Assembly: GCA_017601395.1 (NCBI GenBank)
Contig: JAFNIQ010000001.1
Location: 16,542 to 80,541 of the forward strand
Length of the DNA: 64,000 bases
Source: Candidatus Brockarchaeota archaeon
Lineage (GTDB): Archaea > Thermoproteota > EX4484-205 > JAAOZP01
Direction of reading: 5' to 3'
The translations under genes and the position numbers were made by a program. The notes below the pieces were generated by a model. It ran no database searches and was not told the DNA's origin. It was given only the letters and a program-made list of their open reading frames with translations. Shown one piece after another: positions 1-64,000 of this stretch. Positions within the stretch are counted from its first letter, which is position 1, and each line of letters opens with the position of its first letter.

Positions 1-195
1 GTATACCTTAGGCTTAGGTATATGACTCTTGCTGTTGACCGCCCGAGGATAGCGCACGAAATAAACAGGAGGATATTCGAAGAGTTCCAGGAGAACGAGA
101 AGGTGGACTTCGCGATCCCATTCATATACTCCTACAAGAAGGGTGAGAAGGCCTTTAGAACTCTTGGAGACTCTGAGGCCCCGTCTTAAAGCTTT
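1..195 (+). CDS. 3' end of a CDS that starts upstream of the window; the C-terminal fragment may be the soluble C-terminus of a mechanosensitive-channel (MscS-like) protein
   Basis: Frame 1 is open from position 1 to a TAA at 193-195 (…VDFAIPFIYSYKKGEKAFRTLGDSEAPS*). The family guess comes from weak similarity to MscS C-terminal regions. Confidence 0.3.
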
Positions 196-216
196 TAACT
201 CGGAAACCAGAAAAAT

Positions 217-945
217 ATGCGTGAGACCTTGAATTACAGGGAGTTCATCAGAAAGGGTTTACACTTAGTTCTTTCACTGATACTGCTTTTACCGTTGGTA
301 CTAAGCCATTTCGAAATAACTTTTAACGCTTCGGTTTTCTACTCGGTCTTAAGCATAGTGGCCCTGACTCTGAATGCAATCCAGATTAAACGGCCTCTCT
401 TAAGGAGTGAGGTTAAGAGCTTCATGAGGGAGAGAAGGGAGAAATTCTTCAACGATATCAGAAACTATATCCCTTTGAAAAGCAGGGTTACCAGTCAGGT
501 TGTAGACAGGATTGAGGAGAAGATCCGCGGGGTAGAGGACCTTATAGACCACCAGTTGACGACTCTTGAGAGAGACTATGAGAAGAGAGGCGGATACATA
601 GGTTTAACCTACGGGATCCTCGGCGTAACCCTATCCTACTTCCTATTTGAAAAGTACGCGTTCTACGGGGTTATTTCCTTAGCGACTACCGATGCTGTAG
701 CGACAATGGTAGGTGAGCTGAGGGGTGCTCACAGGCTTCCTTTAACAAGTAAGACTTTTGAGGGAAGTGTTTCAGGCTTCGCAACCTTTTTCACTGTTTT
801 AATTTTAACGGGTGTTTCCCCACTCGCCTCGCTTATTCTCTCAACCGTGGCTGCAGTGGTTGAGGCTTACACGGTGGAGGATAATCTGCTCCTGCCGATA
901 GCTGTGTCCTTCCTGTCAACATTCATCGTCAAAGGGTTTCCTTGA
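217..945 (+). CDS. Polytopic membrane protein of the CTP-dependent lipid kinase/cytidylyltransferase superfamily (CdsA / dolichol-kinase-like)
   Basis: Several predicted TM helices. The C-terminal motif TTDAVATMVGELRG…KTFEGSVSGFATFF resembles the K-T/S-x-E-G signature of the CdsA/DUF92/dolichol kinase family. Confidence 0.5.
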   Translation: MRETLNYREFIRKGLHLVLSLILLLPLVLSHFEITFNASVFYSVLSIVALTLNAIQIKRPLLRSEVKSFMRERREKFFNDIRNYIPLKSRVTSQVVDRIEEKIRGVEDLIDHQLTTLERDYEKRGGYIGLTYGILGVTLSYFLFEKYAFYGVISLATTDAVATMVGELRGAHRLPLTSKTFEGSVSGFATFFTVLILTGVSPLASLILSTVAAVVEAYTVEDNLLLPIAVSFLSTFIVKGFP

Positions 946-1699
946 ACCATTCTGTCGTAACCTGTATAACCCTGTCTTCCCAGTCTCTCCGGCTGAAAGT
1001 ATGGTCTGCCCCCTCTATTATTACGAGCTTCTTAGGCTCCCCCGCCTTATCGTAGAGCATATGCGCGTGTGTAACTGGGACAACAGCGTCTTCTGAGCCA
1101 TGTATAATAAGCAGGGGCCTTGGTGAAATCTTTGAACAACTATCCAATATGTCGTGTTTCAAAACGTCTGTGAAGAAATCTCTACCAACCCTGTAGCCAC
1201 TGGGCAGGTCGACGTAACCCTTTTCTAAAATGCTTTTCAAATCCATTCCGAAAGCCTTCTCACCGTCCGAGATGAGCCTGAATTCAGCGGGGGAGGACCA
1301 TGTGCACACGGCCTTCACACTCTGGTTTCGTACAGCAGTTAAGATGGAGACTGCTCCGCCTAAGCTTAACCCTAAAACGCCAATTTTATCGCGAGCAACC
1401 TCGCTCCTTTCAAGCAGGAAGCTTAAGACACCGTTCAGATCACTGATTTCTGAGGAGACAGTCATTTTTTCAAACTCGCCCTCGCTCTCGCCGGACCCTC
1501 TGAAGTCGAACCTAACTGCAGCGATTCCTTCTCTACTCATTTTCCTAGCGGCACGTACAAATAGCCTATGTGCCTCAATCCTGTTTCCCGTGAAACCATG
1601 GCAGAAGACGACTGTCGGCGCGGGTGTTACGTTGGGAACATGCATAACGCCATGTATTCTCCCCCCCATAACGTTTACAAAGATCGGTATCTCCTCCAT
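929..1699 (-). CDS. Alpha/beta-fold hydrolase (dienelactone hydrolase / prolyl-oligopeptidase-like esterase)
   Basis: HGFTG oxyanion-type motif, a nucleophile elbow GLSLGG, a C-terminal His (GADH), and a length of about 256 aa. Confidence 0.75.
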   Translation of the reverse strand: MEEIPIFVNVMGGRIHGVMHVPNVTPAPTVVFCHGFTGNRIEAHRLFVRAARKMSREGIAAVRFDFRGSGESEGEFEKMTVSSEISDLNGVLSFLLERSEVARDKIGVLGLSLGGAVSILTAVRNQSVKAVCTWSSPAEFRLISDGEKAFGMDLKSILEKGYVDLPSGYRVGRDFFTDVLKHDILDSCSKISPRPLLIIHGSEDAVVPVTHAHMLYDKAGEPKKLVIIEGADHTFSRRDWEDRVIQVTTEWFKETL

Positions 1700-1775
1700 T
1701 TCTGTGGAATCAGGCTATAAACACTATTTATAAATATGAGTATTAAGCACGCTGGAAACCCTAGCCTTAGAGGGT

Positions 1776-2720
1776 TTACTCAAACTCTATTGTTGCAGGA
1801 GGTTTGTCAGAAATATCGTAAAGCACCCTGGAGACTTCAGGGATATTCCTAATTATCATGTCCCTTACCCCATCAAGCTTGGTCCAGTCTAGCCTAACGT
1901 ATTTTGCAGTAATAGCGTCTTCAGACTCAACTATTCTCAGGGCAATCATGTATCCATATTTCCTGGTCGAATCCCTGTCTAACCCTGTAGCCCTGCCCTC
2001 GAGAAGAACAGGGAAAGCCTGGAAACACTCTACGTCTTCAAGCTCATCGTCAACTATGGCCGTTGCCTTCTTTATTATTGAAAGCTTCTCCTCAGTGACC
2101 TCGCCGAGTATTCTGATTGCCAGCCCCGGCCCAGGGAACGGTCTTCGATTAACTATCTCGTCGGGAAGCCCGAGTTCTCTCGCAACCATTCTAACCTGGT
2201 TCTTGTAAAGCTCTTTCAACGGTTCAACTATTTTAAACCCGTATTTCTCAAGCGGATTTATGCCTATCTGCTCCAGCACGTTATGCTGGGTTTTCACTCC
2301 TCCAGCGGTCTCAACTATGTCCGCTGCTATCGTTCCCTGCAGAATAATCTTTGCACCCGCCTGTCCAGCGATCCTTGAAAAAGTCTTGTAGAAGGTGTCT
2401 CTGAAGGCCTTCCTCTTATCCTCAGCATCCCTAATGCCTTTTAAAGCCGTTAAAAATTCTCTTTGAACATTATGCACATCCACGTTGATTCCAAGGTTTC
2501 TGAAAACCCTGCTAATCTTCTCAGCCTCCCCTATCCGCATGAAGCCATCTTCGAGAAAAACCGCCCTCAGGTTTTTGCCAACCGCCTTGAACCCTAATAC
2601 GGCTGTTACGGAGCTGTCGACTCCGCCGGATAGGGCGACAATAGCCATTTCTCCACCGATCTCTCTTCTTAAAAAACCTATTTTTTCATCGATGAATTCT
2701 CGCGGGTTGAACTGCATCAT
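1776..2720 (-). CDS. guaA: GMP synthase (glutamine-hydrolysing) subunit B (ATP pyrophosphatase subunit), split archaeal form
   Basis: PP-loop SGGVDSS near the N-terminus. The 314-aa length matches the separately encoded GuaA-B subunit typical of archaea. No GATase domain is attached. Confidence 0.85.
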   Translation of the reverse strand: MMQFNPREFIDEKIGFLRREIGGEMAIVALSGGVDSSVTAVLGFKAVGKNLRAVFLEDGFMRIGEAEKISRVFRNLGINVDVHNVQREFLTALKGIRDAEDKRKAFRDTFYKTFSRIAGQAGAKIILQGTIAADIVETAGGVKTQHNVLEQIGINPLEKYGFKIVEPLKELYKNQVRMVARELGLPDEIVNRRPFPGPGLAIRILGEVTEEKLSIIKKATAIVDDELEDVECFQAFPVLLEGRATGLDRDSTRKYGYMIALRIVESEDAITAKYVRLDWTKLDGVRDMIIRNIPEVSRVLYDISDKPPATIEFE

Positions 2721-2811
2721 GCTGTCCTCCTTCCCGACACGGGCTTAATTTAAGTTTTCCCGTGGTTCTGTTTCTGAAAATATTCAGCACATCATTTTCA
2801 ATCAACCGCTT

Positions 2812-3819
2812 TTACGCTTTTATCCTTTTGTTGAAAACCTTTGCGAAGCCTATCTTCATAAGAGCCGGTAGCCCTATTAGATCAGTCGCTGTATAGAAGA
2901 ACCGGTAGAGAAGCGATACGGACACGCCGTGCGAGAGAGGAGTGCCGAACAACTGTAGCAATGCTGCTAAAACGCCTTCCTGCACACCTAGGCCAGCTAG
3001 GGTTAAAGGTAGGTAGGTGAAGCTTGAAACAAGCGAGTATATGAAGATGAATAAACCAGGGTTCAACTCAACGCCGACGGAGAGGGAGAGAAAGTAGAGG
3101 GCCATCGAGTCCAGGATGGATGTTGACAACATTGATAAGACAACCGGCCCCAGGGCCCTCTTTGCTTTAATACTCTCCCTCTGGAATTTTTCAATTCTCT
3201 CCAAGTAAGGGTTTAGAACTCTACTTACAATTCTGAACGAGCTTAGCCTTAACGCGAGCTTCCTAGGCTTATCGGACCAGAGGAGTGCTGCGAAGCATAA
3301 GGCACTGGTTGCCAGAATAACGGCACTTAAAACAACAATCAACCTGACTCCTGAAATTGATTCAATAGGGCCTATTAAATATGCTACTGAAACTATTGTC
3401 AGTAAAGCCCTTATGAGGAAGTCAATCATTCCAGATAGGACTGTCGCCACCAAGCATGCTTCAAAAGGTGTTTCGCCGAGCGCCTCCATTACGAATGGGG
3501 TTATGAAGTATCCTGCACGTCCAGGTGTAAGGTCACTCGCCAACTGGCCTGCAAAATTTGCTTGGATACAGCTTGACAGACTTGCTTTGTATTTTAGTGA
3601 TGAAAGGATGAAGAAGAAGGATAACGCGATCATCGTTGAAGCCGCTATTATCAGGGAAGAGCCGATTATGACGTATTTGGTATCGGCTTTAAGCAGGGCT
3701 TTAAAAGTCTCTTCAAAATTTGCCTGCTGAAGCAGGATTATCAGGATGAGTAGGCCTAGTGCTAACTGGCAGATTACTAAAACCCCCTTCTTGGCGCCTT
3801 CCTCATATCTCATGCTCAT
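2812..3819 (-). CDS. Flippase-like polytopic membrane protein (UPF0104 / lysyl-phosphatidylglycerol-synthase TM-region family)
   Basis: About 8 TM helices. The LTLAGLGVQEGVLAALLQLFG segment is typical of the UPF0104 family. Confidence 0.5.
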   Translation of the reverse strand: MSMRYEEGAKKGVLVICQLALGLLILIILLQQANFEETFKALLKADTKYVIIGSSLIIAASTMIALSFFFILSSLKYKASLSSCIQANFAGQLASDLTPGRAGYFITPFVMEALGETPFEACLVATVLSGMIDFLIRALLTIVSVAYLIGPIESISGVRLIVVLSAVILATSALCFAALLWSDKPRKLALRLSSFRIVSRVLNPYLERIEKFQRESIKAKRALGPVVLSMLSTSILDSMALYFLSLSVGVELNPGLFIFIYSLVSSFTYLPLTLAGLGVQEGVLAALLQLFGTPLSHGVSVSLLYRFFYTATDLIGLPALMKIGFAKVFNKRIKA

Positions 3820-3975
3820 GTCACCTGGAGGATGCGAGGATTATTAATGGTTGCTGGCTGACACTGGGCAAGATCACTGCTGCGTGTATCGAGTTAAGAG
3901 TCTTAATCACTCCAGACACCGGTTTTCCCTGTTCGCTCAACTGCCTCCAGTAAAGGTTCCCGTTATAGTTTAGAT

Positions 3976-4767
3976 TCAACTCTGCTGGGAAAGATCTTTC
4001 TCAGCTAAGCTGTTCAATATTATCTTCCTCTCGGTCTCAAGCTCATCCAGCATTTTTCGAAGCCTCGCGCTCAGCCTATCATATGCTTCTCCAGATATTA
4101 TGTTATCCTTCTTCTCATCCTCCAAAACAATTAGAAAGGCCCTGATTCTCGTCATCTCCTCTTCTACAACGTTTAGACTGGTTGACAGGTCTGGTGCTGT
4201 TGGCTCGGATACTTGAGAAGGCTCAGCCGAAGAAATTTGAGCCTCCTCTTTTGTGCCTGATAATGGTTTAAAGAGATCTATAGGTGGGCCGGATGTTTCC
4301 ACAACCTCCTCAACAGGCGGCTGGGTTACTGCTGAAACAACCTTTCTCCTAGCGTTAGGCCTAAGCTTGCCTATTATGATTGCAGCCGCGGAGGCTGCCC
4401 AGACGACGAAATAACCTGCTCCGTAGCTTGGAACGTTAAAGCCCAATACAGGGTTGAAGACGGTTACTGTGGTTACGAGTACCATTCCAAGAATACCTAT
4501 GACACCGGAGCGCAATGGATAGAGCCCTAGGGCTCCGGCAGCAGTCAGGATTATGAATGATGCTAGAATTATGATCTCATAGATTAAAAGGTTCATGGGC
4601 TGTTGTATGCCGCTTGCAACGTTTTCAATAAATTGTACCACCATGCTGAATAAGGTTGCTTGCCCAGGCTGGCCGGAGGGAAGTAGAAAGGAGCCGAAAG
4701 GCAGTAGGAATGTTGCTAGAATCATCACCAAGCCCAGTGTTATCCCGGCAATCCTGTCCATATCCAT
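3976..4767 (-). CDS. Hypothetical membrane protein (N-terminal TM helices plus an acidic, coiled-coil C-terminal tail)
   Basis: ORF with 4-5 hydrophobic helices followed by a Pro/Glu/Ser-rich linker and a heptad-like segment (…RLSARLRKMLDELETERKIILNSL…). Confidence 0.5.
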   Translation of the reverse strand: MDMDRIAGITLGLVMILATFLLPFGSFLLPSGQPGQATLFSMVVQFIENVASGIQQPMNLLIYEIIILASFIILTAAGALGLYPLRSGVIGILGMVLVTTVTVFNPVLGFNVPSYGAGYFVVWAASAAAIIIGKLRPNARRKVVSAVTQPPVEEVVETSGPPIDLFKPLSGTKEEAQISSAEPSQVSEPTAPDLSTSLNVVEEEMTRIRAFLIVLEDEKKDNIISGEAYDRLSARLRKMLDELETERKIILNSLAEKDLSQQS

Positions 4768-4878
4768 CTTTACATTATTTTAATCTTGTTGAAAACATAT
4801 ATTAAGCTTCCTTTTCAGCATTCCCTGGGGTTAAAGCTGGAGAATGCTGATTCCCGCCTTACGTGCTGTTTTTTCCTG

Positions 4879-7479
4879 CTACGCTGGAGGAGGTGGAGGC
4901 GGCGGAGGGAGTGGTTGGGCGTAGGAAGGCTTCCTTCTTCTCAGCAGGAGTATGGCAATGATGACAACAATTAGAGCTAAGACAGCTGCGTATAGCCAAA
5001 TAGGTATGCCGACGGTGTATTTTGACACGGGTGTTCTGGCCTCATTGCCCACGTTATCAACCGCCTCAACATAGTACTGGACCTCTTTGAAGAACATTTG
5101 AGAAGGTATGGAGCCCCTGTAAACCCCTTCTTCAAGAACCATCGCGACCTTTGTCCAGGAGGAGCCTCCGTCTGTTGAGTAGTAAAGGCCGGCCTCCTTG
5201 ACTCCTGAAACCGCGTCTGAAACCTGGCATATTATTGTTGTTTGTTCTCCGAAGACAGGGTTTGAGGGCGCTGACAAGCCTGTGATCATGGGCGGAGAAT
5301 TGTCCACCTTAAGCGTGAAAGAGCCGCTCCAAGACGCCGCATTATCCATGTTGTCAACTGCCTCAACACTCCAATTGTGGCTTCCCTCGGAAAGGGTTAT
5401 TGTCTTAGAATACTCGCTGCCGCCAGCCATGGTTCCCTGCGGAATCCCGTCGACAGTGAGCCTAACCTCCTTAACCCCTGAGCCGGCATCCTCAACCCTG
5501 ACTGTGAACTTTACGGACGTTGAGCCCATGACTATGCTTCCGGTGGGTGAAACGCCACTTATGGCGGGAGGAGTGCTATCAAGGATTACGGATACTGTTT
5601 TCTCAGCCTCATTGTTATCGGCCCTGTCTATACTGTAGTATCCTATCGTATGGGGACCGTCTGAAAGGGCTGAGAGAGTAAAGCCTGATGTATAGATATT
5701 CCAAGAGCCGCCATCAATCCTATACTTAGTCTGTTTAACCCCGCTCGCATCGTCTGTCGCTGAAAGCTCGAACAACGTTGAGCCTGAAACAAAGATTGTT
5801 GCACCACTCGAATGCTTGGGATCATAGCTTATGGTTGTTACTGGAGGATTTGTATCAGGGATGACTGTGACTGTTGCTGTGCTGAGGGTTAGGCCTGTGG
5901 CTGAGGCTGTTAAGATCCATGTCCCTCCTTTCACATCGTAATAGTCAACCTTAACCATGCTTGAGCCCGCTAGAATTGTTATGCTCGTTATCCTGGTTGT
6001 GGTTCCGAATTTTCTGAACTCTCCCTCAGGCGATGTTGTTGAAAGGCTTACGATTATGGGTGTGGCGGTGGTGGTTTCATAGCCGTTAGCATCCCTGATA
6101 GAGATGTTGAGGTATGAGTATGTTACTCCAGCAGCCATGGTGAAGCTTGAAGGCGTTAAAGCAAGCTTCTCTGGAGGACCCGCCTTAACGTTGAAGGGGT
6201 TGCTCTCACCAGTCTTACCCGCGCCGCTAGTAGAAATCTTAACACTGTCCCCTATCCTGCTTATAGTCACCATGCCGGTCCACTTCCCGTTTACGAACGC
6301 ACCTGTTAACCTGGGCTCTATGGTTCCAGTGGTGTCTGAAAGGGTGTTTGTCCCAGTGTAGTCGGTCTTAACATTGCCATAGGCATCATAGGCAGTAATG
6401 GTTATTGAGAATGGCACTGCAACCTGCTTCGGCGAAGTTATGGTGTCGAATGCGAAACGGTCAAGCGGCCCCGGCTTAACGGTCAACTGTTTAGTATCGT
6501 CTCCGTAATTAGGCACGAAAATTATGAAGCCGCCGCTCCAAGTAAAATACATGTAATCGTCTGTCCAAACATGAATATCCCATGTCCCAGCCTTATCATC
6601 ATAATACCAGAACTCTTTAGAGTTTCCATCGGATTCAGATATTGTCAGCTCCGTTATCGCTGACCCGCCTTGGGTTAGAGAGAACTTCTTGTTGGCTGAG
6701 GTTGAGGTTGAGCTAAGCTTAACCTTTAAATCTCCACGGGTCACGGGCTCACCGTTATAGGTTTTCCGGGCGACGGTCAACTTAACCCATTTACCAGCTT
6801 CAAGCGTGGTGCTTGCAAGACTAAGCTCCAAGTGAGGAGGATAATACTTAACCTCAAGGTAGGGACGCAGGCTTGAATCATCGTGTTCCTTAGAATACAT
6901 ATACCAATAAATTTGAGTAGCGGCCGATTCAGTGCTGTCCTTAAGCCTCCAACCGAAGTTTGGCATCGCGCCAGCAATATCCTTCGACGCAAACTTTTCA
7001 ACTGAACTCTTCACATCAACACTAAGCCAAACGTTTGAAGTGGTGCCGACTGTTATGGATGATACTGAAACCATGGCTGGAGGCTGATTGTTCCACGTGA
7101 TTGTTCCCTCGTCCCAACCATCTGCATTAACAAGATGACACGCCAACGTTCTGCTTGAAGAAGGAGCTTTATACATGAATAGCTTGAGGCTGGCTGAAAC
7201 GATTACTGAGCCCGGAGGAATCGTGTTCAGATCAAACTTTATGAAGGAGCGCCAAACTTGAGAATCGCTGGAACCAGCGCTAACCCCTATATGTGTAAGA
7301 GCACCGTAATTGTTACTGCTAAAGGATCCTCCTGCAACTAACGCGTCCCCTACAGGGGAGAAGCGTCTGGTTAGCAGAGGAACCTCGTCACCTGCTACTC
7401 TCGTAACGATGCATGGTGTTTCCGAGCATACGATTATTATGATTATTAAAAGGCCTAATATTAGACTTGACTTATTCAA
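4879..7479 (-). CDS. Large cell-surface protein: signal peptide, DNRLRE-like N-terminal domain, multiple Ig-like domains including three tandem ~95-aa repeats, a C-terminal TM anchor and a poly-Pro tail
   Basis: N-terminal hydrophobic signal. Residues ~75-130 read WRSFIKFDLNTIPPGSVIVSASLKLFMY…TWNNQP (DNRLRE-domain-like). Three repeats carry D-x-SGVK and (S/T)xDGGSW motifs. The C-terminus reads IWLYAAVLALIVVIIAILLL-RRRK followed by PLPPPPPPPPA. Confidence 0.7.
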   Translation of the reverse strand: MNKSSLILGLLIIIIIVCSETPCIVTRVAGDEVPLLTRRFSPVGDALVAGGSFSSNNYGALTHIGVSAGSSDSQVWRSFIKFDLNTIPPGSVIVSASLKLFMYKAPSSSRTLACHLVNADGWDEGTITWNNQPPAMVSVSSITVGTTSNVWLSVDVKSSVEKFASKDIAGAMPNFGWRLKDSTESAATQIYWYMYSKEHDDSSLRPYLEVKYYPPHLELSLASTTLEAGKWVKLTVARKTYNGEPVTRGDLKVKLSSTSTSANKKFSLTQGGSAITELTISESDGNSKEFWYYDDKAGTWDIHVWTDDYMYFTWSGGFIIFVPNYGDDTKQLTVKPGPLDRFAFDTITSPKQVAVPFSITITAYDAYGNVKTDYTGTNTLSDTTGTIEPRLTGAFVNGKWTGMVTISRIGDSVKISTSGAGKTGESNPFNVKAGPPEKLALTPSSFTMAAGVTYSYLNISIRDANGYETTTATPIIVSLSTTSPEGEFRKFGTTTRITSITILAGSSMVKVDYYDVKGGTWILTASATGLTLSTATVTVIPDTNPPVTTISYDPKHSSGATIFVSGSTLFELSATDDASGVKQTKYRIDGGSWNIYTSGFTLSALSDGPHTIGYYSIDRADNNEAEKTVSVILDSTPPAISGVSPTGSIVMGSTSVKFTVRVEDAGSGVKEVRLTVDGIPQGTMAGGSEYSKTITLSEGSHNWSVEAVDNMDNAASWSGSFTLKVDNSPPMITGLSAPSNPVFGEQTTIICQVSDAVSGVKEAGLYYSTDGGSSWTKVAMVLEEGVYRGSIPSQMFFKEVQYYVEAVDNVGNEARTPVSKYTVGIPIWLYAAVLALIVVIIAILLLRRRKPSYAQPLPPPPPPPPA

Positions 7480-7638
7480 CTCTTTTCATCTTAAAGGCGG
7501 CTTCCTAGGATATAAACGTTTCCATGTTAAAGCGAATATCTTGGCTCATCCTTTTTCTTCCAAACATCTTTTTCACTACTTCTTAAGAAGTCGTATAATA
7601 ATTAAGCGACTGTGCTTTAAAAAGTTAAATAACTCCTT

Positions 7639-10638
7639 ATGGCTAGTCAATTTAAAATGATAGAAGAAAATAAATTTAGAAAACCTGTTTCAATATTCAA
7701 GGGCGCTCCATTCTGGTCGATAAACGACCTGTTAACTGAGGATAAAGTTAGGAGGGAGGTTCAGTCCCTGGGCAGTGCTGGATACGGAGGCGCGTTCTTT
7801 CACGCTAGAGAAGGCCTCGTCACACCGTTCCTAAGCGAGGAATGGTTTAATGCTTTCAGAGTTGCGGTTGAAGAAGCGGAGAAAAACGACATGTTAATCT
7901 GGATTTACGACGAGCTCTGGTGGCCCTCCGGCTTCGCAGGGGGGCTTGTTCCTTTTTTAGGCTCTAAACACAGGGCTAAGGCACTGGTCATGATGGTTGA
8001 CACTAGAAGCTACAAGGGGGAAGACATCATAGCGGGCTTCGAATGTGTTACAGATGGAAACGGGCTTCCGACAGAATTTAAGAGGGTTTTCGAAGAGAAG
8101 GCGGATTCGGAGAAGCTCTATCTGACATTTCTGAGGTACGTGGCGCCAGTCGGGGAGGCCTGGTACAATAGCTCATGCTACGTTGACCTTCTTGATTACG
8201 GGACAGTCAAGCAATTCTTAAACCTGGCCTACAAGCCTTATGTCGACCTTTTTCAGAAGGATATTGGAAGGACTATTCCAGGGGTTTTCACGGATGAGCC
8301 CAACTTCTCGTCAAGCAGGCCGCCCCCTAGGCAAGCCATGCCCCCAAGAGGGCCGAGGATACCGCCCTTCTCAGTGCCCTGGACAGAAGTGCTTCCGGAG
8401 AGGTTTAGGGAGGTCAACGGGTATGATTTAATAGATCATCTTCCGAAGCTTTTCTTCGACGTCGGCGACTATATGAAGGTGCGGTATGACTTCTGGAGAA
8501 CTGTTACTCTTCTTTTCTTAGAGTCTTTCTCGAAACAGGTATACGAGTGGTGCGATAGGAATAATCTGAAGTTTACTGGCCACTATTTAAGCGAGGACGA
8601 CCTTCTTGGTCAAACAATCCGCATAGGTGCAGCGATGCCTCATTATGAGTATCAGCATGTTCCTGGAATAGATCACTTGGGTATGCATGTCTGGAGGAGC
8701 CTGCTAACCGCTAAACAGGTTTCCTCGGCGGCGAACCAGCTTGGAAAAGAAAGGGTTCTATGCGAAGTCTACGGCTGCACCGGAAACTACCCGACTTTCG
8801 AGGACAGGAAGTGGATTGGCGACTGGCTTATAACGATGGGCGTGAACCTGATGTGCCACCACTTGGTTCCCTACTCGATGAGGGGTAGGAGGAAAAGGGA
8901 CTACGGGTTGAACTTCCACTGGGGTCAACCATGGTGGGATTACAACGAGTACATAGAGGATCATTTCTCAAGACTGTGCTACGTGCTTTCCATCGGGAGG
9001 AGGATCGTAAACGTGCTCGTTGTCCATTCGATTGGAAGCGCCTGGGCAAGCTATTCTCCGCTGAACGATTCCACTGTAAGGGTTCTGGACAGTCAGCTTA
9101 AAGGATTGCTAATGTCCCTTCTGAAACTACATGTTGACTTCGACCTTGGCGACGAGATGCTTATGGAGAAACACGCTAGTGTCGAAGGATCTAGGCTTAA
9201 GGTTGGGAATGCTTTCTACGACGTCGTGGTTGTACCGCCTTGTCTAACGCTTGCTGGAAGCACGGTTAGGCTTTTAAAGAAGTTTAAAGACTCAGGGGGA
9301 GAATTAGTGTTCGTTAAACCGCTTCCGAGCCTGGTTGATGGGAAGCCGAGCGTAGAACTGGCGGAGCTCATCAACAGGTGTACAGTTAAAGAGGATTATA
9401 ACACAGGGTCTTTGAGCGACGTTTTGCCGGACCACTGTAAAATTTTGAAAATAGATGGCGATGAAGAGGGTAATCTCCTATACCATTTAAGGAGAGACGA
9501 TTCTGGCGACATGGTTCTGTTCGTTTTTAACGTGAGCAGGGATAAGGCTGTGAACGCTAGAATCGGGCTTCGCGGTTCTTTCAGCATTAAACTGTTAGAT
9601 ACTCTAAGCGGTTTAACATCGGAGTTTGAAGGCTATGTGGAAAACGGTTGGACGTATCTGGAGCATGTTTTCCAACCTGTTTCCTCGCTCCTGCTCGCTT
9701 TCTCGCCTGGAAAGCCGAAGAAAATGTCCGTCAAGCCTAGGAAAACCTTAGAAATCCCACTGTCTTCAGACTGGAGTGTTAAACGGATTGATCCTAACGT
9801 GCTGGTTTTAGATTACTGTAGGTACAGGACGAGTGGTGATTGGAGTGAAAAAATGCCTCTTTGCAAGGCTAGAAAACAGATAGTTGCAGAAGGTGTTGGA
9901 ACAAGGTTTACTTTAAAATTCGATTTCGAGTTGAAAACTACTCCTCTAGGTAAGAGTATTAAGCTGGCCATGGAGACACCCCACTTGTTCAGGATTAGGA
10001 TAAACGGGAAAGACGTTCTCTGGAAGGATGAAGGAAACTGGGTTGACGACTGCCTCAGGGTGATGAGTGTAACCGAATATTTGAGAGAAGGTATGAACGA
10101 GATTGAGCTTGAAGGGCTCGTCGGAATCGAGCCTGAGATGGAGAACATTTTCCTCATCGGCGAGTTCGGGGTTGAGCTTCCCCCTGGGAAAAATCCAGTG
10201 GTTGTCGAGGAGCTTGCTCGGGTTGAGACTAGGGATCTGGCTAAACAGGGCTACCCGTTTTACGTCGGCTCCTTCGAACTGTGCAACGAGTTTCGATATG
10301 GTGAAGACCCTGGCAGTAAGACGGTCGTCCTGAGGCTGGATGGCTTAAAGGCTGCGCTCGCCGTAGTCTATATTAACGGTCAGGAGGCTGGCAAGGTCTT
10401 CATGCGTCCTTTCACTCTTGACGTGACAAGGCTTGTTAGAAAGGGGTTGAACGAGCTTAAAGTGAAGATCGTTGGGACGCTGAGAAATGCTTTCGGACCG
10501 CTGCACTACGTGGGAGGAGACCCGCTATACATAGGCCCGGAGACTTTCGAGGATGAGAGACACTGGACTGATGAGTACGTTTTAAAACCGTTTGGGCTGG
10601 AGAAAGCGGAAATCATTATTTACGAGAAAAGCCTTTAG
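7639..10638 (+). CDS. Large putative glycoside hydrolase (999 aa). The N-terminal catalytic-type domain resembles GH106-like alpha-L-rhamnosidase-family proteins. The C-terminal region resembles a GH2-type sugar-binding jelly roll.
   Basis: N-terminal KGAPFWSINDLLTEDKVRREVQSLGSAGYGGAFFHAREGL…EEWF block. C-terminal …LRLDGLKAALAVVYINGQEAGKV… beta-sandwich-like region. No signal peptide. The family assignment is from memory only. Confidence 0.5.
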   Translation: MASQFKMIEENKFRKPVSIFKGAPFWSINDLLTEDKVRREVQSLGSAGYGGAFFHAREGLVTPFLSEEWFNAFRVAVEEAEKNDMLIWIYDELWWPSGFAGGLVPFLGSKHRAKALVMMVDTRSYKGEDIIAGFECVTDGNGLPTEFKRVFEEKADSEKLYLTFLRYVAPVGEAWYNSSCYVDLLDYGTVKQFLNLAYKPYVDLFQKDIGRTIPGVFTDEPNFSSSRPPPRQAMPPRGPRIPPFSVPWTEVLPERFREVNGYDLIDHLPKLFFDVGDYMKVRYDFWRTVTLLFLESFSKQVYEWCDRNNLKFTGHYLSEDDLLGQTIRIGAAMPHYEYQHVPGIDHLGMHVWRSLLTAKQVSSAANQLGKERVLCEVYGCTGNYPTFEDRKWIGDWLITMGVNLMCHHLVPYSMRGRRKRDYGLNFHWGQPWWDYNEYIEDHFSRLCYVLSIGRRIVNVLVVHSIGSAWASYSPLNDSTVRVLDSQLKGLLMSLLKLHVDFDLGDEMLMEKHASVEGSRLKVGNAFYDVVVVPPCLTLAGSTVRLLKKFKDSGGELVFVKPLPSLVDGKPSVELAELINRCTVKEDYNTGSLSDVLPDHCKILKIDGDEEGNLLYHLRRDDSGDMVLFVFNVSRDKAVNARIGLRGSFSIKLLDTLSGLTSEFEGYVENGWTYLEHVFQPVSSLLLAFSPGKPKKMSVKPRKTLEIPLSSDWSVKRIDPNVLVLDYCRYRTSGDWSEKMPLCKARKQIVAEGVGTRFTLKFDFELKTTPLGKSIKLAMETPHLFRIRINGKDVLWKDEGNWVDDCLRVMSVTEYLREGMNEIELEGLVGIEPEMENIFLIGEFGVELPPGKNPVVVEELARVETRDLAKQGYPFYVGSFELCNEFRYGEDPGSKTVVLRLDGLKAALAVVYINGQEAGKVFMRPFTLDVTRLVRKGLNELKVKIVGTLRNAFGPLHYVGGDPLYIGPETFEDERHWTDEYVLKPFGLEKAEIIIYEKSL

Positions 10639-10743
10639 CAAAACATCTTTCACACCGTTTTCATATTTCTGCTAACTTTTTTTAACGCGATTCAAATGGA
10701 AGGTTTAAAAGCCTCTTTAAAAGCCTCCGTTCGGTAAAAACGG

Positions 10744-11538
10744 TTGCTGAAAATAATTGTTCTCATAAAACAGGTTCCGGATATCGAGAGGGTAAGGTTC
10801 GACGTGGAAACAGGGAGAATAGATAGGAGTTCAGCGCCGGCAGAGATAAACCCGTTCGACCTGAACGCTCTCGAGGCGGCTGTACAGATTAAGGAGAAGG
10901 TGGGAGGTTTCATCACTGCCTTAAGCATGGGTCCGATGCAGGCCCTAAGCTCTCTGAGGGACGCTATGGCTAGGGGCGCTGACGACGCGATCCTTCTTGA
11001 GGACAGGAGGTTCGCCGGAGCCGATACTTTGGCTACTTCCAACACTCTCGCTGCTGCAATTAGAAAGATCGGGCCCTACGATATTATTCTCTGCGGAGAG
11101 AAGACTGTCGACGGCGACACCGGGCAGGTTGGCGCAGAGGTTGCCCAGCTTCTTGAAATCCCTCATGTCTACTATGTTTCGAGGATTGTTAACGTTTCTG
11201 GAAACTCTATTACCGTCGTCTCCGAGACGGAGGATGCTTCCTACGTTTTGGAAACGGGTTTCCCGGTTCTAGTCAGCGTCACGAGGGATGTCAACAAGCC
11301 TAGGCTGCCAACATTGAAGAGCAAGATGAAGGCGATGAAAAGCGAGGTTAAAATATGGCATGCTGAGGACTTGAGCGGTTTTCTAGACCTGGATAAGGCT
11401 GGTTACGCCGGCTCTCCTACATGGGTTCACAAGGTTGTTGTTCAAAGGGAGAAAACCAGACAGGTTAGGATATACAGGCAGGTTGAAGACGGGATTCAAG
11501 AGTTGATGCGCCTCTTAGAGTCTAAAGGGTTGATTTAA
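10744..11538 (+). CDS. etfB: Electron transfer flavoprotein beta subunit
   Basis: The N-terminus MLKIIVLIKQVPD… is canonical for EtfB. Length 264 aa. It is immediately followed by etfA. Confidence 0.85.
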   Translation: MLKIIVLIKQVPDIERVRFDVETGRIDRSSAPAEINPFDLNALEAAVQIKEKVGGFITALSMGPMQALSSLRDAMARGADDAILLEDRRFAGADTLATSNTLAAAIRKIGPYDIILCGEKTVDGDTGQVGAEVAQLLEIPHVYYVSRIVNVSGNSITVVSETEDASYVLETGFPVLVSVTRDVNKPRLPTLKSKMKAMKSEVKIWHAEDLSGFLDLDKAGYAGSPTWVHKVVVQREKTRQVRIYRQVEDGIQELMRLLESKGLI

Positions 11539-11540
11539 AA

Positions 11541-12545
11541 ATGGAGGGTAAAGGCTCAGGTGGAAAAGTACTCGTTGTCGCGGAGCTCAGGGGGGAGGCA
11601 ATACACCCTGTTACTTTCGAGCTTCTCGGAAAAGGCAGGGAGATAGTGGAGCATACTGGTGGAGAACTCTGGAGTGTGGTTTTCGGCAGCAACGTGGATA
11701 AGGCTAAGGCTTCAGAGCTAATATATTACGGTGCAGACCGGGTTTTCCTCTTCAACGACCCTGTTTTTTCCAGTTTAAACACGATGGTTTACGCACACAA
11801 TCTCACTAGGCTTTGTAGGGAGGAGAAGCCGGACATAATCCTGATAGGGGCAACATGCTTCGGAAGGTCTCTGGGCCCAAGGGTTGCGGCAGCGAGAGAA
11901 ACAGGTTTAACAGCAGACTGCATAGATTTAAGGATTGACGAGAACGGTGAGCTGATACAGATCAGGCCAGCATTCGTGGGAAACATCTTAGCGTACATTA
12001 AGACTAAGACTAAGCCCGTGATGTCTACTGTGCGGTACAAGGTTATGAGGGCTAGGGAGAAGGATAAGAGTAGAAGCGGCCTGATTATCGAAAAAACGGC
12101 TGAGAAATCTTTCCAAGACAGGATCAGGCTTGTTGGGGAGGCAATACCAAAGAAGCTTAACATAGCGGATGCTGAAATCATAGTTGCAGGCGGCAGGGGA
12201 CTGGGGTCGGCGGAAGGATTCAGGCTACTGGGGGAGCTTGCCAGCCTGCTTGGAGGAGTTGTGGGCTCAAGCAGGCCGCCTGTGGACGACGGGTGGATAA
12301 GGAAGGAGCATCAAGTCGGCTATAGCGGGAGCATAGTTAAGCCTAGGCTGTATATTGCTTGCGGAATCTCCGGCTCGCCGCAACACCTGTTCGGCATGAA
12401 GGATGCTGAAACCATCATAGCCATTAACAGCGACCCTTCGGCACCCATATTCAGGGTTGCTGACTACGGTATTGTGGGAGACCTTTATCAGATCATACCA
12501 CTTATGGTAAAAGAGATAAAAGCCAGGAGGAGCGGCTTAGGTTGA
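11541..12545 (+). CDS. etfA: Electron transfer flavoprotein alpha subunit (no N-terminal ferredoxin domain)
   Basis: C-terminal FAD-binding block …GGRGLGSAEGF…VVGSSRPPVDDGW…QVGYSGSIVKP…YIACGISGSPQH…. Length 334 aa. A 2-nt gap separates it from etfB. Confidence 0.85.
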   Translation: MEGKGSGGKVLVVAELRGEAIHPVTFELLGKGREIVEHTGGELWSVVFGSNVDKAKASELIYYGADRVFLFNDPVFSSLNTMVYAHNLTRLCREEKPDIILIGATCFGRSLGPRVAAARETGLTADCIDLRIDENGELIQIRPAFVGNILAYIKTKTKPVMSTVRYKVMRAREKDKSRSGLIIEKTAEKSFQDRIRLVGEAIPKKLNIADAEIIVAGGRGLGSAEGFRLLGELASLLGGVVGSSRPPVDDGWIRKEHQVGYSGSIVKPRLYIACGISGSPQHLFGMKDAETIIAINSDPSAPIFRVADYGIVGDLYQIIPLMVKEIKARRSGLG

Positions 12546-13906
12546 TGGAGGGTTTAGCGGAGCAACTTGAGGAAATCGTAGGCAGGGAGGCGGTGGTAAG
12601 CGGTAAAGACAAGATTGAGAGCTACTTGTCCGATGAAACGTGCTTTCCGGTGAGACCGTCTGCCGTATCAGACTGCATACTGGTTAAGCCTGCTAACAGC
12701 ACCGAGGTTTCAAGGATCCTTAGGCTGGCTAACGAAAAAAGGATTCCAGTATACCCTAGGGGAGGAGGGACAGGCCTTGTGGGAGGGGCTGTGCCGACTA
12801 GAAGCGGGATAATCGTTTCCCTGGAGAGGATGAATCGGATTGAAGTGGACGGAGAAAACCTGATGGCTGTCGCAGAAGCCGGGGCAACGCTGGGGGAGCT
12901 CCTGAAGGCTGCTGAGGAAGCAGGCCTCTCTTTCCCGCCGCATCCCGGGGACGAGGGTGCTCAGATAGGCGGCCTCGTAGCCTGCAACGCTGGCGGGGCT
13001 AGGGCTGTTAAGCATGGTGTTATGAGGAGCTTCGTAAAGGGCTTGGAGGTTGTACTGCCCACTGGGGAAATCGTAACTTTCGGCGGTAGGCTTCTGAAAG
13101 ACAACATGGGCTACAGCTTGATGCACTTGATCATAGGAAGCGAGGGCACACTTGGAATTATAACTAGGGTTGTTTTAAGGCTTAACCCTAAAGCGCCATA
13201 CTCCTTCACCCTGCTGCTTCCTTTCAACTCGAGGCATGACGCGCTTAATACTGTCCCGAGAATACTGCGCTCTGGGGTGACTCCCCTTGCTCTAGAGTAT
13301 GTCGAGAAGGAGTTGATGGAGCTGTCTGCTGAACACTTGGGCGAGAAATGGGTTTTCGAGGGAAAAGTCTTTCTCATAGCAATACTGGCGGGGGAGGAGA
13401 ACGTTGTCTACTCTGAGGCTGAAAAGCTTTCCCAGCTATGCGTTGAGAACAACGGGCTTGAGCCTTCAGTTGCAGAGAGAAGGGACGAGCAGGAATCCAT
13501 TTTGAGAATAAGAAGCAATATTTACACTGCTCTTAAACGCGACTCCATGGATATTCTTGACACGACGGTTCCACCATCTGCGATTGGAAAGCTGGCGGAC
13601 GCTATCGACACTATTGCCGAGAAATATGGCGCGCACATTCCTGTTTACGGTCATGCTGCAGATGGAAATGTTCACTCTCACATAATGAAGAAGGATGCTG
13701 AGAAATACGAGTTGATTAAGAGAGAAATATATGAGACTACGATAGGCCTTGGAGGAACCATCAGCGGTGAACACGGTGTTGGGAAAATCCGGGTGAAGGA
13801 GCTTTACCGGTTCACGCATCCGAAGAAAATCGAGCTTATGAAGGGGGTTAAAAGGCTTTTCGACCCGAATAATATTCTAAATCCTTCCACGGTGCTAGAG
13901 GTTTAG
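12545..13906 (+). CDS. FAD-binding oxidase (GlcD / D-lactate dehydrogenase-like, FAD_binding_4 plus FAD-oxidase C-terminal domain)
   Basis: RIPVYPRGGGTGLVGGAVP FAD-binding motif. C-terminal HAADGNVH…GGTISGEHGVG block. The ATG at 12545 overlaps the etfA TGA (TGATG). The ORF track begins 3 nt earlier at a TTG. Confidence 0.8.
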   Translation: MEGLAEQLEEIVGREAVVSGKDKIESYLSDETCFPVRPSAVSDCILVKPANSTEVSRILRLANEKRIPVYPRGGGTGLVGGAVPTRSGIIVSLERMNRIEVDGENLMAVAEAGATLGELLKAAEEAGLSFPPHPGDEGAQIGGLVACNAGGARAVKHGVMRSFVKGLEVVLPTGEIVTFGGRLLKDNMGYSLMHLIIGSEGTLGIITRVVLRLNPKAPYSFTLLLPFNSRHDALNTVPRILRSGVTPLALEYVEKELMELSAEHLGEKWVFEGKVFLIAILAGEENVVYSEAEKLSQLCVENNGLEPSVAERRDEQESILRIRSNIYTALKRDSMDILDTTVPPSAIGKLADAIDTIAEKYGAHIPVYGHAADGNVHSHIMKKDAEKYELIKREIYETTIGLGGTISGEHGVGKIRVKELYRFTHPKKIELMKGVKRLFDPNNILNPSTVLEV

Positions 13907-14051
13907 GAATTAACGGGTGAAAAACAGTAAACATAAGAGTTAAACCTTCCGTGAAGGATGTGGTATCCCTATAAGATGCAAGTCTTTATATACTGCCGGT
14001 TTGTCAGAGAAGGATTTGAAATGATAAAAACTGTTTGGTGCGTCACATTCT

Positions 14052-14309
14052 ATGTTTCCGAAACTTGAAGAGTGTAAACATGTTGCTTCAAAATCGCCGT
14101 CAGTGGAGTTTCTTGTTGAAAACGTGGAAAGGTTTTATGAGGAGTTAAAAGGTAAGGGTGTAAAGTTTATTAGGGAGTTGCATGAGGAGCCGTGGGGAGG
14201 GAAGCAAGCGACTTTTACAGACCCTGATGGAAACATTTTAGAGATAGTGCAGATCGATTGGGAGAAATACTTTAACGTATCTGCCCAAGGAGCGAAAAAG
14301 AGGGCATAA
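14052..14309 (+). CDS. VOC-family (glyoxalase/bleomycin-resistance-like) domain protein, single C-terminal module only; probably truncated or frameshifted
   Basis: The 85-aa ORF ends …WGGKQATFTDPDGNILEIVQ, typical of VOC C-terminal strands. A 16-codon ORF in another frame (14021-14068, MIKTVWCVTFYVSET*) resembles a VOC N-terminal strand. Confidence 0.45.
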   Translation: MFPKLEECKHVASKSPSVEFLVENVERFYEELKGKGVKFIRELHEEPWGGKQATFTDPDGNILEIVQIDWEKYFNVSAQGAKKRA

Positions 14310-14399
14310 GTATTAGCGTGTGCTACTATGAAGGCATGTAAAACCTCTCAGGGCCTTCCATAATGGATCTGTAACGCTACCCGCCCTAAAACAATACCG

Positions 14400-15539
14400 C
14401 TACGCCTCGAACAAGATTCCTCCTATGAGGGTCATTCGAACCCTGAAGTCTTCACCTATTACAACCATGTCAGCATCCTTCCCCTCTTCTATGCTTCCTT
14501 TACACTCTTCAACACCGAGCAATCTAGCCGGGTTATACGAGGCCACTTTGGCTACTGAGCTTAAAGGAACACCTGTAAACTTGGCGAAGCGTCTAGCCAG
14601 CTCGCTCATGCCTGCTGATGTTCCGATCAAAGTGCCGTCCACGTATCTCGCCGTCCCGTTTGAAGAGATGAATTCAATGCCATTGTAAACATACTTGCCG
14701 TCAGGTAAACCCGTTGACCTCACCCCGTCTGTTATCAATACGATTCGATCTTCACCTAAAATCCTCGTTGCGAATCTTACCATGGATGGGTGAATGTGAA
14801 CACCGTCGGATATTATCTGCACGGTCACATCCTTAGACTCGAATATGGCTATCGCCGGTCCTGGAGCCCTATGGTGAATAGGCGGCATAGTGTTGAAGAA
14901 ATGAGTAACATGCTTAACGCCAATTCTTATGGCTTTCAGGGTCTGCTCATAGTCTGCTGAAGAATGGCCGAAGGATACTATCACCCTGTTTTCAAGCAGA
15001 AGGCTTATAACCTGCTCCGAGCCCTCAAGCTCCGGAGCCAGAGTCATCATCTTCAGCCAGCCCTTACACTTATCCATTATCTCAGACAAGACTTTAACCG
15101 AAGGCTCGCAGACCGAGGATTCTTGGATCATTCCTCTTTTCTCCCTGGAGATGAACGGGCCTTCCAAATGGAATCCTAGAAACCTAGCTCCGTTTAAGCC
15201 CTTCGAGAACCCGTTCAACGCAGCCTCTAAATGCTTGTTTTCAAAACCCGGCTTATAGACGGTGGTTGCAAGAAAACCTGTGACTCCAAACTTGACGCAT
15301 GTTTCAGATATAGTGCTAACTGCTTCCTCATCCTCGTCGAGAATGTCAGCTCCTCCTGCACCCTGTATGTGAACATCTATAAAGCCTGGGAACAAAAAGT
15401 CACCTTCCAGATCAATACTCTCGCCCTCCATGTAGCCGTAGAGTGGTTTACCGATCTTCCTTATCCTCCCACGGTCGATTAGAACGTCTCCAAACGTTTC
15501 CCCCCAAGGGTTAACTATCCTCGCGTTTTTAATCAGCAT
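14400..15539 (-). CDS. nagA: N-acetylglucosamine-6-phosphate deacetylase (amidohydrolase superfamily)
   Basis: GFIDVHIQGAGGAD metal-binding motif plus downstream conserved His/Asp positions. Length 379 aa. Confidence 0.8.
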   Translation of the reverse strand: MLIKNARIVNPWGETFGDVLIDRGRIRKIGKPLYGYMEGESIDLEGDFLFPGFIDVHIQGAGGADILDEDEEAVSTISETCVKFGVTGFLATTVYKPGFENKHLEAALNGFSKGLNGARFLGFHLEGPFISREKRGMIQESSVCEPSVKVLSEIMDKCKGWLKMMTLAPELEGSEQVISLLLENRVIVSFGHSSADYEQTLKAIRIGVKHVTHFFNTMPPIHHRAPGPAIAIFESKDVTVQIISDGVHIHPSMVRFATRILGEDRIVLITDGVRSTGLPDGKYVYNGIEFISSNGTARYVDGTLIGTSAGMSELARRFAKFTGVPLSSVAKVASYNPARLLGVEECKGSIEEGKDADMVVIGEDFRVRMTLIGGILFEA

Positions 15540-15811
15540 TCAACACTGGTTTAAGCCCATTGAGCTATTAAATCTTCCTCCTTTGGAAACAACAGGTCTC
15601 TAAAAACCGAACAGACTTTTTGAAATCGAGCACTTCCACCTCAATCTCCTGCCTCGTGTTTTTAAACCTCATCCAGTAATTGTAACCGCCTTGAAGCTCA
15701 AGATTCCCAACTGTTTTCAACCTGTTTTCCAAAAGCCTTCCGTAGGGTTTAAGCCCCATTTTTCATCCTCACAAACATGTATTTTTCATCGTCAATGTTC
15801 TTATGATTATT

Positions 15812-15827
15812 AAAAAAATTTATATTT
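15812..15827 (+). promoter_or_regulatory. Putative archaeal BRE/TATA element (aaaaaaatttatattt) about 27-30 nt upstream of the small ORF start at 15854
   Basis: Purine-rich run followed by TTTATATT. The spacing to the ATG is consistent with a leaderless or very short-leader transcript. Confidence 0.35.
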
Positions 15828-15853
15828 GAGCTCAAACATAAAATAAATCCGAA

Positions 15854-16009
15854 ATGAAATTCGTACCTCTCCAAAAAGGAAGTACACCAGAGCCTGGTAC
15901 AAGGCCGCTCACATGTTGTGGTAGTAATTTCCATTTTGGAACGTATTGCACGCCAGTAAAGGGGCCGACCCAGATTATCAGCGATATTAAGGCGCTTAGG
16001 GAAGACTAA
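15854..16009 (+). CDS. Unannotated 51-aa small ORF, candidate RiPP precursor peptide (MKFVPLQKGSTPEPGTRPLTCCGSNFHFGTYCTPVKGPTQIISDIKALRED)
   Basis: ATG at 15854. The TAA at 16007-16009 overlaps the ATG (16009-16011) of the radical SAM/SPASM gene as TAATG. Three Cys sit in a Gly/Thr/Ser-rich stretch. A TATA-like box lies upstream. The ORF is below the length cutoff of the ORF track. Confidence 0.4.
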   Translation: MKFVPLQKGSTPEPGTRPLTCCGSNFHFGTYCTPVKGPTQIISDIKALRED

Positions 16010-17340
16010 TGAAAGTGAAAGCTTCTAGGTTTAATTTTTTTATACCTTTCTCAGATGGTTATTTAATATACAACACGTTTAATGGTGCACTGGCTTTTAT
16101 TGATGCGGAACTTAAGAACTTAGAGGCCAGCGACTTTCAAAAATTGCCTCCCAATCTTTTAAAAAGTCTCTTAGATCAGGGATTCTTAATCGAGGAGTTC
16201 GTCGATGAATTGCTAATGTACGAGTATTATTTCAACCTAGCAAGATACTTAACAAGTTCTGTAGGCTTTCTTCTATTAACTACGTATGATTGCAACTTTA
16301 ATTGTGTTTATTGTTATGAGAGACCTGTTATTTCCAAAGTTTATATGGATCTTGATGTCGCAAGAAGAACCGCTACTCATATTACCAAATTTACTGATGG
16401 GAAAATGGCTAAACATGTTGAGATAACTTTGTATGGTGGTGAACCCTTGCTGAATCTCAACATAGCTCAGGTAGTGTTAGATGAAGTTTTGAAATGGTGT
16501 CAGAAAAATGGTGTATCGTTGGATATCAATCTCGTAACAAATGGCTCACTTATAACTCCTGAAGTTGTTAATAGTCTTAAAGCATACAATCTTAACTCCG
16601 TTCAAGTGACGATGGATGGTCCAAAGGAAATTCACGATAAAAGAAGACCCTTTCGAAACGGCATGGGTTCTTTTGATGTAATAATGTCAAATGTTCTTAA
16701 TTGTATAGATAGTCTGCCCATAACTATAAGGGTCAATGTTGACAAGGGAAACGTCTCTTATTTCCCTGCTTTTTTGGATTTACTAGACGATTTGGGTCTA
16801 AAAAATAAAGCGGGATTATGGATTGCAATGCTTCATGGATTAGATGACTATTGTAAAACTATGAAATTTAATGATAAAGAAGCAAACGAAATACGTTACA
16901 ATATGTGGAGGCTTGCTCTCAAAAGAGGCTTCAAATTCGGATGGTATCCCTCAAGATTCCATTTATGCGATGCGATGAGGGACAACGCTCAGATAATCGA
17001 TCCTAAGGGCAATATATATAAATGTTGGAGTTTTGTAGGACTTGAAGAGTGTACTGTGGGTAAAATAGGAGAAGGAACTTACAAGCCTTATTTTTATGAA
17101 TTGTTAACTAGGAATCCTATAAGAGACGCAAAATGCAGCAGATGTAATGTACTGCCATACTGTAATGGGGGGTGCCTATATGAAGCTTACTGCCATACTG
17201 GGAATAGATCTAATTTTGTATGCGGTGTTCTTCAGGGAAAGGAAGCGTTAGAGAGCATGCTTACTCTACATGTTATTAGTATGTACAAGGAAAAACTTGT
17301 AAAGAGTGAAGTAAGCGTAGGCAATGAAATCTATGATTAA
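16009..17340 (+). CDS. Radical SAM enzyme with C-terminal SPASM domain (peptide-modifying maturase family; anSME-like)
   Basis: CNFNCVYCYERP (CxxxCxxC) near residue 95. C-terminal …YKCWSF…ECTVGK…CSRCNVLPYCNGGCLYEAY auxiliary-cluster (SPASM) cysteines. Confidence 0.85.
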   Translation: MKVKASRFNFFIPFSDGYLIYNTFNGALAFIDAELKNLEASDFQKLPPNLLKSLLDQGFLIEEFVDELLMYEYYFNLARYLTSSVGFLLLTTYDCNFNCVYCYERPVISKVYMDLDVARRTATHITKFTDGKMAKHVEITLYGGEPLLNLNIAQVVLDEVLKWCQKNGVSLDINLVTNGSLITPEVVNSLKAYNLNSVQVTMDGPKEIHDKRRPFRNGMGSFDVIMSNVLNCIDSLPITIRVNVDKGNVSYFPAFLDLLDDLGLKNKAGLWIAMLHGLDDYCKTMKFNDKEANEIRYNMWRLALKRGFKFGWYPSRFHLCDAMRDNAQIIDPKGNIYKCWSFVGLEECTVGKIGEGTYKPYFYELLTRNPIRDAKCSRCNVLPYCNGGCLYEAYCHTGNRSNFVCGVLQGKEALESMLTLHVISMYKEKLVKSEVSVGNEIYD

Positions 17341-18412
17341 TGCCATTGTTACAGAAGAGCTTACAAGAATTTTCAAAACCTATGTCCTAAAGGGTTACTA
17401 TGAAAGCGGTTGGGAACATGGAGGGGTTTTTCTTTACAATATATGGAAAAGACTTAGAGCTGAGAAGACAATGGTTCAAGCTCTAAAGGGAATTAACCTC
17501 AGAGTTAGAGAGGGAGAGTTCGTTTTCCTCGTAGGTCCGAACGGCTCCGGTAAGACTACGTTGATAAGGATATTAGCAACTTTTCTCCTACCTACCAGCG
17601 GAAAGGCCTTCGTAGCGGGATATGATGTTACGCATCAGAAAAGAGAAGTCTTGAAAAACATTAGTTACATACCCTCTCTTCTCGCAGGGGCTGCTTGGGC
17701 CCATGTAGGGCTTACAGTGGGAGAAAACCTAAAAATAATGGCAAGGCTCTTCGGCTACTCGGAGAAAACATTAGACGAAGCCTTACGGACGTTGGAAATA
17801 GAGGATCTTAAGAATAGAGTCTTCGGATCCCTTTCCACGGGCCAGCAAGCCCGGGTCGTTCTAGCTTTAGGCATGATCAAGAATGCTCCAATCTTCCTTC
17901 TAGATGAGCCAACGTTAGGTCTAAGCCCTGAAGCCGTGCGGATAGTCCTAGATTATTTAAAGTATCTAAATGAAAAGATGAAGGTTACAATTCTTTACGC
18001 CACTCATCACCTTATGGAGGCTCAGAAAATGGCTGATCGAGTGGTCTTCCTGAAAGACGGTACCATATTGGTCGATGGAGATCCAAAAAGCATAATTAGG
18101 AGCGTGGGAATTACAGAAACAATAATATTGGAGATTCATCATGCATACTTCGATATTGGCAAAGTCCTACATGAAATTGAGGACCGCTGTATATTTACCA
18201 ATGCCGAGTTATTGGAATCTGAAACGGGTGAATACGTCGTCAAGCTCGGTGTAAAGGATAGTGGGGAGGTTCTCCCCGAGATAATCCACAAGCTAGTGTC
18301 GAGAGGTTCAAGAATTAAGAATGTGAAAGTGTTGGAACCCTCTTTAGAAGATGCGTTTATGTATTATGCGAGGAGGGGTCCTGGGAGTGCGGAAATACAA
18401 GGAAATAGTTAG
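17324..18412 (+). CDS. ABC transporter ATP-binding protein
   Basis: Walker A GPNGSGKTT, signature LSTGQQARV, Walker B IFLLDEPT. The start overlaps the rSAM gene by 17 nt. Confidence 0.85.
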   Translation: MKSMINAIVTEELTRIFKTYVLKGYYESGWEHGGVFLYNIWKRLRAEKTMVQALKGINLRVREGEFVFLVGPNGSGKTTLIRILATFLLPTSGKAFVAGYDVTHQKREVLKNISYIPSLLAGAAWAHVGLTVGENLKIMARLFGYSEKTLDEALRTLEIEDLKNRVFGSLSTGQQARVVLALGMIKNAPIFLLDEPTLGLSPEAVRIVLDYLKYLNEKMKVTILYATHHLMEAQKMADRVVFLKDGTILVDGDPKSIIRSVGITETIILEIHHAYFDIGKVLHEIEDRCIFTNAELLESETGEYVVKLGVKDSGEVLPEIIHKLVSRGSRIKNVKVLEPSLEDAFMYYARRGPGSAEIQGNS

Positions 18413-19241
18413 GGTCAATCTCCGACATGTTCTCAGCTTCTACAAGGAGGAGGTGAGTGTAACTACTGCTTGGTGGGCTTGGAACATACCGTTTCAGCTT
18501 GCCAGTATCCTAATATCCTTACTCATCTATTACTATTATGCATTAGCGTTTGGAGGCTATAGCCCTCTTTTTGGAGAAAACTTCATGACATTCATAATAG
18601 TGGGGCTCATGATGAACACTTATCTAGATATTTCTATGGATGCTTATTACTCCGCGATCAGCGCGCTCTATATGGGCAAAGAGGGTATAGGTGGACTAGC
18701 TATAAGTAGAATGGACTACCTTAGTCTGGCAGGAATTTCGCCTTATGTATTTATCTTTGCGAGGATCAGCTATTATTACATAACGCAGACTATCGTATTC
18801 CTTTTGTATTTTCTGGCTGGACAGTTTTTCGGCGTTAGTATCCCTTTTTTAGAGAATCTCGGTTTGGTCGTGATAGCCATGATGCTTGGTATAATTGCTT
18901 GCAGTGGCATAGGGCTGATATCGGCTAGCATGTATTGGCTTGCTGGTAGCTATAGGGGTGTTGAACCAATTAGATGGACTATAAGGATGCTTGTACCGCT
19001 TCTCTCCGGGATATTTGTACCTCTTCATGTTTTACCAGAATCGATCAGAGCAATAAGCATATTGCTTCCTCAGACTCATACATTACAAGCAGTCAGAGCA
19101 TCTCTTGCAGGAGCTACCTTATCTCAGATACTTCTGAACTTAGAAGCACTGATAATATTCTCGGTAGTACTCGTACCGGTCGGATTATTACTGCTTAAAT
19201 ACTCACTTAATCTGGAGAGAAAAAGAGGCACGATCTACTAA
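18351..19241 (+). CDS. ABC-2 type transporter permease (6 TM). The true start is probably an internal Met or GTG a few codons downstream.
   Basis: Six hydrophobic helices and an ABC-2-like length. It overlaps the preceding ATPase gene. Confidence 0.7.
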   Translation: MRLCIMRGGVLGVRKYKEIVRVNLRHVLSFYKEEVSVTTAWWAWNIPFQLASILISLLIYYYYALAFGGYSPLFGENFMTFIIVGLMMNTYLDISMDAYYSAISALYMGKEGIGGLAISRMDYLSLAGISPYVFIFARISYYYITQTIVFLLYFLAGQFFGVSIPFLENLGLVVIAMMLGIIACSGIGLISASMYWLAGSYRGVEPIRWTIRMLVPLLSGIFVPLHVLPESIRAISILLPQTHTLQAVRASLAGATLSQILLNLEALIIFSVVLVPVGLLLLKYSLNLERKRGTIY

Positions 19242-19366
19242 ATAATGGCTTAGCCCGCGCATGTCTCCAACGATTTCCTCTCTGGTTAACTCGAATCTAT
19301 GCATGCCGGTGGGGCATACGAGAGGTCAAATATTTAGGTTTTTAGAAACCGATTAATTGACCTTAA

Positions 19367-20728
19367 TCATACTTGTGAGACAAGTTTTCTTGCTCTTTCA
19401 GCAAGTTCCGCGCGTTTCCACATTATATCCTTCGGCAGGGTTAATGAGGCAGCGGTGAGAACCACGGCGCATATCGACCAGGTTATGGTTATTATCACCA
19501 CCATTCCCCATTCCAATCCTATGATGTCTGCCAAGTAGCCAGTAATAAGCGGGGCAAAAGCGGAGCCTGCGTTTTCAACGAATACCTGTACTGATTGAAT
19601 GGTGCTCCTGACCTCGGGAAGAGCTATGTCTTGAAGGGAAGCTGTTACAGCAGGGCCCGCCATAGGAATGAAGAAGCCGGTAAGCGCTCCGAACGCGGCG
19701 AAGAGCTCCACGCCACCCTTCGTCAAAAGCGTCAGGTCGAAAAAGACCAGGCCCACGGCCACCGATATCCCGGCGAAAATCGCCCTCCCTTTCAAAGTCT
19801 TCCTGAACGCCCAGTCGCTCGTTATTCCTGCAACAACGTTACCGGCAACCATCGCTGCAATCGCAACAAGCATTATGAACAGCTGTGAATCCGGGTCGAA
19901 CCCCCTCTCATAAGTCATGTAGGCAAAAAGCCAATAGGTTATTATCTGCCAAGGGAAGACTCCGAAGAAGCCCTGCGTAAAAAGGAAGATCATCGATTTT
20001 CTCCTCAGCACTTCGATCAACGACTCCTTTCTAAAAGTATCTTTCAACTTATCCTTCACAGCAAGCAGTTCCGGCTCAGTGGAACCCCTCGGCTTGTCTC
20101 TTAACGTGGCCACTATTAGAACTGCCAATAGCAAGCCGGGCACCCCAGTTATCATGAAGGCGCTGCGCCACCCTAGGGTGCTGCCCATGATGGTTCCAAT
20201 AATGGTTCCAAGTAGGGCCCCGATTGCAGCGGAAGTATTCAGTATGCCGAAAGCTGTAGACCTTTTCTCAGGTGGGAAATGGTCGCCAATGAACGAGACT
20301 ATCCCGCTAGTCGCCTCATTATCAATCCCGGTTAAGGCCCTGGTAAAGGCCAGCTCCACGAAATTCCTTGAGAAGGTTGAGAACACGGTTGTTCCCCCCC
20401 AGATAGCGCTGGCTAAAGCGGCTAGGTGGGGTCTAGCGTACTTGTCGAAAAGGTAGCCCCAGAGGGGCATGAAAATCACTGCAACTACTGCGGCGCCAGT
20501 CTGTATGGCGCCCAGCTGAGTATATGAGAGAGTAAACTCATCCTTTATCGAGGGAAGGAGCGGCGAGATTAGAAACTTATCCGAATTATGGAGCACCATG
20601 AATAGGAAGAACACGAAGACCGCGTACCAAGCTTCGCGCGATATACTGTAGGATGGAATCCTAGCCATCCTGTGCCCACCCCTACCTAAGGTCCCTCCAG
20701 CCAACCAGAGTGAAACCCAGTTCCTCAA
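19367..20728 (-). CDS. MFS transporter. The start is probably at the internal Met 60 nt downstream (about 20668).
   Basis: 12 predicted TM helices. The motif G-x-L-x-D-K-Y-A-R-P after TM2 is typical of the major facilitator superfamily. Confidence 0.75.
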   Translation of the reverse strand: MRNWVSLWLAGGTLGRGGHRMARIPSYSISREAWYAVFVFFLFMVLHNSDKFLISPLLPSIKDEFTLSYTQLGAIQTGAAVVAVIFMPLWGYLFDKYARPHLAALASAIWGGTTVFSTFSRNFVELAFTRALTGIDNEATSGIVSFIGDHFPPEKRSTAFGILNTSAAIGALLGTIIGTIMGSTLGWRSAFMITGVPGLLLAVLIVATLRDKPRGSTEPELLAVKDKLKDTFRKESLIEVLRRKSMIFLFTQGFFGVFPWQIITYWLFAYMTYERGFDPDSQLFIMLVAIAAMVAGNVVAGITSDWAFRKTLKGRAIFAGISVAVGLVFFDLTLLTKGGVELFAAFGALTGFFIPMAGPAVTASLQDIALPEVRSTIQSVQVFVENAGSAFAPLITGYLADIIGLEWGMVVIITITWSICAVVLTAASLTLPKDIMWKRAELAERARKLVSQV

Positions 20729-21557
20729 CTATTTGTCGAGCCTCCTTAGAGGTGACCAGCTGGTAATCCAGATACCTGTCTACGTGGCTCGTCACGCCAT
20801 GGCTAGGTATTATTGCCTTCATCTCCTCTTCGGGAAGGCCAAGGTGTACTATTATCTGAGTCAATGTTCCAGGCTTAATATCCTTCAAAACATCTCTAAA
20901 CCATTTTATTCTTTCCTGCAGGTCGGAGCCGAATGTAATGCCGATGAAATTATCAAGCATAGACGTACCGGATTTAAGAATCCTGCTTACAAGATCATCT
21001 GATATAGTTATGCCCATCTGCTTAGCCACTTCGAACGCGCTGTCAGTGGGTTTAATCAACATCGGGATAAGGCCGTTATCCAAGGCAACCTTCACATAGG
21101 TCTCTAAGAGATCCGGCCTGAAGAAAACAGTGCCCATGTGAGTATCAAGATGAGAGGGCTGTAGACCAAGGTCGAAAGCCCTTTTCACCTGCACCCTCAG
21201 CTCAGCCTCAACCTCCTTCCGCGAGGCTTTTGCAGCATCCTTCGCCTCCTTATGCAGGTATCCCTGCTCATCTAAGAGGGTTGGAACCTCGCTCCTTGAA
21301 CTAACCGGGCCCCACCTGTAGAGCCTCCACTCGCTCGTCAGCGTCGAATGTATCCCGTAGTCGTAACCCGGGTTCTCCTTGAAGAACTCAACCGCTTCGA
21401 GTATCCATGGGCATGGCATCATAAGGCTGCAGCTTGAAACCACGCCGTTTTGAAACCCTAGGAAGGTTGCCTTATTCTCTGCGTGACACATGCCGACATC
21501 GTCTGCATGGATAATCAGAAGCTTGTCATTCCGGTCGAAGCCGCCAGTCAACGGCAT
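20682..21557 (-). CDS. YdjC/ChbG-family carbohydrate deacetylase
   Basis: The N-terminal LLIIHADDVGMCHAENKA motif, with its metal-binding Asp and His, is characteristic of YdjC-like deacetylases. Confidence 0.75.
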   Translation of the reverse strand: MPLTGGFDRNDKLLIIHADDVGMCHAENKATFLGFQNGVVSSCSLMMPCPWILEAVEFFKENPGYDYGIHSTLTSEWRLYRWGPVSSRSEVPTLLDEQGYLHKEAKDAAKASRKEVEAELRVQVKRAFDLGLQPSHLDTHMGTVFFRPDLLETYVKVALDNGLIPMLIKPTDSAFEVAKQMGITISDDLVSRILKSGTSMLDNFIGITFGSDLQERIKWFRDVLKDIKPGTLTQIIVHLGLPEEEMKAIIPSHGVTSHVDRYLDYQLVTSKEARQIVEELGFTLVGWRDLR

Positions 21558-21783
21558 ACTTGTGAGCTAGAAATGCTAAAATATAAATTTTTAAAAAACA
21601 AGGCAGTTTCTCGCCATGTATGCAACATATTACTGCATCCTCAATAAACTCCTCATCTTAAGATAGTGGAATAATCCTTAAGTATTAACAGTCTCGCTGC
21701 ACTATCTTTTAGAGACAGGTCGACTTTCCGAAGCGTTTTAGCTTAAATGACTAAAATATTCGCTTTTTCAAGACGCGCAAAAA

Positions 21784-23055
21784 TTACGACTCAGCGTATT
21801 GCTTGATTCTGATTCGATACGTCAGTAAAGCTAAAGCCAAGAGTATAGCAGTCGAGGAAAATATCTTAACAGAGTCTAGAATCAGGGTCTCGGCAAAAGT
21901 TTCGAACACGAGTATCCTGCGGCTGGTCTCAATACTCCAGGCTGGGGGAAAGATTACAGCCAGCAATCTTACGGGTTGAGGCATCCATTCCAAGGGAAAC
22001 CAGATCCCGGTGGTAAAACTAAGAAGAAGGCCGAGGACGGTACCCATGCCTGAAGCACCTCTCACCGTTTTTGATAACAGTGAGACTAGGGCTCCGATGC
22101 TCATGCTCATCAGGGCTCCGCAGACCATGAAGGCGACAGCTAGAAGGTGTATCGGATTCAATGGGTCTAAAACGATGCGTGCCCCCACAGCTGGAGAGAT
22201 TCCTACAAGTATCAGTATCAATGCGGATATTAGTAGGGTCGTTAATTGAGATAGGAAGCTTCCAACTATAAACTCTCCTTCAGTAAGCGGGGTTGAGAAA
22301 AGCTTCCTAAGAGTCCCCCTCTCCTTCTCGGAGACTATGAGTATCGCGCCGCTGTTAAACCCGAAGTAGAGGAACATCATGCCTATTGCTCCAATCGTAT
22401 ACCAGCCCAGTGTTCTCACACGGTCTTCAAAGAACTCTGGAGATACGTGGTCAATAGTTAAGTCTAATGGTCGCATGATGCCTTGTACAGTAGCGTTAAA
22501 CCACCGTTTCTCCTCCTCTGAGACAGGCAACCATTTGATTATGTTCACTGCTTTTTCAACCCTCTTAAACGAGATTCCTTCAGAGAACCTTTCGAGAAAG
22601 CCTATTATTATTGAGGAAGATATTTGTGCAGACTCCGGGGTTCTTGAACCAACGTATGCGTGAAGCCTTGCTTTCTCAACCGGATTGATTACAGCGTAGC
22701 CTAATCCTTCAGGCACAACTATTACGCCGTCAAGCTCACCTCTCCTCAAAGCCCGTAACGCTTCCTCCTCAGATTGATAGGATTTCACGTTAAACAGCTT
22801 TGAATCGTTATACTCTGCCTCCTCCAAGAACTTAATTAAAGACGAGCCGTTAAGCGGCGTTTGAGAGCTGTCTAAGTTTACAATCCCAAGGTTAAGCACT
22901 ATTGTTCCCCCGTCACCGGTCGGCGGCACGAAAATGTATGCAGTCATGAAGATCCATATCAGCGGCCATGCTACGAGCCAGAAAACAAACGTCTTATCTC
23001 TAATCATCAGCTTTAAATCACGAATGATGAATGAAACCATTGGTTTTATTCTCAT
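21784..23055 (-). CDS. ABC-2 family permease with a large extracytoplasmic loop (YhgE/Pip-like topology)
   Basis: N-terminal TM, an extracytoplasmic domain of about 170 aa, then 5-6 C-terminal TM helices. It is translationally coupled to the upstream ATPase with a 4-nt overlap. Confidence 0.65.
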   Translation of the reverse strand: MRIKPMVSFIIRDLKLMIRDKTFVFWLVAWPLIWIFMTAYIFVPPTGDGGTIVLNLGIVNLDSSQTPLNGSSLIKFLEEAEYNDSKLFNVKSYQSEEEALRALRRGELDGVIVVPEGLGYAVINPVEKARLHAYVGSRTPESAQISSSIIIGFLERFSEGISFKRVEKAVNIIKWLPVSEEEKRWFNATVQGIMRPLDLTIDHVSPEFFEDRVRTLGWYTIGAIGMMFLYFGFNSGAILIVSEKERGTLRKLFSTPLTEGEFIVGSFLSQLTTLLISALILILVGISPAVGARIVLDPLNPIHLLAVAFMVCGALMSMSIGALVSLLSKTVRGASGMGTVLGLLLSFTTGIWFPLEWMPQPVRLLAVIFPPAWSIETSRRILVFETFAETLILDSVKIFSSTAILLALALLTYRIRIKQYAES

Positions 23056-24005
23056 TCCTCCAGCCTCCTTCCGGTTAGCTTTAGAAAAACATCTTCAAGC
23101 GTAGGCTTGACTACGCTTACACTCAACACCCTTACTCCTTTCTCACCGAGGATTAGTATGGTCTTAGGCAGATCCTCGTCGGGGTCGTCAGTATGAACAC
23201 GTACTTCGCCGTTACAACTATAAACGTTTCCCCAACGGCTCTTTAAAACAGCAGAAGCATTCTCGACTTGTTCAGGAACGGGCTTAATCACTAGCACAGC
23301 TGGCGGGGCATAGAGTTTTTTAAGCTCCTCAGCACTGCCCTCCGCGATTAACTTACCCTTGTCTATTATTGCAACCCTGTTTGCAAGTCCTTCTGCCTCG
23401 TCAACAAGATGAGTCGCCATGAGGATGGTAACTCTGTTTGAAACTTTTTTGCGTAACAATTCTAGGACGCTTCTGCGCATAGCCGGGTCTAAAGCTGTAG
23501 TCGGCTCATCAAGTATCAGCAGCTCAGCCTCAATGGCTAGGGACAGTATGATTGAAGCGAGTTTCATCTGCCCCGTTGACAGTTTGGAAGAGAGCTTGGT
23601 TGCCAACTCCTGAACACCCAATTTTTCAAAAAGCCACTTAGCCTCCTGGCGGACAGTATTCCTGTTAAAACCGTATAACGATGCGTAGAAATCAACATTC
23701 TCCATTACTGTTAGCCAAGGATATAGTGGTGGAGTCGCTGGAAGATAGGAGATTTTTAAACGCGTTGACGGATCGAAAGGACTACCCCCAAGAACCCTAA
23801 TGCTTCCAGACGTCGGCTTCATAACGCCAGCTATAATGTTGAACAACGTTGACTTGCCTGCACCATTCGGCCCTATGAAAACGTATACCTCGCTAGGCCT
23901 AACCGTGAAGCTGACCGCGTCCAGCGCGACGACACTGTTATATGATTTAGAAATTCCTTGAGCAGCAACCACTTCCTGCCCCATGATTCTATCACATTGT
24001 TTCAA
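23052..24005 (-). CDS. ABC transporter ATP-binding protein
   Basis: Walker A GPNGAGKSTLFN, signature LSTGQMKLA, Walker B LILDEPT. Confidence 0.85.
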   Translation of the reverse strand: MKQCDRIMGQEVVAAQGISKSYNSVVALDAVSFTVRPSEVYVFIGPNGAGKSTLFNIIAGVMKPTSGSIRVLGGSPFDPSTRLKISYLPATPPLYPWLTVMENVDFYASLYGFNRNTVRQEAKWLFEKLGVQELATKLSSKLSTGQMKLASIILSLAIEAELLILDEPTTALDPAMRRSVLELLRKKVSNRVTILMATHLVDEAEGLANRVAIIDKGKLIAEGSAEELKKLYAPPAVLVIKPVPEQVENASAVLKSRWGNVYSCNGEVRVHTDDPDEDLPKTILILGEKGVRVLSVSVVKPTLEDVFLKLTGRRLEE

Positions 24006-24490
24006 TCGCTATCTTTAAGTCTTATTCTTAATCTATTATCCTAAAAGATTAGGCTCATATTGCATAATGTGCAAGCCATATGGAAATCTATATCGGGTTG
24101 TTTAATCTGGAACCCATGTATGTGCCTAAACGTACGTTCAGACTACTTGAGCTAAAAATTTCGAAAATATGATTAAGGCTATTGGGTTTGAGGAGCAGGA
24201 TAGTTTTCCCATATGGGACTACGTAGACGATTTGCAAGTTAGGGATTATTTCACCCCCAGGTGGATAAGGATTTGCTTAACGCTCAAGGTTAGAACGACC
24301 TAGGTTTTGATTTGTGCAGGGTTCAGCCCTAGCTATAACTCGGAAGAAAACTGGATTGAAGAGGCTAAACGACTTATAAAGTGGCTTCCCAAATGGAGGT
24401 CATTTCATCGGTTCCTCTAACGAGATGCGCCCGCTCCACTCCTTGAAAACATGTTTCTAAACTGTCGAGCAATCGGTATCCTGTTATCAA

Positions 24491-24994
24491 CTATCTTCTC
24501 GCTTCTCTGACCATGTGGCCGATTTCAGGAAGTATCAGCCTCCTAATCGCTAATTCCACAGCGTTCTTCGAACCCGGTAGACATATAAGTATCTTTCCCT
24601 TTACAACTCCTGCGAACGCTCTTGTAAGCATCGCAGCCGTACCTATTTCACTGTAGCTGAGGAACCTGAAAAGCTCGCCGAACCCCTCAATCCTCTTCTC
24701 AACTGTTTTAGAGACTGTTTCAACCGTAACGTCCCTCCTGCTCAACCCGGTTCCTCCAATAGTCAGTATAACGTCGATTCCCCCGTTGCTAAGCAGCTCT
24801 TCAATGATCCTCCTTATCTCCCCCTCGTCGTTCGGCACGATAATCCTCTTACACACCTCGTGCCCACTGCTCTTCAAAATATCCTCCGCTATCCTACCGG
24901 ATTCGTCTGTTTCAACCGTTCTGGAGTCGCTTACAGTAACCAGTGCGAAAACGAGGCTTCTGGGAGAAGCCTTCCTATGTTCTAAATAGTCCAA
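24491..24994 (-). CDS. moaB: Molybdenum cofactor biosynthesis protein B (MogA/MoaB family)
   Basis: GGTGLSRRD motif, 167 aa, MogA/MoaB fold signature. Confidence 0.8.
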   Translation of the reverse strand: MDYLEHRKASPRSLVFALVTVSDSRTVETDESGRIAEDILKSSGHEVCKRIIVPNDEGEIRRIIEELLSNGGIDVILTIGGTGLSRRDVTVETVSKTVEKRIEGFGELFRFLSYSEIGTAAMLTRAFAGVVKGKILICLPGSKNAVELAIRRLILPEIGHMVREARR

Positions 24995-25443
24995 TCCTTA
25001 ACCTTCTCCTCGATAACTATGCTTTCTATCGCTGTGAACGGATACTGCCCTTTCTCATCCTTCTCAATCTCCTTAACCATGTCCCAGACCGTTAGTAAAG
25101 CTGCAGCCACCCCGGTTAAAGCCTCCATCTCCACACCGGTCTTAGACTCTGAGACAACCCGACATACTACTGAAACCCTGTCTTCCCCTGTTTGAAACTC
25201 GACAGCTATATGTGTTAGAGGAATAGGGTGGCAGCCGGGTATCAGCTCAGGAGTCTTCTTAACAGCTAGGATTGCTGAAACCTTTGCAACAGTAAGAACA
25301 TCGCCTTTCGCAATCCCACCGGTTTTCAACGCATCCACTGTTTCGCGCCTAAGCCTTATCCATCCTTTCGCAACAGCCATCCTGCGCGAAGGCTCCTTGC
25401 CGCTTATGTCGACCATCTCCAGCCCCTTTTCGTTCCAGTTCAA
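24982..25443 (-). CDS. moaC: Cyclic pyranopterin monophosphate synthase accessory protein MoaC
   Basis: MVDISGKEPSRRMAVAKG N-terminus and …GVEMEALTGVAAALLTVWDM… block. Length 153 aa. Confidence 0.85.
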   Translation of the reverse strand: MNWNEKGLEMVDISGKEPSRRMAVAKGWIRLRRETVDALKTGGIAKGDVLTVAKVSAILAVKKTPELIPGCHPIPLTHIAVEFQTGEDRVSVVCRVVSESKTGVEMEALTGVAAALLTVWDMVKEIEKDEKGQYPFTAIESIVIEEKVKDWTI

Positions 25444-25446
25444 GGT

Positions 25447-25857
25447 TTAAACAGCCTCCTTAACCCATCTTTCCCCTCTGGGTGTAACCTCTTTTTTCCA
25501 TATTGGTGCACGCGCCTTAACCTCGTCTATAATCCAGCTGCAGGCTTTGAAAGCCTCCCTCCGACTTTCGGCTGAGGCGGCCACCAGAACAATGTTTTCA
25601 GCCTGCTTCAGTCTTCCAACCCTGTGAATAATGGCTGCATCAATTATTCTGAATTTTTCTAAAGCGTTTCTCCTTATTTTTTCAAGCTCCGCCTCCGCAG
25701 CCTCCCTGTATGCTTCGACAATCATCTCGCTAACGGTCTCCCCCTCCCTAAACCCCTTCACAACACCTAGGAAAAACACTATCGCGCCGGTTTCCATTCC
25801 CTTCAGTGTTGAAGCAACCTCGTCTATTGAGAAATCATCCTCGGTAACGCGGATCAT
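25447..25857 (-). CDS. moaE: Molybdopterin synthase catalytic subunit MoaE
   Basis: Length 136 aa with the conserved …GAIVFFLGVV…IVEAYREAA… MoaE-like blocks. Adjacent to the MoaD-like gene. Confidence 0.7.
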   Translation of the reverse strand: MIRVTEDDFSIDEVASTLKGMETGAIVFFLGVVKGFREGETVSEMIVEAYREAAEAELEKIRRNALEKFRIIDAAIIHRVGRLKQAENIVLVAASAESRREAFKACSWIIDEVKARAPIWKKEVTPRGERWVKEAV

Positions 25858-25858
25858 T

Positions 25859-26098
25859 CTAACCGCCTCCTGCTGGAGGGAACACGGCTACTACATCTCC
25901 CTCGTTTAAACAGGTGTTCAAATCCACCGTTCTCCCGTTAACAGCTATAAGGAAGTTCTCCCCAGCCAGGTCAGCATGCCTACCCCTGAGTTTTTCAACG
26001 ATTTTCCCAACGGTTGTCCCCTCGTCAACCTCCAGTGTCTCCTTCTCGCCGATTTTCTCCCTAATCCAAGCGTAATATTTTACTTCGATCCTCATCAT
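25859..26098 (-). CDS. moaD: MoaD/ThiS-type small sulfur-carrier (ubiquitin-like) protein; C-terminus …PPAGGG
   Basis: Length 79 aa, a beta-grasp-like pattern, and a Gly-Gly(-Gly) C-terminus. Immediately upstream of moaE. Confidence 0.65.
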   Translation of the reverse strand: MMRIEVKYYAWIREKIGEKETLEVDEGTTVGKIVEKLRGRHADLAGENFLIAVNGRTVDLNTCLNEGDVVAVFPPAGGG

Positions 26099-26171
26099 TA
26101 TTCCTCCGGCTAACGTAATGATTTAAAGCTGGCTATAAAAGGTTTCTAACAGAAAAGCGTTTAAGCATGCT

Positions 26172-28643
26172 CTAGTAGTGCGATACTGTTATTCTCTTCC
26201 TGAGCTCTGGTTTTGAGAGCGGCCTATCCAGCTTTACCAGAATCCTTTTCTCAACACGCGGGGGAAGGTCGAAGAAGTTATCGCTGAACTCTGCTTTCAC
26301 CCCTCTAATCCTTACTTCGCATGCTTTTACAACATTGTTCGAAACCAGGGTTAGCTCATAGGTTGCACCGTCCTTTCTGCCAAGCTTCATTCTAATTCTA
26401 GGCTTGGGAAGCGTAATATGCTTCACTTTTTCAAGGAATACCACGTCATACCTTGGCTCAGAGTCTTCAGGCTCGAAAACGCATACTAGAAAATTGCTGA
26501 ACCTGTCTTTCACTCTTAACTCGCTTAGGCTTAGCTCCATACAGGGCTTTGAAGAATTCGCCTGTACAACAACCTCCATCTCTACTCCTGCCTTCCTGTT
26601 CCCCTTCAGGTCGAAAGACATGATCCTAAGCCTGCCCTTCACAGGTTTAAGAAGATCATTGCAAACCCAGGCCTCCACCTTATCCTGCTTAACAAGCAGG
26701 CTAACGTTAACGGGGTCGAATGCCCTCTTCACGTAGTAGTATGAAGCCTTAAGGTTACCGTAATAGTCGATCAGGCTCCAGCTGAGCACTGGCCAACAGT
26801 CGTTGAGCTGCCATATCAAAGCTCCCCCCGTCTTAAACTTCCTCCTCCTCCAGTGTTCTACACCCGTCTTCATAGCTTCCCCTTGGTTTATTTGAGTCAA
26901 GTAGACAAACCTGCTCAGGTTTACAGCCAGCTTGAAATGCAACAGAATGAAAAGCCAGAGTCTCTCCTGCCCAAAATGCTGCTTATTATGGAATTCGATG
27001 ACCCTGCTCTGCGGATCCCTGTCCCCGGGAAGAGTGAACCTTCTAATCGTTTCCATCGAGGGTGCCGACTGGAAGCCGAATTCGCTTATGAACCTACCCT
27101 TATCATTAAGGTACTCCGTGTAATCTCTTAGCATAGACCAAACCTCCCAGTTATGCCTGTCTCCCTCGCTTTGCGAATTAGGATCGTCACCCCCATATGG
27201 GCTACTCGGCCAGTAGAAGGTTGCAGGGTCAAGTTTAGAGCAAACCTCTGGAAGTATCTTGTGATAGATCGTCTCGCCATAGAACCTATCCTTCATGCCG
27301 TACCAATGCGCCTTGAACCCCCAGTGATTCTCGTTGTTACCACACCATATTGCTAGGCAAGCGTGATTCCTGAGCCTCCTCACCACTTTCTCAGCCTCCT
27401 TTCTAACTAATTCGAAGAACCATTCTTCCTCAGGGTACTCTGCGCATGCGAACATGAAGTCCTGCCAGACAAGTATCCCCTTCTCGTCGCAAAGCTCGTA
27501 GAAAGCCTCATCCTCATACACACCGCCGCCCCAGACTCTTACCATGTTCATATGCGCCTCCTTCACCCTGCTTAGAAGATAATCGTAAACCTTCCTGCTG
27601 ACCCTAGTTAGGAAGGAGTCTGCAGGAACCCAGTTTACCCCTTTACAGAAAACTGGAACATTGTTAACTCTGAAGAAGAACGTTTTACCCTCTTCATCCT
27701 TCTCCTGAACCACTTCGATCCTTCTTATTCCAACTTTCTTTTTAACCATGTCTAAAACACCCTTCGAGCCCTCAACAACAATCTCCAAGTCGTAAAGGTT
27801 TTGCTCACCATAACCGTTTGGCCACCATAGTTTCGGATTCTGAATGTTAAACTCGATTTTAACATCGTTTAATCCGGGTGAAACATCCACATGTTCCTCC
27901 CTAACCTGTTCTTCGCCGAAACCCTTCACCCGAGTCATCAGCTTCACACCACCCGTTTCGAAGGCCTCTATAGAGACGCTTACACTTATCTTCGAGCTTT
28001 TAAGGTCGCTGCTAAGTTCGCTGGAAAAATGGAAGCTTTCAATCTTACACACATCGTAAGCTTTAAGCTCCACGCTTCGCCAAATCCCTGAGGTTCCCAG
28101 TCTCGGGCCCCAATCCCAGCCGAAGGAGTATTGCGCCTTCCTACCGTAAGCGACTGGGGGATAGAACGCTCCACCCAGCTTAACGCTGCTCTTGTCATAC
28201 ATTTCCTCAAGAACCCTTTTAGGCGAATCAAGCCTAACTACTAGTGTGTTTTTCCCTTCTTTTAAAAGATCTTTAACATTAAACTCATGCTCGTGAAACA
28301 TGTTGGCTGTCCTGCCGACCTCTTTCCCATTGAGCCAGATTGTTGCAAAAGTATCCAAGCCGTGAAACTTGAGCTCAACATGGTCATGGTTGAGAAAGTC
28401 TTTGCCTACGTGAAACTCTTTCATATACCACCAATCCTTATCCTCCACCCAAGCTACCTCAAGCTCGTTCATTCTGAAGAACGGGTCGGGGATCTTTCTA
28501 TTCCTCAAAAGGTCAAGATGGACAACGCCCGGCACGGTTGCCTTCAACCATGGGCCTGAGCTCGGCGGCGTCTTCTCATCTCTCCCGCATTCTTTGAAAA
28601 ACCATTCCCCGTTAAGACTTATGGTTTCCATGAGTTTCCGCAA
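26172..28643 (-). CDS. Glycoside hydrolase family 2 (beta-mannosidase-like)
   Basis: N-terminal GH2 sugar-binding block (WLNGKEVGRTANMFHEHEFNV). The acid/base region …AIWCGNNE… matches the GH2 WxGxNE motif. Length 823 aa, no signal peptide. Confidence 0.75.
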   Translation of the reverse strand: MRKLMETISLNGEWFFKECGRDEKTPPSSGPWLKATVPGVVHLDLLRNRKIPDPFFRMNELEVAWVEDKDWWYMKEFHVGKDFLNHDHVELKFHGLDTFATIWLNGKEVGRTANMFHEHEFNVKDLLKEGKNTLVVRLDSPKRVLEEMYDKSSVKLGGAFYPPVAYGRKAQYSFGWDWGPRLGTSGIWRSVELKAYDVCKIESFHFSSELSSDLKSSKISVSVSIEAFETGGVKLMTRVKGFGEEQVREEHVDVSPGLNDVKIEFNIQNPKLWWPNGYGEQNLYDLEIVVEGSKGVLDMVKKKVGIRRIEVVQEKDEEGKTFFFRVNNVPVFCKGVNWVPADSFLTRVSRKVYDYLLSRVKEAHMNMVRVWGGGVYEDEAFYELCDEKGILVWQDFMFACAEYPEEEWFFELVRKEAEKVVRRLRNHACLAIWCGNNENHWGFKAHWYGMKDRFYGETIYHKILPEVCSKLDPATFYWPSSPYGGDDPNSQSEGDRHNWEVWSMLRDYTEYLNDKGRFISEFGFQSAPSMETIRRFTLPGDRDPQSRVIEFHNKQHFGQERLWLFILLHFKLAVNLSRFVYLTQINQGEAMKTGVEHWRRRKFKTGGALIWQLNDCWPVLSWSLIDYYGNLKASYYYVKRAFDPVNVSLLVKQDKVEAWVCNDLLKPVKGRLRIMSFDLKGNRKAGVEMEVVVQANSSKPCMELSLSELRVKDRFSNFLVCVFEPEDSEPRYDVVFLEKVKHITLPKPRIRMKLGRKDGATYELTLVSNNVVKACEVRIRGVKAEFSDNFFDLPPRVEKRILVKLDRPLSKPELRKRITVSHY

Positions 28644-28779
28644 TATTGTCGCAAATATAAAACTTTATGCCTTTCAGTTTAAGAATCAAATAATGGGTTT
28701 GCAAGCTCTTATCGAACCCTTTTAACTTGAGTCGAAAATCGGCGATTGAGAAAACCATATATACTGCGAACAATGAGGG

Positions 28780-30369
28780 TTGGGAAGCCAACGGGAAAAA
28801 GGGAAATTGTCCAGAGAAGCCTCTTCAAAAAGGCAGGATGGCGGAAAGAAAATAGTGTTAACCGCGTCTGCAGTGGAAATGAGCGATTTCAACCTGAACC
28901 CGTTCATAGCCTTTTCAGCAGGGTTCCCCCTGCCGTTTTCTAAGAGGCTCCTCAGGGAAAGGCTTTATCCTCCGCCACCGTTAAACGATGATGGAACCGT
29001 TAAGCACGCCCCCTACGGCTTGAGAAAAATAGAGTCTCTCCTTATAGACGAGTTTGGCGAGGAGAATGTTGCAACCGTTTACCCAACCATGCTTGAAATG
29101 TTCGTTGGGAAGGAAACAAGGGTTGTAGGGATTTCTTCCATGGATCCGTTGGGGATAGGCTTTGTAAGCAGGACCTACACGAGCCTTATCGGTATAGACG
29201 GTAAGCCCGTCACGAGAGTGGAGTTTGAAACACTTCTTTCCAACCCTGTTTTCAAGAAGTATAGGCCTAAAGTAGTTTTGGGCGGAAGCGGTGCTTGGCA
29301 GGTTGTCAAGACAGGGGTTCAGCAGAAGCTAGGGATAGACAGCGTAGTGATGGGCGAGGCTGAGGAGGATGTTGTAAACCTCTTCAGAAAAGCCTTGAAC
29401 GGTGAAGAGCTTCCGAAGCAGCTGGTGTGTAGCAGGCCTGAGCTTGAAAAAGTTCCGTGCATTAAGAAAGCATCCCTGTTCGGTGTTGTTGAAGTCACGC
29501 GGGGATGCGGAAGAGGATGTCAATTCTGCTCTCCGACGCTTAGACAAAGATACTCCTTTCCTCTGGAACACGTATTGAAAGAAGTTGACATAAACGCTAG
29601 AAGCGGAACCAGGATGATAACTCTTCAGACGGACGATATATTTCTGTATAAGGCGGATTCTAGTTTCACGCCGAACGGGGATGCGGTGTTTGAACTGGTC
29701 GACTCAGTAGCTAAAGTTAAAGGAGTAAAGTATATTCAGGTGGCGCACGCGGCTCTTACGCCCGTAGTCTATGATCATGGGCTTGTTGAAAAAATAGCGC
29801 CCACGCTCGTTGAGAAGTCCAGATGGACTTACTTGAACAATCAGAGGTATGCGACTTTCGAAATAGGTATTGAAACCGGGAGTGTCAGACTGATAGAGAA
29901 ATACATGAGGGGGAAGGTGCTGCCATACACGCCTGAACAGTGGCCGGATATTGTGGTTCAAGCTCTTGGGATACTTAACGACAACCAGATATATCCTTTA
30001 GCAACACTCGTAATGGGTCTTCCCACTGAAAACGAGGAGGACGTTACTGCAACCCTTGAGCTGCTCGACAGGTTGAAGAATAATAGGGTCTTCTTCGTCC
30101 CCCTGCTCTTCACATCTGAGGAGGATTGCATTTTAAACAGGGAGAACCATGCCGACTTGCATAGTTTATCAGAGCTTCACTGGGATGTTTTCTCAACGTG
30201 TTGGAGGCACAACGTGAAAACATGGAGGGGAAACGGCTTTCAACATTTGATCAGAATCGGAGGATTATTCGCCTACTTGGTTTACTACAGGCGGCTGCAC
30301 GGCCCCAAGGTTCTAAAACATATTCTAAAGGTTTCAGGTTGGGGTGAAGAACTGCAAGAGAGGTTCTAA
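28780..30369 (+). CDS. B12-binding-domain radical SAM protein
   Basis: N-terminal Rossmann-like B12-binding region (KKIVLTASAV…) and VTRGCGRGCQFCSP (CxxxCxxC). The exact start is uncertain. Confidence 0.75.
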   Translation: MGSQREKGKLSREASSKRQDGGKKIVLTASAVEMSDFNLNPFIAFSAGFPLPFSKRLLRERLYPPPPLNDDGTVKHAPYGLRKIESLLIDEFGEENVATVYPTMLEMFVGKETRVVGISSMDPLGIGFVSRTYTSLIGIDGKPVTRVEFETLLSNPVFKKYRPKVVLGGSGAWQVVKTGVQQKLGIDSVVMGEAEEDVVNLFRKALNGEELPKQLVCSRPELEKVPCIKKASLFGVVEVTRGCGRGCQFCSPTLRQRYSFPLEHVLKEVDINARSGTRMITLQTDDIFLYKADSSFTPNGDAVFELVDSVAKVKGVKYIQVAHAALTPVVYDHGLVEKIAPTLVEKSRWTYLNNQRYATFEIGIETGSVRLIEKYMRGKVLPYTPEQWPDIVVQALGILNDNQIYPLATLVMGLPTENEEDVTATLELLDRLKNNRVFFVPLLFTSEEDCILNRENHADLHSLSELHWDVFSTCWRHNVKTWRGNGFQHLIRIGGLFAYLVYYRRLHGPKVLKHILKVSGWGEELQERF

Positions 30370-30719
30370 GGGTCTGCAATCATATCTCTAAGCGCTTTAT
30401 CAACTATTCTCGCTATCTCGACTAGCCCAACCAGTATGCAGGGCACTCCCCTGAGCCTAGCCAAGTCAGCCGTCATCTGGTCCTGCGTGATGATTACGAG
30501 GCTGTTTCTAGCCGCGTGTTCAACTATTATCTCGTCCTCCGCTCCCTTTAAACCCACGTCGTCAACCGTCTGAGCGTCCCACCCAAGTGTTTTAAGAAAC
30601 GGCTTTAAACCGGAGTACATTTCGTCCAATAGTATCTTGACGTTTTTCACGAAGAGTATCTTGTTCAGGCTTTTCTTTAATCTTTTCTGTACTAAAGTTG
30701 AAAACAATCTTAAACGCAA
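30366..30719 (-). CDS. Mut7-C/DUF82-like (PIN-like) small protein. The true start is probably internal, at V/M near KILLDEM.
   Basis: KILLDEMYSGLKPFLKTLGWD…DEIIVEHAARNSLVIITQDQ…GVPCIL matches the Mut7-C RNase-domain pattern (LxDxMLGxLxRxLRxLGYD…DxxIL…A…R…LTRD). Confidence 0.5.
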   Translation of the reverse strand: MRLRLFSTLVQKRLKKSLNKILFVKNVKILLDEMYSGLKPFLKTLGWDAQTVDDVGLKGAEDEIIVEHAARNSLVIITQDQMTADLARLRGVPCILVGLVEIARIVDKALRDMIADP

Positions 30720-30745
30720 AAGTCTTATAAAAGAGAGGCTGCATT

Positions 30746-31879
30746 ATGATTCGGCGTCGGATGTGGGTTCTCAGAAGCGATGCGATAACCGTGTGGAACA
30801 ATAAGGATGTTCAGAAAAGGCTCTCATGGTATAGGGCTGTTATGAAAAACCTTAAACCAGCCAAATTCCTAATAGCTAAAAGCATCCCGGCACAGGTCGG
30901 GGTTAAGGATCTAGAGAACATGAAGGAGGAGGAGCTCTGGAGGCTTCATGAAAAGCTTAGTTTAGAGTTCAGGAGAATCCATGAGTCTGTGAAGACAGGT
31001 AAGGCTGGTGAGACCACCCCTACAGAAGTAAGCTTCCTAGATGTAAAGATAATGCTCTCCGAAAGACTCGTTGAACACTGCGAATTTTGCGAGAGAAGAT
31101 GCAGAGTGAACCGGAGGAGGGGGGAGCTGGGGTTCTGCAGAGTAGGGTATGTAAGCAGGGTTTCAACATGGTTCCACCACTTCGGGGAGGAGGGACCGTT
31201 AATAGGCGAGGGAGGCTCCGGAACAATATTCTTCGCAGGCTGCAACTTCGGGCCTTGCGTCTACTGTCAGAACTGGGATATCTCTTCAGACCCTGGGAAC
31301 GGGGGCGAGGTTAATCCGAGAACACTGGCGCTAATCAGCAGGAGGCTTAGCGCTGAGAATGCTGCAAACATAAACTACGTGGGGGGAGACCCGACGCCGA
31401 ATCTCCATACAATACTCTCATCCCTTAAACATTTGGATGTAAACATTCCGCAGCTCTGGAACAGCAACATGTATTGCAGCACTGAGGCTATGAGGCTTCT
31501 CGCTGAAGTCATAGACATATGGCTACCGGACTTCAAGTATGGCAGCGACGATTGCGCCAGAAGGCTTTCAAAGGTGGAAAAATATTTCGAAGTGGTGGCG
31601 AGAAACCACAGGATTGCCTACGAGAACGGCGATATGATAATAAGACACCTGGTTCTTCCTAACCATCTAGAGTGTTGCACCAAGCCTGTTTTAAAATGGA
31701 TATCTGAAAACACTCCTAACGTTCTCGTGAACATAATGGGCCAGTATCATCCGGATTACTTGGTGGCGAGAAACCCTGGAGCGTATCCAGATATCGCTAG
31801 AAGGCCTAGTGCGAGAGAGATGCAGGAAGCCTATGATTACGCGAGAAGGCTTAACATAGTTTTCGAACCCGTGTCCTAG
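30746..31879 (+). CDS. Radical SAM protein of the PflX-like (COG1313, PFL-activating-enzyme-related) family
   Basis: N-terminal CEFCERRCRVNRRRGELGFC Cys cluster. The GSGTIFFAGCNFGPCVYCQNWDIS block shows a Cx4Cx2C spacing. Length 377 aa. Confidence 0.7.
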   Translation: MIRRRMWVLRSDAITVWNNKDVQKRLSWYRAVMKNLKPAKFLIAKSIPAQVGVKDLENMKEEELWRLHEKLSLEFRRIHESVKTGKAGETTPTEVSFLDVKIMLSERLVEHCEFCERRCRVNRRRGELGFCRVGYVSRVSTWFHHFGEEGPLIGEGGSGTIFFAGCNFGPCVYCQNWDISSDPGNGGEVNPRTLALISRRLSAENAANINYVGGDPTPNLHTILSSLKHLDVNIPQLWNSNMYCSTEAMRLLAEVIDIWLPDFKYGSDDCARRLSKVEKYFEVVARNHRIAYENGDMIIRHLVLPNHLECCTKPVLKWISENTPNVLVNIMGQYHPDYLVARNPGAYPDIARRPSAREMQEAYDYARRLNIVFEPVS

Positions 31880-32802
31880 CTAACCCGGTTATCCCAATAT
31901 GGTTTTTTCAACATAATTGCCTCCATAAACCTCCTTTTTAAATCATCATCGCCGCCGCCTGAACGCATCAACCCCACTATGTCTACCAAATTATCGTTTC
32001 TCAACAAGCAGGGCTTCAGCCTCCCGTCGCAAGTAACCCTTAGCTTGTAGCAGTGGGAGCAGAAGTCAGGATTCCCAGTTGGCGAGACTATTTCGACTAG
32101 AACTGTCCTTCCGTTTCTGGGGAGCATGTAGATGGAGCGTTGTCCAGTGTAGTTGACAGTTTTCCCGGCTGATTTTGAGGAGATGGTTTTTTCAACATCC
32201 TTAAGGCTGACGTGAAACTCTTGGAAAACCTTCTCGCCACCCGGAATCGGCTGGAGCTCTATGAGCTGGAGAACAGCCCCAATGGAGCCAGCGTAATCCA
32301 GCATCTCTTCAACATCCTCCTCGTTAACCCCTTTCAGAACAACCATGTTTATCTTAACCGGGTTTAGGCCAGTCTCTAATGCGGCATTTATCCCTTTGAA
32401 AACCCTTGAAACATCCCCACCCCCAGTTATCCGGCTGTACTTTGAAGAATCGAGACTAGGAAGGTTAACGTTAACTCTTGCTAGTCCCGCATCCTTAAGG
32501 TCCCCAGCGTATTCCTCAAGGAGGACACCGTTTGTAACGAGCGAAACCTCGCTGACGAGCGGGGAGATCGCTTTCACCATGTCGACAACGTCTTCTCTAA
32601 CCAATGGTTCCCCACCCGTTATCTTAACAGTTTCAACGCCTGTGCTGCTAGCGACCTCGACGATTTTTCTAACCTCGTTTAGAGTCATGCTTCCCCTAGG
32701 AGGAGGGTTCCATTCCCTGTGGCAGAAGAAGCAATTAAGGTTGCAGTTATCCGTAACAGATATCCTGAGGTTTTTCAAGGGTCTGCCGGCCTGTTGAAAC
32801 AT
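31876..32802 (-). CDS. moaA: GTP 3',8-cyclase MoaA (molybdenum cofactor biosynthesis radical SAM)
   Basis: LRISVTDNCNLNCFFC (CxxxCxxC) near residue 20 and C-terminal auxiliary-cluster Cys (CSHCYKLRVTCDGRLKPC). Length 308 aa. Confidence 0.85.
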   Translation of the reverse strand: MFQQAGRPLKNLRISVTDNCNLNCFFCHREWNPPPRGSMTLNEVRKIVEVASSTGVETVKITGGEPLVREDVVDMVKAISPLVSEVSLVTNGVLLEEYAGDLKDAGLARVNVNLPSLDSSKYSRITGGGDVSRVFKGINAALETGLNPVKINMVVLKGVNEEDVEEMLDYAGSIGAVLQLIELQPIPGGEKVFQEFHVSLKDVEKTISSKSAGKTVNYTGQRSIYMLPRNGRTVLVEIVSPTGNPDFCSHCYKLRVTCDGRLKPCLLRNDNLVDIVGLMRSGGGDDDLKRRFMEAIMLKKPYWDNRVS

Positions 32803-32858
32803 TGCGACAATACTAAAACTCTGTTATAAAAAATTTTACTGGTTGCTATAAATGGTGA

Positions 32859-34964
32859 ATGTTTAAGCTTTACAAAACGCCTCCTGAAAACGTCTTTAGT
32901 TTAAAAAAAGGATGGCCTAAGGATTTTTATACCCTAAAACTTTATAAGTTCGCAATAAGTATTTTATGTGGTGAAAAGAGTTTGAGTGAGACTAAAACGG
33001 TCTCCGTCATAGAAGAGTTAAAAGCAGGTTTTACCGTTAAGGCAATAATCCTTGCAATAGTCTTCGGCATTATAGGACTCTTCGCAAACATAGCTACATG
33101 GTGGGGCCTAGGGATAAGCTTGGAACCTGTTTTTGCAGGTAGGGTAGGGGCGCCAATATACCCCCCATACGGGCTCGTTTTTATACTGGTTCTTGTAAGC
33201 CTATTCATGAAGGCCCTGACAATCCAGGAGATTGCGGTGATCACTACAATAGCGTTCATAACTGCAGACAGCCCGTTCGTCATCGGCGCCTTCTTACAAT
33301 TCATATTTGCAGGAACCTACTTGGTTAAGACCAACCCGAACGTGGAGGCCCTGCTTAAGTATTACCCGCCGCTGTGGACCCCGGGCGACTATGACCTGAT
33401 CGCCCCAGCTTGGGCGGGAGGGGCAGCCGTACCATTGGGCAGGTTGCTCCCCTACCTAGCGTTCTGGATGATAATGATAATCATTTGGTGTCTAATGATG
33501 GTTTTCCAAGCCGCGTTAATCAGGCTGCAGCTGATTAAAAAAGAGAGGCTCCCGTTCCCAATGATGATTCCGATTAACGAGATGCTTTCACAGCATCAGA
33601 AAGGAACCTTTACGCAATACATGAAGAAGCTTCCGTTCATAGCAGGGATAATACTAGGATGCATAATAGGAATACTTGGGGCTTTAAACTATATTATTAA
33701 ATTCACGACAGTGTTCTTCGCATTCGGACAGTTCTACCAGCAATGGTTCGCCGACCTTATGAGCTCGATCTCTCAAAACACGATACAATCCTGGTGGATG
33801 TTCATACCCGCGGATGCTGCAATCATGTACCTTGCCCCCTTAGACATTCTTTCCTCAATAGTCATCTGGCTGTTCATCTTCCAAATTCTGTTCCCACTGG
33901 TCCTCGTCAACACTGGGGTGATAACGCCTAACACGAACCCGGCTGGTACAGGTCCCTTCCCATGGCTAAACTTCAGCTACTACTGGGCCCCGTTGGCGAT
34001 AGGCATCTGGACAATAGTCTTCGGCTACAAGACTTATGCTGAGAGCTTGAAGAAGAAGGAGTTTGCCCCGGGTGAGCTCCCCAATTCAATCGCATGGTAC
34101 GGCTTCGCAGCCACATGGCTTCTCTGGCTAATCCTGTGGGTCATATTCGGAGCAAACGTTCTCCCGTTGCTAGTGGGCTTCATCGTGTGGTTCCTGTATA
34201 CGACGGGTATGGTTGCTGTCTGCGGGGCAACAGGTACCTGGGTAGCTGGAGGAGACGCTGTTCCCGCGAGATTCTTAGCGTGGGGAGTAGGCACTGGAAT
34301 AGGCCTGTTCCCAGCAAGCGGTGCGGCTGCTAAAACTCAATCCGCGTGGGCAACGATGGCCGGCGTCAGCATAACTGCCAGCATGGGTGGAGTGATTCAT
34401 CAGAACACGCATTCCGCTTGGGCCTACACGTCAACCTACACGATGGTTGAACCAGCTAAGGTGAAGGAAACAGACATTCTAAAGTCGCACATCCTAGGAA
34501 TACTTATAACGGTGCTTATCGGTGTTCCAGTTGCCGTCTACATAATCTACGGGACTGGAATAGGCCAGTTGAAGGCCTGGGGCCTCGGCAGCGGTGCAAA
34601 CATCACCGGCTTCCAAGTGCCGTGGGTAGTGGCTGATTCAGCACCGCCTGCGGGCTTCCACTGGTGGATGTTCCCACTGGCTATAGTCGTGGTCGGCATC
34701 TTGTTCTTCCTGAGAGCTAGGTTCGCATGGTTCTTCTTCAGCCCGTATGCGTTATTCTTCTACTCTGGAATGTGGCTGATAAACGCCGGGGTAGCGTGGA
34801 TACTTAAACTCATAACGCTTAAAGTGTTCGGAGCAAAGGCCTACGAAGAGGTTGGAGTACCCGTAGCAATAGGCTTCATGGTTGGCGTCACTCTCATGGC
34901 CACTATAATCATGGGAGTGAACTCTGCTACCGGAGGAATATCCGTAGGACCGACAGGCTATTAG
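32859..34964 (+). CDS. Hypothetical giant polytopic membrane protein (701 aa, more than 14 TM), paralogue A; family not assigned
   Basis: Hydrophobic helices run the full length. It shares an E-R-L-P-F-P…I motif with the 639-aa protein at 39638..41557. Confidence 0.6.
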   Translation: MFKLYKTPPENVFSLKKGWPKDFYTLKLYKFAISILCGEKSLSETKTVSVIEELKAGFTVKAIILAIVFGIIGLFANIATWWGLGISLEPVFAGRVGAPIYPPYGLVFILVLVSLFMKALTIQEIAVITTIAFITADSPFVIGAFLQFIFAGTYLVKTNPNVEALLKYYPPLWTPGDYDLIAPAWAGGAAVPLGRLLPYLAFWMIMIIIWCLMMVFQAALIRLQLIKKERLPFPMMIPINEMLSQHQKGTFTQYMKKLPFIAGIILGCIIGILGALNYIIKFTTVFFAFGQFYQQWFADLMSSISQNTIQSWWMFIPADAAIMYLAPLDILSSIVIWLFIFQILFPLVLVNTGVITPNTNPAGTGPFPWLNFSYYWAPLAIGIWTIVFGYKTYAESLKKKEFAPGELPNSIAWYGFAATWLLWLILWVIFGANVLPLLVGFIVWFLYTTGMVAVCGATGTWVAGGDAVPARFLAWGVGTGIGLFPASGAAAKTQSAWATMAGVSITASMGGVIHQNTHSAWAYTSTYTMVEPAKVKETDILKSHILGILITVLIGVPVAVYIIYGTGIGQLKAWGLGSGANITGFQVPWVVADSAPPAGFHWWMFPLAIVVVGILFFLRARFAWFFFSPYALFFYSGMWLINAGVAWILKLITLKVFGAKAYEEVGVPVAIGFMVGVTLMATIIMGVNSATGGISVGPTGY

Positions 34965-34975
34965 ATCCAAAACCT

Positions 34976-34991
34976 CTTTTTTTGTTTTTTT
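34976..34991 (+). terminator. Oligo-T tract (ctttttttgttttttt) 12 nt after the stop of the 701-aa membrane protein; archaeal-type intrinsic terminator candidate
   Basis: A T-rich run of about 15 nt directly downstream of the TAG at 34962-34964. Confidence 0.4.
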
Positions 34992-35120
34992 GAGCTAAAG
35001 GCTTAGTTGCTTCCATTCGCCTTAAGCCTCCCTATCGACCCTTGAGGGCATGGGCTTTAAAAACATTAGGAGGTTTTAACGACGTAAAGTTTAAATCAAT
35101 CTTGATGGAGTTCCACGTTA

Positions 35121-38100
35121 ATGATAGTGGTTCGACGAAAGCATTTGCTTGTTATTGTGTTTTTAATGATGCTTGTTGCCCCTCTCATAGTAATACAGGG
35201 GAATCGGGAGGCCGTTGAAGAAAAAACTTGGTTAAACCAGGAAGCCCCATTGGTTTCAGCAGACAGGATAAGGGACTATGTAGCGTTGTTTTCGTCAATA
35301 CAGTCAAGGTTCACAGGCTATCCTGGGTCCCTAGAAGCAGCCCAAATCATAATGGACAAGTTTAACGAATCTGGGCTGAAAGTTAGCCTTTTCGAATACA
35401 CGGTGCTGGTTCCGTATGACTCAGGCTCATACATGAAAGTGGGCGGCAGAATGATTAAGGCCTATGGGCTCTACCCTAATGTCGTAGCCACGGGTTTGAA
35501 AAAGGCTTCCGGAAGGCTTGTCTACGCTGGTCACGGTACTCCGGAGGAGCTTAGGGGACTTAACGTGAATGGTAACATAGTCCTCCTCGAGTTTAACTCA
35601 GGGTCTGCATGGGTAGACATGGTTAAGCTTGGTGCATCTGGAATCGTTTTCCTGGAGGACGGTGACACGAATCGCTTTGAAGCATTGAGAAAAATCTCTT
35701 CTGTCCCACTGGATACTCCAAGAATATATGTAGTGGGCCAGGAAGCGTCTCAGCTCAGAGAAATCGCTAGAAATAATCCGGATGCAGAGCTTTTTAACGG
35801 TATGGAGTGGAGAGAAGTTGAGGCTGTTAACGTGATTGGGGAAATGAAGGGTGTCGAAGACCCGTCTAAAGTAATCATTATAACGGTGAACTATGACTCC
35901 GGGTCGATTGTCCCAGGGATCGCTCCGGGGGCTGATGAAGCCATAGGTATTTCTGTCATGCTCGAATTCATCAGATCTTTGAAACAGCAGGGCCTCTCGC
36001 CGAGATACACAGTGCTTTTTATAGCGATGTCTGGACATTGGCAGGCCCTAGCCGGTGCTAGAAGCTTCGTGGAACAATTCTACTTTAACAATTCCGCTAT
36101 AGGCAGGGAAGTCTTCCCGTATCTCGTCATAGACATTAAGATTAGCTCAGGAAGCCCGCACTTAAACCTTGTTTACAGCGGCATGATGTACTCCATTAAT
36201 ACTCAGTATATTGCAAGCAGGTTCAGAGACCTCCGAATATTTTTTGCAAATTCAATTAAATCTTTCATTAACTCTTTCCCAAGCTATGGCAAAAAGGTTT
36301 TGACCAGCAACCTATACCCCGGCCTCTACGGCATCGCGTATGACTCGGCCAGTCCCGGTTTTCAGAAGGGCCTTGCCTTCAAGCATATTCTCGAAATGGA
36401 GCCTTTTGAGCTGGCTAACAGCATTGGGCTCGGAATAATTACTTTCGACGACTTCAGGTATCGCGTTTTCACCCCGTCTGACAGGCTGGATTTCATCGAT
36501 TTCCAGAACGTCATACCTCAAGCACAGCTAACATTCCAGATCCTGTTCGACCTGTTGAATGCTCCGGTTGAAGAATGGTATCCAGGCAGTTGGGAGGGTT
36601 TAAGACCGTTGAGAATGGGTGAAACCTACACTGGAGTTGGTTTCACTGTGTTAAAGGTTGAAGTAGTTGAATACGACCCTACTACGCCAGGCCTATACAG
36701 CCCGGTTTCAAACGCTTTCGTCACGGTGGGGAGCACGTTGGACCAATTCACGCTGATGTTTTCCAAATCGGATTCCTCAGGCTTCGCAGTGTTCAGGGGT
36801 TTAAGGCCATATCCTGAGGCGACGACTGCGTTGCAAACCCCTATTCAGAGTTACGTGATCGACGAGGAGGGGAGAATAATCTATGCTCCAGACAGGGGAC
36901 AGCATGGTGCCGGAACATATCCTTCAAGCGTAACGATAGTCTCACCTGAACAATTCACGAGGAACGTTGTGTTTAAATGCGGGAGCGCCGTCATGTTCGA
37001 TTTAACCGACCCGGACACTCTGCAGGCTGCAGTCTCTCCAAGCTCGATGTTTGGAACCACGAATGCTTATTCGGCGCAACTCAGGAATTACGGTGGCTAC
37101 GAGACCCCGCTAACGATAAGCGTGATGGTGATGCAGATACCTGGATACTCTATTCTAGACTCGTTCGGCTACGAGTTCGACCCCATTCTGTCGGTTGCAC
37201 AGGTTTACGCCCCGCCCCGCATCAGGTTCGGCTTCGTTGTTAAAAGCACGTCTATGGCTAAAACGGTTGCAGTCTATACGAATGTGACTCTGCAGAACCA
37301 GGATGGGTACGGGTATTATTTGGGTAAAGAGGGGGACAGGCTGCTCGTAAAGGGTGGAATACCCGGCATGTTCATGGAGATGTTGACATTAGCATATGGC
37401 AGGTATTTGGCTCAAGCAGACATTCAAGTCCTGGACCCAAAGACGATGGAGAATTTGAATTATGCGATAATGTTTAACCAGACGCTTCTTCAGACGGCTT
37501 CGAAAAAGGATTACAGCGGGTTCTTGACGAGCGCTTTAATGGCTTGGGGGTTCTCCAGCAAGGCTTACCAAAGCTCTTTGAGCGTTGTCCGCGACGCGGT
37601 TACGAGCATAATTCTCGTATTCGCTTTAGCAATACCCTTCATCCTTCTGTTTTCCTCCCTTGTTTACAATTTGAGCAGCGGCTTCAGAAGCGTCGCCCTT
37701 ACTCTTGCTGTGGCGCTGTCCGTGGCGTTGCTTTTAACAGTATTCCACCCGGGTTTTGGGTTAGCGGTAAACGTGCCTGCAATATTCATAGGGACACTGA
37801 TAGTTGCCCTGGTTATTCCAGTGATGTTCTTCCTGTTCTCCAACTTCTCCACAGGGCTTTCCAGGTTGAGGAGAGAAGTTCTTGGTGCACACTTCCTTGA
37901 GAGAAGCGGATTCGACGTTTCGTTTTCAGCCGTATCCATAGGAATAGGCAACTTGAAGAAGCGTAAGTTTAGAACAGTATTAACGATGCTGTGCATAGTA
38001 ATCATAAGTTTCTCGCTTTCGTCTCTGACTTCCGTGACGGAGATAAGGGCTTTAAGAGTTACCCCGACGCCCACCGAGGTTACTTGCAACGGAGTGCTGC

Positions 38101-39638
38101 TGAGAACAGCTAACTTCGCCCCGTTAAACAGGAAGTTGATCGACCTAGTGTCAACCTACATATCTGGCAAGACACTTTATGCTCCGAGGTACTGGGTTTA
38201 TCTTCCTTCCACTCCTGGAGAGGGGACTGCTGGCACAATAGTGATATCCTCTGAGAAAAGCAAGGCTTTGATCTACGCGGCTGTCGGAATAAGCCCTGTA
38301 GAGTTGAAAGCATCTTTCAAGCAGTTTGAAAAAATACTTTTAGAAGGATCCATGTTTAAAGAAGAAGAGGTTTTCTCAGCATTATTGCCGAACAGTCTTG
38401 CGGAAAGCCTGGAGGTGAAGACAGGCGAATATGTCTGGGTTAACGGCTTCCGCTTAACAGTAGCAGGCATACTTAACACGACTGCAATTCTAGCATATGT
38501 GAAGGATTCAGATGGTTTCGTGGACGTCCTGCCCATGGACACGTATATTCTTTCGAACGAGAGAACTCCTCCCCGTGCTGAGGCAGCGTTGAGCCCAGGA
38601 TCCGTAATATTCGTGCCCGCCGGCCTGGTTGAACTGATTCCGGAGGCATGCTTGACAAGCGTTTTCATACCGGCAGACGGGATGGTTTTCGAGGAACTTT
38701 ACGAGAAATGCGGCGAGGTTTTCTCAGCTTTCGAAGGTTTAAACATTTATCTGACGTATAACGGCACTGTATACCGGTTCTCCAAGGAGAACGTTATCTC
38801 GCTATTCGGCTTCCAGTTCATTCTAATACCCATGGTGATCGCGGGGCTGATAACTATGTCGACGATTCTAGGCGGAGTCATGGAGAGAATACGGGAGGGC
38901 TACATATATAGCAGTCTAGGCCTAGCACCGGTTCAAGTAGGCTTAATGTTCTTCGGGGAGAACATCATATACGCTATCGTAGGCTCGATGACGGGCTATC
39001 TCGGCGGAATCTCAGCCTCATACTTGACGAGGAAAATAGGCTTGATAAACCTCCCTGTGAACTACACGTCGTCATTCGTCATGATAGCTGTCGGTCTGGT
39101 GATAGTGCTGGTTCTGGCAGCGTCGCTCTACCCGTTCTACAGAGTCTCCGTCACAGTAACCCCGTCTCTAGAGAGGAAGTGGCGTCTCCAGACTAAGCCG
39201 AAGGGAGACTCGTGGGACATACCGATACCTTTCCGTATAAAGGAGGATGATAGGGCTGCAGGAATGGCTGTTTTCCTCCATGAGTATCTCTGGAACAAGA
39301 GGATAGAGAGGGCAGGAGTCTTCTCCATTGAAAACGTTGAGGTCAGCAAGATAGAGTCTGGAATTAGTGTTAAGTCAAGAGTATGGCTGGCGCCATTCGA
39401 GCAGAACATAAAGCAGGATATGAACATAGTGATATTGAAGAGCAAGACGGAGCAGAATTTCCTTATTTTAATGAATCTAACCAGGGTGTCCGGACCCTAC
39501 GACTCATGGGTCAGGTTCAACTATCCCTTTATTGATGAGATAAGGAAGCAGATGCTGATATGGAACGTTCTCAATCCAGAGGAGCGGGAGAAATACATAC
39601 GTATGGCTAGGGATCGTAGCCTGGTAGGTGAGAAATAA
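35121..39638 (+). CDS. Giant membrane protein (1505 aa): signal/anchor, M28-peptidase-like (possibly non-catalytic) ectodomain, large beta-rich middle region, and an FtsX-like permease module (TM plus extracytoplasmic domain plus 3 TM)
   Basis: M28-like blocks (NVIGEMKGVEDPSKVIIITVNYDSGS…GADEAIGISVMLEF). An FtsX-type N-terminal TM (LKKRKFRTVLTMLCIVIISFSLS). FtsX C-terminal helices (…VIAGLITMSTILGGVMERIREGYIYSSLGLAPVQVGLMFFGENIIYAIVG…). Confidence 0.7.
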   Translation: MIVVRRKHLLVIVFLMMLVAPLIVIQGNREAVEEKTWLNQEAPLVSADRIRDYVALFSSIQSRFTGYPGSLEAAQIIMDKFNESGLKVSLFEYTVLVPYDSGSYMKVGGRMIKAYGLYPNVVATGLKKASGRLVYAGHGTPEELRGLNVNGNIVLLEFNSGSAWVDMVKLGASGIVFLEDGDTNRFEALRKISSVPLDTPRIYVVGQEASQLREIARNNPDAELFNGMEWREVEAVNVIGEMKGVEDPSKVIIITVNYDSGSIVPGIAPGADEAIGISVMLEFIRSLKQQGLSPRYTVLFIAMSGHWQALAGARSFVEQFYFNNSAIGREVFPYLVIDIKISSGSPHLNLVYSGMMYSINTQYIASRFRDLRIFFANSIKSFINSFPSYGKKVLTSNLYPGLYGIAYDSASPGFQKGLAFKHILEMEPFELANSIGLGIITFDDFRYRVFTPSDRLDFIDFQNVIPQAQLTFQILFDLLNAPVEEWYPGSWEGLRPLRMGETYTGVGFTVLKVEVVEYDPTTPGLYSPVSNAFVTVGSTLDQFTLMFSKSDSSGFAVFRGLRPYPEATTALQTPIQSYVIDEEGRIIYAPDRGQHGAGTYPSSVTIVSPEQFTRNVVFKCGSAVMFDLTDPDTLQAAVSPSSMFGTTNAYSAQLRNYGGYETPLTISVMVMQIPGYSILDSFGYEFDPILSVAQVYAPPRIRFGFVVKSTSMAKTVAVYTNVTLQNQDGYGYYLGKEGDRLLVKGGIPGMFMEMLTLAYGRYLAQADIQVLDPKTMENLNYAIMFNQTLLQTASKKDYSGFLTSALMAWGFSSKAYQSSLSVVRDAVTSIILVFALAIPFILLFSSLVYNLSSGFRSVALTLAVALSVALLLTVFHPGFGLAVNVPAIFIGTLIVALVIPVMFFLFSNFSTGLSRLRREVLGAHFLERSGFDVSFSAVSIGIGNLKKRKFRTVLTMLCIVIISFSLSSLTSVTEIRALRVTPTPTEVTCNGVLLRTANFAPLNRKLIDLVSTYISGKTLYAPRYWVYLPSTPGEGTAGTIVISSEKSKALIYAAVGISPVELKASFKQFEKILLEGSMFKEEEVFSALLPNSLAESLEVKTGEYVWVNGFRLTVAGILNTTAILAYVKDSDGFVDVLPMDTYILSNERTPPRAEAALSPGSVIFVPAGLVELIPEACLTSVFIPADGMVFEELYEKCGEVFSAFEGLNIYLTYNGTVYRFSKENVISLFGFQFILIPMVIAGLITMSTILGGVMERIREGYIYSSLGLAPVQVGLMFFGENIIYAIVGSMTGYLGGISASYLTRKIGLINLPVNYTSSFVMIAVGLVIVLVLAASLYPFYRVSVTVTPSLERKWRLQTKPKGDSWDIPIPFRIKEDDRAAGMAVFLHEYLWNKRIERAGVFSIENVEVSKIESGISVKSRVWLAPFEQNIKQDMNIVILKSKTEQNFLILMNLTRVSGPYDSWVRFNYPFIDEIRKQMLIWNVLNPEEREKYIRMARDRSLVGEK

Positions 39639-41557
39639 TGGAAGAGGCTGCACGTGAAAAAGAAGCCTTCATCCCCGGGCTGACAATCGTATCGGTCTCC
39701 GCAGTATTGTTCGGGCTTGTGGTAATCGTGCCCGCAATAATCTATTTAGGCTGGGCTGTCGGCTCTTTAGGTGGAACCGAGAGGTTCATCCCGGTTTTCG
39801 TCACAATCCTCCTATTCACCGAGGCGGGGAGGCTCGTTAAGAGGTATATAACATCGCAAGAGGCTTACATAATATACTTCATGCTTCAAGCCATAGCCCT
39901 ATGGTTCGTCGGCGGAGGAATGTTCGGCGACTTCCTTATAAGGTATTACTACAGGTCCGCCCCTTACACTATCCTATATGGTATAGCTGAAAAGCTTCCC
40001 ACATGGTATGTCCCTGAGCTCGGGAGCTACGGCCCACTCCACAGGACTTTCCTCTCCCCAGACTGGGTGATTCCAATATCGATTTCTCTAGCTGTTAACG
40101 TTTGCGTGCTGATGATAGATTACGGTGTTTCTTTCATAACAAACATGCTCTACATAGAGATAGAGAAGCTCCCGTTCCCCGTCGCACCCATAGACTACCA
40201 GGCGATTTCAACCCTTACTGAGAGAACACCTGAGAAAATAATGTACTTCTCTTTCGCCGCTGTGATAAGCTTCATCTACGAGTTCGCCATCTACGGGATT
40301 CCAAACATAACCTCGATTTTCCTAGGCAGGGCTATAACCGTCATACCGTATCCCTGGGTGGACTTAACCACGGGGATTGAAAGAATCCTGCCGGGAGCAG
40401 TTTTTGCAGTCGGAACCGATATTGCTCAATACATGGTGGGCTGGCTTATCCCGTTTAACGCCGCGGTATGGATGTTCATCGGGTCGGTGGCAGTCTGGGT
40501 TTTCGGAAACTCTATAGCGCTCAGGATTGACCATCCCTACTTCAGCATGTGGCAGAGAGAATGGACTTACGGCGCGTCAATCCAATGGTGGTGGCAGAGA
40601 GCAATCTACGACCTGTGGGCAAGTCCACAAGTAGGTTTAACACTCGGGATCGCGCTTGGAATACTTGCTGTAGGAGCCAAAAACATTGCGCGAGCAATCC
40701 TCTCCCTCAGACATCTTTCGGCAGAGCAGCTTAAAACATCATACTTGCCTTTCAGCTGGATAGTTGCTTTAATCGCCGCCGGGTCTATAGGCGGGTTGCT
40801 TGTTTCAGTCTCCCTTGCCCCAGAACTATGGTTCGTCTGGGTGGTGACCTGGACGATAGTTCCGTTTATTCAAGGTATTCTGACAGCCAGGGCTACTGCT
40901 GAAACCGGGTTATCTGTCACCATACCCTACATTAGGGAAGCGTTCTTCGTTTCTTTCACAAGGCCTGGAGACGTGGTCCCGTGGGTGGTTCCGACGCATG
41001 TGACAAGCAGCGCCGGGATAATTACGCACAGGGTCTACGTGGCTAAGCTCCTGAAAGTCAGGCCCCTAGACTACTACAAGGCCTACCTCATATTCTTCAT
41101 AGTGGCTATTCTCCTATCCCTGCTGTACGTTTCAATATTCTGGGCGATGACGCCCATACCTTCTGCCTTCTACCCGTACGCCAGCTACTCCTGGCCTATT
41201 TCAGCCCTCTACTTCTCCCTATGGGTCTCTAGGTCGATCGAGATTTTCAAGGTGGACGTGATAGCTATCTCAAGCGTCTTATCCTTCATAATGGTCGTCG
41301 TCTCCTCCCGTTTCCCAACGCAATACTTCTCCCCAATAGGCTTCCTATACGGTTTTCAAAACATTCCCGCTTACACGCTTCCACCATTGATCGGAGCCCT
41401 GATCGGAAAATGGCTTGAGAGGAGAATGGGTAAGGATAAATGGGTTGTGCGGAGAGGAGTGATAATCGCCGGAACATTCTGCGGGATCGCGCTTGCAGTA
41501 GCAGCCGCTGTCGCCATCACTATAATGGGGAGAGCGATAACAGCTAAACCATTCTAA
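39638..41557 (+). CDS. Hypothetical giant polytopic membrane protein (639 aa), paralogue B. The start overlaps the upstream stop (TAATG).
   Basis: About 14 TM helices. It shares an E-K-L-P-F-P-V-A-P-I motif and overall architecture with the protein at 32859..34964. Confidence 0.6.
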   Translation: MEEAAREKEAFIPGLTIVSVSAVLFGLVVIVPAIIYLGWAVGSLGGTERFIPVFVTILLFTEAGRLVKRYITSQEAYIIYFMLQAIALWFVGGGMFGDFLIRYYYRSAPYTILYGIAEKLPTWYVPELGSYGPLHRTFLSPDWVIPISISLAVNVCVLMIDYGVSFITNMLYIEIEKLPFPVAPIDYQAISTLTERTPEKIMYFSFAAVISFIYEFAIYGIPNITSIFLGRAITVIPYPWVDLTTGIERILPGAVFAVGTDIAQYMVGWLIPFNAAVWMFIGSVAVWVFGNSIALRIDHPYFSMWQREWTYGASIQWWWQRAIYDLWASPQVGLTLGIALGILAVGAKNIARAILSLRHLSAEQLKTSYLPFSWIVALIAAGSIGGLLVSVSLAPELWFVWVVTWTIVPFIQGILTARATAETGLSVTIPYIREAFFVSFTRPGDVVPWVVPTHVTSSAGIITHRVYVAKLLKVRPLDYYKAYLIFFIVAILLSLLYVSIFWAMTPIPSAFYPYASYSWPISALYFSLWVSRSIEIFKVDVIAISSVLSFIMVVVSSRFPTQYFSPIGFLYGFQNIPAYTLPPLIGALIGKWLERRMGKDKWVVRRGVIIAGTFCGIALAVAAAVAITIMGRAITAKPF

Positions 41558-41571
41558 GTTAGCCTCTGTGC

Positions 41572-42660
41572 TTATTTCCTTTTTAGCGCGCCTATCTCGG
41601 AAGTATAGAGAATTAGTCGGTCTACCTCCGTGCTCCATCCAAGCTCCCTGGTGTGGTTCGGATCCACCGCCTCAACCCATATTAGCCACCTGTCGCCCCT
41701 TATCCTGTCGAATAAGGCTTGAGCATAAGTGTGAATCGGGTACTCGCCGTGTTCGAAACGTGAAAGCGGTGTCCAAACTTTTTCGAAAATGGTTTCTAAA
41801 TTAAGCCTTCCTAAATCAATACTGTAGGCGACAAAATGTTTGGTAAGCGCGTTCCCCCTTATCACATCCAGCGTTTTCGTGCCGATGAAAATCAGACCCG
41901 TTGAGCCTGGGATTATTGAGCCGCTCAGCAGGAAGAAGTCCGGTTGACTCTTACCGTCAACAGTAGGCACTCCAAGCTTAACCCAGTTCTTCCCATCGCT
42001 ACCGACAGCCAACGCCGTCTTCACGATGCTTGTGCCCGCCCTCCTAGCCTTGTAGAGGCAGAAGTATCTGCCATCAACTATGTCTATAGTAGCGTCTCTC
42101 GATTCTCCGCTGTCGTATTCCTCGCTTCCTCTGATTACGAAGCCTTCAGGCTCCCATGGGCCGGAAGGATCTTCCGAAGTCAGTAGAAAGGTTTCCCACC
42201 TGCTCTCCGTGAAAGCCTCTCCCTCGACAACCAAGTTCTCCCTTGAAACATTCAGCGAAAGATAAAGATGGTATCTCCCACTCAAGGGGTCTTTTAAAAG
42301 CTGCTGGTTCTCAATGCTTAGAATCTGGTTTTTCGTCATCTCGCTCAACTCCTCCTTAGTGATCCATGTTACCAGATCATAATTCTCACCATCCTTCGAC
42401 CTGTATATTTCAACAGCGTACCCCCTCCTCATCTCCTTCATCTCTCTCGGCCTACTCGTCAACCAGTATTCACTATTCTCCTCATCGATCCACATTTTTC
42501 CAGCGCCGCACCAAGAGCCGGGGTTGAAATTGGGAGGGTCGAGGAGCACCTTCATAAACCTTCTTTTGGAGAAGATGGCTTGAGGTGGGTATAGGCCACA
42601 CCAGCTCATAACAACGTTGAGAAAAGAAATGTTATTTAAGGCTTTCGCCATTGTTTTCAC
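41572..42660 (-). CDS. Hypothetical protein, possibly a beta-propeller glycosidase-like fold (GH43/GH32/GH130-type?). The start may be the internal Met (MKVLLDPP…).
   Basis: ORF of 362 aa with no TM. Repeated beta-strand-rich segments. It sits among glycoside hydrolase genes. No firm family motif was recognised. Confidence 0.35.
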   Translation of the reverse strand: MKTMAKALNNISFLNVVMSWCGLYPPQAIFSKRRFMKVLLDPPNFNPGSWCGAGKMWIDEENSEYWLTSRPREMKEMRRGYAVEIYRSKDGENYDLVTWITKEELSEMTKNQILSIENQQLLKDPLSGRYHLYLSLNVSRENLVVEGEAFTESRWETFLLTSEDPSGPWEPEGFVIRGSEEYDSGESRDATIDIVDGRYFCLYKARRAGTSIVKTALAVGSDGKNWVKLGVPTVDGKSQPDFFLLSGSIIPGSTGLIFIGTKTLDVIRGNALTKHFVAYSIDLGRLNLETIFEKVWTPLSRFEHGEYPIHTYAQALFDRIRGDRWLIWVEAVDPNHTRELGWSTEVDRLILYTSEIGALKRK

Positions 42661-42695
42661 TTTCTATATTGCGGATCGTAGTCTTTTCCACTCAT

Positions 42696-43810
42696 CTATG
42701 AAAGCCTGAGCATTCTACCTGGCCACTGCTCGCGGATAGAGGGCACTGCGTGAAGAATGAAGCCTCTTCGGCCGAAAACTTGGAAAGCATTCTGAACTGC
42801 TTTACGCACAGTCTCTGGCTTCCCCTGGCCTATGTGGACGGGCGCGCTAACACCTCCCCCAGATACGCTTTCTACCGCCAAGCTTCTGAGCCAGGATCTT
42901 CATGTCTTGGTTTCCAAGAGCCGGCTCGATGCCGTCATAAGCGTCGAAGGGGAGTTCAGCCAAATAGTCTAATATGGGCATCACGCCTGTGCAAACCGTG
43001 TAGCTGCAAACCCTGTCGGCGGAATGTACCTGCTCAGCCTCCTCTCGCAACCTTTCCCCCTGAAAGGTTTGTAGCTGCCTAGGCTCCAGAAATCCGTGGT
43101 CTCGTAGAAGCCGTTGCGGCGCACAATATCCACGCCATTTTCGAGAGCTAACTCCAATTGGTGCGTTGTTGTCTCATGCTCAATTTCCAAGAATCATTCT
43201 ATTACCTTGGGGTGTTTAATTGAAAGGTAGATACTCCTTGTGCCAAAAAGCAGGAAAGCCGCTGTTAGCTCCATGTCGATTGTAGCCATAGTGGCTGACC
43301 CTAACTGTTCGACCAAGGCTCTAGCCTTCACCATTTTTTCCTGAAAGGCTGCAACCTCCCGCCTTCTTGGGGGCATGTGCACATAAGCCCAGCGCTCAAC
43401 GTCCTCCATGTTTTCAAGCCAAGGCTTAACGAAGATGGAGACGTTGAAGTCTGAGAGTAGCGGTATTTCCATGCCATGTGGCCAATCAGGGGTTCTCCTA
43501 ACAGCGGCGGTAAGAGGCCCGGCGGGAGTCATGATCTCCTTGTGAAGAATGGGATAGAGCTCACGCAGGTTCTCCCAAACCCTAAAAGATACTTCAGGAC
43601 GCTGGCCCGCTGGAACACCCAAGGGTATAACAGGGTCGATGCCCCGCTCCTCCACTTGGAACCGGAGTGCTTGCTCACCATATGGGTCTTGCCGTTGCCA
43701 GTCCCTATACCTACCAGGCTCAACCTGGGACTCATGAAAAAAGTTGAGAGCGGCACGTAGTCCACATCCCCTCGACGCATAGCTACTATTACGCGTTCAC
43801 GAGGGTTCAT
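42696..43810 (-). pseudogene. Disrupted uroporphyrinogen-decarboxylase-family (MtaA/CmuA-like) gene, split over at least 4 reading frames
   Basis: Minus-strand fragments 43529..43810 (MNPRERVIVAMRRGDVDYVPL…), 43194..43655, 42981..43190, 42847..43050 and 42696..42881 align colinearly with successive segments of the intact paralogue at 47364..48461. One example is …CTGVMPILDYLAELPFDAYDGIEPALGNQDMKILAQKLGG… against TDGNVNLLIPKLIEAGFTALQPMEVKAGMDVVELKEKYG. Confidence 0.55.
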
Positions 43811-43920
43811 CCATTTCTACCTAATTTACATCCAGCGACTTGCTTACATATATGTTTTTGAATTATGTTTTAATCAACCTTTAACGGATATTCAAAAGTG
43901 GCATCGTATTAAACTCAGAT

Positions 43921-45051
43921 TTAGAATATGTCTTCCGCGTAGGCTACACCTGCCGCATGTATGCCCCATTCTCGATATTTTAAGCATGTGGCTGAGTAAT
44001 AAGCCGTATAGATGGTTCCGTCATCAAGCTGGACACTACTTGGGTATCCGCAGTCAGCGTCTGTCGCATAAGAGACTAAGGCGGCTCTCCTGTTAAACAT
44101 CCATGATCGGCCGCCGTCGAGGCTTATCACTGCATGAACCCCGTAAGGCACCCTCCGGTGTCCAAAGGTTAGCAAAACCTTCCCGCTCTTAAGGTAACAA
44201 AGGTCCCCGGGGTGTTCACCGCCAACAGTCACCTGTTTAGGCTCAGACCATGTGTAACCCATGTCTCGAGAGCGACTGATGGCAACGCATTCGCCGCCAC
44301 CCTGAGCATGAGGTCCGCGGAGGGCTGCCAACAAGTCTCCATCGGGTAATTGTAGAAGAGCAGTTTCATTATATCCTTTAGCGACGATGGTTAAATCCTT
44401 CCATGTGAAACCATTGTCTTCGGAGCGTAGAATATAGCTGGTCTCTATCGAGCCTTCTACAGTATATTCTTGAGAGTAAACAGACATAAGAATAGTTCCA
44501 TCATCTGTCTGAAGCATTCTCCCATAGGGTGAAACCGCCCCTTTAAACGGAAACTCCAGCGGCTCGGGCTTACTCCACTCCCTACCACCGTTGGTCGACC
44601 TCGTTACGAACATTTGCCACCTCATCCCATTCCTCTTCCACAACCCATTCTCATAACCCCAGACTCTTACAAAGGCAACCAGCAGAGTACCGTCCTTCAA
44701 TTGACATAAGGCCGGATTCCTATCATCAGTCTGAGAAACGGTTACAATTCTTGGCATTGTCCATGTCTTACCCCCGTCTTTAGATAACGAGAGCTCTAAG
44801 CGGCCTCGTTGACCAACATGGTAATCCCCCATGCGGAAGACAACTGCTAGGTTTCCGTCACGGAGTTTAGTCAAAACCGGGAAATATCCACCCATAGGAG
44901 TTATAAGATATCTTCTCACCCGCTTGAGGGAACCAACCATCGCCTCATCGCAAAACTGCATTCCATACTTGAACTCCTCATCGGCTTTCATGTTTTTCCA
45001 CGGCCAACCGTTTTTCCGTATGCGGGCGTTCTTATTAATTTTGATGTTCAT
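43921..45051 (-). CDS. BNR/Asp-box repeat beta-propeller protein (sialidase/exo-alpha-sialidase-like glycosidase fold)
   Basis: Five Asp-box motifs (SKDGGKTW, STNGGREW, SEDNGFTW, SRDMGYTW, SLDGGRSW) spaced about 60 aa apart. Confidence 0.7.
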   Translation of the reverse strand: MNIKINKNARIRKNGWPWKNMKADEEFKYGMQFCDEAMVGSLKRVRRYLITPMGGYFPVLTKLRDGNLAVVFRMGDYHVGQRGRLELSLSKDGGKTWTMPRIVTVSQTDDRNPALCQLKDGTLLVAFVRVWGYENGLWKRNGMRWQMFVTRSTNGGREWSKPEPLEFPFKGAVSPYGRMLQTDDGTILMSVYSQEYTVEGSIETSYILRSEDNGFTWKDLTIVAKGYNETALLQLPDGDLLAALRGPHAQGGGECVAISRSRDMGYTWSEPKQVTVGGEHPGDLCYLKSGKVLLTFGHRRVPYGVHAVISLDGGRSWMFNRRAALVSYATDADCGYPSSVQLDDGTIYTAYYSATCLKYREWGIHAAGVAYAEDIF

Positions 45052-45188
45052 GTTTGCGGTATAAGTATCACCATTGCCCTTCGTATCCGCGTGCTAGCTG
45101 TGTAGGTGAGCTTTTCCTCACTATAGTCGCAGAACGTTAGCGCAAGAAACTAGGAATTTTAAGGTTTTTTTCACACGCATCAAACGTT

Positions 45189-46037
45189 TTATTCTGCCCT
45201 AACCAATAACGCTATGGTTTGAGGCCCGATTTGGAGTGCTAATGCCTTTAGTTTTTCTCTACAGTAAAACGGAGAATAAATTATCGTCACGTTTCCCTGC
45301 TTTAAAACATACTGTGCGAATTCTCCACCATCCCGGGTCCAAGGCAGAATAGGGATTATCTCAAACGATCCATCCTCATACTCCACTTTAACCCCGGCGG
45401 AGAACATCTCAACCTCAGATACGGATGTATTGCCGTAAAAACATTCATGGAGGCGGAGTATTGTTGACGCAAGGTAGGTGAAGACTACTCCTCTGAAGAC
45501 TATTTTCGTACCGTTCTCCAGCTCGCTCGCCGTTACCAGCAGGTATCTGAACCTTAAGCCTCCCACTGTGACAAAACCTTCTGAAAGATCCAGGTTTTCG
45601 TAGAGCGGTATTTGCCTTGACGCAACCCGATGAATCTCAGGGATCGTCACCGCTGATAGCAGGACAACGATTACAACTAAACTTAGAATATTAAGCATCC
45701 TACTCTTTCTTACACTCATCTGTTCAACGAGCTGTGTAAACCGTAAAGCCTCCCTCCCATCGTCACTTATCACATACTTTCCATAGGCGTCCTGTTTCAC
45801 AAGGTCTCTCAGCCTCTCTAAGTGGTACTGAAGATGGCCACTGCTCTCCATCCCCAGAGCCCTTTTAAGCTCCGAAAAGCCCATGGGTTCCTGCTGAAGA
45901 ACCTTCAATATCCTTATCCTCACAGGATGCGCGAGAACGTCGAAGAGCCCAGCCCTTCTTATAGAATCATCCCTCTCCATTGATTCCGAATGTTTCACAT
46001 ATGATTTAAGGCTTTTCAAGTCTAAAATTCTGGACAA
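45189..46037 (-). CDS. ArsR-family HTH transcriptional regulator fused to a TM helix and a C-terminal extracytoplasmic domain
   Basis: The N-terminal VLAHPVRIRILKVLQQEPMGFSELKRALG is a winged-HTH ArsR signature. It is followed by a hydrophobic helix (ILSLVVIVVLLSAVTI) and a domain of about 150 aa. Confidence 0.55.
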   Translation of the reverse strand: MSRILDLKSLKSYVKHSESMERDDSIRRAGLFDVLAHPVRIRILKVLQQEPMGFSELKRALGMESSGHLQYHLERLRDLVKQDAYGKYVISDDGREALRFTQLVEQMSVRKSRMLNILSLVVIVVLLSAVTIPEIHRVASRQIPLYENLDLSEGFVTVGGLRFRYLLVTASELENGTKIVFRGVVFTYLASTILRLHECFYGNTSVSEVEMFSAGVKVEYEDGSFEIIPILPWTRDGGEFAQYVLKQGNVTIIYSPFYCREKLKALALQIGPQTIALLVRAE

Positions 46038-46105
46038 GCAGGAATATAGATACCTGATTAGGTCTAGAAGAGAGGCATTATATATGCACTTCCAAATACT
46101 CCTTA

Positions 46106-46834
46106 ATGGAAGGAAGTGAGAAGATGAGAACAGTAAAAGTGCTGTCTAGGAGAAGTTCTACTATCTTAAGTTTTGCTCTAATTTCCTTTCTCGCGGCAAT
46201 AGTGCTGTTACAGGGTAAGGTGAGGAGTCAAGCGGCCGGTCCAGAAAAATTAATCCCGATCAATATTCAAGCAATAAAGCTCGAGAATCCTACAAACGAT
46301 CCGTACAAATGGCCCCCTCCATTCCTAAGGGAAATCATGTTGGATGACGGAAGAGTATTGAAAGTTAACCTCTGGGGCTTCATCCTCAGGGCTACAGGGC
46401 AACTTTTTAAAGAGGAGGGGTATTTCTGGATTGCATCTTGGAAGTTCATGTATATTGCCGGACCCCCTAAAGGTTCAAGCTCCGCGAAAGCCACCTTTCA
46501 TTTCAAATTCTTGACCTTTGAGAGGCCGGAGCCATCTTCAATAGGCGAACCAACCGGAGGAGTGCTTTCTACTCGAGAAGCTCGCATACATGGCGGTTTC
46601 TATGAACCGGCGGGTGTACCGATATGGGTAACAATCACGTGGGAACCAGCGGATAAGCCAATAATAGTATCTGCCTACTGCGCCGAAACCAGAAGAGGGC
46701 AAGGCTATCAAATCACTGGAGGTAGCTGGACCGGAAACCTGACGGTACTCGACTCGGGAATCAACTATGTTGTAGTGGGGAACCCAAATGACGATGTCAC
46801 TATAACGTATTCAGGCGAGTTAATCTGGCCATGA
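46106..46834 (+). CDS. Hypothetical secreted protein with an N-terminal signal/anchor
   Basis: Hydrophobic N-terminal segment (ILSFALISFLAAIVLL). No recognisable motif. It is divergent from the ArsR-like gene. Confidence 0.45.
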   Translation: MEGSEKMRTVKVLSRRSSTILSFALISFLAAIVLLQGKVRSQAAGPEKLIPINIQAIKLENPTNDPYKWPPPFLREIMLDDGRVLKVNLWGFILRATGQLFKEEGYFWIASWKFMYIAGPPKGSSSAKATFHFKFLTFERPEPSSIGEPTGGVLSTREARIHGGFYEPAGVPIWVTITWEPADKPIIVSAYCAETRRGQGYQITGGSWTGNLTVLDSGINYVVVGNPNDDVTITYSGELIWP

Positions 46835-47363
46835 TCCAACTCTATACTCAATCTCCTCTCTCTTATTTTTCCGCTTCACTGTTTTAAACACGACATTCTC
46901 TTAATAAATTTGAGACCATGTTTATGGAATAAGTATCAGCGTCATCCCTTATATTCTGTCAGGCGATATGCGCTAAATAGTGATGCAGCGCACCTATACG
47001 ATTGCTGCCCCTTCTTGAGAGAAAATGTTCATGATGTTTCCTATGACCTTTGGCGTCAATCTGCATAGACAGTTATTGCCGCGAAGAGTAAGGGGCCTCT
47101 TACTAAAACCAAAAATAGGAATAGGGCAGAAATATTTCACTTTCTTTCCAATTTCAGAAGGAAACTGGATGCAATTTTGAAATCAAGAATGAGTTAAACG
47201 CTTCCCTACTGGATTTTAGATTTAGCTGATGAAGTTACAGGTCTCATAAAACTTCTAGAGAGGCTTAAATACATGAGGCTTGAATGATGCTGGGCAAACA
47301 AATTCAAATATTAGAAAATGGCAGATGAAATAAAAATGAGGGCATGAGGTTTAGGAAGGGTCT

Positions 47364-48461
47364 TTATGTATATGCTCCGTATTTTCTGATCAGCTTTATG
47401 TATTCTTGAAATGCGCTGAAAGAAACATCAGGCGGCACACTGTGGTCTGAACATGCTATGTATCCCCCGCCCTTTTTTGCGGCGGGTATCTTGCGGGATA
47501 TTTCAACCTCAATCTCCATGGGGTTGCCAATCTTCCTCGCATCGAGGTTTCCGATGAAGGAAAGGGTCTTCCCATATTTCTCTTTCAGCTCGACAACGTC
47601 CATTCCCGCCTTAACTTCCATCGGCTGTAAGGCCGTGAAACCAGCTTCGATCAATTTGGGGATCAACAGGTTCACGTTGCCGTCAGTATGCAATATGGTC
47701 GGCATATTCCTCACCCTATAGGCAGAGGTCATTTGAGCATGCGCCGGCTTCACGAACTCGTCGTAAACCTTCGGGGAGAAGAACGGCCCCTTGTTGTAAC
47801 CTATATCATCCCAAACCCACAGTCCGTCAACTCCTAGCTTAAGATAGGTTTCCACGATCCTTGAGAAATACTGGCCCAAATGTCTGAAAATATACTTAAC
47901 GAGGCCCGGATCCCTGTGGATCGCGACCAACACCTTGTCCACGCTTTCCCCAAGTATATGTCTAGTTGCTTCAAAAGGACCTATTATCGAGCAGAATACG
48001 GCGTAACGCTCCTTCAACCTCCTTATGCCTTCCTCAAGCTCCCTCTTAAACGGGTATTTGCTGCTTGAAACCCTGATTGGCAGCTCAGGGTCTAATAGGG
48101 GCTCAAGCTTCTCTTTAAAATCCTCAATCGTCGAGACCGATGGTGGTCCAGCAGGATGAGGCGTACCGCTCCTACCGATCCAAGCCTTCACCCTCACGCC
48201 CCAGGAATCTATGTATGTTCTAAACTTATCATTCTCCTCGAGTATGATGGTGTCGTACTTAGGACTTACATCCGGACCTATTAGGTAGATATCGTAGCCA
48301 AAATAATCATGTAAGGAGACTCCTCTAGGCAGGCCCTCGCTATACCATCTCTCAAGGGTTTCGCCCCATGGGAAATCTATGAAGGGAACCCTGTCTGCCT
48401 CCTCGTGGTTTAACACTCTTAACACCCGTTCTCTCGAATCCATGTTTTTCAAAAATCCCAC
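47364..48461 (-). CDS. Uroporphyrinogen decarboxylase family protein (URO-D / MtaA-CmuA-like methyltransferase fold), intact
   Basis: N-terminal SRERVLRVLNHEEADRVP motif, TIM-barrel-length 365 aa, C-terminal …GGGYIACSDHSVPPDV… block. Confidence 0.7.
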   Translation of the reverse strand: MGFLKNMDSRERVLRVLNHEEADRVPFIDFPWGETLERWYSEGLPRGVSLHDYFGYDIYLIGPDVSPKYDTIILEENDKFRTYIDSWGVRVKAWIGRSGTPHPAGPPSVSTIEDFKEKLEPLLDPELPIRVSSSKYPFKRELEEGIRRLKERYAVFCSIIGPFEATRHILGESVDKVLVAIHRDPGLVKYIFRHLGQYFSRIVETYLKLGVDGLWVWDDIGYNKGPFFSPKVYDEFVKPAHAQMTSAYRVRNMPTILHTDGNVNLLIPKLIEAGFTALQPMEVKAGMDVVELKEKYGKTLSFIGNLDARKIGNPMEIEVEISRKIPAAKKGGGYIACSDHSVPPDVSFSAFQEYIKLIRKYGAYT

Positions 48462-48510
48462 TTATTACTTAAATCTATCCCTAAGACAAAAAGGGATGAG
48501 CCACATGTTC

Positions 48511-49698
48511 TCAAGCGGCTTTTCTAACTAGTAAAAACAATAGGGTTGAGAGCAGTGTTAAAACGCTGGCTGCGTAAAATATGGATGTCGGCCCAAGGCT
48601 TTCCCAGAGAAGGCCTCCCAGTATTCCTCCAAAAACCCCACCCAAACCATTGCTTAACTCTATGAATCCCATTGCTTCCCCAAGGTTTTCACCGTGGCAA
48701 ATCTCTGCTGTGAGAGTCCTCCTGGCGGGGAGGTCCATCGCCCCTACGAGACCGAAAACAAAAACGTAAAGCCCCATGGATGTAAAACTATCTGATAAAG
48801 CGAGAATAATCCAGGTTGGCGAGGATGCTGCCAGATGCGTCAACATCATTCTCCAGCTTCCCTTTCTTGTTGTGACCCATGCCCAGGGAAGGAAGCCGGC
48901 CGCCAGCCCAATGTTCCAAATCGAGATGACCATTCCGACTCCCGCCATGTCTAACCCAACGATTCTCTGGGCGAAAAGACTGATGTATGGGGAGATCATG
49001 AAGAAACCCAGTTCGTGAAAGAAGATTGAGAAACCGTAGAAGATTAGCCGTGGATTCTGCCTAAGCATGTGTAACGTTTTTCTAATGTCGACTGAGCTCG
49101 CTAAAACTTTCAGCCTGTTTCCAGGGGGTCTGCTTTTTCCTCCAGCAATATAGAGAGAATAAATCGGGACGGATAAGAGAAAAAATATTGAGGCGGTAAA
49201 AAACGGGAGTTCTACTGTAAAGATTTTTGAAAGCCAGCCTGCTAAAAATGAGCTCAGCGACGACCCGGCTAGGGTTGCAAGATAGAAAACTGCGAAGAAG
49301 AGTGGAGCCTTAGAGGATTCCGTGCTTTCAAATATCAGGGCACTATTGTTAGGCGTGAATAAGGCTGTCGAAAAACCGATTAGAATATAGAGTGATAAGG
49401 CTGTGAAAATGTTTGCTGCGAAATACACCAGTATGCATGCTACGGCGCCCAGAATACTGGAAACTATGAGTGGGGTACGTCTACCGGTGAAGTCGGAGAG
49501 TCTGCCGAACGGCATGGAGGTGAAACTGATGATGCCCCAGCTGACTGAGTTTAATACACCTATTTGACTAGGAGAGACCCCCTTGCTGTTGAAAAATGGG
49601 GAGGCTATTGCCCCCTGCATTGAGGAGGCTGCCTGATGGAGCAGGCCGCCTGCAAGAACACCTTTGAAATCCCTGTTTATCCCTTCTTTCAAACCCAT
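48511..49698 (-). CDS. MFS transporter
   Basis: 12 TM helices and a G-R-L-S-D-x-x-G-R-R motif after TM2. Confidence 0.7.
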   Translation of the reverse strand: MGLKEGINRDFKGVLAGGLLHQAASSMQGAIASPFFNSKGVSPSQIGVLNSVSWGIISFTSMPFGRLSDFTGRRTPLIVSSILGAVACILVYFAANIFTALSLYILIGFSTALFTPNNSALIFESTESSKAPLFFAVFYLATLAGSSLSSFLAGWLSKIFTVELPFFTASIFFLLSVPIYSLYIAGGKSRPPGNRLKVLASSVDIRKTLHMLRQNPRLIFYGFSIFFHELGFFMISPYISLFAQRIVGLDMAGVGMVISIWNIGLAAGFLPWAWVTTRKGSWRMMLTHLAASSPTWIILALSDSFTSMGLYVFVFGLVGAMDLPARRTLTAEICHGENLGEAMGFIELSNGLGGVFGGILGGLLWESLGPTSIFYAASVLTLLSTLLFLLVRKAA

Positions 49699-49740
49699 TG
49701 AGGAGATCCCGTCTAATCCTTCTTTAAATTTTTAGAACTT

Positions 49741-49971
49741 CTATCTGACCCTTAAACTTGGAAACCTGTCTCTCACGAAGTTTTCAGTAGACCTGTCATA
49801 TGTTTTCTCAGCCTCCTTGGAGAAGAAGCATGCTGGAAGCTCTCCGCGTACCCTATGGTAACTTATGCATTCGCAGCATATTCCCTTCCTAACGCAATCG
49901 GGCCATGTGCAAGGACAGTTCTTCAAGTTTTTTTCTCTTTTGCAATCCATGGTGGAAAAGCTGGGCCTCAA
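49741..49971 (-). CDS. Small Cys-rich protein (76 aa; C-x8-C-x-C-x4-C-x5-CC-x-C … C), putative metal-binding
   Basis: Eight Cys in the first 48 residues in a pattern (NCPCTWPDCVRKGICCECISYH) that recalls DUF6485-type small proteins. Confidence 0.4.
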   Translation of the reverse strand: MRPSFSTMDCKREKNLKNCPCTWPDCVRKGICCECISYHRVRGELPACFFSKEAEKTYDRSTENFVRDRFPSLRVR

Positions 49972-50049
49972 GTATTTTAATTTTTAGTTTAGTTTTTGAA
50001 CTTGGCTGACAAATAAGTTTATAATAATCGAAACCTCATCTGAAAACGA

Positions 50050-51420
50050 GTGATCATGGTTAAGATAACTGTTATTGGAGCAGGAAGCCTAGCTTGGTCG
50101 GCGACGCTGGTTCGCGACTTATGTTTGACTCCGAGCCTGAGAGGTTCAACAGTAGTGTTCATGGATATAAACAAGGAAAGGCTGAGCCTGATTGACGCTT
50201 TCGCTAAGAGGTATGCTTCCGAGGTTAAAGCCAACCTGGTTTTTGAGAAAACAACCGACAGGAGGGCTGCGTTAAAGGATTCAGACGTGGTGATAAACAC
50301 AGCCATGGCTGGGGGCCACTCTTACTATGAAAACATGAGAATGATTTCAGAGAAGCATGGCTACTATAGGGGGATAAACAGTGTTGAGTGGAACATGGTT
50401 TCAGACTACCATACTATATGGGGATACTACCAGTTTAAACTTGCCTTGGATATCGCGAGGGATATTGAGGAATTAAGCCCAGAAGCATGGCTTCTCCAGC
50501 TCGCCAACCCTGTTTTCGAGCTAACCACTCTAATAAGCAGGGAGACTAAGACAAGGATCATAGGTCTTTGCCACGGCCACCTGGGTTATCTAGAGATATC
50601 CAGTATCCTAGGGCTTAACCCTAGGAATATTGATTTCGAGGCCATAGGTTTTAACCACGTCATCTGGCTAACCAGGTTTAAACATGATGGGGAAGACGCT
50701 TACCGTTTCATAGACGACTGGATTAGAAACAAGGCTGAAGAATACTGGAGGATTTGGCGCGAGGATCAAGTAAACCCGTTCGACATACAGATGTCTCCAG
50801 CAGCCGTCGACATGTACAGGACCTACGGGCTTTTCCCGGTAGGGGACACTGTTAGAGGTGGAACGTGGAAGTATCATTGGAACCTTGAGACTAAGAGAAA
50901 ATGGTACGGCTCTCTAGCGGGCCCGGATTCTGAAACCGGTTGGAAAGTATACTTAGATATGCTTCAGTACAACTTTGACACGATAGCTGCGGCGATAAAG
51001 GATCCGGCGCCTTTGACAAGAGTGCTTCCCCCAAATCTTAGCCGGGAATCAGTTGTCCCAATAATAGACTCTTTGATGAACGATAAGGTGGGAACCTACC
51101 AGGTTAACGTTTTAAACATGGGTGTGATAGCTGATTTGCCTGATGACGTTGCCGTCGAGATTCCGGCTAAGGTTGACGGGAGAGGCGTGCACAGGATGAG
51201 GGTTGAAAAACTGCCTAGGCGAATAGTAAACTATGTTCTCCGGCCAAGAATGATGAGAATGGAGTGGGCTCTTGAAGCTTTCTTAGATGGTGGTCGTGAC
51301 ACTCTTTTCGAATGGCTGGTGACAGACACTAGGACAAAGTCTACAGAGCAGGTTAACCAGGTCATAGACGACATTCTTTCAATGCCGGAGAACCTGGAGA
51401 TGGCGAAACATTTCAAGTGA
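50050..51420 (+). CDS. Glycoside hydrolase family 4 (NAD+/Mn2+-dependent alpha-glucosidase/galactosidase or 6-phospho-glycosidase)
   Basis: N-terminal Rossmann KITVIGAGSLAWS, a GLCHG catalytic Cys-His motif, and a length of 456 aa. Confidence 0.8.
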   Translation: MIMVKITVIGAGSLAWSATLVRDLCLTPSLRGSTVVFMDINKERLSLIDAFAKRYASEVKANLVFEKTTDRRAALKDSDVVINTAMAGGHSYYENMRMISEKHGYYRGINSVEWNMVSDYHTIWGYYQFKLALDIARDIEELSPEAWLLQLANPVFELTTLISRETKTRIIGLCHGHLGYLEISSILGLNPRNIDFEAIGFNHVIWLTRFKHDGEDAYRFIDDWIRNKAEEYWRIWREDQVNPFDIQMSPAAVDMYRTYGLFPVGDTVRGGTWKYHWNLETKRKWYGSLAGPDSETGWKVYLDMLQYNFDTIAAAIKDPAPLTRVLPPNLSRESVVPIIDSLMNDKVGTYQVNVLNMGVIADLPDDVAVEIPAKVDGRGVHRMRVEKLPRRIVNYVLRPRMMRMEWALEAFLDGGRDTLFEWLVTDTRTKSTEQVNQVIDDILSMPENLEMAKHFK

Positions 51421-51536
51421 ATCCTTGCTTGTTAAAGTGTTTTCTGCCGCGTTGTCCAAGCTTATTTGACTGAAAGAGGTTCGGCGGGAGGATTAACGTG
51501 GGAAAATATGGGAAGCGTTACAGGGTGCTGAGTAAA

Positions 51537-52343
51537 CTACGCTAGGGCAAGACCCTCCTTCTTAGCCTTTCTCTCCAAATGGAATATTGCAGCTTTCGCT
51601 AGAAGGCCGAAACCTAGTGTGAAGGCGATTAGCATTCCGATCTCGATTTCCACAGGCCACACGGTGCTGGTTCCCATTATGAAGTGGCGTGAAAGATCAA
51701 TCCCGTGGGTTAGAGGTATTAGGAATGCGATGATTTTCAACGGGTCAGGCATAAACTGGAGGGGTACGAACATTCCCGTGGCTATTTGAAAGAGGAAATT
51801 TAGGATGGACATCACCGCTGAAACATCTTTGAAAAGCAGTATGGCGCTGGACATTATAACACCTATCTGGCATAGGGCTAGGAAGGTTAGGAGTAGCGTG
51901 ATGCAGGTCATTAAGAAAGCAGGTAGAGGTGGAAAACTGCCTAGGAGGATGAATGCTGTCGCAAACATAGGTATTATGCCGAACAATGTTCCAACAACAG
52001 CCTGGGAGACGGATGAGGAAAGCATGTAGACATATCTGGAGACTGGCGAGGCAAACGTATACTCGATCTGCCCCCTAGTTAACTCGTCCCTTATCTCCCA
52101 GGCTCCCCAGGTTGCAGCACCCTGGTAGTTTTGGAAAGCAACCCCGATTAATAGAAATACCGCGTAATTCGTGCTTCCAATCGAGCCGAGTTTAGCAGGG
52201 TCTATTACGAACCCGAATATCATGAGGCCAAGACCCCATATGAAGCTCATTATCAACTCGACCGTGAAATTCAGCTTGTAACGCGTTATCTCTCTTATTC
52301 TCCTCCAGACTGTCATCCTGATCATTGTCAGAATATTGCTCAT
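51537..52343 (-). CDS. ABC-2 type transporter permease
   Basis: Six TM helices. A 4-nt overlap with the upstream ATPase gene. Confidence 0.65.
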   Translation of the reverse strand: MSNILTMIRMTVWRRIREITRYKLNFTVELIMSFIWGLGLMIFGFVIDPAKLGSIGSTNYAVFLLIGVAFQNYQGAATWGAWEIRDELTRGQIEYTFASPVSRYVYMLSSSVSQAVVGTLFGIIPMFATAFILLGSFPPLPAFLMTCITLLLTFLALCQIGVIMSSAILLFKDVSAVMSILNFLFQIATGMFVPLQFMPDPLKIIAFLIPLTHGIDLSRHFIMGTSTVWPVEIEIGMLIAFTLGFGLLAKAAIFHLERKAKKEGLALA

Positions 52344-53350
52344 CCTCCCCCACCCTCAACCATTATTTTAAACGCTTCTTCAAGCGTTAGATTCTCTATC
52401 CTTATTCCAGGCCTCTGTCCTTTGTCTTTTAAAAGCTTGATCACAACCGGCAGAGTTTCATAAGCATCCTTACAGTAAATCCTAAGATCAGAGTTCTCCC
52501 GTTGAACGCTGATAACTCCCTCGACATGGGTCAGCTGCTTCACGAGTTCTTCGTGAACATTATTCCCGTTTATCTGAATGACCTCGGTTCTAGTGACTGA
52601 TTCCCTCATTTTCTCCGGTGCACCGTCGAATATAATCTTGCCCTTGTTCATCATGATAACCCTATCGCCTATCTCTTCAGCCTCCTTCATGTTGTGGGTT
52701 GTGACGATTATTGCTGCCTCTCTATTCTGAGCGTAATCCTTCAAATATTTTCTAACTTTAGAGGCAGTAAGGGGATCAAGAGATTTAGAAGGCTCATCCA
52801 TGAACACGATCCTCGGCCGGGTTATTAGAGACCTCATTATTACGAAAGTCTGCTTCTGTCCTCCTGAAAGAGCAATGAAATACTGGTCCAGGCAATCTTT
52901 AAAATCGAACTCCCTAGCCATCTCCTCAATCCTCTCGTGAGCCTCAGACCTGTGTAACCCGTGGAAAGCAGTGGCGAAGAAAATCAGGTTCTCCCTAGCG
53001 GTCAACCTGAAGAAAGCGGATCTCTCACTATCTTGGCCAGCGTAACCTATTATTCTCCTAACCCTGTCGGCCTGAGAAACCACGTCGTAGCCGCCGACCC
53101 ATGCTTGTCCCTCGTCTGGAAACAGGAGGGTGCTCAATATCTTTACTAAAGTAGTCTTGCCGGCTCCATTAGGCCCGAGAAGACAGACTATTTCCCCCTG
53201 TCTGACACTGAAGCTGACGCCTTGAAGCGCAACCGTCTGCTTTCCACCGGACCTATATGTCTTGCGAAGACCCGTAGCCTGAACCAGGGTTCTCGAAACC
53301 GGTTTTTCCATGACGGTTGTCTCGGCTGCGGCTCTTGCTTTAACACTCAT
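52340..53350 (-). CDS. ABC transporter ATP-binding protein
   Basis: Walker A GPNGAGKTTLVK, signature LSGGQKQT, Walker B VFMDEPS. Confidence 0.85.
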   Translation of the reverse strand: MSVKARAAAETTVMEKPVSRTLVQATGLRKTYRSGGKQTVALQGVSFSVRQGEIVCLLGPNGAGKTTLVKILSTLLFPDEGQAWVGGYDVVSQADRVRRIIGYAGQDSERSAFFRLTARENLIFFATAFHGLHRSEAHERIEEMAREFDFKDCLDQYFIALSGGQKQTFVIMRSLITRPRIVFMDEPSKSLDPLTASKVRKYLKDYAQNREAAIIVTTHNMKEAEEIGDRVIMMNKGKIIFDGAPEKMRESVTRTEVIQINGNNVHEELVKQLTHVEGVISVQRENSDLRIYCKDAYETLPVVIKLLKDKGQRPGIRIENLTLEEAFKIMVEGGGG

Positions 53351-53580
53351 GTTTTCATCACCAGACCAATAACACTGTTTTTAAAAATGACTCACGAAAT
53401 GTGAATTCTGAATGTAATTGTCTGAAGAGAGTCGCCCAATGCCTTCCAGGGTTGTTTCCCGCCATTTCAGAAATGCTTCTCTATGAATGCTTTTAAGAAT
53501 TTTGCAACTTTTTACCCAAGTATTTGCCCACCCGGCGCGTGTTGCATTATGAATGACGATTATCTACCTCGATCTAACTT

Positions 53581-54987
53581 TTACCTTTCTTCCACGAGTG
53601 TTAACTCTCCGTCCTTTTTAACCACCACGAATAGCGCTGCCAGAGCTGTGCATGTCGATAGTGCTCCCATGTATCGCGTAAGGCCAGTTAAATCAACTGT
53701 CTGAGACGCTACTTTGAACACGTAGTTGATCGGCTCGCTCTCCACAATCCGGTATAGCTGTCCATATAAGACGATGCTTACTGCCCGCGTTGTCAGGTTT
53801 CCCTCGCCACTCCTCAGGAACCCGTCGGAATCATAGGTTCCAGTAAAATAATGTATAGTCGTATTCACGTTGACAACGCTGACTGTCGACCCCCCTCTCA
53901 CCATTACTGGGAGTCTAATGCTCTTACTGCTTAAAATTATCTGCCTGTTAGAATTGGCTGCATTGTAAAGCAATCCCGCCGTGTTCAACCTGTTTAGCAA
54001 TATTCTCGTAGTGTCCAAAGATACGCTGGCAATCTGAGACTCCAGGTCTGGCAGCTGTATGCCCACGTAGTCAACGTAGGGGGCTCCTTCACACGTATAT
54101 TGAATTGTTGTTGACTTTACAGTGCCTTGAACAGCTAACCCTGAGGAGGCGTAGGCTGCTCCAGCTAAAAGCAGAACCATGAAAACTGTGGTAATGGCTT
54201 TGGAGAAAAAGCCTAGTCCCCTCGTCTTCAGGTTGATAGGCATCAAGTAGGGGAGGAGGCTGTATGCCCGCAGCATTCTAAACATGGCAATCCTCCTTTT
54301 ATCGACAATGAGCGGAAGCAACGCTATTCCCATTACGAATCCCCCTGCGTGAGCAAAAACTGCTGTGCTTCCCGCGGTCTTGGTGAAGCCGTAAATCACC
54401 TGTGTTGCAAACCAGAATATTATGTAGTAGGCGGCCTTGATTCTGAAAAACATTGGGAAGAGTATGAAGCTCCAGCCTACTATGAGATATGTACCCGGGT
54501 AAAATATGAGGTACGCCCCCAGGATTCCGCTGATCGCTCCAGACGCGCCGATTGCAGGAACCGTGTATGCTGAAAAACCACCTAGAAAGCTGAACGCGGT
54601 GTGGAATATGGATGCTGCAACTCCTGCCGTCAAGTATAAAAGTAGGAATCTTAACTTGCCTAGGATGCTTTCAACAGCCCTGCCGAAAACATATAGGAAA
54701 TACATGTTGAAGAGTATGTGGAAGAAATCGGCATGGAGAAACATGGATGTAAAAACCCTATACCACTGGAAGGGGGTTTCTATAAGCGAAGGGATGAAAC
54801 CACCTATGCTCACCCAGTATTCACTGGTCTCTATGAAGAAACTCTCGTAGGAGGTTAAGACGTATGTTAAAACATTAACCATTATTATGATTATTGTAAC
54901 CGTCGGCTTGGTTTTAAAACCAGCTGGACTACCAATCGGTATGCCGAAACTCGTTCTAAATCCGCCGGAAGCCATTTCCCTACTCAT
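53581..54987 (-). CDS. Rhomboid-family intramembrane serine protease fused to an extra TM and a C-terminal extracytoplasmic domain of about 200 aa
   Basis: Catalytic GASGAISG (GxSG) and FAHAGGF His motif, plus an HxxxN-type segment (FLHADFFHILFNM). The C-terminal half is non-rhomboid and soluble-like. Confidence 0.75.
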   Translation of the reverse strand: MSREMASGGFRTSFGIPIGSPAGFKTKPTVTIIIIMVNVLTYVLTSYESFFIETSEYWVSIGGFIPSLIETPFQWYRVFTSMFLHADFFHILFNMYFLYVFGRAVESILGKLRFLLLYLTAGVAASIFHTAFSFLGGFSAYTVPAIGASGAISGILGAYLIFYPGTYLIVGWSFILFPMFFRIKAAYYIIFWFATQVIYGFTKTAGSTAVFAHAGGFVMGIALLPLIVDKRRIAMFRMLRAYSLLPYLMPINLKTRGLGFFSKAITTVFMVLLLAGAAYASSGLAVQGTVKSTTIQYTCEGAPYVDYVGIQLPDLESQIASVSLDTTRILLNRLNTAGLLYNAANSNRQIILSSKSIRLPVMVRGGSTVSVVNVNTTIHYFTGTYDSDGFLRSGEGNLTTRAVSIVLYGQLYRIVESEPINYVFKVASQTVDLTGLTRYMGALSTCTALAALFVVVKKDGELTLVEER

Positions 54988-56257
54988 ACCTCAGTGCATC
55001 GACAGGTTTAAGTTTTGAGGCTTTCCAAGCAGGGTAGAGAGCGAACACCATGGTGACCGTCAGGCCGAAGACGAGGGCTCCAAGTATAACTGTTGGAGTT
55101 AGGACCGGTGTTATCGTGATGCCGTTTGATACTCCAGCCTGGTTTCCCTGCCGTATGATGCCCACTCTATCCGAGGAGCCGAATATCCTTAAAACAATTT
55201 GCGCTAAGCTCCATCCTGCACCGATCCCGATTAAAGTCCCTAGCAAACCTATTATGGCTGCCTCGCACAAGAATATCAGTAGCACCTGGTGGTTCTTCAT
55301 GCCTAAAGCCTTCAGTATGCCTATTTCCCTGGTTCGCTCCATTACAGATACGATCATAATGTTCATTATGCCTATTCCTGCTACAAGAAGCGAGATTGCC
55401 GCGATCCCCGCTAGGAAGAGCTCAACCGTTGAGAATACGCTTGAAATAATGTTTAAGATGGCTGTTGAAGAAGTGACTGATACACGGCCTCCTAAGGCTT
55501 CCTTTATGGCCTTCGCCGCACTGTCGATTGTAGCCCTATCGTCATTCCTCAACTTAACGATTATCATCTCGCAGGTTTCAGTTCCGAAGAAGCTTTGAGC
55601 CTTCGAAATCGGAATATATATCCTGTTGTCTGAGGGGCCACCGATGGTGAATCCCCCGATCTCACGGAGAACAGCCGCAACTCTACCTACATACGTTTCG
55701 TTTCTAAGTGGTCTTGCGGTCGTGTTGGTCCAAAGTATCTCTAACGTGTCGCCAGTCCTGCAGAGAATTGTTCCATTACCCCAAGGGTTGCTCACCTGCT
55801 TTCCTATTACGATAGCATCGTCTTCAGGGTTTAACGGGATTTCCCCCTCCTCGGCTGCGAACGCGCTGCTGTAAATCTCCCTGTAGGCGGCAAAATCGAC
55901 GCCGGTTACCGTTACTCGACGCGTCTGCCCGTTTGGCATTCTTATATAGCATATTCTTTGGATCACTGCTATTGAGGCAGTAACGTTGTCCATCTCTTTT
56001 ATTGTTTGAGCATCCTTAACCAGCAAGTTGAACTCGTTTACGCCACCCAAACCCCCGCCTGCGGTGACGATTAGAGTGTCTGTTGCAAAACCTCTCTGAA
56101 GCTGTGCGGATATTGCTACTTGAAGCCCCTGAGTTATTGAAAGCAGTGCCACTATTGCGGCTATTCCAATGACTACGCCTAGCGTCGTTAAACCTGCTCT
56201 GAGTTTACGCAGCTTTATCGCGCTGAAAGCATATGAAAACACGTCTATTATCCTCAT
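54980..56257 (-). CDS. ABC transporter permease, FtsX/MacB-type (N-terminal TM, periplasmic-type core domain, 3 C-terminal TM)
   Basis: N-terminal TM (LTTLGVVIGIAAIVALLSI), an extracytoplasmic domain of about 230 aa, and FtsX helices (…GIGIMNIMIVSVMERTREIGILKALG…). Confidence 0.75.
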   Translation of the reverse strand: MRIIDVFSYAFSAIKLRKLRAGLTTLGVVIGIAAIVALLSITQGLQVAISAQLQRGFATDTLIVTAGGGLGGVNEFNLLVKDAQTIKEMDNVTASIAVIQRICYIRMPNGQTRRVTVTGVDFAAYREIYSSAFAAEEGEIPLNPEDDAIVIGKQVSNPWGNGTILCRTGDTLEILWTNTTARPLRNETYVGRVAAVLREIGGFTIGGPSDNRIYIPISKAQSFFGTETCEMIIVKLRNDDRATIDSAAKAIKEALGGRVSVTSSTAILNIISSVFSTVELFLAGIAAISLLVAGIGIMNIMIVSVMERTREIGILKALGMKNHQVLLIFLCEAAIIGLLGTLIGIGAGWSLAQIVLRIFGSSDRVGIIRQGNQAGVSNGITITPVLTPTVILGALVFGLTVTMVFALYPAWKASKLKPVDALRYE

Positions 56258-56258
56258 T

Positions 56259-56945
56259 TCAATTCACCGTCTCCCTGACAATCATGCCGTCAAGCATGTA
56301 CACTATTCTCTTAGCTTCCGTAGCCAGCTGCTGATCATGGGTAACCATTATTATTGTTACACCCTTATCCTCGTTAAGCCTTTTTACGAGCCTTATTATT
56401 TCGTAAGCGTTTTTAGAATCTATGTTTCCAGTGGGTTCATCCATAAGCAAGAATCTCGGGTTGTTGGCTAGGGCTCTGGCAATCGCGACGCGTTGCTGCT
56501 CACCCCCGCTGAGCTCCGTCGGCTTATGATTCATCCTGCTTGCTAAACCAACCATTTGCAAGAGTTCCTCAGCCCGTTTTCTCCTCTCGCCCTTGCTTAA
56601 GCCGGCTATCGACATGGGTAGTTCAACGTTCTCCCTTGCTGTGAACCTTGGAATAAGGTTGAAGAATTGGAAGACAAACCCTATTTTCATCCTTAAATCC
56701 GCAAGCTGGTTATCGTTCAGGGCTGACACATCAATGTTTTCGATGAAAAGCTTTCCCCCCGTAGGCTTGTCTAAAGCTCCTATCAGGTTTAGAAGAGTCG
56801 ACTTTCCGCTTCCCGAGGGCCCTAGTACTGAGAGAAACTCGCCCTCCTTCACTTCAAGGTTTACTTCCCGAAGAGCCTCAACAGGAATCTTGCCCTGCAT
56901 GTAGGTTTTCCTAAGATCAACAGTTTTAATGATGGTCTTAGCCAT
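56259..56945 (-). CDS. ABC transporter ATP-binding protein (MacB/LolD-type)
   Basis: Walker [13 protein letters not shown], signature [15 protein letters not shown], Walker [11 protein letters not shown] 1-nt gap to the FtsX-type permease gene. Confidence 0.85.
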
Positions 56946-56960
56946 TTCTCCAACACCATC

Positions 56961-57920
56961 CTACTTAGACAGGTATCTCCAGGAAAGCACTATTCCTATT
57001 GAAGAAAGCACGGTGGCGAAGAAACCTAGGTACATAAAGTCAGTGATAAGCTTAGAAACGTCTAAAGTCAGGATTGTCAACTGTCTTAAAGCGTCTGTCA
57101 GATAGCTAAGCGGGTTTACATAAGCCACTGCCTGCAACCAGTCCGGCATTAAAGTGATTGGTAATAAGGTGTTGCTTGCAAACATCAGCGGCATAGTGAT
57201 TAAGCTTATGAATTGCATTGGCCTCTCCAACTTAGTTGATCTTAAAGAGAATGCTAGGAAAACCGATGAAAGCCCTACGCTGAGTAGGAATATTGCAGCG
57301 TAAACCCCAAATATGTTAATCAGGGTGAAGCTTGGGCTCAACTGCAACCCTAGTACTGTTGCGAGAGTCAGGATTATCGTGGCCTGAAGCATCGCTCTTA
57401 AAGTCGCGTTAAGAACCTTCGAAAAGATTATGGCCCCGCGGGGCACAGGCGTGCTCAAAACTTTATCTAGGAACCCTAGACGCCTATCCCAAACTATAGA
57501 CATTCCGCTGAACATAGTCGTGGTCATAACTATCATTGAAATCATGCCGATGGACATGTAGCTGAAGTAATCCGTTACTCCGAAAACATTCCTCATAACG
57601 TTAGCACCAATATCTGAAACCGTCTGCTGGATTATCTGGGAAACCATTGTGCCGCTAACATATATCACTCCGTTAGCCGGAGGAATCACGTAGTTTCCCG
57701 GTATCGGAATTTTCTCCGGAACCTCTATGTTGCCCAGGTTGCTTGCTGAGAACATTGCACCCAGGTTCATCGACTTCCCTAGAAGCCCCATCCAGATTAA
57801 AGGCTGGATTACGAGCATTAGAAGCATTATGGGGTCGTTTAACCATTTTTTAAGCTCCCTGACCGTTAAAGCCCACAGGCCACGGAGAAGGCTCGGATGA
57901 TACTCGTTCACTCTGCTCAT
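56961..57920 (-). CDS. ABC-2 type transporter permease
   Basis: Six TM helices. A 4-nt overlap with the upstream ATPase gene. Confidence 0.65.
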   Translation of the reverse strand: MSRVNEYHPSLLRGLWALTVRELKKWLNDPIMLLMLVIQPLIWMGLLGKSMNLGAMFSASNLGNIEVPEKIPIPGNYVIPPANGVIYVSGTMVSQIIQQTVSDIGANVMRNVFGVTDYFSYMSIGMISMIVMTTTMFSGMSIVWDRRLGFLDKVLSTPVPRGAIIFSKVLNATLRAMLQATIILTLATVLGLQLSPSFTLINIFGVYAAIFLLSVGLSSVFLAFSLRSTKLERPMQFISLITMPLMFASNTLLPITLMPDWLQAVAYVNPLSYLTDALRQLTILTLDVSKLITDFMYLGFFATVLSSIGIVLSWRYLSK

Positions 57921-58921
57921 CTTGCCCTCGCCCTCCTGATGGTAATCCTCTGGCTTCGAAAAGCCTCTTTAGACTCCTCCGTGTCTCGCATAGACCTGCC
58001 GGTGTATTCTAGGTAAACCTCGTTTAAAGTTGGTTCTGTAAGCGAAAGCCTGGTCACAGTATAGCCGTTCCTTCTGAGAGCCTCGATTATCAGAGGAGCA
58101 GTTTCCTCCCCCGACTCCACCTTAATCCTGTAGGAACCGTTTTCGTTTCTAACCTCCTTAACGTTTTCAACGCTCCGGATTATGCTACTGATGTCAACAT
58201 CCTCCTTTATGCTTATCGTTATGATGTCGCCGCCTAAACTATGCTTCAATTCTTCAGGGTCTCCAGTTACGATGATTTTCCCGTAGTCGATTATTGCTAT
58301 ACGGTCGCACAGGGTGTCAGCCTCCTCCAAGTAGTGCGTCGTCATGAAAATAGTCATGTCATATTCCTCTTTCAAACGTTTAATGTAGTTCCATGTTGCA
58401 GCCCTAGTTTGGACGTCTAAACCTAGCGTTGGCTCGTCTAGGAAAAGAACCCTCGGCCGGTTTATCAGGCCACTTGCAAGCTCGAGTCTTCGCCTCATCC
58501 CTCCGGAATAGGTTTCAACCTTCTTATCTTTGAAGCTGGTGAGTTCAACGAGCTCCAGCAGCTCAACAGCCCTCTTCTTCGAGACTTCTCGTGGAATGCC
58601 GTAGAGGTCTGCACATAGAATGATGTTCTCGTAGCCTGTTAAATCCTCGTCTGCCGTGTACTCTTGTGGAACAACGCCTATAACCTTCCTAACCTCGTTA
58701 GCCTGCTTCACAACGTCGTATCCTAGAATTGAGGCTGTACCTTCTGTCGGCCTTAAAACAGTTATCAGCATATTTATGGTGGTTGTCTTACCGGCGCCAT
58801 TAGGACCGAGGAAACCGAAGATTTCACCGTGTTTAACGCTGAAGCTCACATGGTCGACTGCAACCAGATTCTTGTTGAAAACCTTAGTAAGGCCTCTAGC
58901 AACTATGACTTCCTCAGACAC
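57917..58921 (-). CDS. ABC transporter ATP-binding protein (DrrA-like)
   Basis: Walker A GPNGAGKTTTIN, signature YSGGMRRRLELA, Walker B LFLDEPTLG. Confidence 0.85.
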   Translation of the reverse strand: MSEEVIVARGLTKVFNKNLVAVDHVSFSVKHGEIFGFLGPNGAGKTTTINMLITVLRPTEGTASILGYDVVKQANEVRKVIGVVPQEYTADEDLTGYENIILCADLYGIPREVSKKRAVELLELVELTSFKDKKVETYSGGMRRRLELASGLINRPRVLFLDEPTLGLDVQTRAATWNYIKRLKEEYDMTIFMTTHYLEEADTLCDRIAIIDYGKIIVTGDPEELKHSLGGDIITISIKEDVDISSIIRSVENVKEVRNENGSYRIKVESGEETAPLIIEALRRNGYTVTRLSLTEPTLNEVYLEYTGRSMRDTEESKEAFRSQRITIRRARAR

Positions 58922-58928
58922 TCTGAAT

Positions 58929-59465
58929 CTACCCCCTAATCCTCTTGTTTAACTCTTCTATTTTTCCTGCAGCTTCCTCAAGCACCCTGCCTACTTCTGC
59001 AAGATCCTCTTCAGTCGCCCTGCCTCTTGAAAGAATCATGAATTCCCTGAAGGCGGCGAAAAGACGTTTAATAGGATCATGAAGCCCCCCAAGTCTATCC
59101 TCTGGAAACCTGCCGACGAAAGGAGGCGGTGGAAGTAGGAGAGGGAAGGAAACCATTCTTTCGACAAGCCTTTCCCTTATCTTACCCTTCTCCTCAAGGA
59201 GTTTTCTACCCTTGTCAGTCAACTCGTAGCGTTTAACCCCTGTCTCATCCCTTGGAAGAGCCTTTATGAATCCTTTTTCATGCAGCCATGTGAGCAGGGG
59301 GTAGATTGAGCCTGGGCTCGGTCTCCAAGCCCCGTGGCTTTCCTCCTCAATCCTATCCATTATTTCAGAGCCGGACATGGGCTTCTCACTCAGCTTTTCT
59401 AGAACCAAGTATCTTAGAAGACCCTTTGGCGCGTAAGCCATGTGCCTCATCCAGTGCCTAAACAT
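58929..59465 (-). CDS. PadR-family transcriptional regulator
   Basis: Winged-HTH block …GSEIMDRIEEESHGAWRPSPGSIYPLLTWLHEKGFIKA… typical of PadR. It is the first gene of the 8-gene minus-strand operon. Confidence 0.75.
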   Translation of the reverse strand: MFRHWMRHMAYAPKGLLRYLVLEKLSEKPMSGSEIMDRIEEESHGAWRPSPGSIYPLLTWLHEKGFIKALPRDETGVKRYELTDKGRKLLEEKGKIRERLVERMVSFPLLLPPPPFVGRFPEDRLGGLHDPIKRLFAAFREFMILSRGRATEEDLAEVGRVLEEAAGKIEELNKRIRG

Positions 59466-59571
59466 GTCGCTGTCGATATCGATAACGATATATAAACTTT
59501 ACTGTTTTTTCCAAATTTCTTACGAGTAGGCTCACGCTAAAGATATAAACCCTTAAAAACAAATAGTCGCC

Positions 59572-60834
59572 ATGCTCGTTAAGATACCTTTCGGAAAGGG
59601 CTTTGAAGAGTGCGAGGTTGAGGATTCCAGGATCCATGCTTATCTCGAGCCGTCTTGGCCCACGCCTGGTAACCCTGATTTTTTCATTGAAAACGCTTTA
59701 TCAAATCCAATAGGGTCTAAAAGCCTTGATGAGCTCGCCGAGAAGGCGGGCAGAATACTAATTATTACTAGTGATAACACTAGGCCCGTTCCGAGTAAAA
59801 CTACTCTTCCAAGGCTTATCGCAAAAATGAAGAAGGCGTCACCACAGGCTTCTATACGGCTGCTGGTGGCTACCGGGCTACACGAATGGTCTCCCAGTGG
59901 AAGCGAGTTGAAAGAGAAGTTCGGTCAGGCGCTGGACTATTTAGATGAGTTTATTATTCACTCGGCTAAAAACATTGGTTCGCTGGTTAACCTTGGATCG
60001 TTGTCAACCGGCAACAGGCTTTACGTAAACACTCTTTTAAAAGAGGCTGACCTAGTGGTTTCCGAGGGATATATTGAGGGCCACTTTTTCGCAGGCTTCA
60101 CCGGGGGGCCGAAGAGTATTCTCCCCGGCGTTTCAGGGGTTGAGACTATAATGAACAATCACTCTCCGGGAAACATTGATCACCCGAACGCCAGGTGCGG
60201 TGTTGCTGAGGGAAACCCTATATACGAGGAGATGCTGGAGGCAGCAAACATGGCAAAACTCCGCTTCATTCTGAACGTCGTGTTAGACGGTAGGAAGCGG
60301 ATGCTTTCAGCCTTCGCAGGAGACCCGCTTGAAGCACATAGAAGTGGCCGTGTCTTCACTTTAAAATACTGTGGTGTGAAACCAGTCCCAGGCGATATAG
60401 TAATAACTTCAAACGGCGGTTATCCTTTAGACCGAAACCTCTACCAGCTTGTTAAAGGTATTTCAAACGGTGCCCTGACGGCTAGGGAGGACGGTGTAAT
60501 CGTGGCGTGCGGCGAATGCGTAGACGGGGTTGGGCACCAAGGGTTCTACGAGATGCTTGCCTCCTCAAGCAGCCCAGGCGAGTTTCTAAGGAGACTTAGG
60601 TCTGGAGAAATATGGAGGGAGGCACAATGGGAGGCCCAGGTTTTGGCGAGAGTCTTAGAGAAGTTTCGCGTGATAGTTGTCTCAAGAGGCGTGGATTCGA
60701 AAACAGTTGAATCCATGCATATGATGCATGCGAAAAGCCTGAAAGAGGGTTTGGAAATCGCTCTTAGCCTCAAGCCTCTGGGCAGGATAACTCTTCTCCC
60801 CGACGGCCCTTCTACAATACCTCTTCCGCAATAA
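59572..60834 (+). CDS. larA: LarA-like nickel-pincer-cofactor-dependent lactate racemase family protein (DUF2088)
   Basis: …EGHFFAGFTGGPKSILPG… (the Lys that tethers the cofactor) and …NNHSPGNIDHPNARCGVAEGNPIYEEM… (second catalytic His region). Length 420 aa. Confidence 0.7.
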   Translation: MLVKIPFGKGFEECEVEDSRIHAYLEPSWPTPGNPDFFIENALSNPIGSKSLDELAEKAGRILIITSDNTRPVPSKTTLPRLIAKMKKASPQASIRLLVATGLHEWSPSGSELKEKFGQALDYLDEFIIHSAKNIGSLVNLGSLSTGNRLYVNTLLKEADLVVSEGYIEGHFFAGFTGGPKSILPGVSGVETIMNNHSPGNIDHPNARCGVAEGNPIYEEMLEAANMAKLRFILNVVLDGRKRMLSAFAGDPLEAHRSGRVFTLKYCGVKPVPGDIVITSNGGYPLDRNLYQLVKGISNGALTAREDGVIVACGECVDGVGHQGFYEMLASSSSPGEFLRRLRSGEIWREAQWEAQVLARVLEKFRVIVVSRGVDSKTVESMHMMHAKSLKEGLEIALSLKPLGRITLLPDGPSTIPLPQ

Positions 60835-60875
60835 GCGGTTAGCAGCATACTGTCTATGCGGATTATCTGCCTACA

Positions 60876-61499
60876 TTACCATCTGGTGAATTCAACCGTC
60901 TTATCTCTCTTAGGCGGGATGCCGGATGTGTGCACAAGATACCGGATCTGAGAGGAAGCCTCAATCATACAGGTGACGTGGTAAGCCTCTTCCAAGAGCT
61001 TAGCCGCGGCGAATGTTCCGTGACCCCTCACCACAACCCCCTTATAGTGTTTAAGCGCCTCCGAAACCTTTTCCTCAAGCTCCTTGGAGCCGCTCACCTC
61101 TTTGACAACAAGCACAGGTATTTTTCTAAGCACGTAGTCTCCCTCGGCATCCATCGGAATTATCTCGTCAAAGATCAGTGAGCAGACTATCGAGTAGGGT
61201 GGGTGAGCATGTACAACGGCCAGTGCTGAAGTATTAAGATATACGGCCCTGTGAACCATGGTTTCAGAAGAGCTTAATAGTATTGAACTATCCTCCTCGA
61301 AAAGGTCTACTTCAACAACGTCCTCCGGCCCTATCTCGTCGGCAGCCGCGCCCCTCCTTTTAATATACATCTTATTGCCAACCCTAACGCTTATGTTTCC
61401 GCTATGGCTAACCATGTAGCCTTTATCGAAAAGCTTCTTGCCATACTTGCTTATCTCCTTCCAAACCTCGCTTACACCACTAGGGTTCAATCCTCTCAA
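60876..61499 (-). CDS. Class II aldolase/adducin-family protein (L-fuculose-/L-ribulose-5-phosphate aldolase/epimerase-like)
   Basis: The MVSHSGNISVRV N-terminal motif and a His-rich metal site (…VVHAHPPYS…). Length 207 aa. Confidence 0.75.
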   Translation of the reverse strand: MRGLNPSGVSEVWKEISKYGKKLFDKGYMVSHSGNISVRVGNKMYIKRRGAAADEIGPEDVVEVDLFEEDSSILLSSSETMVHRAVYLNTSALAVVHAHPPYSIVCSLIFDEIIPMDAEGDYVLRKIPVLVVKEVSGSKELEEKVSEALKHYKGVVVRGHGTFAAAKLLEEAYHVTCMIEASSQIRYLVHTSGIPPKRDKTVEFTRW

Positions 61500-62199
61500 T
61501 TTTCCTCCTCATTAAAAGTATTATTTAAAGACTCTGGGCGTTACTACGCAACTCTTTCCCCCATCTTGTTTCACAATAAACCTGCCTGAACTAGTCTTCT
61601 CCTTGATAAAGATGAGGAGTTCGCTATGCTGTGGCTGGGAGACTAGGGTTATCTGAAATCTTAAAGAGGCTTGATAGGCCTGAGGAAAAACTAGGTTAGG
61701 CGTGGGAGAATCAGAATAAGCTTTGGGAAGAGGTTAGGAGCATAAGGAGCGTGATGCGATACGTGAGAGCCGAGGTTAAGAGCTTCGGAAGAGCTGTTGT
61801 AAGGACTTTAGAGGACTATACAATGGCATTCGTGGAAATTATCTTGGAAGAAAGGGGTTATCCTAGGGAAAAAATAAGGGGGGAGAAAGATGTGGGGAAG
61901 TTACGACTTACGTAGAGAGTTAGGAGAAAGCAATAGATGAGATAGGGAAGGTGTCAAGGAGAATAAACCTTGTGCAGAGAATGTTTGGAAGAAAAGTAGA
62001 GCACGCCTTCCTTGCCGTGGGGAACGTCTCGAAGGATGCTCTAGAAAAGCTTGAGGAGGAAGCCGGAAGAAACGGAATTGAGCTCATCTTTGGAAGAACG
62101 ATTGGAACGCAAGAACAATCATAGGGTTCTCGACACAATACTTGAGCTTTCTGATTAGAATATCTTGATATTTTTGTAATGCTTTAGTAATCGATGTCT

Positions 62200-62604
62200 T
62201 CAAACATTTCTTTTAGAATATGCTTCGAGTAAGCGATATGTAAAAGACCAGAAAGAAGGAAGCAAGAAAAATGCCCATATTAGTGCAATCACATAAGGCA
62301 TAGGCCATACGAGTCGATCAGTAAAATAGAGGTACTGAGAATAAATCACCAGTAAAACGCATAGGAACATGAATAAGAAGGAAAATGACAATATGATTCT
62401 GTTTTTAAAGTTAAACTGTTCTATACATACTCCAAAGAAATACGCTATAGCGAAACTAAAAGCTGACCCAAAGAAAAGCAAGCTCGCAAATGTTTGATCC
62501 AAGAAATAAAGCATTATGGTTATTGCCAAGTATAGAAAAATAAATCCCATAGACAAAACCGATATTCTGAATTTTATTGAAAAATATTTATTTCTTCGCA
62601 TCAT
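62200..62604 (-). CDS. Hypothetical small membrane protein (4 TM) in an AT-rich patch
   Basis: ORF of 134 aa with four hydrophobic helices. The local GC is clearly below the window average. Confidence 0.35.
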   Translation of the reverse strand: MMRRNKYFSIKFRISVLSMGFIFLYLAITIMLYFLDQTFASLLFFGSAFSFAIAYFFGVCIEQFNFKNRIILSFSFLFMFLCVLLVIYSQYLYFTDRLVWPMPYVIALIWAFFLLPSFWSFTYRLLEAYSKRNV

Positions 62605-62811
62605 CTCACCCTCACTAATGGTTTCACGCTCCCCAACTCCTAGGGATATTGGACATAGCTAGTATTTATTTTTTCTATTATGAATATAAAATAATCGTAT
62701 ACGTTGCATGTGGAAACTCATCCATTTTTGAAAAGAAGCTATCACTTCGGCTTCCCAGAAGCAAGCTTGTTGCCTTTATAAACATTATCTTCGAGTTTAA
62801 TCCCCTCTGCT

Positions 62812-64000
62812 CTAACTATCCAGGCCCAATTTCTCAAGCGTTCTCTTGGCTGGGCGTCCCTCGTCATCCCATCCTCTAGCCCTATAGTATTCATCCAACA
62901 TTTGATCTAATTCAACAACCTGGCCCTTAGTCGGTCCGATGGCCAGTGGCTCGCTCAGCAACCTTTTCGGAAGAGTATCATCCTTCCTACCGAATCCTTC
63001 TCTCAGGTTGAAGAGTTTCTCGAGATTCCATATTCTCTCGCCTATGAGCATGAGGTCTTCAGCCGTATATTTTACGCCGGTTGCAGCTGAAAGCATCCTT
63101 GAGTAGTATTCTTCGTCAAGCCCGTATCCTGTGAACCTGCAGGCTACTAGCGTATCCATGGCTGCGTAAAGGTTCTGCTGGTATATTACTAGGCCGGCCT
63201 TGTTGACTGTTGAAAACCTGTCTATCCTCTTCGGAACCCCAAGTATTTCCAAGCCTATCATGTACGACCTTAGGTGGCAGCCTCCCCTGTTGCTTGTGGC
63301 ATATGCTAACCCCTGTCCCTTCGCCCCCCGGGGGTCGTAGGCGGGCAGCTCCAAGCCTTTAACATGCATAGCTGCATCTGGATCCCCGTATTTCTCAGCG
63401 AGCCTACGCGAGCCCTCTGCAAGATCGTTTCCGAAACCCTTCCTGTAAGCGGTTTTCTCAATCAGCTCCATGATTTTATCCCCATCGCCCCACTTTACTT
63501 CCTCAGGCGTCAAGCCTTTTTCGCTAAGCTCCATCGCGCAGGCTATCGTAACGCCTGTTGAAATAGTGTCCAACCCTAGGTCGTTGCACAAATTGTTTGC
63601 CCTCCAAATGGTCTCGAGGTCCCAAAGCAGGCAGCAGGAGCCCAGTGAGAAGACTGTCTCATACTCCGGCCCCTCGCCCTCAGCACTGTCTAGACGAGTC
63701 CTCCTGCCGCACGATATCCCGCATCCGAAGCATGCCTTAGGTTTAACCAGCAGCCTCCTGGTTATCTCCTCTCCAGCAATATTCCTTGCCTCAGGCATGA
63801 AAGTTGCTTGGAAGTTTTTAGCCGGCAGCACGCCAAGCTCGTTCATAAGGTTTACTAAAACAGCCGTCCCAAACCTGGGTAGGGCTTTACTCGTGATAGG
63901 GTTCTGGCCGAAAACCCTGTTGCATTCTCTGACTATGAAGAGAAAATTCTCCTTGTCAGCGATTTCAACTGTCTTACTTCCTTTTGCGACGATTGCTTTC
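62812..64000 (-). CDS. aor: Tungsten-containing aldehyde:ferredoxin oxidoreductase (AOR family), 5'-partial; the N-terminal domain continues beyond the window end
   Basis: Domain 2/3 blocks (…CFGCGISCGRRTRL…, …GLCHLRSYMIG…-like segments). The minus-strand reading frame stays open past the first Met to position 64000 (…KAIVAKGSKTVEIADKENFLFIVRECNRVFGQNPITSKALPRFGTAVLVNLMNELGVLPAKNF). Confidence 0.8.
   Translation of the reverse strand, partial: KAIVAKGSKTVEIADKENFLFIVRECNRVFGQNPITSKALPRFGTAVLVNLMNELGVLPAKNFQATFMPEARNIAGEEITRRLLVKPKACFGCGISCGRRTRLDSAEGEGPEYETVFSLGSCCLLWDLETIWRANNLCNDLGLDTISTGVTIACAMELSEKGLTPEEVKWGDGDKIMELIEKTAYRKGFGNDLAEGSRRLAEKYGDPDAAMHVKGLELPAYDPRGAKGQGLAYATSNRGGCHLRSYMIGLEILGVPKRIDRFSTVNKAGLVIYQQNLYAAMDTLVACRFTGYGLDEEYYSRMLSAATGVKYTAEDLMLIGERIWNLEKLFNLREGFGRKDDTLPKRLLSEPLAIGPTKGQVVELDQMLDEYYRARGWDDEGRPAKRTLEKLGLDS

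Follow-up and report, generated by a model that had tools for sequence, protein, structure and literature searches.

The only characterized Ldh-EtfAB complex is that of Acetobacterium woodii (LctBCD; PDB 7QH2), the genes of which are arranged in the order etfB-etfA-ldh, and a 2018 survey placed electron-bifurcating Ldh in Bacteria only. LctC, the EtfA subunit of this complex, has an N-terminal domain with a single [4Fe-4S] cluster. This domain is essential, and its deletion abolishes confurcation because a protrusion of EtfB shields the flavin. By comparison, CarCDE still bifurcates after removal of its ferredoxin domain, and the Bcd-EtfAB complexes of C. difficile and A. fermentans (5OL2 and 4KPU) contain a two-FAD group 2 Etf that naturally lacks such a domain and that has the EtfB flavin as the docking site of free ferredoxin or flavodoxin. 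In the M. elsdenii D-LDH/Etf system and the F. nucleatum Ldh-ETF-Bcd system, a FAD-dependent D-lactate dehydrogenase also donates electrons to an Etf without a ferredoxin domain, from which they pass onward to Bcd/crotonyl-CoA. A second FAD alone is insufficient for bifurcation: the Etf of C. propionicum is close to bifurcating Etfs, yet is non-bifurcating, and reportedly has a blocking insertion. Archaeal GlcD homologs are usually discussed in the context of GlcD-HdrD.

Here, we describe an etfB-etfA-dehydrogenase cassette in a 64-kb window (the whole stretch of DNA analyzed) of a contig with an archaeal host, a Candidatus Brockarchaeota MAG (Table 1). Judged by its sequence, the cassette is a relative of bacterial LctBCD from a separate, biochemically unstudied lineage. 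We lean toward the idea that it encodes a soluble complex of the Ldh-EtfAB type, with which an anaerobic archaeon would carry out confurcation or bifurcation between lactate/pyruvate, NAD(H), and ferredoxin or flavodoxin, the latter carrier docking directly.

Table 1. Features of the cassette and of the racemase gene in the 64-kb window
Feature	Position	Strand	Description
Putative archaeal promoter	10704-10727	+	TATA-like element TTTAAAAGCCTC, two copies in tandem, read from sequence
etfB	10744-11538	+	TTG start, 264 aa; small (beta) Etf subunit, bifurcating type (group 2) by sequence
etfA	11541-12545	+	334 aa; large (alpha) Etf subunit, without N-terminal [4Fe-4S] ferredoxin domain
GlcD/LctD-family FAD dehydrogenase gene	12545-13906	+	453 aa (with TTG at 12542 as start, 454 aa)
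LarA-type racemase gene	59572-60834	+	Pfam Lar_N and LarA_C; 45.7 kb downstream of the cassette, unlinked

The three genes form a compact, translationally coupled cassette. The tight spacing described in an earlier note on this DNA is confirmed, i.e., etfB and etfA are separated by a 2-nt gap (TAA at 11536-11538, AA, ATG at 11541), and the TGA of etfA at 12543-12545 overlaps the ATG of the dehydrogenase gene at 12545-12547 (TGATG within ggTTGATGg). Both an in-frame TAA (10735-10737) and the N termini of homologs fix the start of etfB at the TTG. The Pfam domains of the three products are, in gene order, ETF (3.3e-44), ETF and ETF_alpha, and FAD_binding_4 and FAD-oxidase_C, with E-values of 1e-33 to 1e-48. 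The center of the second copy of the TATA-like TTTAAAAGCCTC lies ∼25 nt ahead of the etfB start, suggesting a leaderless or short-leader transcript, and the closest relative has a TATA-like tttttaaata at a similar distance. A sigma-70 scan gave matches at chance level and is irrelevant to this host, the archaeal nature of which the earlier note had missed.

The linkage of etfB, etfA, and the dehydrogenase gene is not due to chance because the three-gene cassette reappears amid unrelated flanking genes in archaea and bacteria of divergent lineages; among the 13 related loci compared, only the three cassette genes are conserved. In phylogenetic trees (NJ only, 200 bootstraps, with weak deep nodes), the window dehydrogenase falls in a clade of 23 sequences (bootstrap 0.90-0.95) and the window EtfA in a clade of 12 (bootstrap 0.92). 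Both clades lie apart from the A. woodii-type groups and comprise archaea, Bipolaricaulota, Dehalococcoidia, Synergistota, and Halanaerobiaceae. This congruence shows that the three genes are passed on together.

Several features indicate that the window Etf is, by sequence, of group 2 (bifurcating type, two-FAD) rather than of the AMP-binding type. First, the scores of both subunits against the five bifurcating Etfs with solved structures are two to three times those against canonical Etfs, and the scores against the Bcd-type Etfs are similar to those against LctBC. The best solved match of EtfB is LctB (7QH2_B, 192 bits); CarD and the C. difficile, A. fermentans, and T. maritima Etfs give 158-171 bits versus 65-74 bits for canonical ETFs. 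EtfA matches CarE, T. maritima EtfA, LctC, and the C. difficile and A. fermentans proteins with 250-269 bits, versus 168 bits for human ETFA and ≤168 bits for canonical ETFs in general. Second, EtfB keeps the residues for the second FAD (b-FAD), and the AMP-type signature was not found in it. The b-FAD stretch DGDTGQVGA is identical to DGDTAQVGP of A. woodii LctB at seven of nine positions and reads DGDT[GA]QVG[PA] across the clade. The Gly of DGDT (Gly123 in A. fermentans numbering), a small residue that leaves room for the flavin, tells bifurcating from canonical ETFs and is kept; in the canonical ETF of F. nucleatum, this position is Phe. Third, the NAD(H) site RXFXG is present as RRFAG, the first Arg being variable in some relatives, and the arm anchor SPT is intact (GSPTWV) and kept in most clade members; like the b-FAD stretch, both sites have been validated by experiment in A. 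woodii LctB. Fourth, EtfA conserves the equivalents of LctC Asp189 (TAD) and of LctC Arg205, which contacts N5 of b-FAD (motif RPXFGG); here, IRPAFVGN aligns with IRPAFGGN of LctC, with one Gly replaced by Val. The RXGV motif, located near b-FAD in the small subunit of most group 2 sequences, is not found in the window clade, which has DRSSA, with the Arg kept and Gly-Val replaced; T. maritima variants at this Arg partly retain bifurcation activity. By sequence, EtfB is not a canonical group 1 (AMP-type) subunit, given the Gly, the b-FAD stretch, and the low scores against canonical ETF structures.

As the earlier note had recognized, EtfA lacks the N-terminal ferredoxin domain of LctC: residue 13 aligns with LctC residue 78, and residues 1-12 contain no Cys. 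The C(x)17CxxCxxC domain is also absent from all 12 EtfAs of the clade, and none of the Etf-linked members of the window clade has a ferredoxin domain. EtfA has the domain with four Cys in 19 A. woodii-type loci, and an 8-9-Cys form of the N-terminal domain occurs in three loci (two Bathyarchaeia and one Clostridia). The missing domain had been taken to suggest a conventional Etf that donates electrons to quinone. This suggestion was not supported. Because the Etf has the group 2 signatures, i.e., those for the second FAD and NAD(H) and the diagnostic Gly in EtfB, and because the bifurcating Bcd-EtfAB also lacks the domain, its absence is no argument for a conventional Etf. Moreover, no gene for FixCX, ETF-QO, Bcd, or GlcEF (GlcF by tblastn) lies beside the cassette in any of the 13 related loci.

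These data also bear on a simple shuttle in which the EtfA flavin would relay electrons from the dehydrogenase to a different acceptor enzyme, with no coupling to NAD/ferredoxin. That acceptor could be an acyl-CoA dehydrogenase, in the manner of M. elsdenii and F. nucleatum, or a membrane ETF:quinone oxidoreductase or FixCX. The F. nucleatum Ldh-ETF-Bcd operates in this way, as does the M. elsdenii D-LDH with its ferredoxin domain-less Etf, and the window EtfA is without the domain needed in A. woodii. Nevertheless, we consider such a shuttle unlikely. The F. nucleatum ETF belongs to the AMP type and has Phe at the Gly position, whereas the Gly and the full set of FAD/NAD motifs are conserved in the window clade; no Bcd gene is linked to the window cassette or, as for FixCX and ETF-QO, to its relatives; some Brockarchaeota genotypes are fermenters without most respiratory complexes; and a shuttle leaves the conservation of the NAD(H) site unexplained.

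The Etf could also serve a two-FAD, non-bifurcating, NADH-dependent pyruvate (2-oxoacid) reductase in which energy is dissipated and ferredoxin plays no part, comparable to the acryloyl-CoA reductase-Etf of C. propionicum. The absence of a ferredoxin adaptor from EtfA and of a ferredoxin gene from the 64-kb window are in line with this alternative, as is the kinship of the C. propionicum Etf to bifurcating Etfs. The NCBIfam families AcrA and AcrB are the top or second-best families of the window Etf subunits; however, the scores are far under the cut-offs (187 versus 475 bits and 271 versus 600 bits). Furthermore, EtfBs of the window clade have no insertion relative to bifurcating EtfBs and no clade-specific indel (259-270 aa versus 261-270 aa in other Etf-linked clades). 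Altogether, we regard a non-bifurcating reductase as very unlikely.

The dehydrogenase is, based on homology, a FAD-dependent D-2-hydroxyacid dehydrogenase, probably with D-lactate as substrate. Among solved structures, A. woodii LctD scores best (7QH2_C; 2.4e-84, 287 bits, 36.6% identity), followed by a glycolate oxidase with 211 bits. The resemblance to the LctB-LctC-LctD gene order pointed out previously is substantiated, and for EtfB and the dehydrogenase alike, the top-scoring structure is that of the A. woodii counterpart, LctB and LctD, respectively. The metal ligands H370/H377/E409, the catalytic H410, and R323 correspond to H377/H384/E422/H423/R328 of LctD, and in the pocket, LctD Y386, L332, and E344 are replaced by His, Tyr, and Ile, respectively. 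The cassette shares with A. woodii LctBCD the b-FAD, NAD, and SPT motifs, the EtfA Arg and Asp, the metal triad, and the catalytic His and Arg, while it differs in the dehydrogenase (∼37% identity), in the separate dehydrogenase and EtfA clades, in the absence of the [4Fe-4S] domain, and in its archaeal host.

The fold and metal site are also those of GlcDEF, Dld-II D-lactate dehydrogenases, and archaeal GlcD-HdrD; however, the window cassette has no GlcE/GlcF or HdrD neighbor. GlcD is the best NCBIfam family of the dehydrogenase, but the score against TIGR00387 is 323.9 bits with a cut-off of 567.9, and that against NF008408 is 200 bits with a cut-off of 897. These scores and the absence of GlcE/GlcF partners from the window and the clade loci rule out a GlcDEF glycolate oxidase. 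GlcE matches in these loci map inside the dehydrogenase gene itself, and GlcF neighbors are confined to a different dehydrogenase clade. In the NJ tree, a split with a bootstrap of 1.00 puts the dehydrogenase on the side of GlcD, D2HGDH, and LDHD, and it is as far from non-Etf homologs as from LctD. The phylogenetic question raised in the earlier note thereby finds half an answer: the dehydrogenase does not group with GlcF-linked GlcD, D2HGDH, or LDHD, but it also lies outside the A. woodii LctD clade, in an Etf-linked clade of its own. By this tree, it is not an LctD ortholog.

The nature of the substrate is also addressed by the LarA-like protein encoded on the contig, the gene for which lies where the earlier note had placed it. 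It scores 454.3 bits against NCBIfam Ni_dep_LarA, just below the cut-off of 460, and ≤329 bits against malate racemase models; among solved structures, the best matches are the true lactate racemases 2YJG (352 bits) and 5HUQ (312 bits), versus 190 bits for a malate racemase. In an alignment to 5HUQ/6C1W, the equivalents of His108/His174, the Lys184 tether, and His200 are present. It is plausible, from these similarities, that LarA is of the nickel-pincer lactate racemase type and supplies D-lactate from L-lactate. No larB/C/E cofactor genes were seen among the annotated window ORFs, and no lactate permease was found within the 64-kb window. In three bacterial loci of the same clade, larA, or lctP and larA, adjoins the cassette, supporting lactate as the substrate.

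With the same Etf coupling, the enzyme might instead use glycolate, D-2-hydroxyglutarate, D-malate, or D-2-hydroxy acids broadly. The His/His/Glu metal site and the catalytic His are common to the whole D-2-hydroxyacid dehydrogenase family, GlcD is the best model albeit below its cut-off, the clade is separate from LctD with three pocket differences, and no racemase, permease, or regulator adjoins the cassette in the archaeal loci. However, the bacterial larA and permease neighbors, the grouping of the LarA of this contig with true lactate racemases, the distinctness of the GlcF-linked GlcD clade, and LctD as by far the best solved match make another substrate improbable.

In the scenario that we favor, i.e., a confurcating or bifurcating lactate dehydrogenase, D-lactate, or a close D-2-hydroxy acid, would be oxidized at the FAD and metal site of the dehydrogenase. 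Single electrons would then travel via the FAD of the mobile EtfA domain to the second FAD in EtfB, which would also receive a single low-potential electron, donated by free ferredoxin or flavodoxin, and pass a hydride to NAD+. The net reaction would be lactate + reduced ferredoxin + 2 NAD+ ↔ pyruvate + oxidized ferredoxin + 2 NADH. Because this reaction is near equilibrium, the complex could also run in reverse in a fermenter, as an NADH-driven, ferredoxin-reducing pyruvate reductase. Without a built-in [4Fe-4S] adaptor on EtfA, direct docking of the low-potential carrier close to the EtfB flavin would be needed, as happens in Bcd-EtfAB, except that the partner there is an acyl-CoA dehydrogenase and here a hydroxyacid dehydrogenase of the VAO/GlcD fold. 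Several observations count against this scenario: the loss of confurcation in A. woodii upon deletion of the domain, the non-bifurcating two-FAD Etf of C. propionicum, the distance of the dehydrogenase from LctD with its altered pocket and its place in the NJ tree, DRSSA in place of RXGV, and the absence of genes for ferredoxin and lactate permease from the window and of larB/C/E from its annotated ORFs. The Brockarchaeota phylum has PFOR and AOR as sources of reduced ferredoxin, and the window holds an AOR gene and Moco genes. The paper describing Brockarchaeota makes no mention of lactate or Etf.

The cassette is present in Brockarchaeota, Bathyarchaeia, Thermofilaceae/Thermoprotei, Hadarchaeota, and Thermoplasmata, and sequences with ≥57% identity form >120 clusters, all archaeal where named. 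We tentatively propose, with the chances somewhat short of even, that a distinct adaptor-less Ldh-EtfAB lineage in several archaeal lineages and a few deep-branching anaerobic bacteria confurcates or bifurcates on lactate/pyruvate, with free ferredoxin or flavodoxin docking directly. If so, lactate-linked electron bifurcation would extend to Archaea, and the lineage would provide a natural test of the need of the A. woodii enzyme for its iron-sulfur domain. If not confurcating, the complex would contain the second two-FAD non-bifurcating Etf after that of C. propionicum. If active as proposed, it would offer a thermostable, simpler, all-flavin model for access of ferredoxin to the bifurcating flavin and would constitute a ferredoxin-balancing lactate/pyruvate node in the fermentative metabolism of these archaea. 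The cassette represents a large, coherent lineage, found in many uncultivated archaea, that is naturally without the domain indispensable in A. woodii.

The most economical reading of the etfB-etfA-dehydrogenase cassette of this Candidatus Brockarchaeota archaeon is that it would encode an Ldh-EtfAB complex coupling lactate/pyruvate to NAD(H) via a low-potential carrier. Ldh-EtfAB is an already known kind of system. In sequence tests, the cassette resembles the confurcating lactate dehydrogenase of Acetobacterium woodii (LctBCD) in having a group-2 Etf and an LctD-like active site, but differs from it in lacking the ferredoxin domain and in lying outside the LctBCD clade.

The three ORFs described in the earlier note were confirmed (see the table), as was their tight spacing: the TAA stop of etfB (11536-11538) is separated by the 2 nt AA from the ATG of etfA, and the TGA stop of etfA (12543-12545) shares bases with the oxidase ATG in a TGATG overlap. 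By sequence reading, an AGGAGG lies 14 nt upstream of the oxidase start. The etfB TTG is the earliest possible start past an in-frame TAA (10735-10737) and agrees with the N-termini of homologues. The 105-nt spacer 5' of etfB contains a TATA-like tandem TTTAAAAGCCTC repeat, and part of it is also readable as a 13-codon ORF (MEGLKASLKASVR, then a stop), which ends 6 nt before the TTG and whose opening codons are similar to those of the oxidase gene (MEGL...). This likeness is probably due to chance, and the stretch is probably promoter sequence. A scan for sigma-70 promoters and intrinsic terminators, a bacterial model that is not applicable to an archaeal host, gave chance-level results only. 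Directly 3' of the cassette, an 85-aa ORF aligns to the Glyoxalase domain over no more than its C-terminal end (positions 76-121 of the 121-position profile), and a 15-codon ORF in a different frame (MIKTVWCVTFYVSET, then a stop) resembles a VOC N-terminus; together they are probably a frameshifted or deleted pseudogene.

Features of the window and of compared loci
Feature	Position	Strand	Remarks
etfB	10744-11538	+	TTG start; 264 aa; Pfam ETF
etfA	11541-12545	+	334 aa; Pfam ETF, ETF_alpha
FAD oxidase (dehydrogenase)	12542/12545-13906	+	454/453 aa; Pfam FAD_binding_4, FAD-oxidase_C
Tandem repeat	10704-10727	+	spacer 5' of etfB
13-codon ORF	10696-10737	+	spacer 5' of etfB
Probable VOC/glyoxalase-family pseudogene	14021-14309	+	15-codon ORF from 14021
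85-aa ORF	14052-14309	+
GH106-like gene	7639-10638		directly 5' of etfB; weak match, 39.9 bits
larA-like gene	59572-60834
Class II aldolase	60876-61499	-	flanks larA; only generic 'aldolase' model reached
Aldehyde:ferredoxin oxidoreductase (AOR)	62812 to beyond 64000	-	flanks larA; open frame exceeds window end
MogA-like, MoaC, MoaE, MoaA	24491-25857 and 31876-32802	-	Mo/W cofactor biosynthesis; same contig as AOR
URO-D family protein	47364-48461	-	weak, sub-threshold likeness to MtaA/CmuA methylcobamide methyltransferases
Three radical-SAM proteins	16009-17340, 28780-31879	+	first (16009-17340) 443 aa
Flavodoxin-family gene, locus L002	7515-7988	-	directly 3' of cassette, opposite strand
Tandem dehydrogenase paralogues, locus L009	4463-7350		Dehalococcoidales
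8-Cys EtfA, locus L023	~1100-2293		Bathyarchaeia
8-Cys EtfA, locus L031	~4785-5972		Bathyarchaeia

Two lines of evidence bear on the type of Etf. First, among solved structures, EtfB matches A. woodii LctB best (192 bits) and other bifurcating Etfs (CarD and those of C. difficile, A. fermentans and T. maritima) with 158-171 bits, whereas all canonical AMP-type ETFs reach 65-74 bits; for EtfA, the five bifurcating Etfs give 250-269 bits and human ETFA 168 bits. Second, we compared motifs at the mutagenesis-validated sites of Kayastha 2022 and of the T. maritima and F. nucleatum studies. In A. woodii Ldh-EtfAB, mutagenesis assigned LctB 122-DGDTAQVGP-130 to the second FAD site, 87-RXFXG-91 to the NAD(H) site and 223-SPT-225 to coupling, while Arg205 of LctC touches the second FAD. 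Aligned to LctB and LctC, the window EtfB has DGDTGQVGA, RRFAG and SPT, and EtfA has IRPAF. The second-FAD stretch is kept as DGDT[GA]QVG[PA] across the whole window clade, and the Gly of DGDT distinguishes bifurcating ETFs from the canonical type, represented by the F. nucleatum ETF with Phe at this site. The group-2 motif RxGV is absent; a clade-specific DRSSA, which retains the Arg, takes its place. From these motifs and the DGDT Gly, EtfB has the second-FAD signature and not the AMP-type (group 1) one, which the earlier note had named as evidence against its LctBCD-like reading. Thus, the EtfB-EtfA pair is predicted from sequence to bind two FAD and NAD(H). Bifurcation requires these motifs, yet they do not guarantee it: the C. 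propionicum Etf, a close relative of the bifurcating Etfs, does not bifurcate. The same precedent speaks for a non-bifurcating NADH:pyruvate reductase, which we consider very unlikely here.

The dehydrogenase, labelled 'FAD-binding oxidoreductase' by NCBI, has LctD as its best solved match (287 bits, 2.4e-84, 36.6% identity), ahead of glycolate oxidase (9QGZ; 211 bits), 3PM9 (205 bits), human D2HGDH (191 bits) and mitochondrial LDHD (175 bits), and it scores far under the cut-offs of the NCBIfam GlcD models. It retains the LctD metal ligands H377, H384 and E422, the catalytic H423, and R328, L80, D346 and E37. These residues do not fix the substrate because the D-2-hydroxyacid dehydrogenase family as a whole shares them, and in the window protein His, Tyr and Ile stand in place of Y386, L332 and E344 of LctD. 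Both observations would accommodate a D-2-hydroxy acid other than lactate, an alternative that we regard as improbable given the lactate genes associated with related cassettes. In a neighbor-joining tree (Kimura distances, 90 sequences, 200 bootstraps), the protein falls in a 23-sequence clade (bootstrap 0.95), 16 members of which make up an inner core (0.90). The whole clade lies outside the A. woodii-type LctD group, the deep branching order in this and the EtfA tree being weak (bootstrap 0.4-0.65), and it lies together with GlcD, D2HGDH, LDHD and many non-Etf homologues on one side of a split supported at 1.00. GlcF neighbors occur in the E. coli GlcD clade and not in the window clade. The phylogeny separates the oxidase from GlcF-linked GlcD but does not place it within the LctD group. 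In the EtfA tree, which is congruent, the window clade is supported at 0.92, the A. woodii-type clade at 0.97 and the Synergistales-type clade at 1.00; thus, dehydrogenase and Etf travelled jointly as a module.

EtfA, labelled by NCBI 'electron transfer flavoprotein subunit alpha/FixB family protein', lacks the N-terminal ferredoxin domain of LctC: its first residues align with LctC from about residue 66-78 onward, and it is devoid of a Cys motif. At least 86 loci were compared as a sample rather than a census (at least 80 from a scan of GTDB species representatives and six from exact-sequence look-ups). Among the loci listed, the domain is missing in all Etf-linked relatives with 46-100% dehydrogenase identity (archaea, Bipolaricaulota, Dehalococcoidales, Acetomicrobium and Halanaerobiaceae) and in a further clade (Synergistales, Spirochaetales, Treponemataceae and Halanaerobiaceae). 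A 65-75-aa, 4-Cys domain is present in at least 19 A. woodii-type loci (36-40% dehydrogenase identity), and an 8-9-Cys, two-cluster domain in at least two Bathyarchaeia loci and at least one Clostridia locus. The two Bathyarchaeia EtfAs (L023 and L031) carry a CarE-like N-terminal domain with 8 Cys for two [4Fe-4S] clusters; therefore, at least two architectures of the module exist in archaea. In A. woodii, deletion of the ferredoxin domain abolishes confurcation, apparently because a protrusion of EtfB shields the flavin; CarCDE survives the corresponding deletion, and Bcd-EtfAB always lacks the domain. No EtfB indel, our proxy for the protrusion, tracks the domain: in all clades EtfB is 259-285 aa and colinear. 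From the clade pattern and the uniform EtfB length, absence of the domain is a lineage trait of the whole module type rather than the sign of a conventional, quinone-donating Etf, which the earlier note had raised as a possibility, and EtfB keeps its second-FAD motifs. A simple shuttle passing electrons to Bcd or quinone is unlikely, and no FixCX or Bcd gene is conserved beside the 13 window-clade cassettes.

In the proposed Ldh-EtfAB complex, lactate/pyruvate (-190 mV) would be coupled to NAD(H) (-320 mV), the gap being covered by a one-electron carrier of low potential. Because EtfA has no built-in cluster, this carrier, ferredoxin or flavodoxin, would need to reach the EtfB flavin by direct docking, the mode known from Bcd-EtfAB. 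The confurcation reaction is near equilibrium (~6 kJ/mol), and a fermenter that has PFOR and AOR could run it either way: lactate oxidation could consume PFOR-derived reduced ferredoxin, or NADH could be disposed of on pyruvate, regenerating reduced ferredoxin. A motif search (CxxCxxCxxxC[PEGA]) found no ferredoxin gene in the 64-kb window. In L002, a Nitrososphaeria-labelled MAG and, among the loci listed, the closest relative outside the species (dehydrogenase 72% identical), a flavodoxin-family gene follows the cassette, and its product is a candidate low-potential partner; the window has no such gene at the equivalent position.

Around the 13 window-clade cassettes, no fourth gene (FixCX, Bcd, ferredoxin or HdrD) is conserved besides etfB, etfA and the dehydrogenase gene. 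The archaeal cassettes lie amid unrelated housekeeping genes, while larA is adjacent in three bacterial loci, the bacterial members with enough flank (L008, larA-etfB-etfA-ldh; L009, etfB-etfA-ldh-ldh-larA; L016, ldh-etfB-etfA-lctP-larA). The tandem L009 paralogues share 44% and 54% identity with the window dehydrogenase. The distant LarA-like gene of the window, which NCBI labels 'nickel-dependent lactate racemase', was also confirmed. Its product scores 352 and 312 bits against true lactate racemases and 190 bits against malate racemase, falls 6 bits short of the NCBIfam LarA cut-off, keeps the catalytic His/His, the Lys tether and the Ni-binding His, and is 41-42% identical to LarA homologues that lie beside lct-type cassettes in four loci (L016, L027, L035 and L079). 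From the adjacent lactate genes in bacterial members and the window LarA, lactate is, by association, the best-supported substrate.

The window oxidase, EtfA and LarA are each identical in sequence to proteins encoded on a single 82-kb contig (MBO3840810-MBO3840852) of a Candidatus Brockarchaeota MAG; the archaeal origin was absent from the earlier note. The remaining window genes fit a polysaccharide-fermenting archaeon: they include GH106-like, CBM96, GH2, GH4, BNR, NagA and YdjC genes and several ABC and MFS transporters, along with the Mo cofactor, MtaA-like, aldolase and AOR genes of the table. We speculate that the GH106-like, aldolase, AOR and larA genes form a route from deoxy-sugar via lactaldehyde and L-lactate to D-lactate; a search of the window revealed no isomerase or kinase for rhamnose or fucose. 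The URO-D/MtaA-like protein fits the methylotrophy proposed for Brockarchaeota, and the first radical-SAM gene, followed by ABC transporter genes, may belong to a cluster for peptide maturation or export. Scanning the window for Rfam families and tRNAs gave no matches.

A 2018 survey placed electron-bifurcating Ldh in Bacteria only, the description of Brockarchaeota mentions neither lactate nor Etf, and archaeal GlcD homologues are usually discussed together with HdrD. Our literature search, of incomplete coverage, found no treatment of an archaeal Ldh-EtfAB. The cassette would thus offer a natural adaptor-less, probably thermostable counterpart to the sole characterized Ldh-EtfAB enzyme.

Follow-up and report, generated by a model that had tools for sequence, protein, structure and literature searches.

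A compact, horizontally acquired, probable RiPP cassette encoding a precursor peptide, a predicted radical SAM/SPASM maturase and a predicted ABC exporter in a hot-spring Brockarchaeota archaeon

In sactipeptides a cysteine sulfur is linked to the alpha carbon of an acceptor residue, and in ranthipeptides to a beta or gamma carbon. A conserved leader followed by a variable core is typical of RiPPs, and the leader is bound by the RRE domain of RiPP enzymes. ABC-2/DrrAB-type export and immunity pairs occur in a number of RiPP or antibiotic clusters, e.g., McbEF (microcin B17), AlbC/AlbD (subtilosin) and LanFEG. PapB (freyrasin) and QhpD are ranthipeptide-type synthases that make Cys-to-side-chain thioethers in short repeated motifs, and CteB, from the SCIFF system of Clostridium thermocellum (thermocellin; PDB 5WGG/5WHY), also forms thioethers. 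TigE forms C-C bonds, not thioethers; the cyclopropyl synthases TigE and TvgB are defined by a GYW motif in which the Tyr is a ligand of Aux I (PMC10878394). Predicted radical SAM (rSAM) RiPP clusters in archaea have already been recognised in surveys (PMC12144867, PMC13635244).

The locus described here lies in a 64-kb stretch of DNA (the window) from a Brockarchaeota archaeon of a hot spring. It is quite likely a compact, horizontally acquired RiPP cassette that works by a precursor/maturase/exporter mechanism. Its parts, in window coordinates, are as follows.

15773-19262, no strand assigned: inserted cassette, 3,490 bp, GC 0.40, delimited by blastn and GC statistics
15854-16009, plus strand: precursor peptide gene, 51 aa in the window genome, with conserved homologues upstream of the rSAM gene
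16009-17340, plus strand: predicted RRE-radical SAM-SPASM peptide maturase, 443 aa, from profile, fold and motif evidence
17324-18412, plus strand: DrrA-type ABC ATPase, 362 aa (TIGR01188, PF00005, weak PF13732)
18351-19241, plus strand: ABC-2 type permease, 296 aa as the longest ORF (PF12698, PF01061, orthologues)

The cassette holds a promoter region and these four genes, nothing else. An earlier note on this DNA had described four consecutive plus-strand genes with overlapping or abutting frames on a low-GC island, and both observations hold. The precursor and rSAM frames share TAATG, those of the rSAM and ATPase overlap by 17 nt, and those of the ATPase and permease by up to 62 nt if the longest permease ORF is used. 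The three large genes have GC contents of 0.362, 0.433 and 0.421, the lowest three among the 46 genes in the window (mean 0.479 ± 0.026), with z scores of -4.45, -1.77 and -2.21 for GC and -4.15, -1.93 and -2.15 for GC3. The domains named in that note (Radical_SAM with Fer4_12, ABC_tran with a DrrA C-terminal domain, and ABC2_membrane) were recovered as well. As it had also observed, the 3,490-bp insert lacks a protease, a regulator and a separate immunity gene, and no Rfam RNA matches the cassette region. The arrangement of the four ORFs is far beyond chance; the leader and core motifs of the precursor each occur once in a six-frame translation of the whole window, both at the small ORF.

The precursor can be divided into three parts.

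15854-15913, plus strand: leader, about aa 1-20, MKFVPLQKG...PLT
15914-15958, plus strand: core, aa 21-35, CCGSNFHFGTYCTPV
aa 36-51 of the same frame, plus strand: C-terminal tail of the window allele

In every orthologous locus (L016, L018, L019, L022, L024, L026, L108, L109, L110 and L111) a homologous small ORF is found on the same strand, 7-37 nt 5' of the rSAM gene. Conserved residues are encoded by synonymous codons, for example Cys by TGT/TGC, Asn by AAT/AAC, Thr by ACG/ACA/ACC, Tyr by TAT/TAC, Pro by CCA/CCG and Val by GTA/GTC. Because of this position and codon variation the small ORF is regarded as a real, conserved gene. The leader consensus, M-x-hhh-L-E/R/Q-E/K-G, is shared by the orthologous precursors, while the Cys-rich core, with the family consensus CC-x-x-N-(FH)-C-G-T-Y-C-x-P-V, is variable and comes in two groups, GTYC and '-TW'; the CC pair provides the only core residues invariant across all precursors. 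An adjacent precursor gene, conserved across relatives with a constant leader and a changing core, is what is generally expected of a RiPP cluster. Each orthologous locus contains the leader pattern a single time, in every case a short way 5' of the rSAM gene, and 827 kb of other loci do not contain it at all; since the pattern was built from the orthologous sequences themselves, its specificity is the only part of this result that carries weight. None of the 10 family peptides matches an NCBIfam precursor model, even at E <= 10. The 51-aa ORF of the earlier note is a real gene, but its length and its overlap with the rSAM gene are peculiar to the window genome.

The maturase begins with a domain of the kind that binds leaders.

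16009-16263, plus strand: predicted RRE domain, about aa 1-85, an N-terminal PqqD-like winged helix

In this domain three helices follow three beta strands. The radical SAM motif CX3CX2C (C95-N-F-N-C99-V-Y-C102) is invariant in 11/11 clade members, and PF04055 matches at 57.3 bits (cutoff 29.5), placing the protein in the radical SAM superfamily. A SPASM motif, CX2CX5CX3C (C376-x2-C379-x5-C385-x3-C389), is also present in 11/11; C320, C339 and C405 are invariant in the clade, C282 is nearly so, and the SPASM region aligns to CteB. The best NCBIfam matches are CefB (NF038107, 291.3 bits), TIGR04463 (239.3), geopeptide (TIGR04280, 203.4), Clo7bot (TIGR04334, 202.2) and PapB (NF047865, 147.7), with the SCIFF maturase (TIGR03974) at 97.4. 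None of these curated cutoffs is reached (600, 525, 400, 600, 340 and 425 bits, respectively); the top matches are exclusively peptide maturases with Cys-rich substrates. An AF2 model (pLDDT 86.6) finds CteB as its best PDB fold (Foldseek E = 3e-17, TM 0.67-0.71), then TigE, SuiB and the anaerobic sulfatase maturase (anSME), and a profile of the clade hits CteB with E = 1e-35. The NCBIfam matches, the CteB fold and profile match and the conserved cluster motifs indicate that this is a RiPP-type enzyme. Several other identities were considered and rejected: anSME (TIGR03942, 68.4 bits, cutoff 349), QhpD (TIGR03906, 126.4 bits, cutoff 453), PqqE (only a weak PDB match, E = 2e-5) and the TvgB/TigE cyclopropyl synthases (no GYW in 11/11 clade sequences, the aligned region reading N-M-W or E-L-W). 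Neither the cassette nor any of the orthologous loci has a linked sulfatase, amine dehydrogenase or pqq gene. The precursor/maturase/exporter logic proposed in the earlier note is borne out by the NCBIfam matches, the conserved adjacent peptide and the RRE domain; two of its suggested checks came out the same way, the rSAM protein falling into no non-RiPP family and the peptide adjoining it in all related loci examined.

The ATPase matches the drrA family TIGR01188 best (208 bits, below the 312 cutoff) and ends in a DrrA1-3_C-like domain, for which the PF13732 match is weak. The permease scores just below gathering for PF01061 (24.0, gathering 26.9) and PF12698 (26.6, gathering 31.6), and its orthologues carry precomputed PF01061/PF12698 matches. 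Comparison with orthologue N-termini suggests that its true start is likely 18366 (ATG) or 18387 (GTG). ATPase orthologues (44-52% identity) directly follow the rSAM gene in the clade loci. The cognate ATPase and permease (46-60% identity for the latter) co-occur within a small archaeal clade and are essentially absent from rSAM relatives of about 30% identity, which argues that the four genes, inherited together, form one unit. One clade member, L026, has a fused ABC_membrane-ABC_tran exporter instead of the pair.

How the cassette came to this site can be seen from related genomes. In two cassette-free genomes (L113 and L114) blastn homology to the window ends at 15772 and restarts at 19263, and an intact Antibiotic_NAT-family gene (annotated PF02522) occupies the site. 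Two pieces of it flank the cassette.

15601-15735, minus strand: Antibiotic_NAT remnant, C-terminus aa 312-356 (tblastn with the intact L113 protein, 62% identity, E = 2e-13), within a 63-aa ORF at 15568-15759
19260-19304, minus strand: Antibiotic_NAT remnant, N-terminus aa 1-15 (tblastn, 10/15 residues identical, syntenic position)

The middle of the Antibiotic_NAT-family gene has been replaced by the 3,490-bp insertion. A sister genome that is 99% identical (L111) carries the insertion at this position too. Together, the low GC (z to -4.45), the intact gene in L113/L114 and the flanking remnants point to horizontal acquisition of the cassette.

A putative archaeal promoter precedes the precursor.

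15812-15827, plus strand: A-run, then a TATA-like element tttatattt (15819-15827), read from the sequence

The TATA-like element lies about 31 nt upstream of the precursor ATG with no Shine-Dalgarno sequence between them, and would give a near-leaderless mRNA. The region is the same in the sister genome except for one extra A. A/T-rich boxes of this TATA-like kind lie 25-55 nt upstream in the orthologous loci, five of which have a GGTG SD-like element ahead of the conserved Met. In the proposed mechanism a short mRNA, starting just downstream of the TATA-like box, would encode the precursor with its leader of about 20 aa and Cys-rich core; the four genes are presumably co-transcribed. The N-terminal RRE of the maturase would bind the leader. 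The radical SAM core, with its CX3CX2C cluster, would cleave SAM to a 5'-deoxyadenosyl radical, and the SPASM domain is predicted to hold two auxiliary [4Fe-4S] clusters. By analogy with CteB, PapB and QhpD, the most likely reaction is abstraction of hydrogen from acceptor residues of the core, to which the core cysteines would then be bonded as intramolecular thioether bridges (-2 Da per bridge). The DrrA-type ATPase and ABC-2 permease would then pump the product out of the cell, and might serve in self-protection of the producer as well. Such thioether cross-links are probably present on the core. A sactipeptide and a ranthipeptide are both compatible with the sequence, and homology to thioether synthases is what suggests such cross-links. 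The assignment draws on the more distant of the relatives, those that have been characterised, since no published chemistry was found in the literature searched for the best-scoring families (CefB, TIGR04463, geopeptide and Clo7bot).

The same cassette could direct a different modification, e.g., C-C cross-links (cyclophane, Lys-Trp), cyclopropylglycine, epimerisation or radical change at the conserved Asn, Phe, His, Thr or Tyr. The chemistry of SPASM maturases with this fold is diverse: among the structural matches TigE, which makes methyl-cyclopropylglycine, ranks second, and SuiB (Lys-Trp) is also close. Aromatic residues (F, H, Y) are conserved in the core, loss of one Cys is tolerated in the window allele, and the chemistry of the best families is, as noted, without a published account among the papers searched. 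Such a product is nevertheless unlikely: the cyclopropyl-synthase motif is missing throughout the clade, cyclophane-forming families score low (YhhB 74, GrrM 57, FxsB 57 bits, against 148-291 for maturases of Cys-rich peptides), the CC pair alone is invariant in the core, and the nearest characterised relatives, CteB, PapB and QhpD, all form thioethers. It is improbable that the peptide, instead of being secreted as a natural product, is the precursor of a cofactor or a metal binder (PQQ-, mycofactocin- or metallophore-like) and that the ABC system has some other transport role. PqqE and QhpD are detectable relatives, a Cys/His-rich core could bind metals, and there is no immunity or protease gene in the cassette; against this, PqqE and QhpD fall well short of their cutoffs, no PqqB/C/D-, mycofactocin- or dehydrogenase-type accessory or client is linked in any of the orthologous loci, whose flanks all differ, and a patchy mobile distribution, a hypervariable core and a dedicated exporter better fit a secreted peptide. 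Hardly any weight is given to a chance ORF next to a non-RiPP enzyme (e.g., an anaerobic sulfatase maturase) and an unrelated transporter. No Pfam or NCBIfam model matches the small ORF, which gene callers usually miss (e.g., in L111), and anSME is a structural relative, but the conservation data already effectively refute this idea: the peptide, with its synonymous codon variation, is kept in all orthologous loci, the enzyme has an RRE domain and scores far below the anSME cutoff, the region has no Rfam RNA, and the four genes move as one insert.

A RiPP cassette may still be inactive in this particular genome, a recently acquired island drifting toward a pseudogene with its precursor already damaged. 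The sister genome encodes a 39-aa peptide with a stop (TAG) at codon 40. The window has CAG there (Gln, 15971-15973), making its peptide 12 residues longer, and TTT at codon 28 (nt 15936), giving Phe in place of the family's Cys. These two radical changes, C28F and the stop loss, are both of the small-ORF differences between the genomes, and the 51-aa form is a derived allele without one family-conserved Cys. The rSAM gene differs by 8 nonsynonymous changes and a 1-codon indel against 3 synonymous, with 5/9 differences in the RRE. Peptide and rSAM together show 10 nonsynonymous and 3 synonymous differences, compared with 19 and 57 in flanking genes (Fisher p = 5e-4), an excess compatible with relaxed constraint. 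However, none of the four ORFs is interrupted, the two sisters have nearly identical transporter genes, and the window maturase retains all 71 clade-invariant columns, including every cluster-binding Cys. The precursor keeps its CC pair and GTYC.PV motif, the substitution sample is small, and diversifying selection on a secreted peptide would also be expected to change core and RRE rapidly. Loss of function is rather unlikely on this evidence; the window system may yield an altered product, or it may be on its way to losing its function.

Among known systems, CteB is the closest solved structure to the maturase over its full length. The two share the RRE - rSAM - SPASM architecture and a Cys-rich precursor encoded immediately upstream, and by homology the same chemistry would be expected. 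Unlike CteB/SCIFF, the window system has an archaeal host and a dedicated ABC-2 exporter in the cassette; sequence identity is only about 20%, the SCIFF model scores 97 bits against 425, and the precursor is not a SCIFF peptide (no NCBIfam match). CefB (Cys-every-fifth), TIGR04463, geopeptide and Clo7bot, the best sequence matches, align nearly end to end and are likewise rSAM/SPASM maturases paired with short Cys-rich peptides; those families are bacterial, their precursor motif differs, and the scores are about half of the cutoffs. PapB and QhpD show significant homology (148 and 126 bits, both below cutoff). The Cys-x3-Asn spacing in the core may parallel the Cys-x3-Asp motif of PapB, though acceptor residues and topology may differ here. 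In contrast to TigE/TvgB (PDB 8VPO), the window precursor has no TIGSVS or TVGG repeats and the clade no GYW. The cassette encodes neither a peptidase-containing (PCAT) transporter nor a separate protease, so leader removal lacks a candidate enzyme there. As in the McbEF, AlbC/AlbD and LanFEG clusters, an ATPase and an ABC-2 permease are encoded together, here downstream of the maturase; as for DrrAB-type pairs, DrrA is the subfamily nearest to the ATPase, which scores below the DrrA cutoff. Membership of the cassette in a known class of natural-product clusters is well supported, and its chemistry is predicted.

The low-GC island of the earlier note holds four consecutive plus-strand reading frames, and all four are seen in the ORF listing:

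15854-16009, plus strand, small ORF for the precursor peptide, 51 aa
16009-17340, plus strand, radical SAM (rSAM)/SPASM protein, 443 aa
17324-18412, plus strand, ABC ATPase, 362 aa
18351-19241, plus strand, ABC-2 permease, 296 aa

Overlapping or abutting frames had been claimed, and overlaps are found at all three junctions. The stop codon of the small ORF overlaps the rSAM start in the sequence TAATG; the other overlaps are 17 nt (rSAM/ATPase) and up to 62 nt (ATPase/permease), and comparison with orthologue N-termini suggests that the true permease start may be 18366 or 18387. Pfam and NCBIfam both confirm the calls of a radical SAM protein, a DrrA-like ABC ATPase and an ABC-2-type permease and, as that note had observed, the cassette has no protease gene. 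The compositional claim is quantitatively correct. For the 46 window ORFs of at least 150 aa (mean GC 0.479, SD 0.026), the three lowest values belong to the rSAM (0.362, z = -4.45), permease (0.421, z = -2.21) and ATPase (0.433, z = -1.77) genes, with GC3 following the same pattern in these three large cassette genes.

The small ORF represents a true precursor gene and is conserved. The window rSAM has a 100% identical match in a Candidatus Brockarchaeota MAG. Together with its ten nearest relatives (P0002-P0011, 41-51% identity), it forms a tight archaeal clade, and the contigs carrying these relatives were fetched. The earlier note had proposed looking for the small ORF beside the rSAM gene in related genomes; each fetched clade locus has exactly one, on the same strand as the rSAM and 7-37 nt upstream of it. 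The leaders are homologous across loci (MDIVVLEEG, MELIILEEG, MEVIVLRKK, MELIMLRKG, MRVRVLEKG, MLLVPLEEK, MEIIPLREG, and MKFVPLQKG in the window). In most clade precursors the core is CC-x-x-N-(FH)-C-G-T-Y-C-x-P-V. A second group, from L022, L026 and L110 (Archaeoglobales), has other Cys patterns and a -TW ending.

Precursors of the second core group, each with the leader common to the clade and a different Cys-rich core
L022, 3703-3804, ends ...RRNTW
L026, 2880-3005, ends ...EEPATW
L110 (Archaeoglobales MAG), 1426-1545, ends ...PPPSTW

Synonymous codons vary between loci at the conserved precursor residues, the signature of selection on the protein. A structured RNA in place of a peptide gene upstream of the rSAM is rejected on this codon pattern, which indicates protein coding, and because no Rfam family matches the precursor region. 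In five loci the conserved Met is preceded by a GGTG Shine-Dalgarno-like element. The window has instead, about 31 nt before the precursor ATG, a TATA-like box (tttatattt, 15819-15827), a position that suggests a near-leaderless precursor mRNA. Six-frame translation of the window gives a single match to the leader motif and a single match to the core motif. The leader pattern has one match per clade locus and none in 827 kb of other fetched loci; since it was derived from these same sequences, only its specificity counts as evidence. No second copy of the precursor gene turned up in the window or the clade loci. When 5.8 billion proteins were searched with a profile, the family was represented by only two called peptides, both unnamed and both directly upstream of orthologous rSAM and ABC genes. 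The window ORF matches no Pfam or NCBIfam model, and nothing relevant was found in NCBIfam at E <= 10 for the window peptide, six orthologous peptides and three from the broader family.

The four genes are inherited together. In every clade locus with enough downstream sequence, the next genes after the rSAM are a cognate ATPase (44-52% identity) and a cognate permease (46-60%), except in L026/L027, where a fused ABC_membrane-ABC_tran exporter replaces the ABC-2 pair. Genes flanking the cassette differ in every clade locus, so the conserved unit is exactly peptide, rSAM, ATPase and permease. Downstream of rSAM relatives at about 30% identity, most of them from bacterial MAGs, the ATPase/permease pair is essentially absent.

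The maturase consists of an N-terminal predicted leader-binding domain (RRE, about residues 1-85), the rSAM domain and a SPASM domain, with all cluster ligands in place. The CX3CX2C motif (C95/C99/C102 in the window protein) and the SPASM signature CX2CX5CX3C (C376...C389) are found in 11 of 11 clade members, and three further Cys are invariant in all of them. [quoted passage not shown]

NCBIfam scores of the window rSAM, with the curated cutoff of each model
CefB, 291 bits, cutoff 600
TIGR04463, 239 bits, cutoff 525
Geopeptide maturase, 203 bits, cutoff 400
Clo7bot maturase, 202 bits, cutoff 600
FlmE/OhkG, 165 bits, cutoff 500
PapB, 148 bits, cutoff 340
QhpD, 126 bits, cutoff 453
SCIFF maturase, 97 bits, cutoff 425
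Anaerobic sulfatase maturase, 68 bits, cutoff 349

All nine scores lie below the curated cutoffs, and the window rSAM is thus a member of none of these families. A literature search on CefB, Cys-every-fifth, geopeptide, Clo7bot and FlmE/OhkG turned up nothing relevant, so there is no chemistry to borrow from the best-scoring families. The clade alignment was used to build an AlphaFold2 model, which has high confidence (pLDDT 86.6). Among solved structures this model comes closest to the SCIFF thioether synthase CteB (Foldseek E = 3e-17, TM about 0.7), followed by TigE, SuiB, anSME, ChlB, SkfB and PqqE; CteB is also matched by the clade profile (E = 1e-35). TigE, a methyl-cyclopropylglycine synthase, has a defining GYW motif, the Tyr of which ligates Aux I (PMC10878394). 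No clade member has this motif, so membership of the cyclopropyl synthases is rejected and methyl-cyclopropylglycine chemistry is unlikely here.

The low-GC island is a demonstrable insertion, acquired horizontally. Close relatives were reached in sister genomes via the neighbouring NagA gene. The sister genome L111 (Brockarchaeota, GCA_017601305.1; NagA 98%) shares the cassette and its insertion site, with DNA 99% identical to the window over 14056-24000; L112, a Logan assembly, has the same sequence. Two related genomes labelled only Thermoproteota (L113 and L114; NagA 89% identical) have the flanking synteny YdjC - MFS - X - NagA - FAD oxidase - ETF, where X is a 358-aa Antibiotic_NAT-family gene (PF02522), and no cassette. 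DNA homology between the window and L113 ends at 15772 and picks up again at 19263. Remnants of the resident gene lie on either side:

15735-15601, minus strand, Antibiotic_NAT residues 312-356 (tblastn with the intact protein, 62% identity, E = 2e-13)
19304-19260, minus strand, Antibiotic_NAT residues 1-15 (tblastn with the intact protein)
15568-15759, minus strand, 63-aa ORF that contains the match to residues 312-356 and is the C-terminal remnant of the Antibiotic_NAT gene

The homology break and these remnants indicate that a 3,490-bp segment (GC 0.40) replaced roughly codons 16-304 of the resident gene, which is aminoglycoside N-acetyltransferase-like and intact in the related genomes. 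The cassettes of the other archaeal loci have GC contents of 0.33-0.40, which would fit a donor archaeon of lower GC. A mobile-element vector is not supported: the insert has no integrase or transposase and no convincing terminal repeat, and no close relative was found among IMG/VR viral contigs (<= 26% identity) or PLSDB plasmids (<= 33%). The left junction (15772/15773) is straddled by a 10-bp direct repeat, ATTTTTCATC, at 15758-15767 and 15781-15790; it might be microhomology for the illegitimate recombination that brought in the cassette, or chance.

The surroundings of the cassette (14400-15539 and 19367-21557, both minus strand) encode a NagA-like GlcNAc-6-P deacetylase, an MFS transporter and a YdjC-family deacetylase, and the neighbourhood looks like one for amino-sugar utilisation. 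A second, unrelated ABC pair, a DrrA-type ATPase and a 423-aa ABC-2 permease, lies 2.5 kb downstream (21784-24005, minus strand); it is variably present among relatives, being found in the sister genome and L114 and not in L113. A second variable spot occurs between the FAD-oxidase and NagA genes (13909-14416). There a glyoxalase-family ORF (14052-14309, plus strand) encodes 85 aa in the window and 133 aa in the sister. The alignment of the two breaks at about 14056-14061, where the sister has some 107 nt extra, and the gene is probably truncated in the window genome; it is wholly absent from L113 and L114.

The sister genome also shows that the window precursor is a derived allele. The sister peptide is MKFVPLQKGSTPEPGTRPLTCCGSNFHCGTYCTPVKGPT, 39 aa, and its gene differs from that of the window at exactly two nucleotides. 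At 15936, TGT→TTT changes Cys28 to Phe in the window, with loss of a Cys conserved across the GTYC group. At 15971, TAG→CAG changes the stop to Gln and adds 12 codons, so that the ORF now abuts the rSAM start. Out-group precursors, e.g., that of L016 (ending ...NFHCGTYCSPVKKPS before its stop), agree with the sister allele, which is therefore ancestral. The 51-aa ORF of the earlier note is indeed present at its place, but its length, and with it the overlap of the peptide and rSAM frames, is specific to this lineage. Between the sisters the rSAM has 8 nonsynonymous changes and a 1-codon indel versus only 3 changes that are synonymous; of its nine differences at protein level, five fall in the RRE. 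The ATPase and permease are almost unchanged. For the flanking genes the codon changes are 19 nonsynonymous and 57 synonymous. The nonsynonymous excess in peptide plus rSAM relative to the flanks (Fisher OR = 10, p = 5e-4, from a small sample) reflects diversifying selection acting on the peptide/recognition pair, or else relaxed constraint following the transfer. The cassette ORFs are all still open, and the rSAM keeps every clade-invariant residue.

Members of the tight clade are rare. An exhaustive HMMER scan of 1.84 billion 50%-identity cluster representatives found only two (420 and 371 bits), with a gap then to 304 bits; at E <= 1e-30 the broad rSAM family numbers 2,114 representatives. 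Scanning metagenomes and species genomes with the rSAM gave no further tight-clade members, only the broad family at about 25-38% identity, and these sequences served only as out-group. Other uncurated precursor families with a similar leader occur on metagenome contigs beside rSAM relatives of about 30% identity, e.g., MEVIKKGSDNVSAIGPLGCCFPPGTESFRVR, MILEIVDQGIGPLPGPEGSRCCFWIRGSYG and MRLEVLEHG...GCCCQGCSGDLMFGSGC (loci L042, L051, L059, L066, L075 and L078; L036, L039 and L048; L086 and L107). These peptides suggest a much larger superfamily with an 'MEII' leader and a CC core. A distinct rSAM/SPASM paralogue, only 26% identical, is found in another Candidatus Brockarchaeota contig (L009, JAFNIV010000018.1, 6001-6975), and the phylum may hold further peptide-maturase systems.

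In the proposed mechanism, the leader would bind the RRE and the rSAM would generate a 5'-deoxyadenosyl radical that cross-links the core. The cross-links are predicted to be Cys thioethers on two grounds: thioethers are what CteB, PapB and QhpD make, the only characterised relatives near the tops of the lists, and the CC pair is the sole feature of the core that never varies. The ABC-2 pair would export the product and may confer immunity. It is possible, though on balance doubtful, that the clade is the founding example of an archaea-specific class of rSAM cross-linked peptides, with its own precursor family (CC..N..GTYC.PV, with '-TW' variants) and possibly a new cross-link topology. Such a class would spread from one thermophilic archaeon to another (Brockarchaeota, Archaeoglobales and others) in the form of a minimal mobile cassette of four genes, with core and RRE under diversifying selection. 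If the clade is such a class, that selection would be expected of a molecule for inter-archaeal antagonism or signalling, an 'archaeocin'.

Archaeal specialised metabolism is largely unexplored, and the cassette is a concrete, experimentally tractable target. It offers a defined family of precursors, complete with natural variants and the boundaries of leader and core, alongside the maturase and exporter, in a 3.5-kb unit small enough for synthesis and expression. The natural allelic pair (39 aa with 4 Cys, 51 aa with 3 Cys) could probe which cysteines are cross-linked. The main value of the cassette is as a well-defined, easily synthesised target through which an archaeal rSAM-modified peptide could be chemically characterised for the first time. 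A RiPP cassette has recently passed between thermophilic archaea by horizontal transfer, as its clean insertion into a resident gene documents. The small ORF was missed by standard gene calling, and two called peptides in 5.8 billion proteins show how precursor genes can stay unannotated.

Many rSAM-type RiPP clusters have been predicted in surveys of archaea, with antiSMASH predictions of ranthipeptide and sactipeptide clusters from across the group, but no product of these predicted rSAM-type clusters has been chemically characterised so far; the only characterised archaeal RiPPs are lanthipeptides from haloarchaea (PMC12144867). A 2026 paper describes ranthipeptides as 'only recently reported in archaea' (PMC13635244). 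The cassette architecture is the standard one for rSAM/SPASM RiPPs; the new elements are the small archaeal clade itself, its precursor family, which no curated model covers, its cognate ABC-2 exporter and the clean history of insertion.

What the first reader, a model, noticed from the sequence alone, without database searches (positions are those of the whole stretch)
15540..19366. Compositional island: the rSAM/ABC cassette is markedly more AT-rich than its flanks
The flanking genes (nagA at 14400-15539 and the MFS gene at 19367-20728) read at roughly 50% GC or higher. The interval between them is visibly AT-rich, with runs such as ttaatttttttatacctttctcagatggttatttaatatacaac and heavy use of AGA/AGG, ATA and TTA codons. 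This suggests horizontal acquisition of the cassette. The upstream 470-nt spacer (15540-16008) is especially AT-rich and holds the putative promoter.
Basis: seen in the sequence. Interest (0 to 1): 0.55.

Follow-up and report, generated by a model that had tools for sequence, protein, structure and literature searches.

The report
Acquired archaeal peptide-modification gene cassette
A 3.5-kb AT-rich block in this Brockarchaeota genome is a self-contained, horizontally acquired cassette for making and exporting a modified cysteine-rich peptide; it landed inside, and destroyed, an acetyltransferase gene that all closer relatives keep intact.

Summary
The AT-rich interval is real. 15540-19366 is 40.2% GC against 47.2% for the window, the lowest stretch of its size in 64 kb. 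The rSAM gene is 36% GC, with GC3 33% against 53+-4%.

The horizontal-acquisition reading is supported. Ten related Brockarchaeota-lineage genomes have ydjC-MFS-nagA collinear and none has the cassette. In the closest relative (flanks 95-97% identical) an intact 358-aa AAC(3)-like acetyltransferase gene lies between MFS and nagA. In the window only its first 14 codons (19263-19304) and a frameshifted 3' remnant (to about 15787) survive. The true insert is therefore about 15788-19262 (3475 nt), replacing 828 nt.

The "spacer" is not empty. It holds the pseudogene remnant, a 21%-GC promoter-like stretch, and an unannotated 51-aa precursor gene (15854-16009). That gene's leader (MExIxLxxG) and Cys-rich core recur upstream of every close rSAM homolog.

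The cassette is precursor + CteB-like rSAM/SPASM maturase + ABC-2 exporter. Its relatives (<=51% identity) are in Thermofilum, Thermoprotei and Archaeoglobales MAGs, and stay at 37-40% GC whatever the host GC.

Corrections: AGA/AGG and ATA use is host-wide, not diagnostic. There are no mobility genes, tRNA or target duplication. This is a clean example of a known kind of event.

The parts
14400..15539 (-). nagA (GlcNAc-6-phosphate deacetylase), native flank
   Evidence: TIGR00221 313 bits, above its cut-off of 226. 93% aa identity to L014. dN/dS 0.14 but dS 0.23, higher than the 0.06-0.10 of more distant genes.
15540..15787 (-). Acetyltransferase-nagA intergenic region plus the decayed 3' remnant of the disrupted AAC(3)-like N-acetyltransferase gene; 'orf63' (15568-15759) is an accidental frame in it
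   Evidence: tblastn with L014's 358-aa protein matches only residues 312-356 at window 15735-15601. Alignment shows at least 4 indels, including frameshifts, and 72% identity to L014, where L014 and L007 are 84% identical.
15788..19262 (+). Inserted cassette (3475 nt, about 40% GC); left junction uncertain by about 5-15 nt
   Evidence: blastn homology to L014 stops at window 19263 (L014 8907) and resumes at 15787 (L014 9736). The 828 nt L014:8908-9735 are replaced. Both junctions are identical in an independent Logan assembly contig.
15811..15826 (+). A-run plus TTTATATT: archaeal BRE/TATA-like element about 35 nt upstream of the precursor ATG (inferred promoter)
   Evidence: Read from the sequence. 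15788-15853 is 21% GC. No Shine-Dalgarno-like motif. TATA-like elements occur at -34 to -58 in most homolog loci. Not tested experimentally.
15854..16009 (+). Unannotated 51-aa RiPP precursor peptide gene (leader MKFVPLQKG..., core ...CCGSNFHFGTYCTPV...); its stop overlaps the rSAM ATG (TAATG)
   Evidence: Homologous small ORFs lie directly upstream of the rSAM gene in 8 other loci. Alignment A4 gives the consensus MExIxLxxG...CCxxNxCGTYCxPV. No NCBIfam or Pfam hit. Absent from 1.84 billion predicted protein representatives.
16009..17340 (+). Radical SAM/SPASM peptide maturase (443 aa)
   Evidence: PF04055 and PF13353. Best NCBIfam matches are CefB at 291 bits and TIGR04463 at 239 bits, both below their cut-offs. 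CxxxCxxC (C95, C99, C102) and 7 SPASM Cys are invariant in 11 homologs. Model pLDDT 86.6; full-length match to CteB, TM 0.67-0.71. PDB profile hit to CteB, E=1e-35.
17324..18412 (+). ABC transporter ATP-binding protein, DrrA-like (362 aa)
   Evidence: PF00005 101 bits and a DrrA1-3_C tail. TIGR01188 208 bits, below its cut-off of 312. 44-52% identical to the gene at the same position in 5 homolog cassettes. Only about 31% identical to the native ABC ATPase of the lineage.
18387..19241 (+). ABC-2 type permease (284 aa; alternative start 18351)
   Evidence: Weak PF12698 and PF01061 hits. 47-60% identical to the permeases of 5 homolog cassettes. Start as called in the Logan contig.
19263..19304 (-). 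5' stub (first 14 codons) of the disrupted acetyltransferase gene
   Evidence: ATGCATAGATTCGAG...GTTGGAGAC aligns with the start of the intact gene in L014, L007 and L011, then homology ends abruptly.
19322..19344 (-). Orphaned promoter-like element of the acetyltransferase gene, now pointing into the 3' end of the cassette
   Evidence: Conserved block CTAAAA.C.TAAA..TATTTGA in relatives (A1). 78% reverse-complement match to the cassette's own BRE/TATA-like element (I3). Function inferred.
19367..20728 (-). MFS transporter, native flank
   Evidence: PF07690 170 bits. 98% aa identity to L014.
20682..21557 (-). YdjC-family carbohydrate deacetylase, native flank
   Evidence: PF04794 183 bits. 96% identity to L014.

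Best explanation
A 3.5-kb, four-gene RiPP cassette was acquired horizontally and inserted in reverse orientation into a conserved GlcNAc/chitobiose gene cluster (ydjC-MFS-acetyltransferase-nagA) of a Candidatus Brockarchaeota genome. It replaced 828 nt of an AAC(3)-like N-acetyltransferase gene. The cassette brought its own AT-rich BRE/TATA-like promoter. It encodes (i) a 51-aa precursor with a conserved leader and a Cys-rich core, (ii) a CteB-like radical SAM/SPASM maturase and (iii) a DrrAB-like ABC-2 exporter. The maturase most likely binds the leader through an N-terminal RRE-like domain and cross-links core cysteines to other residues (thioether, sacti- or ranthipeptide-type). The exporter most likely secretes the product and/or protects the producer. 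Shown: the composition anomaly, absence from relatives, breakpoints and gene remnants, conservation of the four-gene unit and its precursor, and the cofactor-binding motifs and fold of the maturase. Inferred: promoter function, thioether chemistry, export or immunity role, and the donor, which is unsampled (nearest relatives <=51% identical, in AT-richer thermophilic archaea).
For: Composition. Absence from 10 syntenic relatives. The closest relative, L014 (flanks 95-97% nt identical), has an intact PF02522 acetyltransferase at the site. That gene is full length in 8 of 10 relatives; the window has only a stub and a frameshifted remnant. Junctions are reproduced in a second assembly. The precursor/rSAM/ABC unit recurs with unrelated neighbours. 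Cassette GC stays at 37-40% while host flanks range from 31 to 47%. Phyletic patchiness: the next-best homolog after the window's own protein is 51% identical, and named members are Thermofilum, Thermoprotei and Archaeoglobales. Maturase.
Against: There are no integrase or transposase genes, no tRNA, and no target-site or terminal repeats, so the insertion mechanism is unknown. GC-normalised dinucleotide signature is not atypical. Permease and precursor codon deviations are modest (z about -1.7). The donor is not identified. Chemistry is unproven: the second-closest solved structure, TigE, makes cyclopropylglycine rather than thioethers (PMC10878394). No RRE Pfam hit. No leader peptidase in the cassette.
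Confidence: 0.85

Rival explanations
1. Two-step route, a refinement rather than a contradiction. The cassette entered the acetyltransferase gene in a different, unsampled Brockarchaeota strain. It then reached this genome as part of a larger allele (about 13.7-19.65 kb in window coordinates) by homologous recombination between relatives.
For: Synonymous divergence from L014 is 2-3 times higher beside the insert (nagA dS 0.23, MFS 3' end 0.25, glyoxalase 0.16) than farther out (0.06-0.10), while nagA dN/dS stays at 0.14. The acetyltransferase remnant is more decayed (72% identity, at least 4 indels) than expected if disruption post-dated the W/L014 split. The absence of mobility genes fits recombination through flanking homology.
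Against: The odd tract could equally belong to L014's history. There is only one close comparator and the genes are short, so dS estimates are noisy. No strain carrying the presumed donor allele was found.
Confidence: 0.35
2. The cassette is ancestral to the lineage and was lost from all sampled relatives. The AT-richness reflects functional or expression constraints on these genes, not foreign origin.
For: Homologous cassettes are all 37-40% GC, which could be read as an intrinsic property. Dinucleotide signature is not atypical.
Against: Loss cannot regenerate an intact 358-aa gene in 8 relatives from the stub and frameshifted remnant seen here. In AT-rich hosts the cassette is GC-richer than its flanks (39% against 33%, 38% against 31%), so it does not track any host. 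The nearest homolog is only 51% identical and lies in another phylum.
Confidence: 0.03
3. Assembly or binning artefact: a chimeric contig joins DNA of an AT-richer organism into the Brockarchaeota contig.
For: The source is a metagenome-assembled genome, and the composition shifts abruptly.
Against: A separate Logan assembly contig (9540 nt) is 100% identical across both junctions. A chimera would need two joins that return exactly to the two ends of one gene. The remnant shows real pseudogene decay.
Confidence: 0.02
4. The cassette is a RiPP system, but the maturase does not make thioethers. It may install another modification on the core, such as a C-C or C-O cross-link, epimerisation or a cyclopropyl group, with the cysteines serving another purpose such as disulfides or metal binding.
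For: SPASM maturases of similar fold have diverse chemistries: TigE cyclopropyl synthase TM 0.65, SuiB, ChlB (PMC10878394). All NCBIfam equivalog cut-offs are missed. Only one Cys column is invariant across all 9 precursors.
Against: The best sequence and structure matches are to the thioether-forming CteB. The best HMM families (CefB, TIGR04463, geopeptide, Clo7bot, PapB) are Cys-rich-peptide maturases. All cores are Cys-rich, and 7 of 9 have a CC doublet.
Confidence: 0.2

Closest known systems
CteB / SCIFF-type ranthipeptide (thioether) maturase systems (PDB 5wgg, 5why)
   Same: Three-part architecture: N-terminal beta-sheet/helix leader-binding-like domain, radical SAM core with CxxxCxxC, and a SPASM domain with 7 Cys. 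Profile E=1e-35 and full-length structural match at TM about 0.7. A short Cys-rich precursor is encoded next to the maturase.
   Different: About 20% sequence identity. The SCIFF maturase model TIGR03974 scores 97 bits against a cut-off of 425. The precursor is unrelated to SCIFF and shorter in most members (31-51 aa). The system is archaeal and has a dedicated ABC-2 exporter.
NCBIfam CefB (NF038107, Cys-every-fifth) and TIGR04463 radical SAM/SPASM RiPP maturases
   Same: These are the best-scoring curated families over nearly the full length (residues 4-410; 291 and 239 bits). Both are maturases of small Cys-rich peptides.
   Different: Scores are less than half the curated cut-offs (600 and 525). 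The precursor core (CC-x9-C in the window; CCxxNCGTYC in relatives) does not have a Cys at every fifth residue. No precursor model matches.
Classical genomic islands (tRNA-linked, integrase-borne)
   Same: Atypical composition, absence from close relatives, disruption of a resident gene, and a self-contained accessory function.
   Different: Only 3.5 kb. No integrase or transposase, tRNA, direct repeats or target duplication. It looks like a gene-replacement or illegitimate-recombination event, or allele exchange through flanking homology.
DrrAB-type ABC-2 exporters in natural-product and bacteriocin clusters
   Same: Separate ATPase with a DrrA C-terminal domain plus an ABC-2 membrane protein, translationally coupled downstream of the biosynthetic gene.
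   Different: Below the TIGR01188 and TIGR01247 cut-offs. The substrate is unknown. One family member (L144) uses a fused ABC_membrane-ABC_tran exporter instead.

Membership tests
Horizontally acquired genomic island | Base and codon composition atypical for the host | tested here: met
   40% against 47% GC; lowest 3.5-3.8 kb window in 64 kb. rSAM GC3 33% against 53+-4%, codon z -6.2. Below every 3.5-kb window in the 6 closest relatives. GC-normalised dinucleotide delta* is not atypical.
Horizontally acquired genomic island | Absent from the syntenic site in close relatives, with the polarity of the event resolved | tested here: met
   Present in 0 of 10 relatives. The target gene is intact in 8 of 10 and reduced to remnants in the window.
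Horizontally acquired genomic island | Mobility signatures: integrase or transposase, tRNA target, flanking direct repeats | tested here: not met
   No tRNA in the window. No terminal or target-site repeats. The insert holds only four genes, none mobility-related. No close relatives on viral contigs.
Horizontally acquired genomic island | Patchy phyletic distribution of the cargo | tested here: met
   The next-best homolog is 51% identical. Named members are Thermofilum, Thermoprotei and Archaeoglobales MAGs. No formal phylogeny was made.
Radical SAM/SPASM RiPP maturase (sacti-/ranthipeptide synthase-like) | CxxxCxxC radical SAM cluster motif | tested here: met
   C95, C99 and C102 are invariant in 11 homologs. 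PF04055 57 bits, above its cut-off of 29.5.
Radical SAM/SPASM RiPP maturase (sacti-/ranthipeptide synthase-like) | SPASM domain with 7 conserved Cys for two auxiliary [4Fe-4S] clusters | tested here: met
   C320, C339, C376, C379, C385, C389 and C405 are invariant, including CxxCx5Cx3C. Full-length structural match to CteB.
Radical SAM/SPASM RiPP maturase (sacti-/ranthipeptide synthase-like) | N-terminal RiPP recognition element | tested here: inconclusive
   In the model, residues 1-80 form beta-strands plus helices, and the alignment to CteB covers the N-terminus. No PqqD/RRE Pfam hit. Domain-level superposition was not examined.
Radical SAM/SPASM RiPP maturase (sacti-/ranthipeptide synthase-like) | Adjacent short precursor with a conserved leader and a Cys-containing core | tested here: met
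   9 loci, alignment A4.
Radical SAM/SPASM RiPP maturase (sacti-/ranthipeptide synthase-like) | Cys-S to carbon thioether cross-links in the product | not testable with these tools
   Requires expression and MS/NMR.
NCBIfam CefB (NF038107) / TIGR04463 equivalogs | Score at or above the curated cut-off | tested here: not met
   291 against 600 bits, and 239 against 525 bits.
NCBIfam CefB (NF038107) / TIGR04463 equivalogs | Cognate precursor type (Cys at every fifth residue for Cef) | tested here: not met
   Core spacing is CC-x9-C, or CCxxxCxxxC in relatives. No precursor HMM hit at E<=10.
SCIFF system (TIGR03974 maturase) | Score at or above the curated cut-off | tested here: not met
   97 against 425 bits.
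DrrAB-like ABC-2 exporter | ABC ATPase with DrrA C-terminal domain plus an ABC-2 permease | tested here: inconclusive
   PF00005 is met. DrrA1-3_C scores 21.5 against 27.4. TIGR01188 scores 208 against 312. The permease scores 24-27 bits, just under the Pfam cut-offs. Homolog permeases do carry PF01061.

The most novel reading that the evidence does not exclude
The cassette defines a previously undescribed, archaea-restricted RiPP family: leader MExIxLxxG, core with a Cys-Cys doublet and a GTYCxPV motif, and a maturase that falls outside all curated equivalogs. It travels between hyperthermophile-associated archaeal phyla as a minimal promoter-to-exporter module without any mobility genes. Its product could be an archaeocin-like antimicrobial or signal, with a cross-link pattern (possibly involving adjacent cysteines) not yet seen in characterised sacti- or ranthipeptides.
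Probability: 0.4. Interest if true: 0.6.

Novelty: new member of a known kind. Interest (0 to 1): 0.42.

Why it matters
Identified archaeal RiPP products are scarce; genome mining predicts many rSAM-type clusters in archaea (PMC12144867). This locus offers a compact four-gene target for heterologous expression, together with nine natural precursor variants. It is also a well-resolved horizontal transfer in an uncultured phylum: breakpoints known to about 5-15 nt, an intact 'before' state in a sister genome, and a datable pseudogene remnant. That makes it useful for studying how accessory modules enter archaeal genomes without mobile-element machinery. In practical terms, the precursor gene is missed by gene callers, and 'orf63' is mis-called as a gene.

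Tried and rejected
(1) Scan of metagenome contigs with the rSAM alignment: it returned only distant relatives (<=38% identity). It was useful only to show that 1 of 80 shares the ABC-2 pair.

(2) Viral contigs: nothing above 26% identity, so a virus-borne origin is not supported.

(3) Mean log synonymous-codon probability: not discriminating, because it is confounded by amino-acid composition. It was replaced by a composition-controlled z-test.

(4) Dinucleotide delta*: no signal.

(5) Search for terminal or target-site repeats and tRNAs: none found.

(6) Rfam scan of 15300-19600: no RNA family matched.

(7) Exhaustive phmmer search with the precursor: one marginal, implausible hit.

(8) orf63 and the 61-aa antisense ORF as real genes: rejected. 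There are no family hits, and orf63 is a frameshifted remnant.

(9) Relaxed selection on nagA as the cause of its higher divergence: rejected, because dN/dS is 0.14 and it is dS that is raised.

(10) The 27-nt inverted match (15581-15607 against 16313-16339): it does not extend further and remains unexplained.

Full report
OBSERVATION. The window averages 47.2% GC. The interval 15540-19366 is 40.2% GC. The rSAM gene is the extreme at 36.2% GC; the ABC ATPase is 43.3%, the permease 42.1% and the spacer 39.9%. The flanks are nagA 48.1% and MFS 51.5%. The quoted AT-rich run lies at about 16032-16075, inside the rSAM coding sequence.

Third-position GC is 32.6% for rSAM and 43.2% for the ATPase, against 53.2+-4.2% for 44 other long ORFs. 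A test that conditions on each gene's amino-acid composition gives z=-6.2 for rSAM (the most deviant gene in the window), -4.2 for the ATPase, and about -1.7 for the permease and precursor. The background is -0.2+-1.9. In the six closest related genomes (47-50% GC) no 3.5-kb window falls below 45.4%.

AGA+AGG are 81% of Arg codons inside and outside the island, and ATA is 53% against 48% of Ile codons. These are host habits; only the A/T-ending preference differs. The spacer as a whole is not especially AT-rich; only 15788-15853 is, at 21% GC. One caveat: the GC-normalised dinucleotide signature is not atypical (delta* 44.5 against 40.8+-14.6). The tetranucleotide correlation (0.57 against 0.83+-0.055) largely reflects base composition.

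GENE CONTENT. The + strand carries a radical SAM/SPASM protein (16009-17340), an ABC ATPase (17324-18412) and an ABC-2 permease (18387-19241). The flanks, all on the - strand, are nagA (TIGR00221, above cut-off), an MFS transporter and a YdjC-family deacetylase. Together they form a GlcNAc/chitobiose-type cluster. The rSAM protein is identical to a protein of a Candidatus Brockarchaeota MAG. The next-best homolog in 5.8 billion proteins is only 51% identical.

SYNTENY TEST. A scan of species-representative genomes with nagA returned ten Brockarchaeota-lineage loci with nagA at 74-93% identity. Mapping the window's proteins onto them shows ydjC-MFS-nagA collinear in all ten and no cassette in any. 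In the closest, L014 (CALIBN010000007; flanks 95-97% nt identical), nucleotide homology to the window stops at window 19263 and resumes at 15787. Between those points L014 has a 358-aa gene on the same strand as MFS and nagA, a Pfam Antibiotic_NAT (AAC(3)-like) acetyltransferase. That gene is full length in 8 of 10 relatives. The two most distant relatives lack it, with MFS and nagA 66 nt apart. One relative carries an extra thymidylate-synthase-like gene at the same junction.

In the window only two pieces of the acetyltransferase gene remain. The first 14 codons survive at 19263-19304, after which homology ends abruptly. The last ~50-60 codons survive at about 15601-15787. This remnant has at least four indels including frameshifts, and 72% identity to L014 where L014 and the more distant L007 are 84% identical. 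The 63-aa 'gene' called there in one assembly is an accidental frame in this remnant.

So about 3475 nt (15788-19262, about 40% GC) replaced 828 nt of a resident gene. The remnants fix the polarity: this is a gain here, not a loss in ten relatives. A separately assembled Logan contig is 100% identical over 14056-23595, spanning both junctions, which argues against a chimera.

WHAT THE SPACER HOLDS. Besides the remnant, 15854-16009 encodes a 51-aa peptide, MKFVPLQKGSTPEPGTRPLTCCGSNFHFGTYCTPVKGPTQIISDIKALRED, whose stop overlaps the rSAM ATG. Eight other loci carrying close rSAM homologs (41-51% identity) have a small ORF in the same position. These share the leader M-E-x-I-x-L-x-x-G and have a variable Cys-rich core, for example CECCNSNFHCGTYCSPV and RCCIINCGTYCSPV. 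A conserved leader with a variable core is the usual pattern of RiPP precursors (general knowledge of RiPP biosynthesis). No Pfam or NCBIfam model matches any of the six precursors tested, even at E<=10. An exhaustive phmmer search of 1.84 billion representatives found no credible relative. The family is therefore essentially uncalled in public proteomes.

Thirty-five nucleotides upstream of the ATG, inside the insert, lies an A-run followed by TTTATATT (15811-15826). There is no Shine-Dalgarno-like motif. Most homolog loci have TATA-like elements at -34 to -58. I infer a cassette-borne archaeal BRE/TATA promoter with a near-leaderless transcript; this is not tested.

THE CASSETTE AS A UNIT. 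In five homolog loci with enough sequence, the rSAM gene is followed by an ABC ATPase and an ABC-2 permease that are 44-52% and 47-60% identical to the window's. The neighbouring genes are unrelated. One member (L144) uses a fused ABC exporter instead. Among 80 more distant rSAM relatives (<=38% identity) only one shares the ABC-2 pair.

The cassettes sit at 37-40% GC whether the host flank is 31%, 33%, 40%, 42%, 46.5% or, here, 47.6%. They are GC-richer than AT-rich hosts and AT-richer than GC-rich ones. This is expected for a module that moves between hosts, and not for genes equilibrated with their genome. Named members come from Thermofilum, Thermoprotei and Archaeoglobales MAGs. No close relative is on a viral contig.

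MECHANISM OF FUNCTION (partly inferred). The maturase has the CxxxCxxC motif and seven SPASM cysteines, all invariant across 11 homologs. Its best curated families are maturases of small Cys-rich peptides (CefB 291 bits, TIGR04463 239, geopeptide 203, Clo7bot 202, PapB 148), all far below their cut-offs. The closest solved protein by sequence profile is CteB (E=1e-35). A confident model (pLDDT 86.6, pTM 0.86) matches CteB over its full length (TM 0.67-0.71), followed by TigE, SuiB, anSME, ChlB and SkfB.

I therefore propose the following. The N-terminal domain binds the leader. The enzyme cross-links core cysteines to acceptor carbons (thioether). The DrrAB-like ABC-2 transporter exports the product and/or protects the producer. 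The chemistry is not shown: TigE, nearly as close structurally, makes cyclopropylglycine (PMC10878394). No RRE model hits by sequence. The cassette has no leader peptidase.

MECHANISM OF ARRIVAL. There is no integrase or transposase, no tRNA, and no terminal or target-site repeat. Divergence from L014 is uneven. It is 96-98% identical over most of the flanks, but 87-95% over about 2 kb on the nagA side and 89% over the last 300 nt on the MFS side. nagA has dN/dS 0.14, so it is still constrained and has a conserved TTTAATAG element of its own upstream. Its dS is 0.23 and the MFS 3' end has dS 0.25, against 0.06-0.10 farther out.

Together with the advanced decay of the remnant, this suggests the insertion may have happened in another Brockarchaeota strain. 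The whole allele would then have moved here by homologous recombination. I give this refinement about 0.35, because the odd tract could belong to L014's history instead.

CONSEQUENCES FOR THE HOST LOCUS (inferred). The acetyltransferase is lost. Its conserved promoter-like element (19322-19344) now faces the 3' end of the cassette and could drive antisense transcription. nagA is separated from the upstream genes by 3.5 kb of opposite-strand DNA but remains under purifying selection.

COMPARISON WITH KNOWN SYSTEMS AND NOVELTY. This works like a CteB/PapB-type rSAM-SPASM RiPP system with an ABC-2 exporter. It is not a member of any curated equivalog: CefB, TIGR04463 and SCIFF cut-offs are all missed, and the precursor types do not match. 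As a genomic island it meets the compositional, syntenic and phyletic criteria but lacks the mobility hallmarks. Genome mining has already predicted many archaeal rSAM RiPP clusters, while identified archaeal RiPP products remain scarce (PMC12144867). I class it as a new member of a known kind. It has some added value: an unannotated precursor family, and an unusually well-resolved insertion event with a 'before' state in a sister genome.

VERDICT. The spacer is re-read as pseudogene remnant, promoter-like stretch and precursor gene. Interest is moderate.

Noticed in passing
window 62200-62604 (- strand); 62001-63000: A second, smaller AT-rich patch. A 133-aa ORF at 32% GC has GC3 35% where 57% is expected, codon z -4.3 and no Pfam hit. 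It may be another foreign gene.
   Followed up: partly
window 15581-15607 vs 16313-16339: A 27-nt inverted match (24/27) links the nagA-upstream intergenic region and the inside of the rSAM gene (codons Y103-K110). I estimate about 3e-5 such matches by chance in 4 kb. Relatives' homologous intergenic sequence matches far less. The match does not extend further. It may be a short conversion or templated-repair patch; unexplained.
   Followed up: partly
window ~13700-15790 and 19360-19650 vs L014: Synonymous divergence from the closest relative is 2-3 times higher right beside the insert (nagA dS 0.23, MFS 3' end 0.25) than farther away (0.06-0.10). This suggests a recombination tract with its own history.
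   Followed up: partly
L012:7914-8687; L018 and L019 around 9934-10001: The MFS-nagA junction is a variable spot in this lineage. One relative has an extra thymidylate-synthase-like gene there. Two lack the acetyltransferase entirely, with a 66-nt gap.
   Followed up: partly
window 43921-45051 (- strand): A BNR/sialidase-like gene has strongly deviant synonymous codon usage (z -5.9) despite normal GC.
   Followed up: no
window 15811-15833 vs 19322-19344: The cassette's BRE/TATA-like element and the orphaned promoter-like element of the disrupted acetyltransferase are 78% reverse-complementary over 23 nt. They now face each other across the cassette.
   Followed up: no
window 21784-24005 (- strand): A native ABC-2 transporter pair lies next to ydjC. 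It is conserved in relatives and only about 31% identical to the cassette's ATPase, so the cassette transporter is not a local duplicate.
   Followed up: partly
window 24153-24452 vs L014 ~3721-3772: A short stretch of low identity (78%) and an alignment break between the window and L014 sit in otherwise 97-99% identical sequence. This is another small variable spot.
   Followed up: no
L047:4860-4985 and downstream: A 35%-identical rSAM relative from a 34%-GC contig has a similar layout and what appear to be two successive ABC pairs. Its precursor is MRLLKLKAQSLIGGIGTSGCNTVGCFIYCSSTGCNQNQDVE. The leader-plus-Cys-core design therefore extends beyond the close family.
   Followed up: partly
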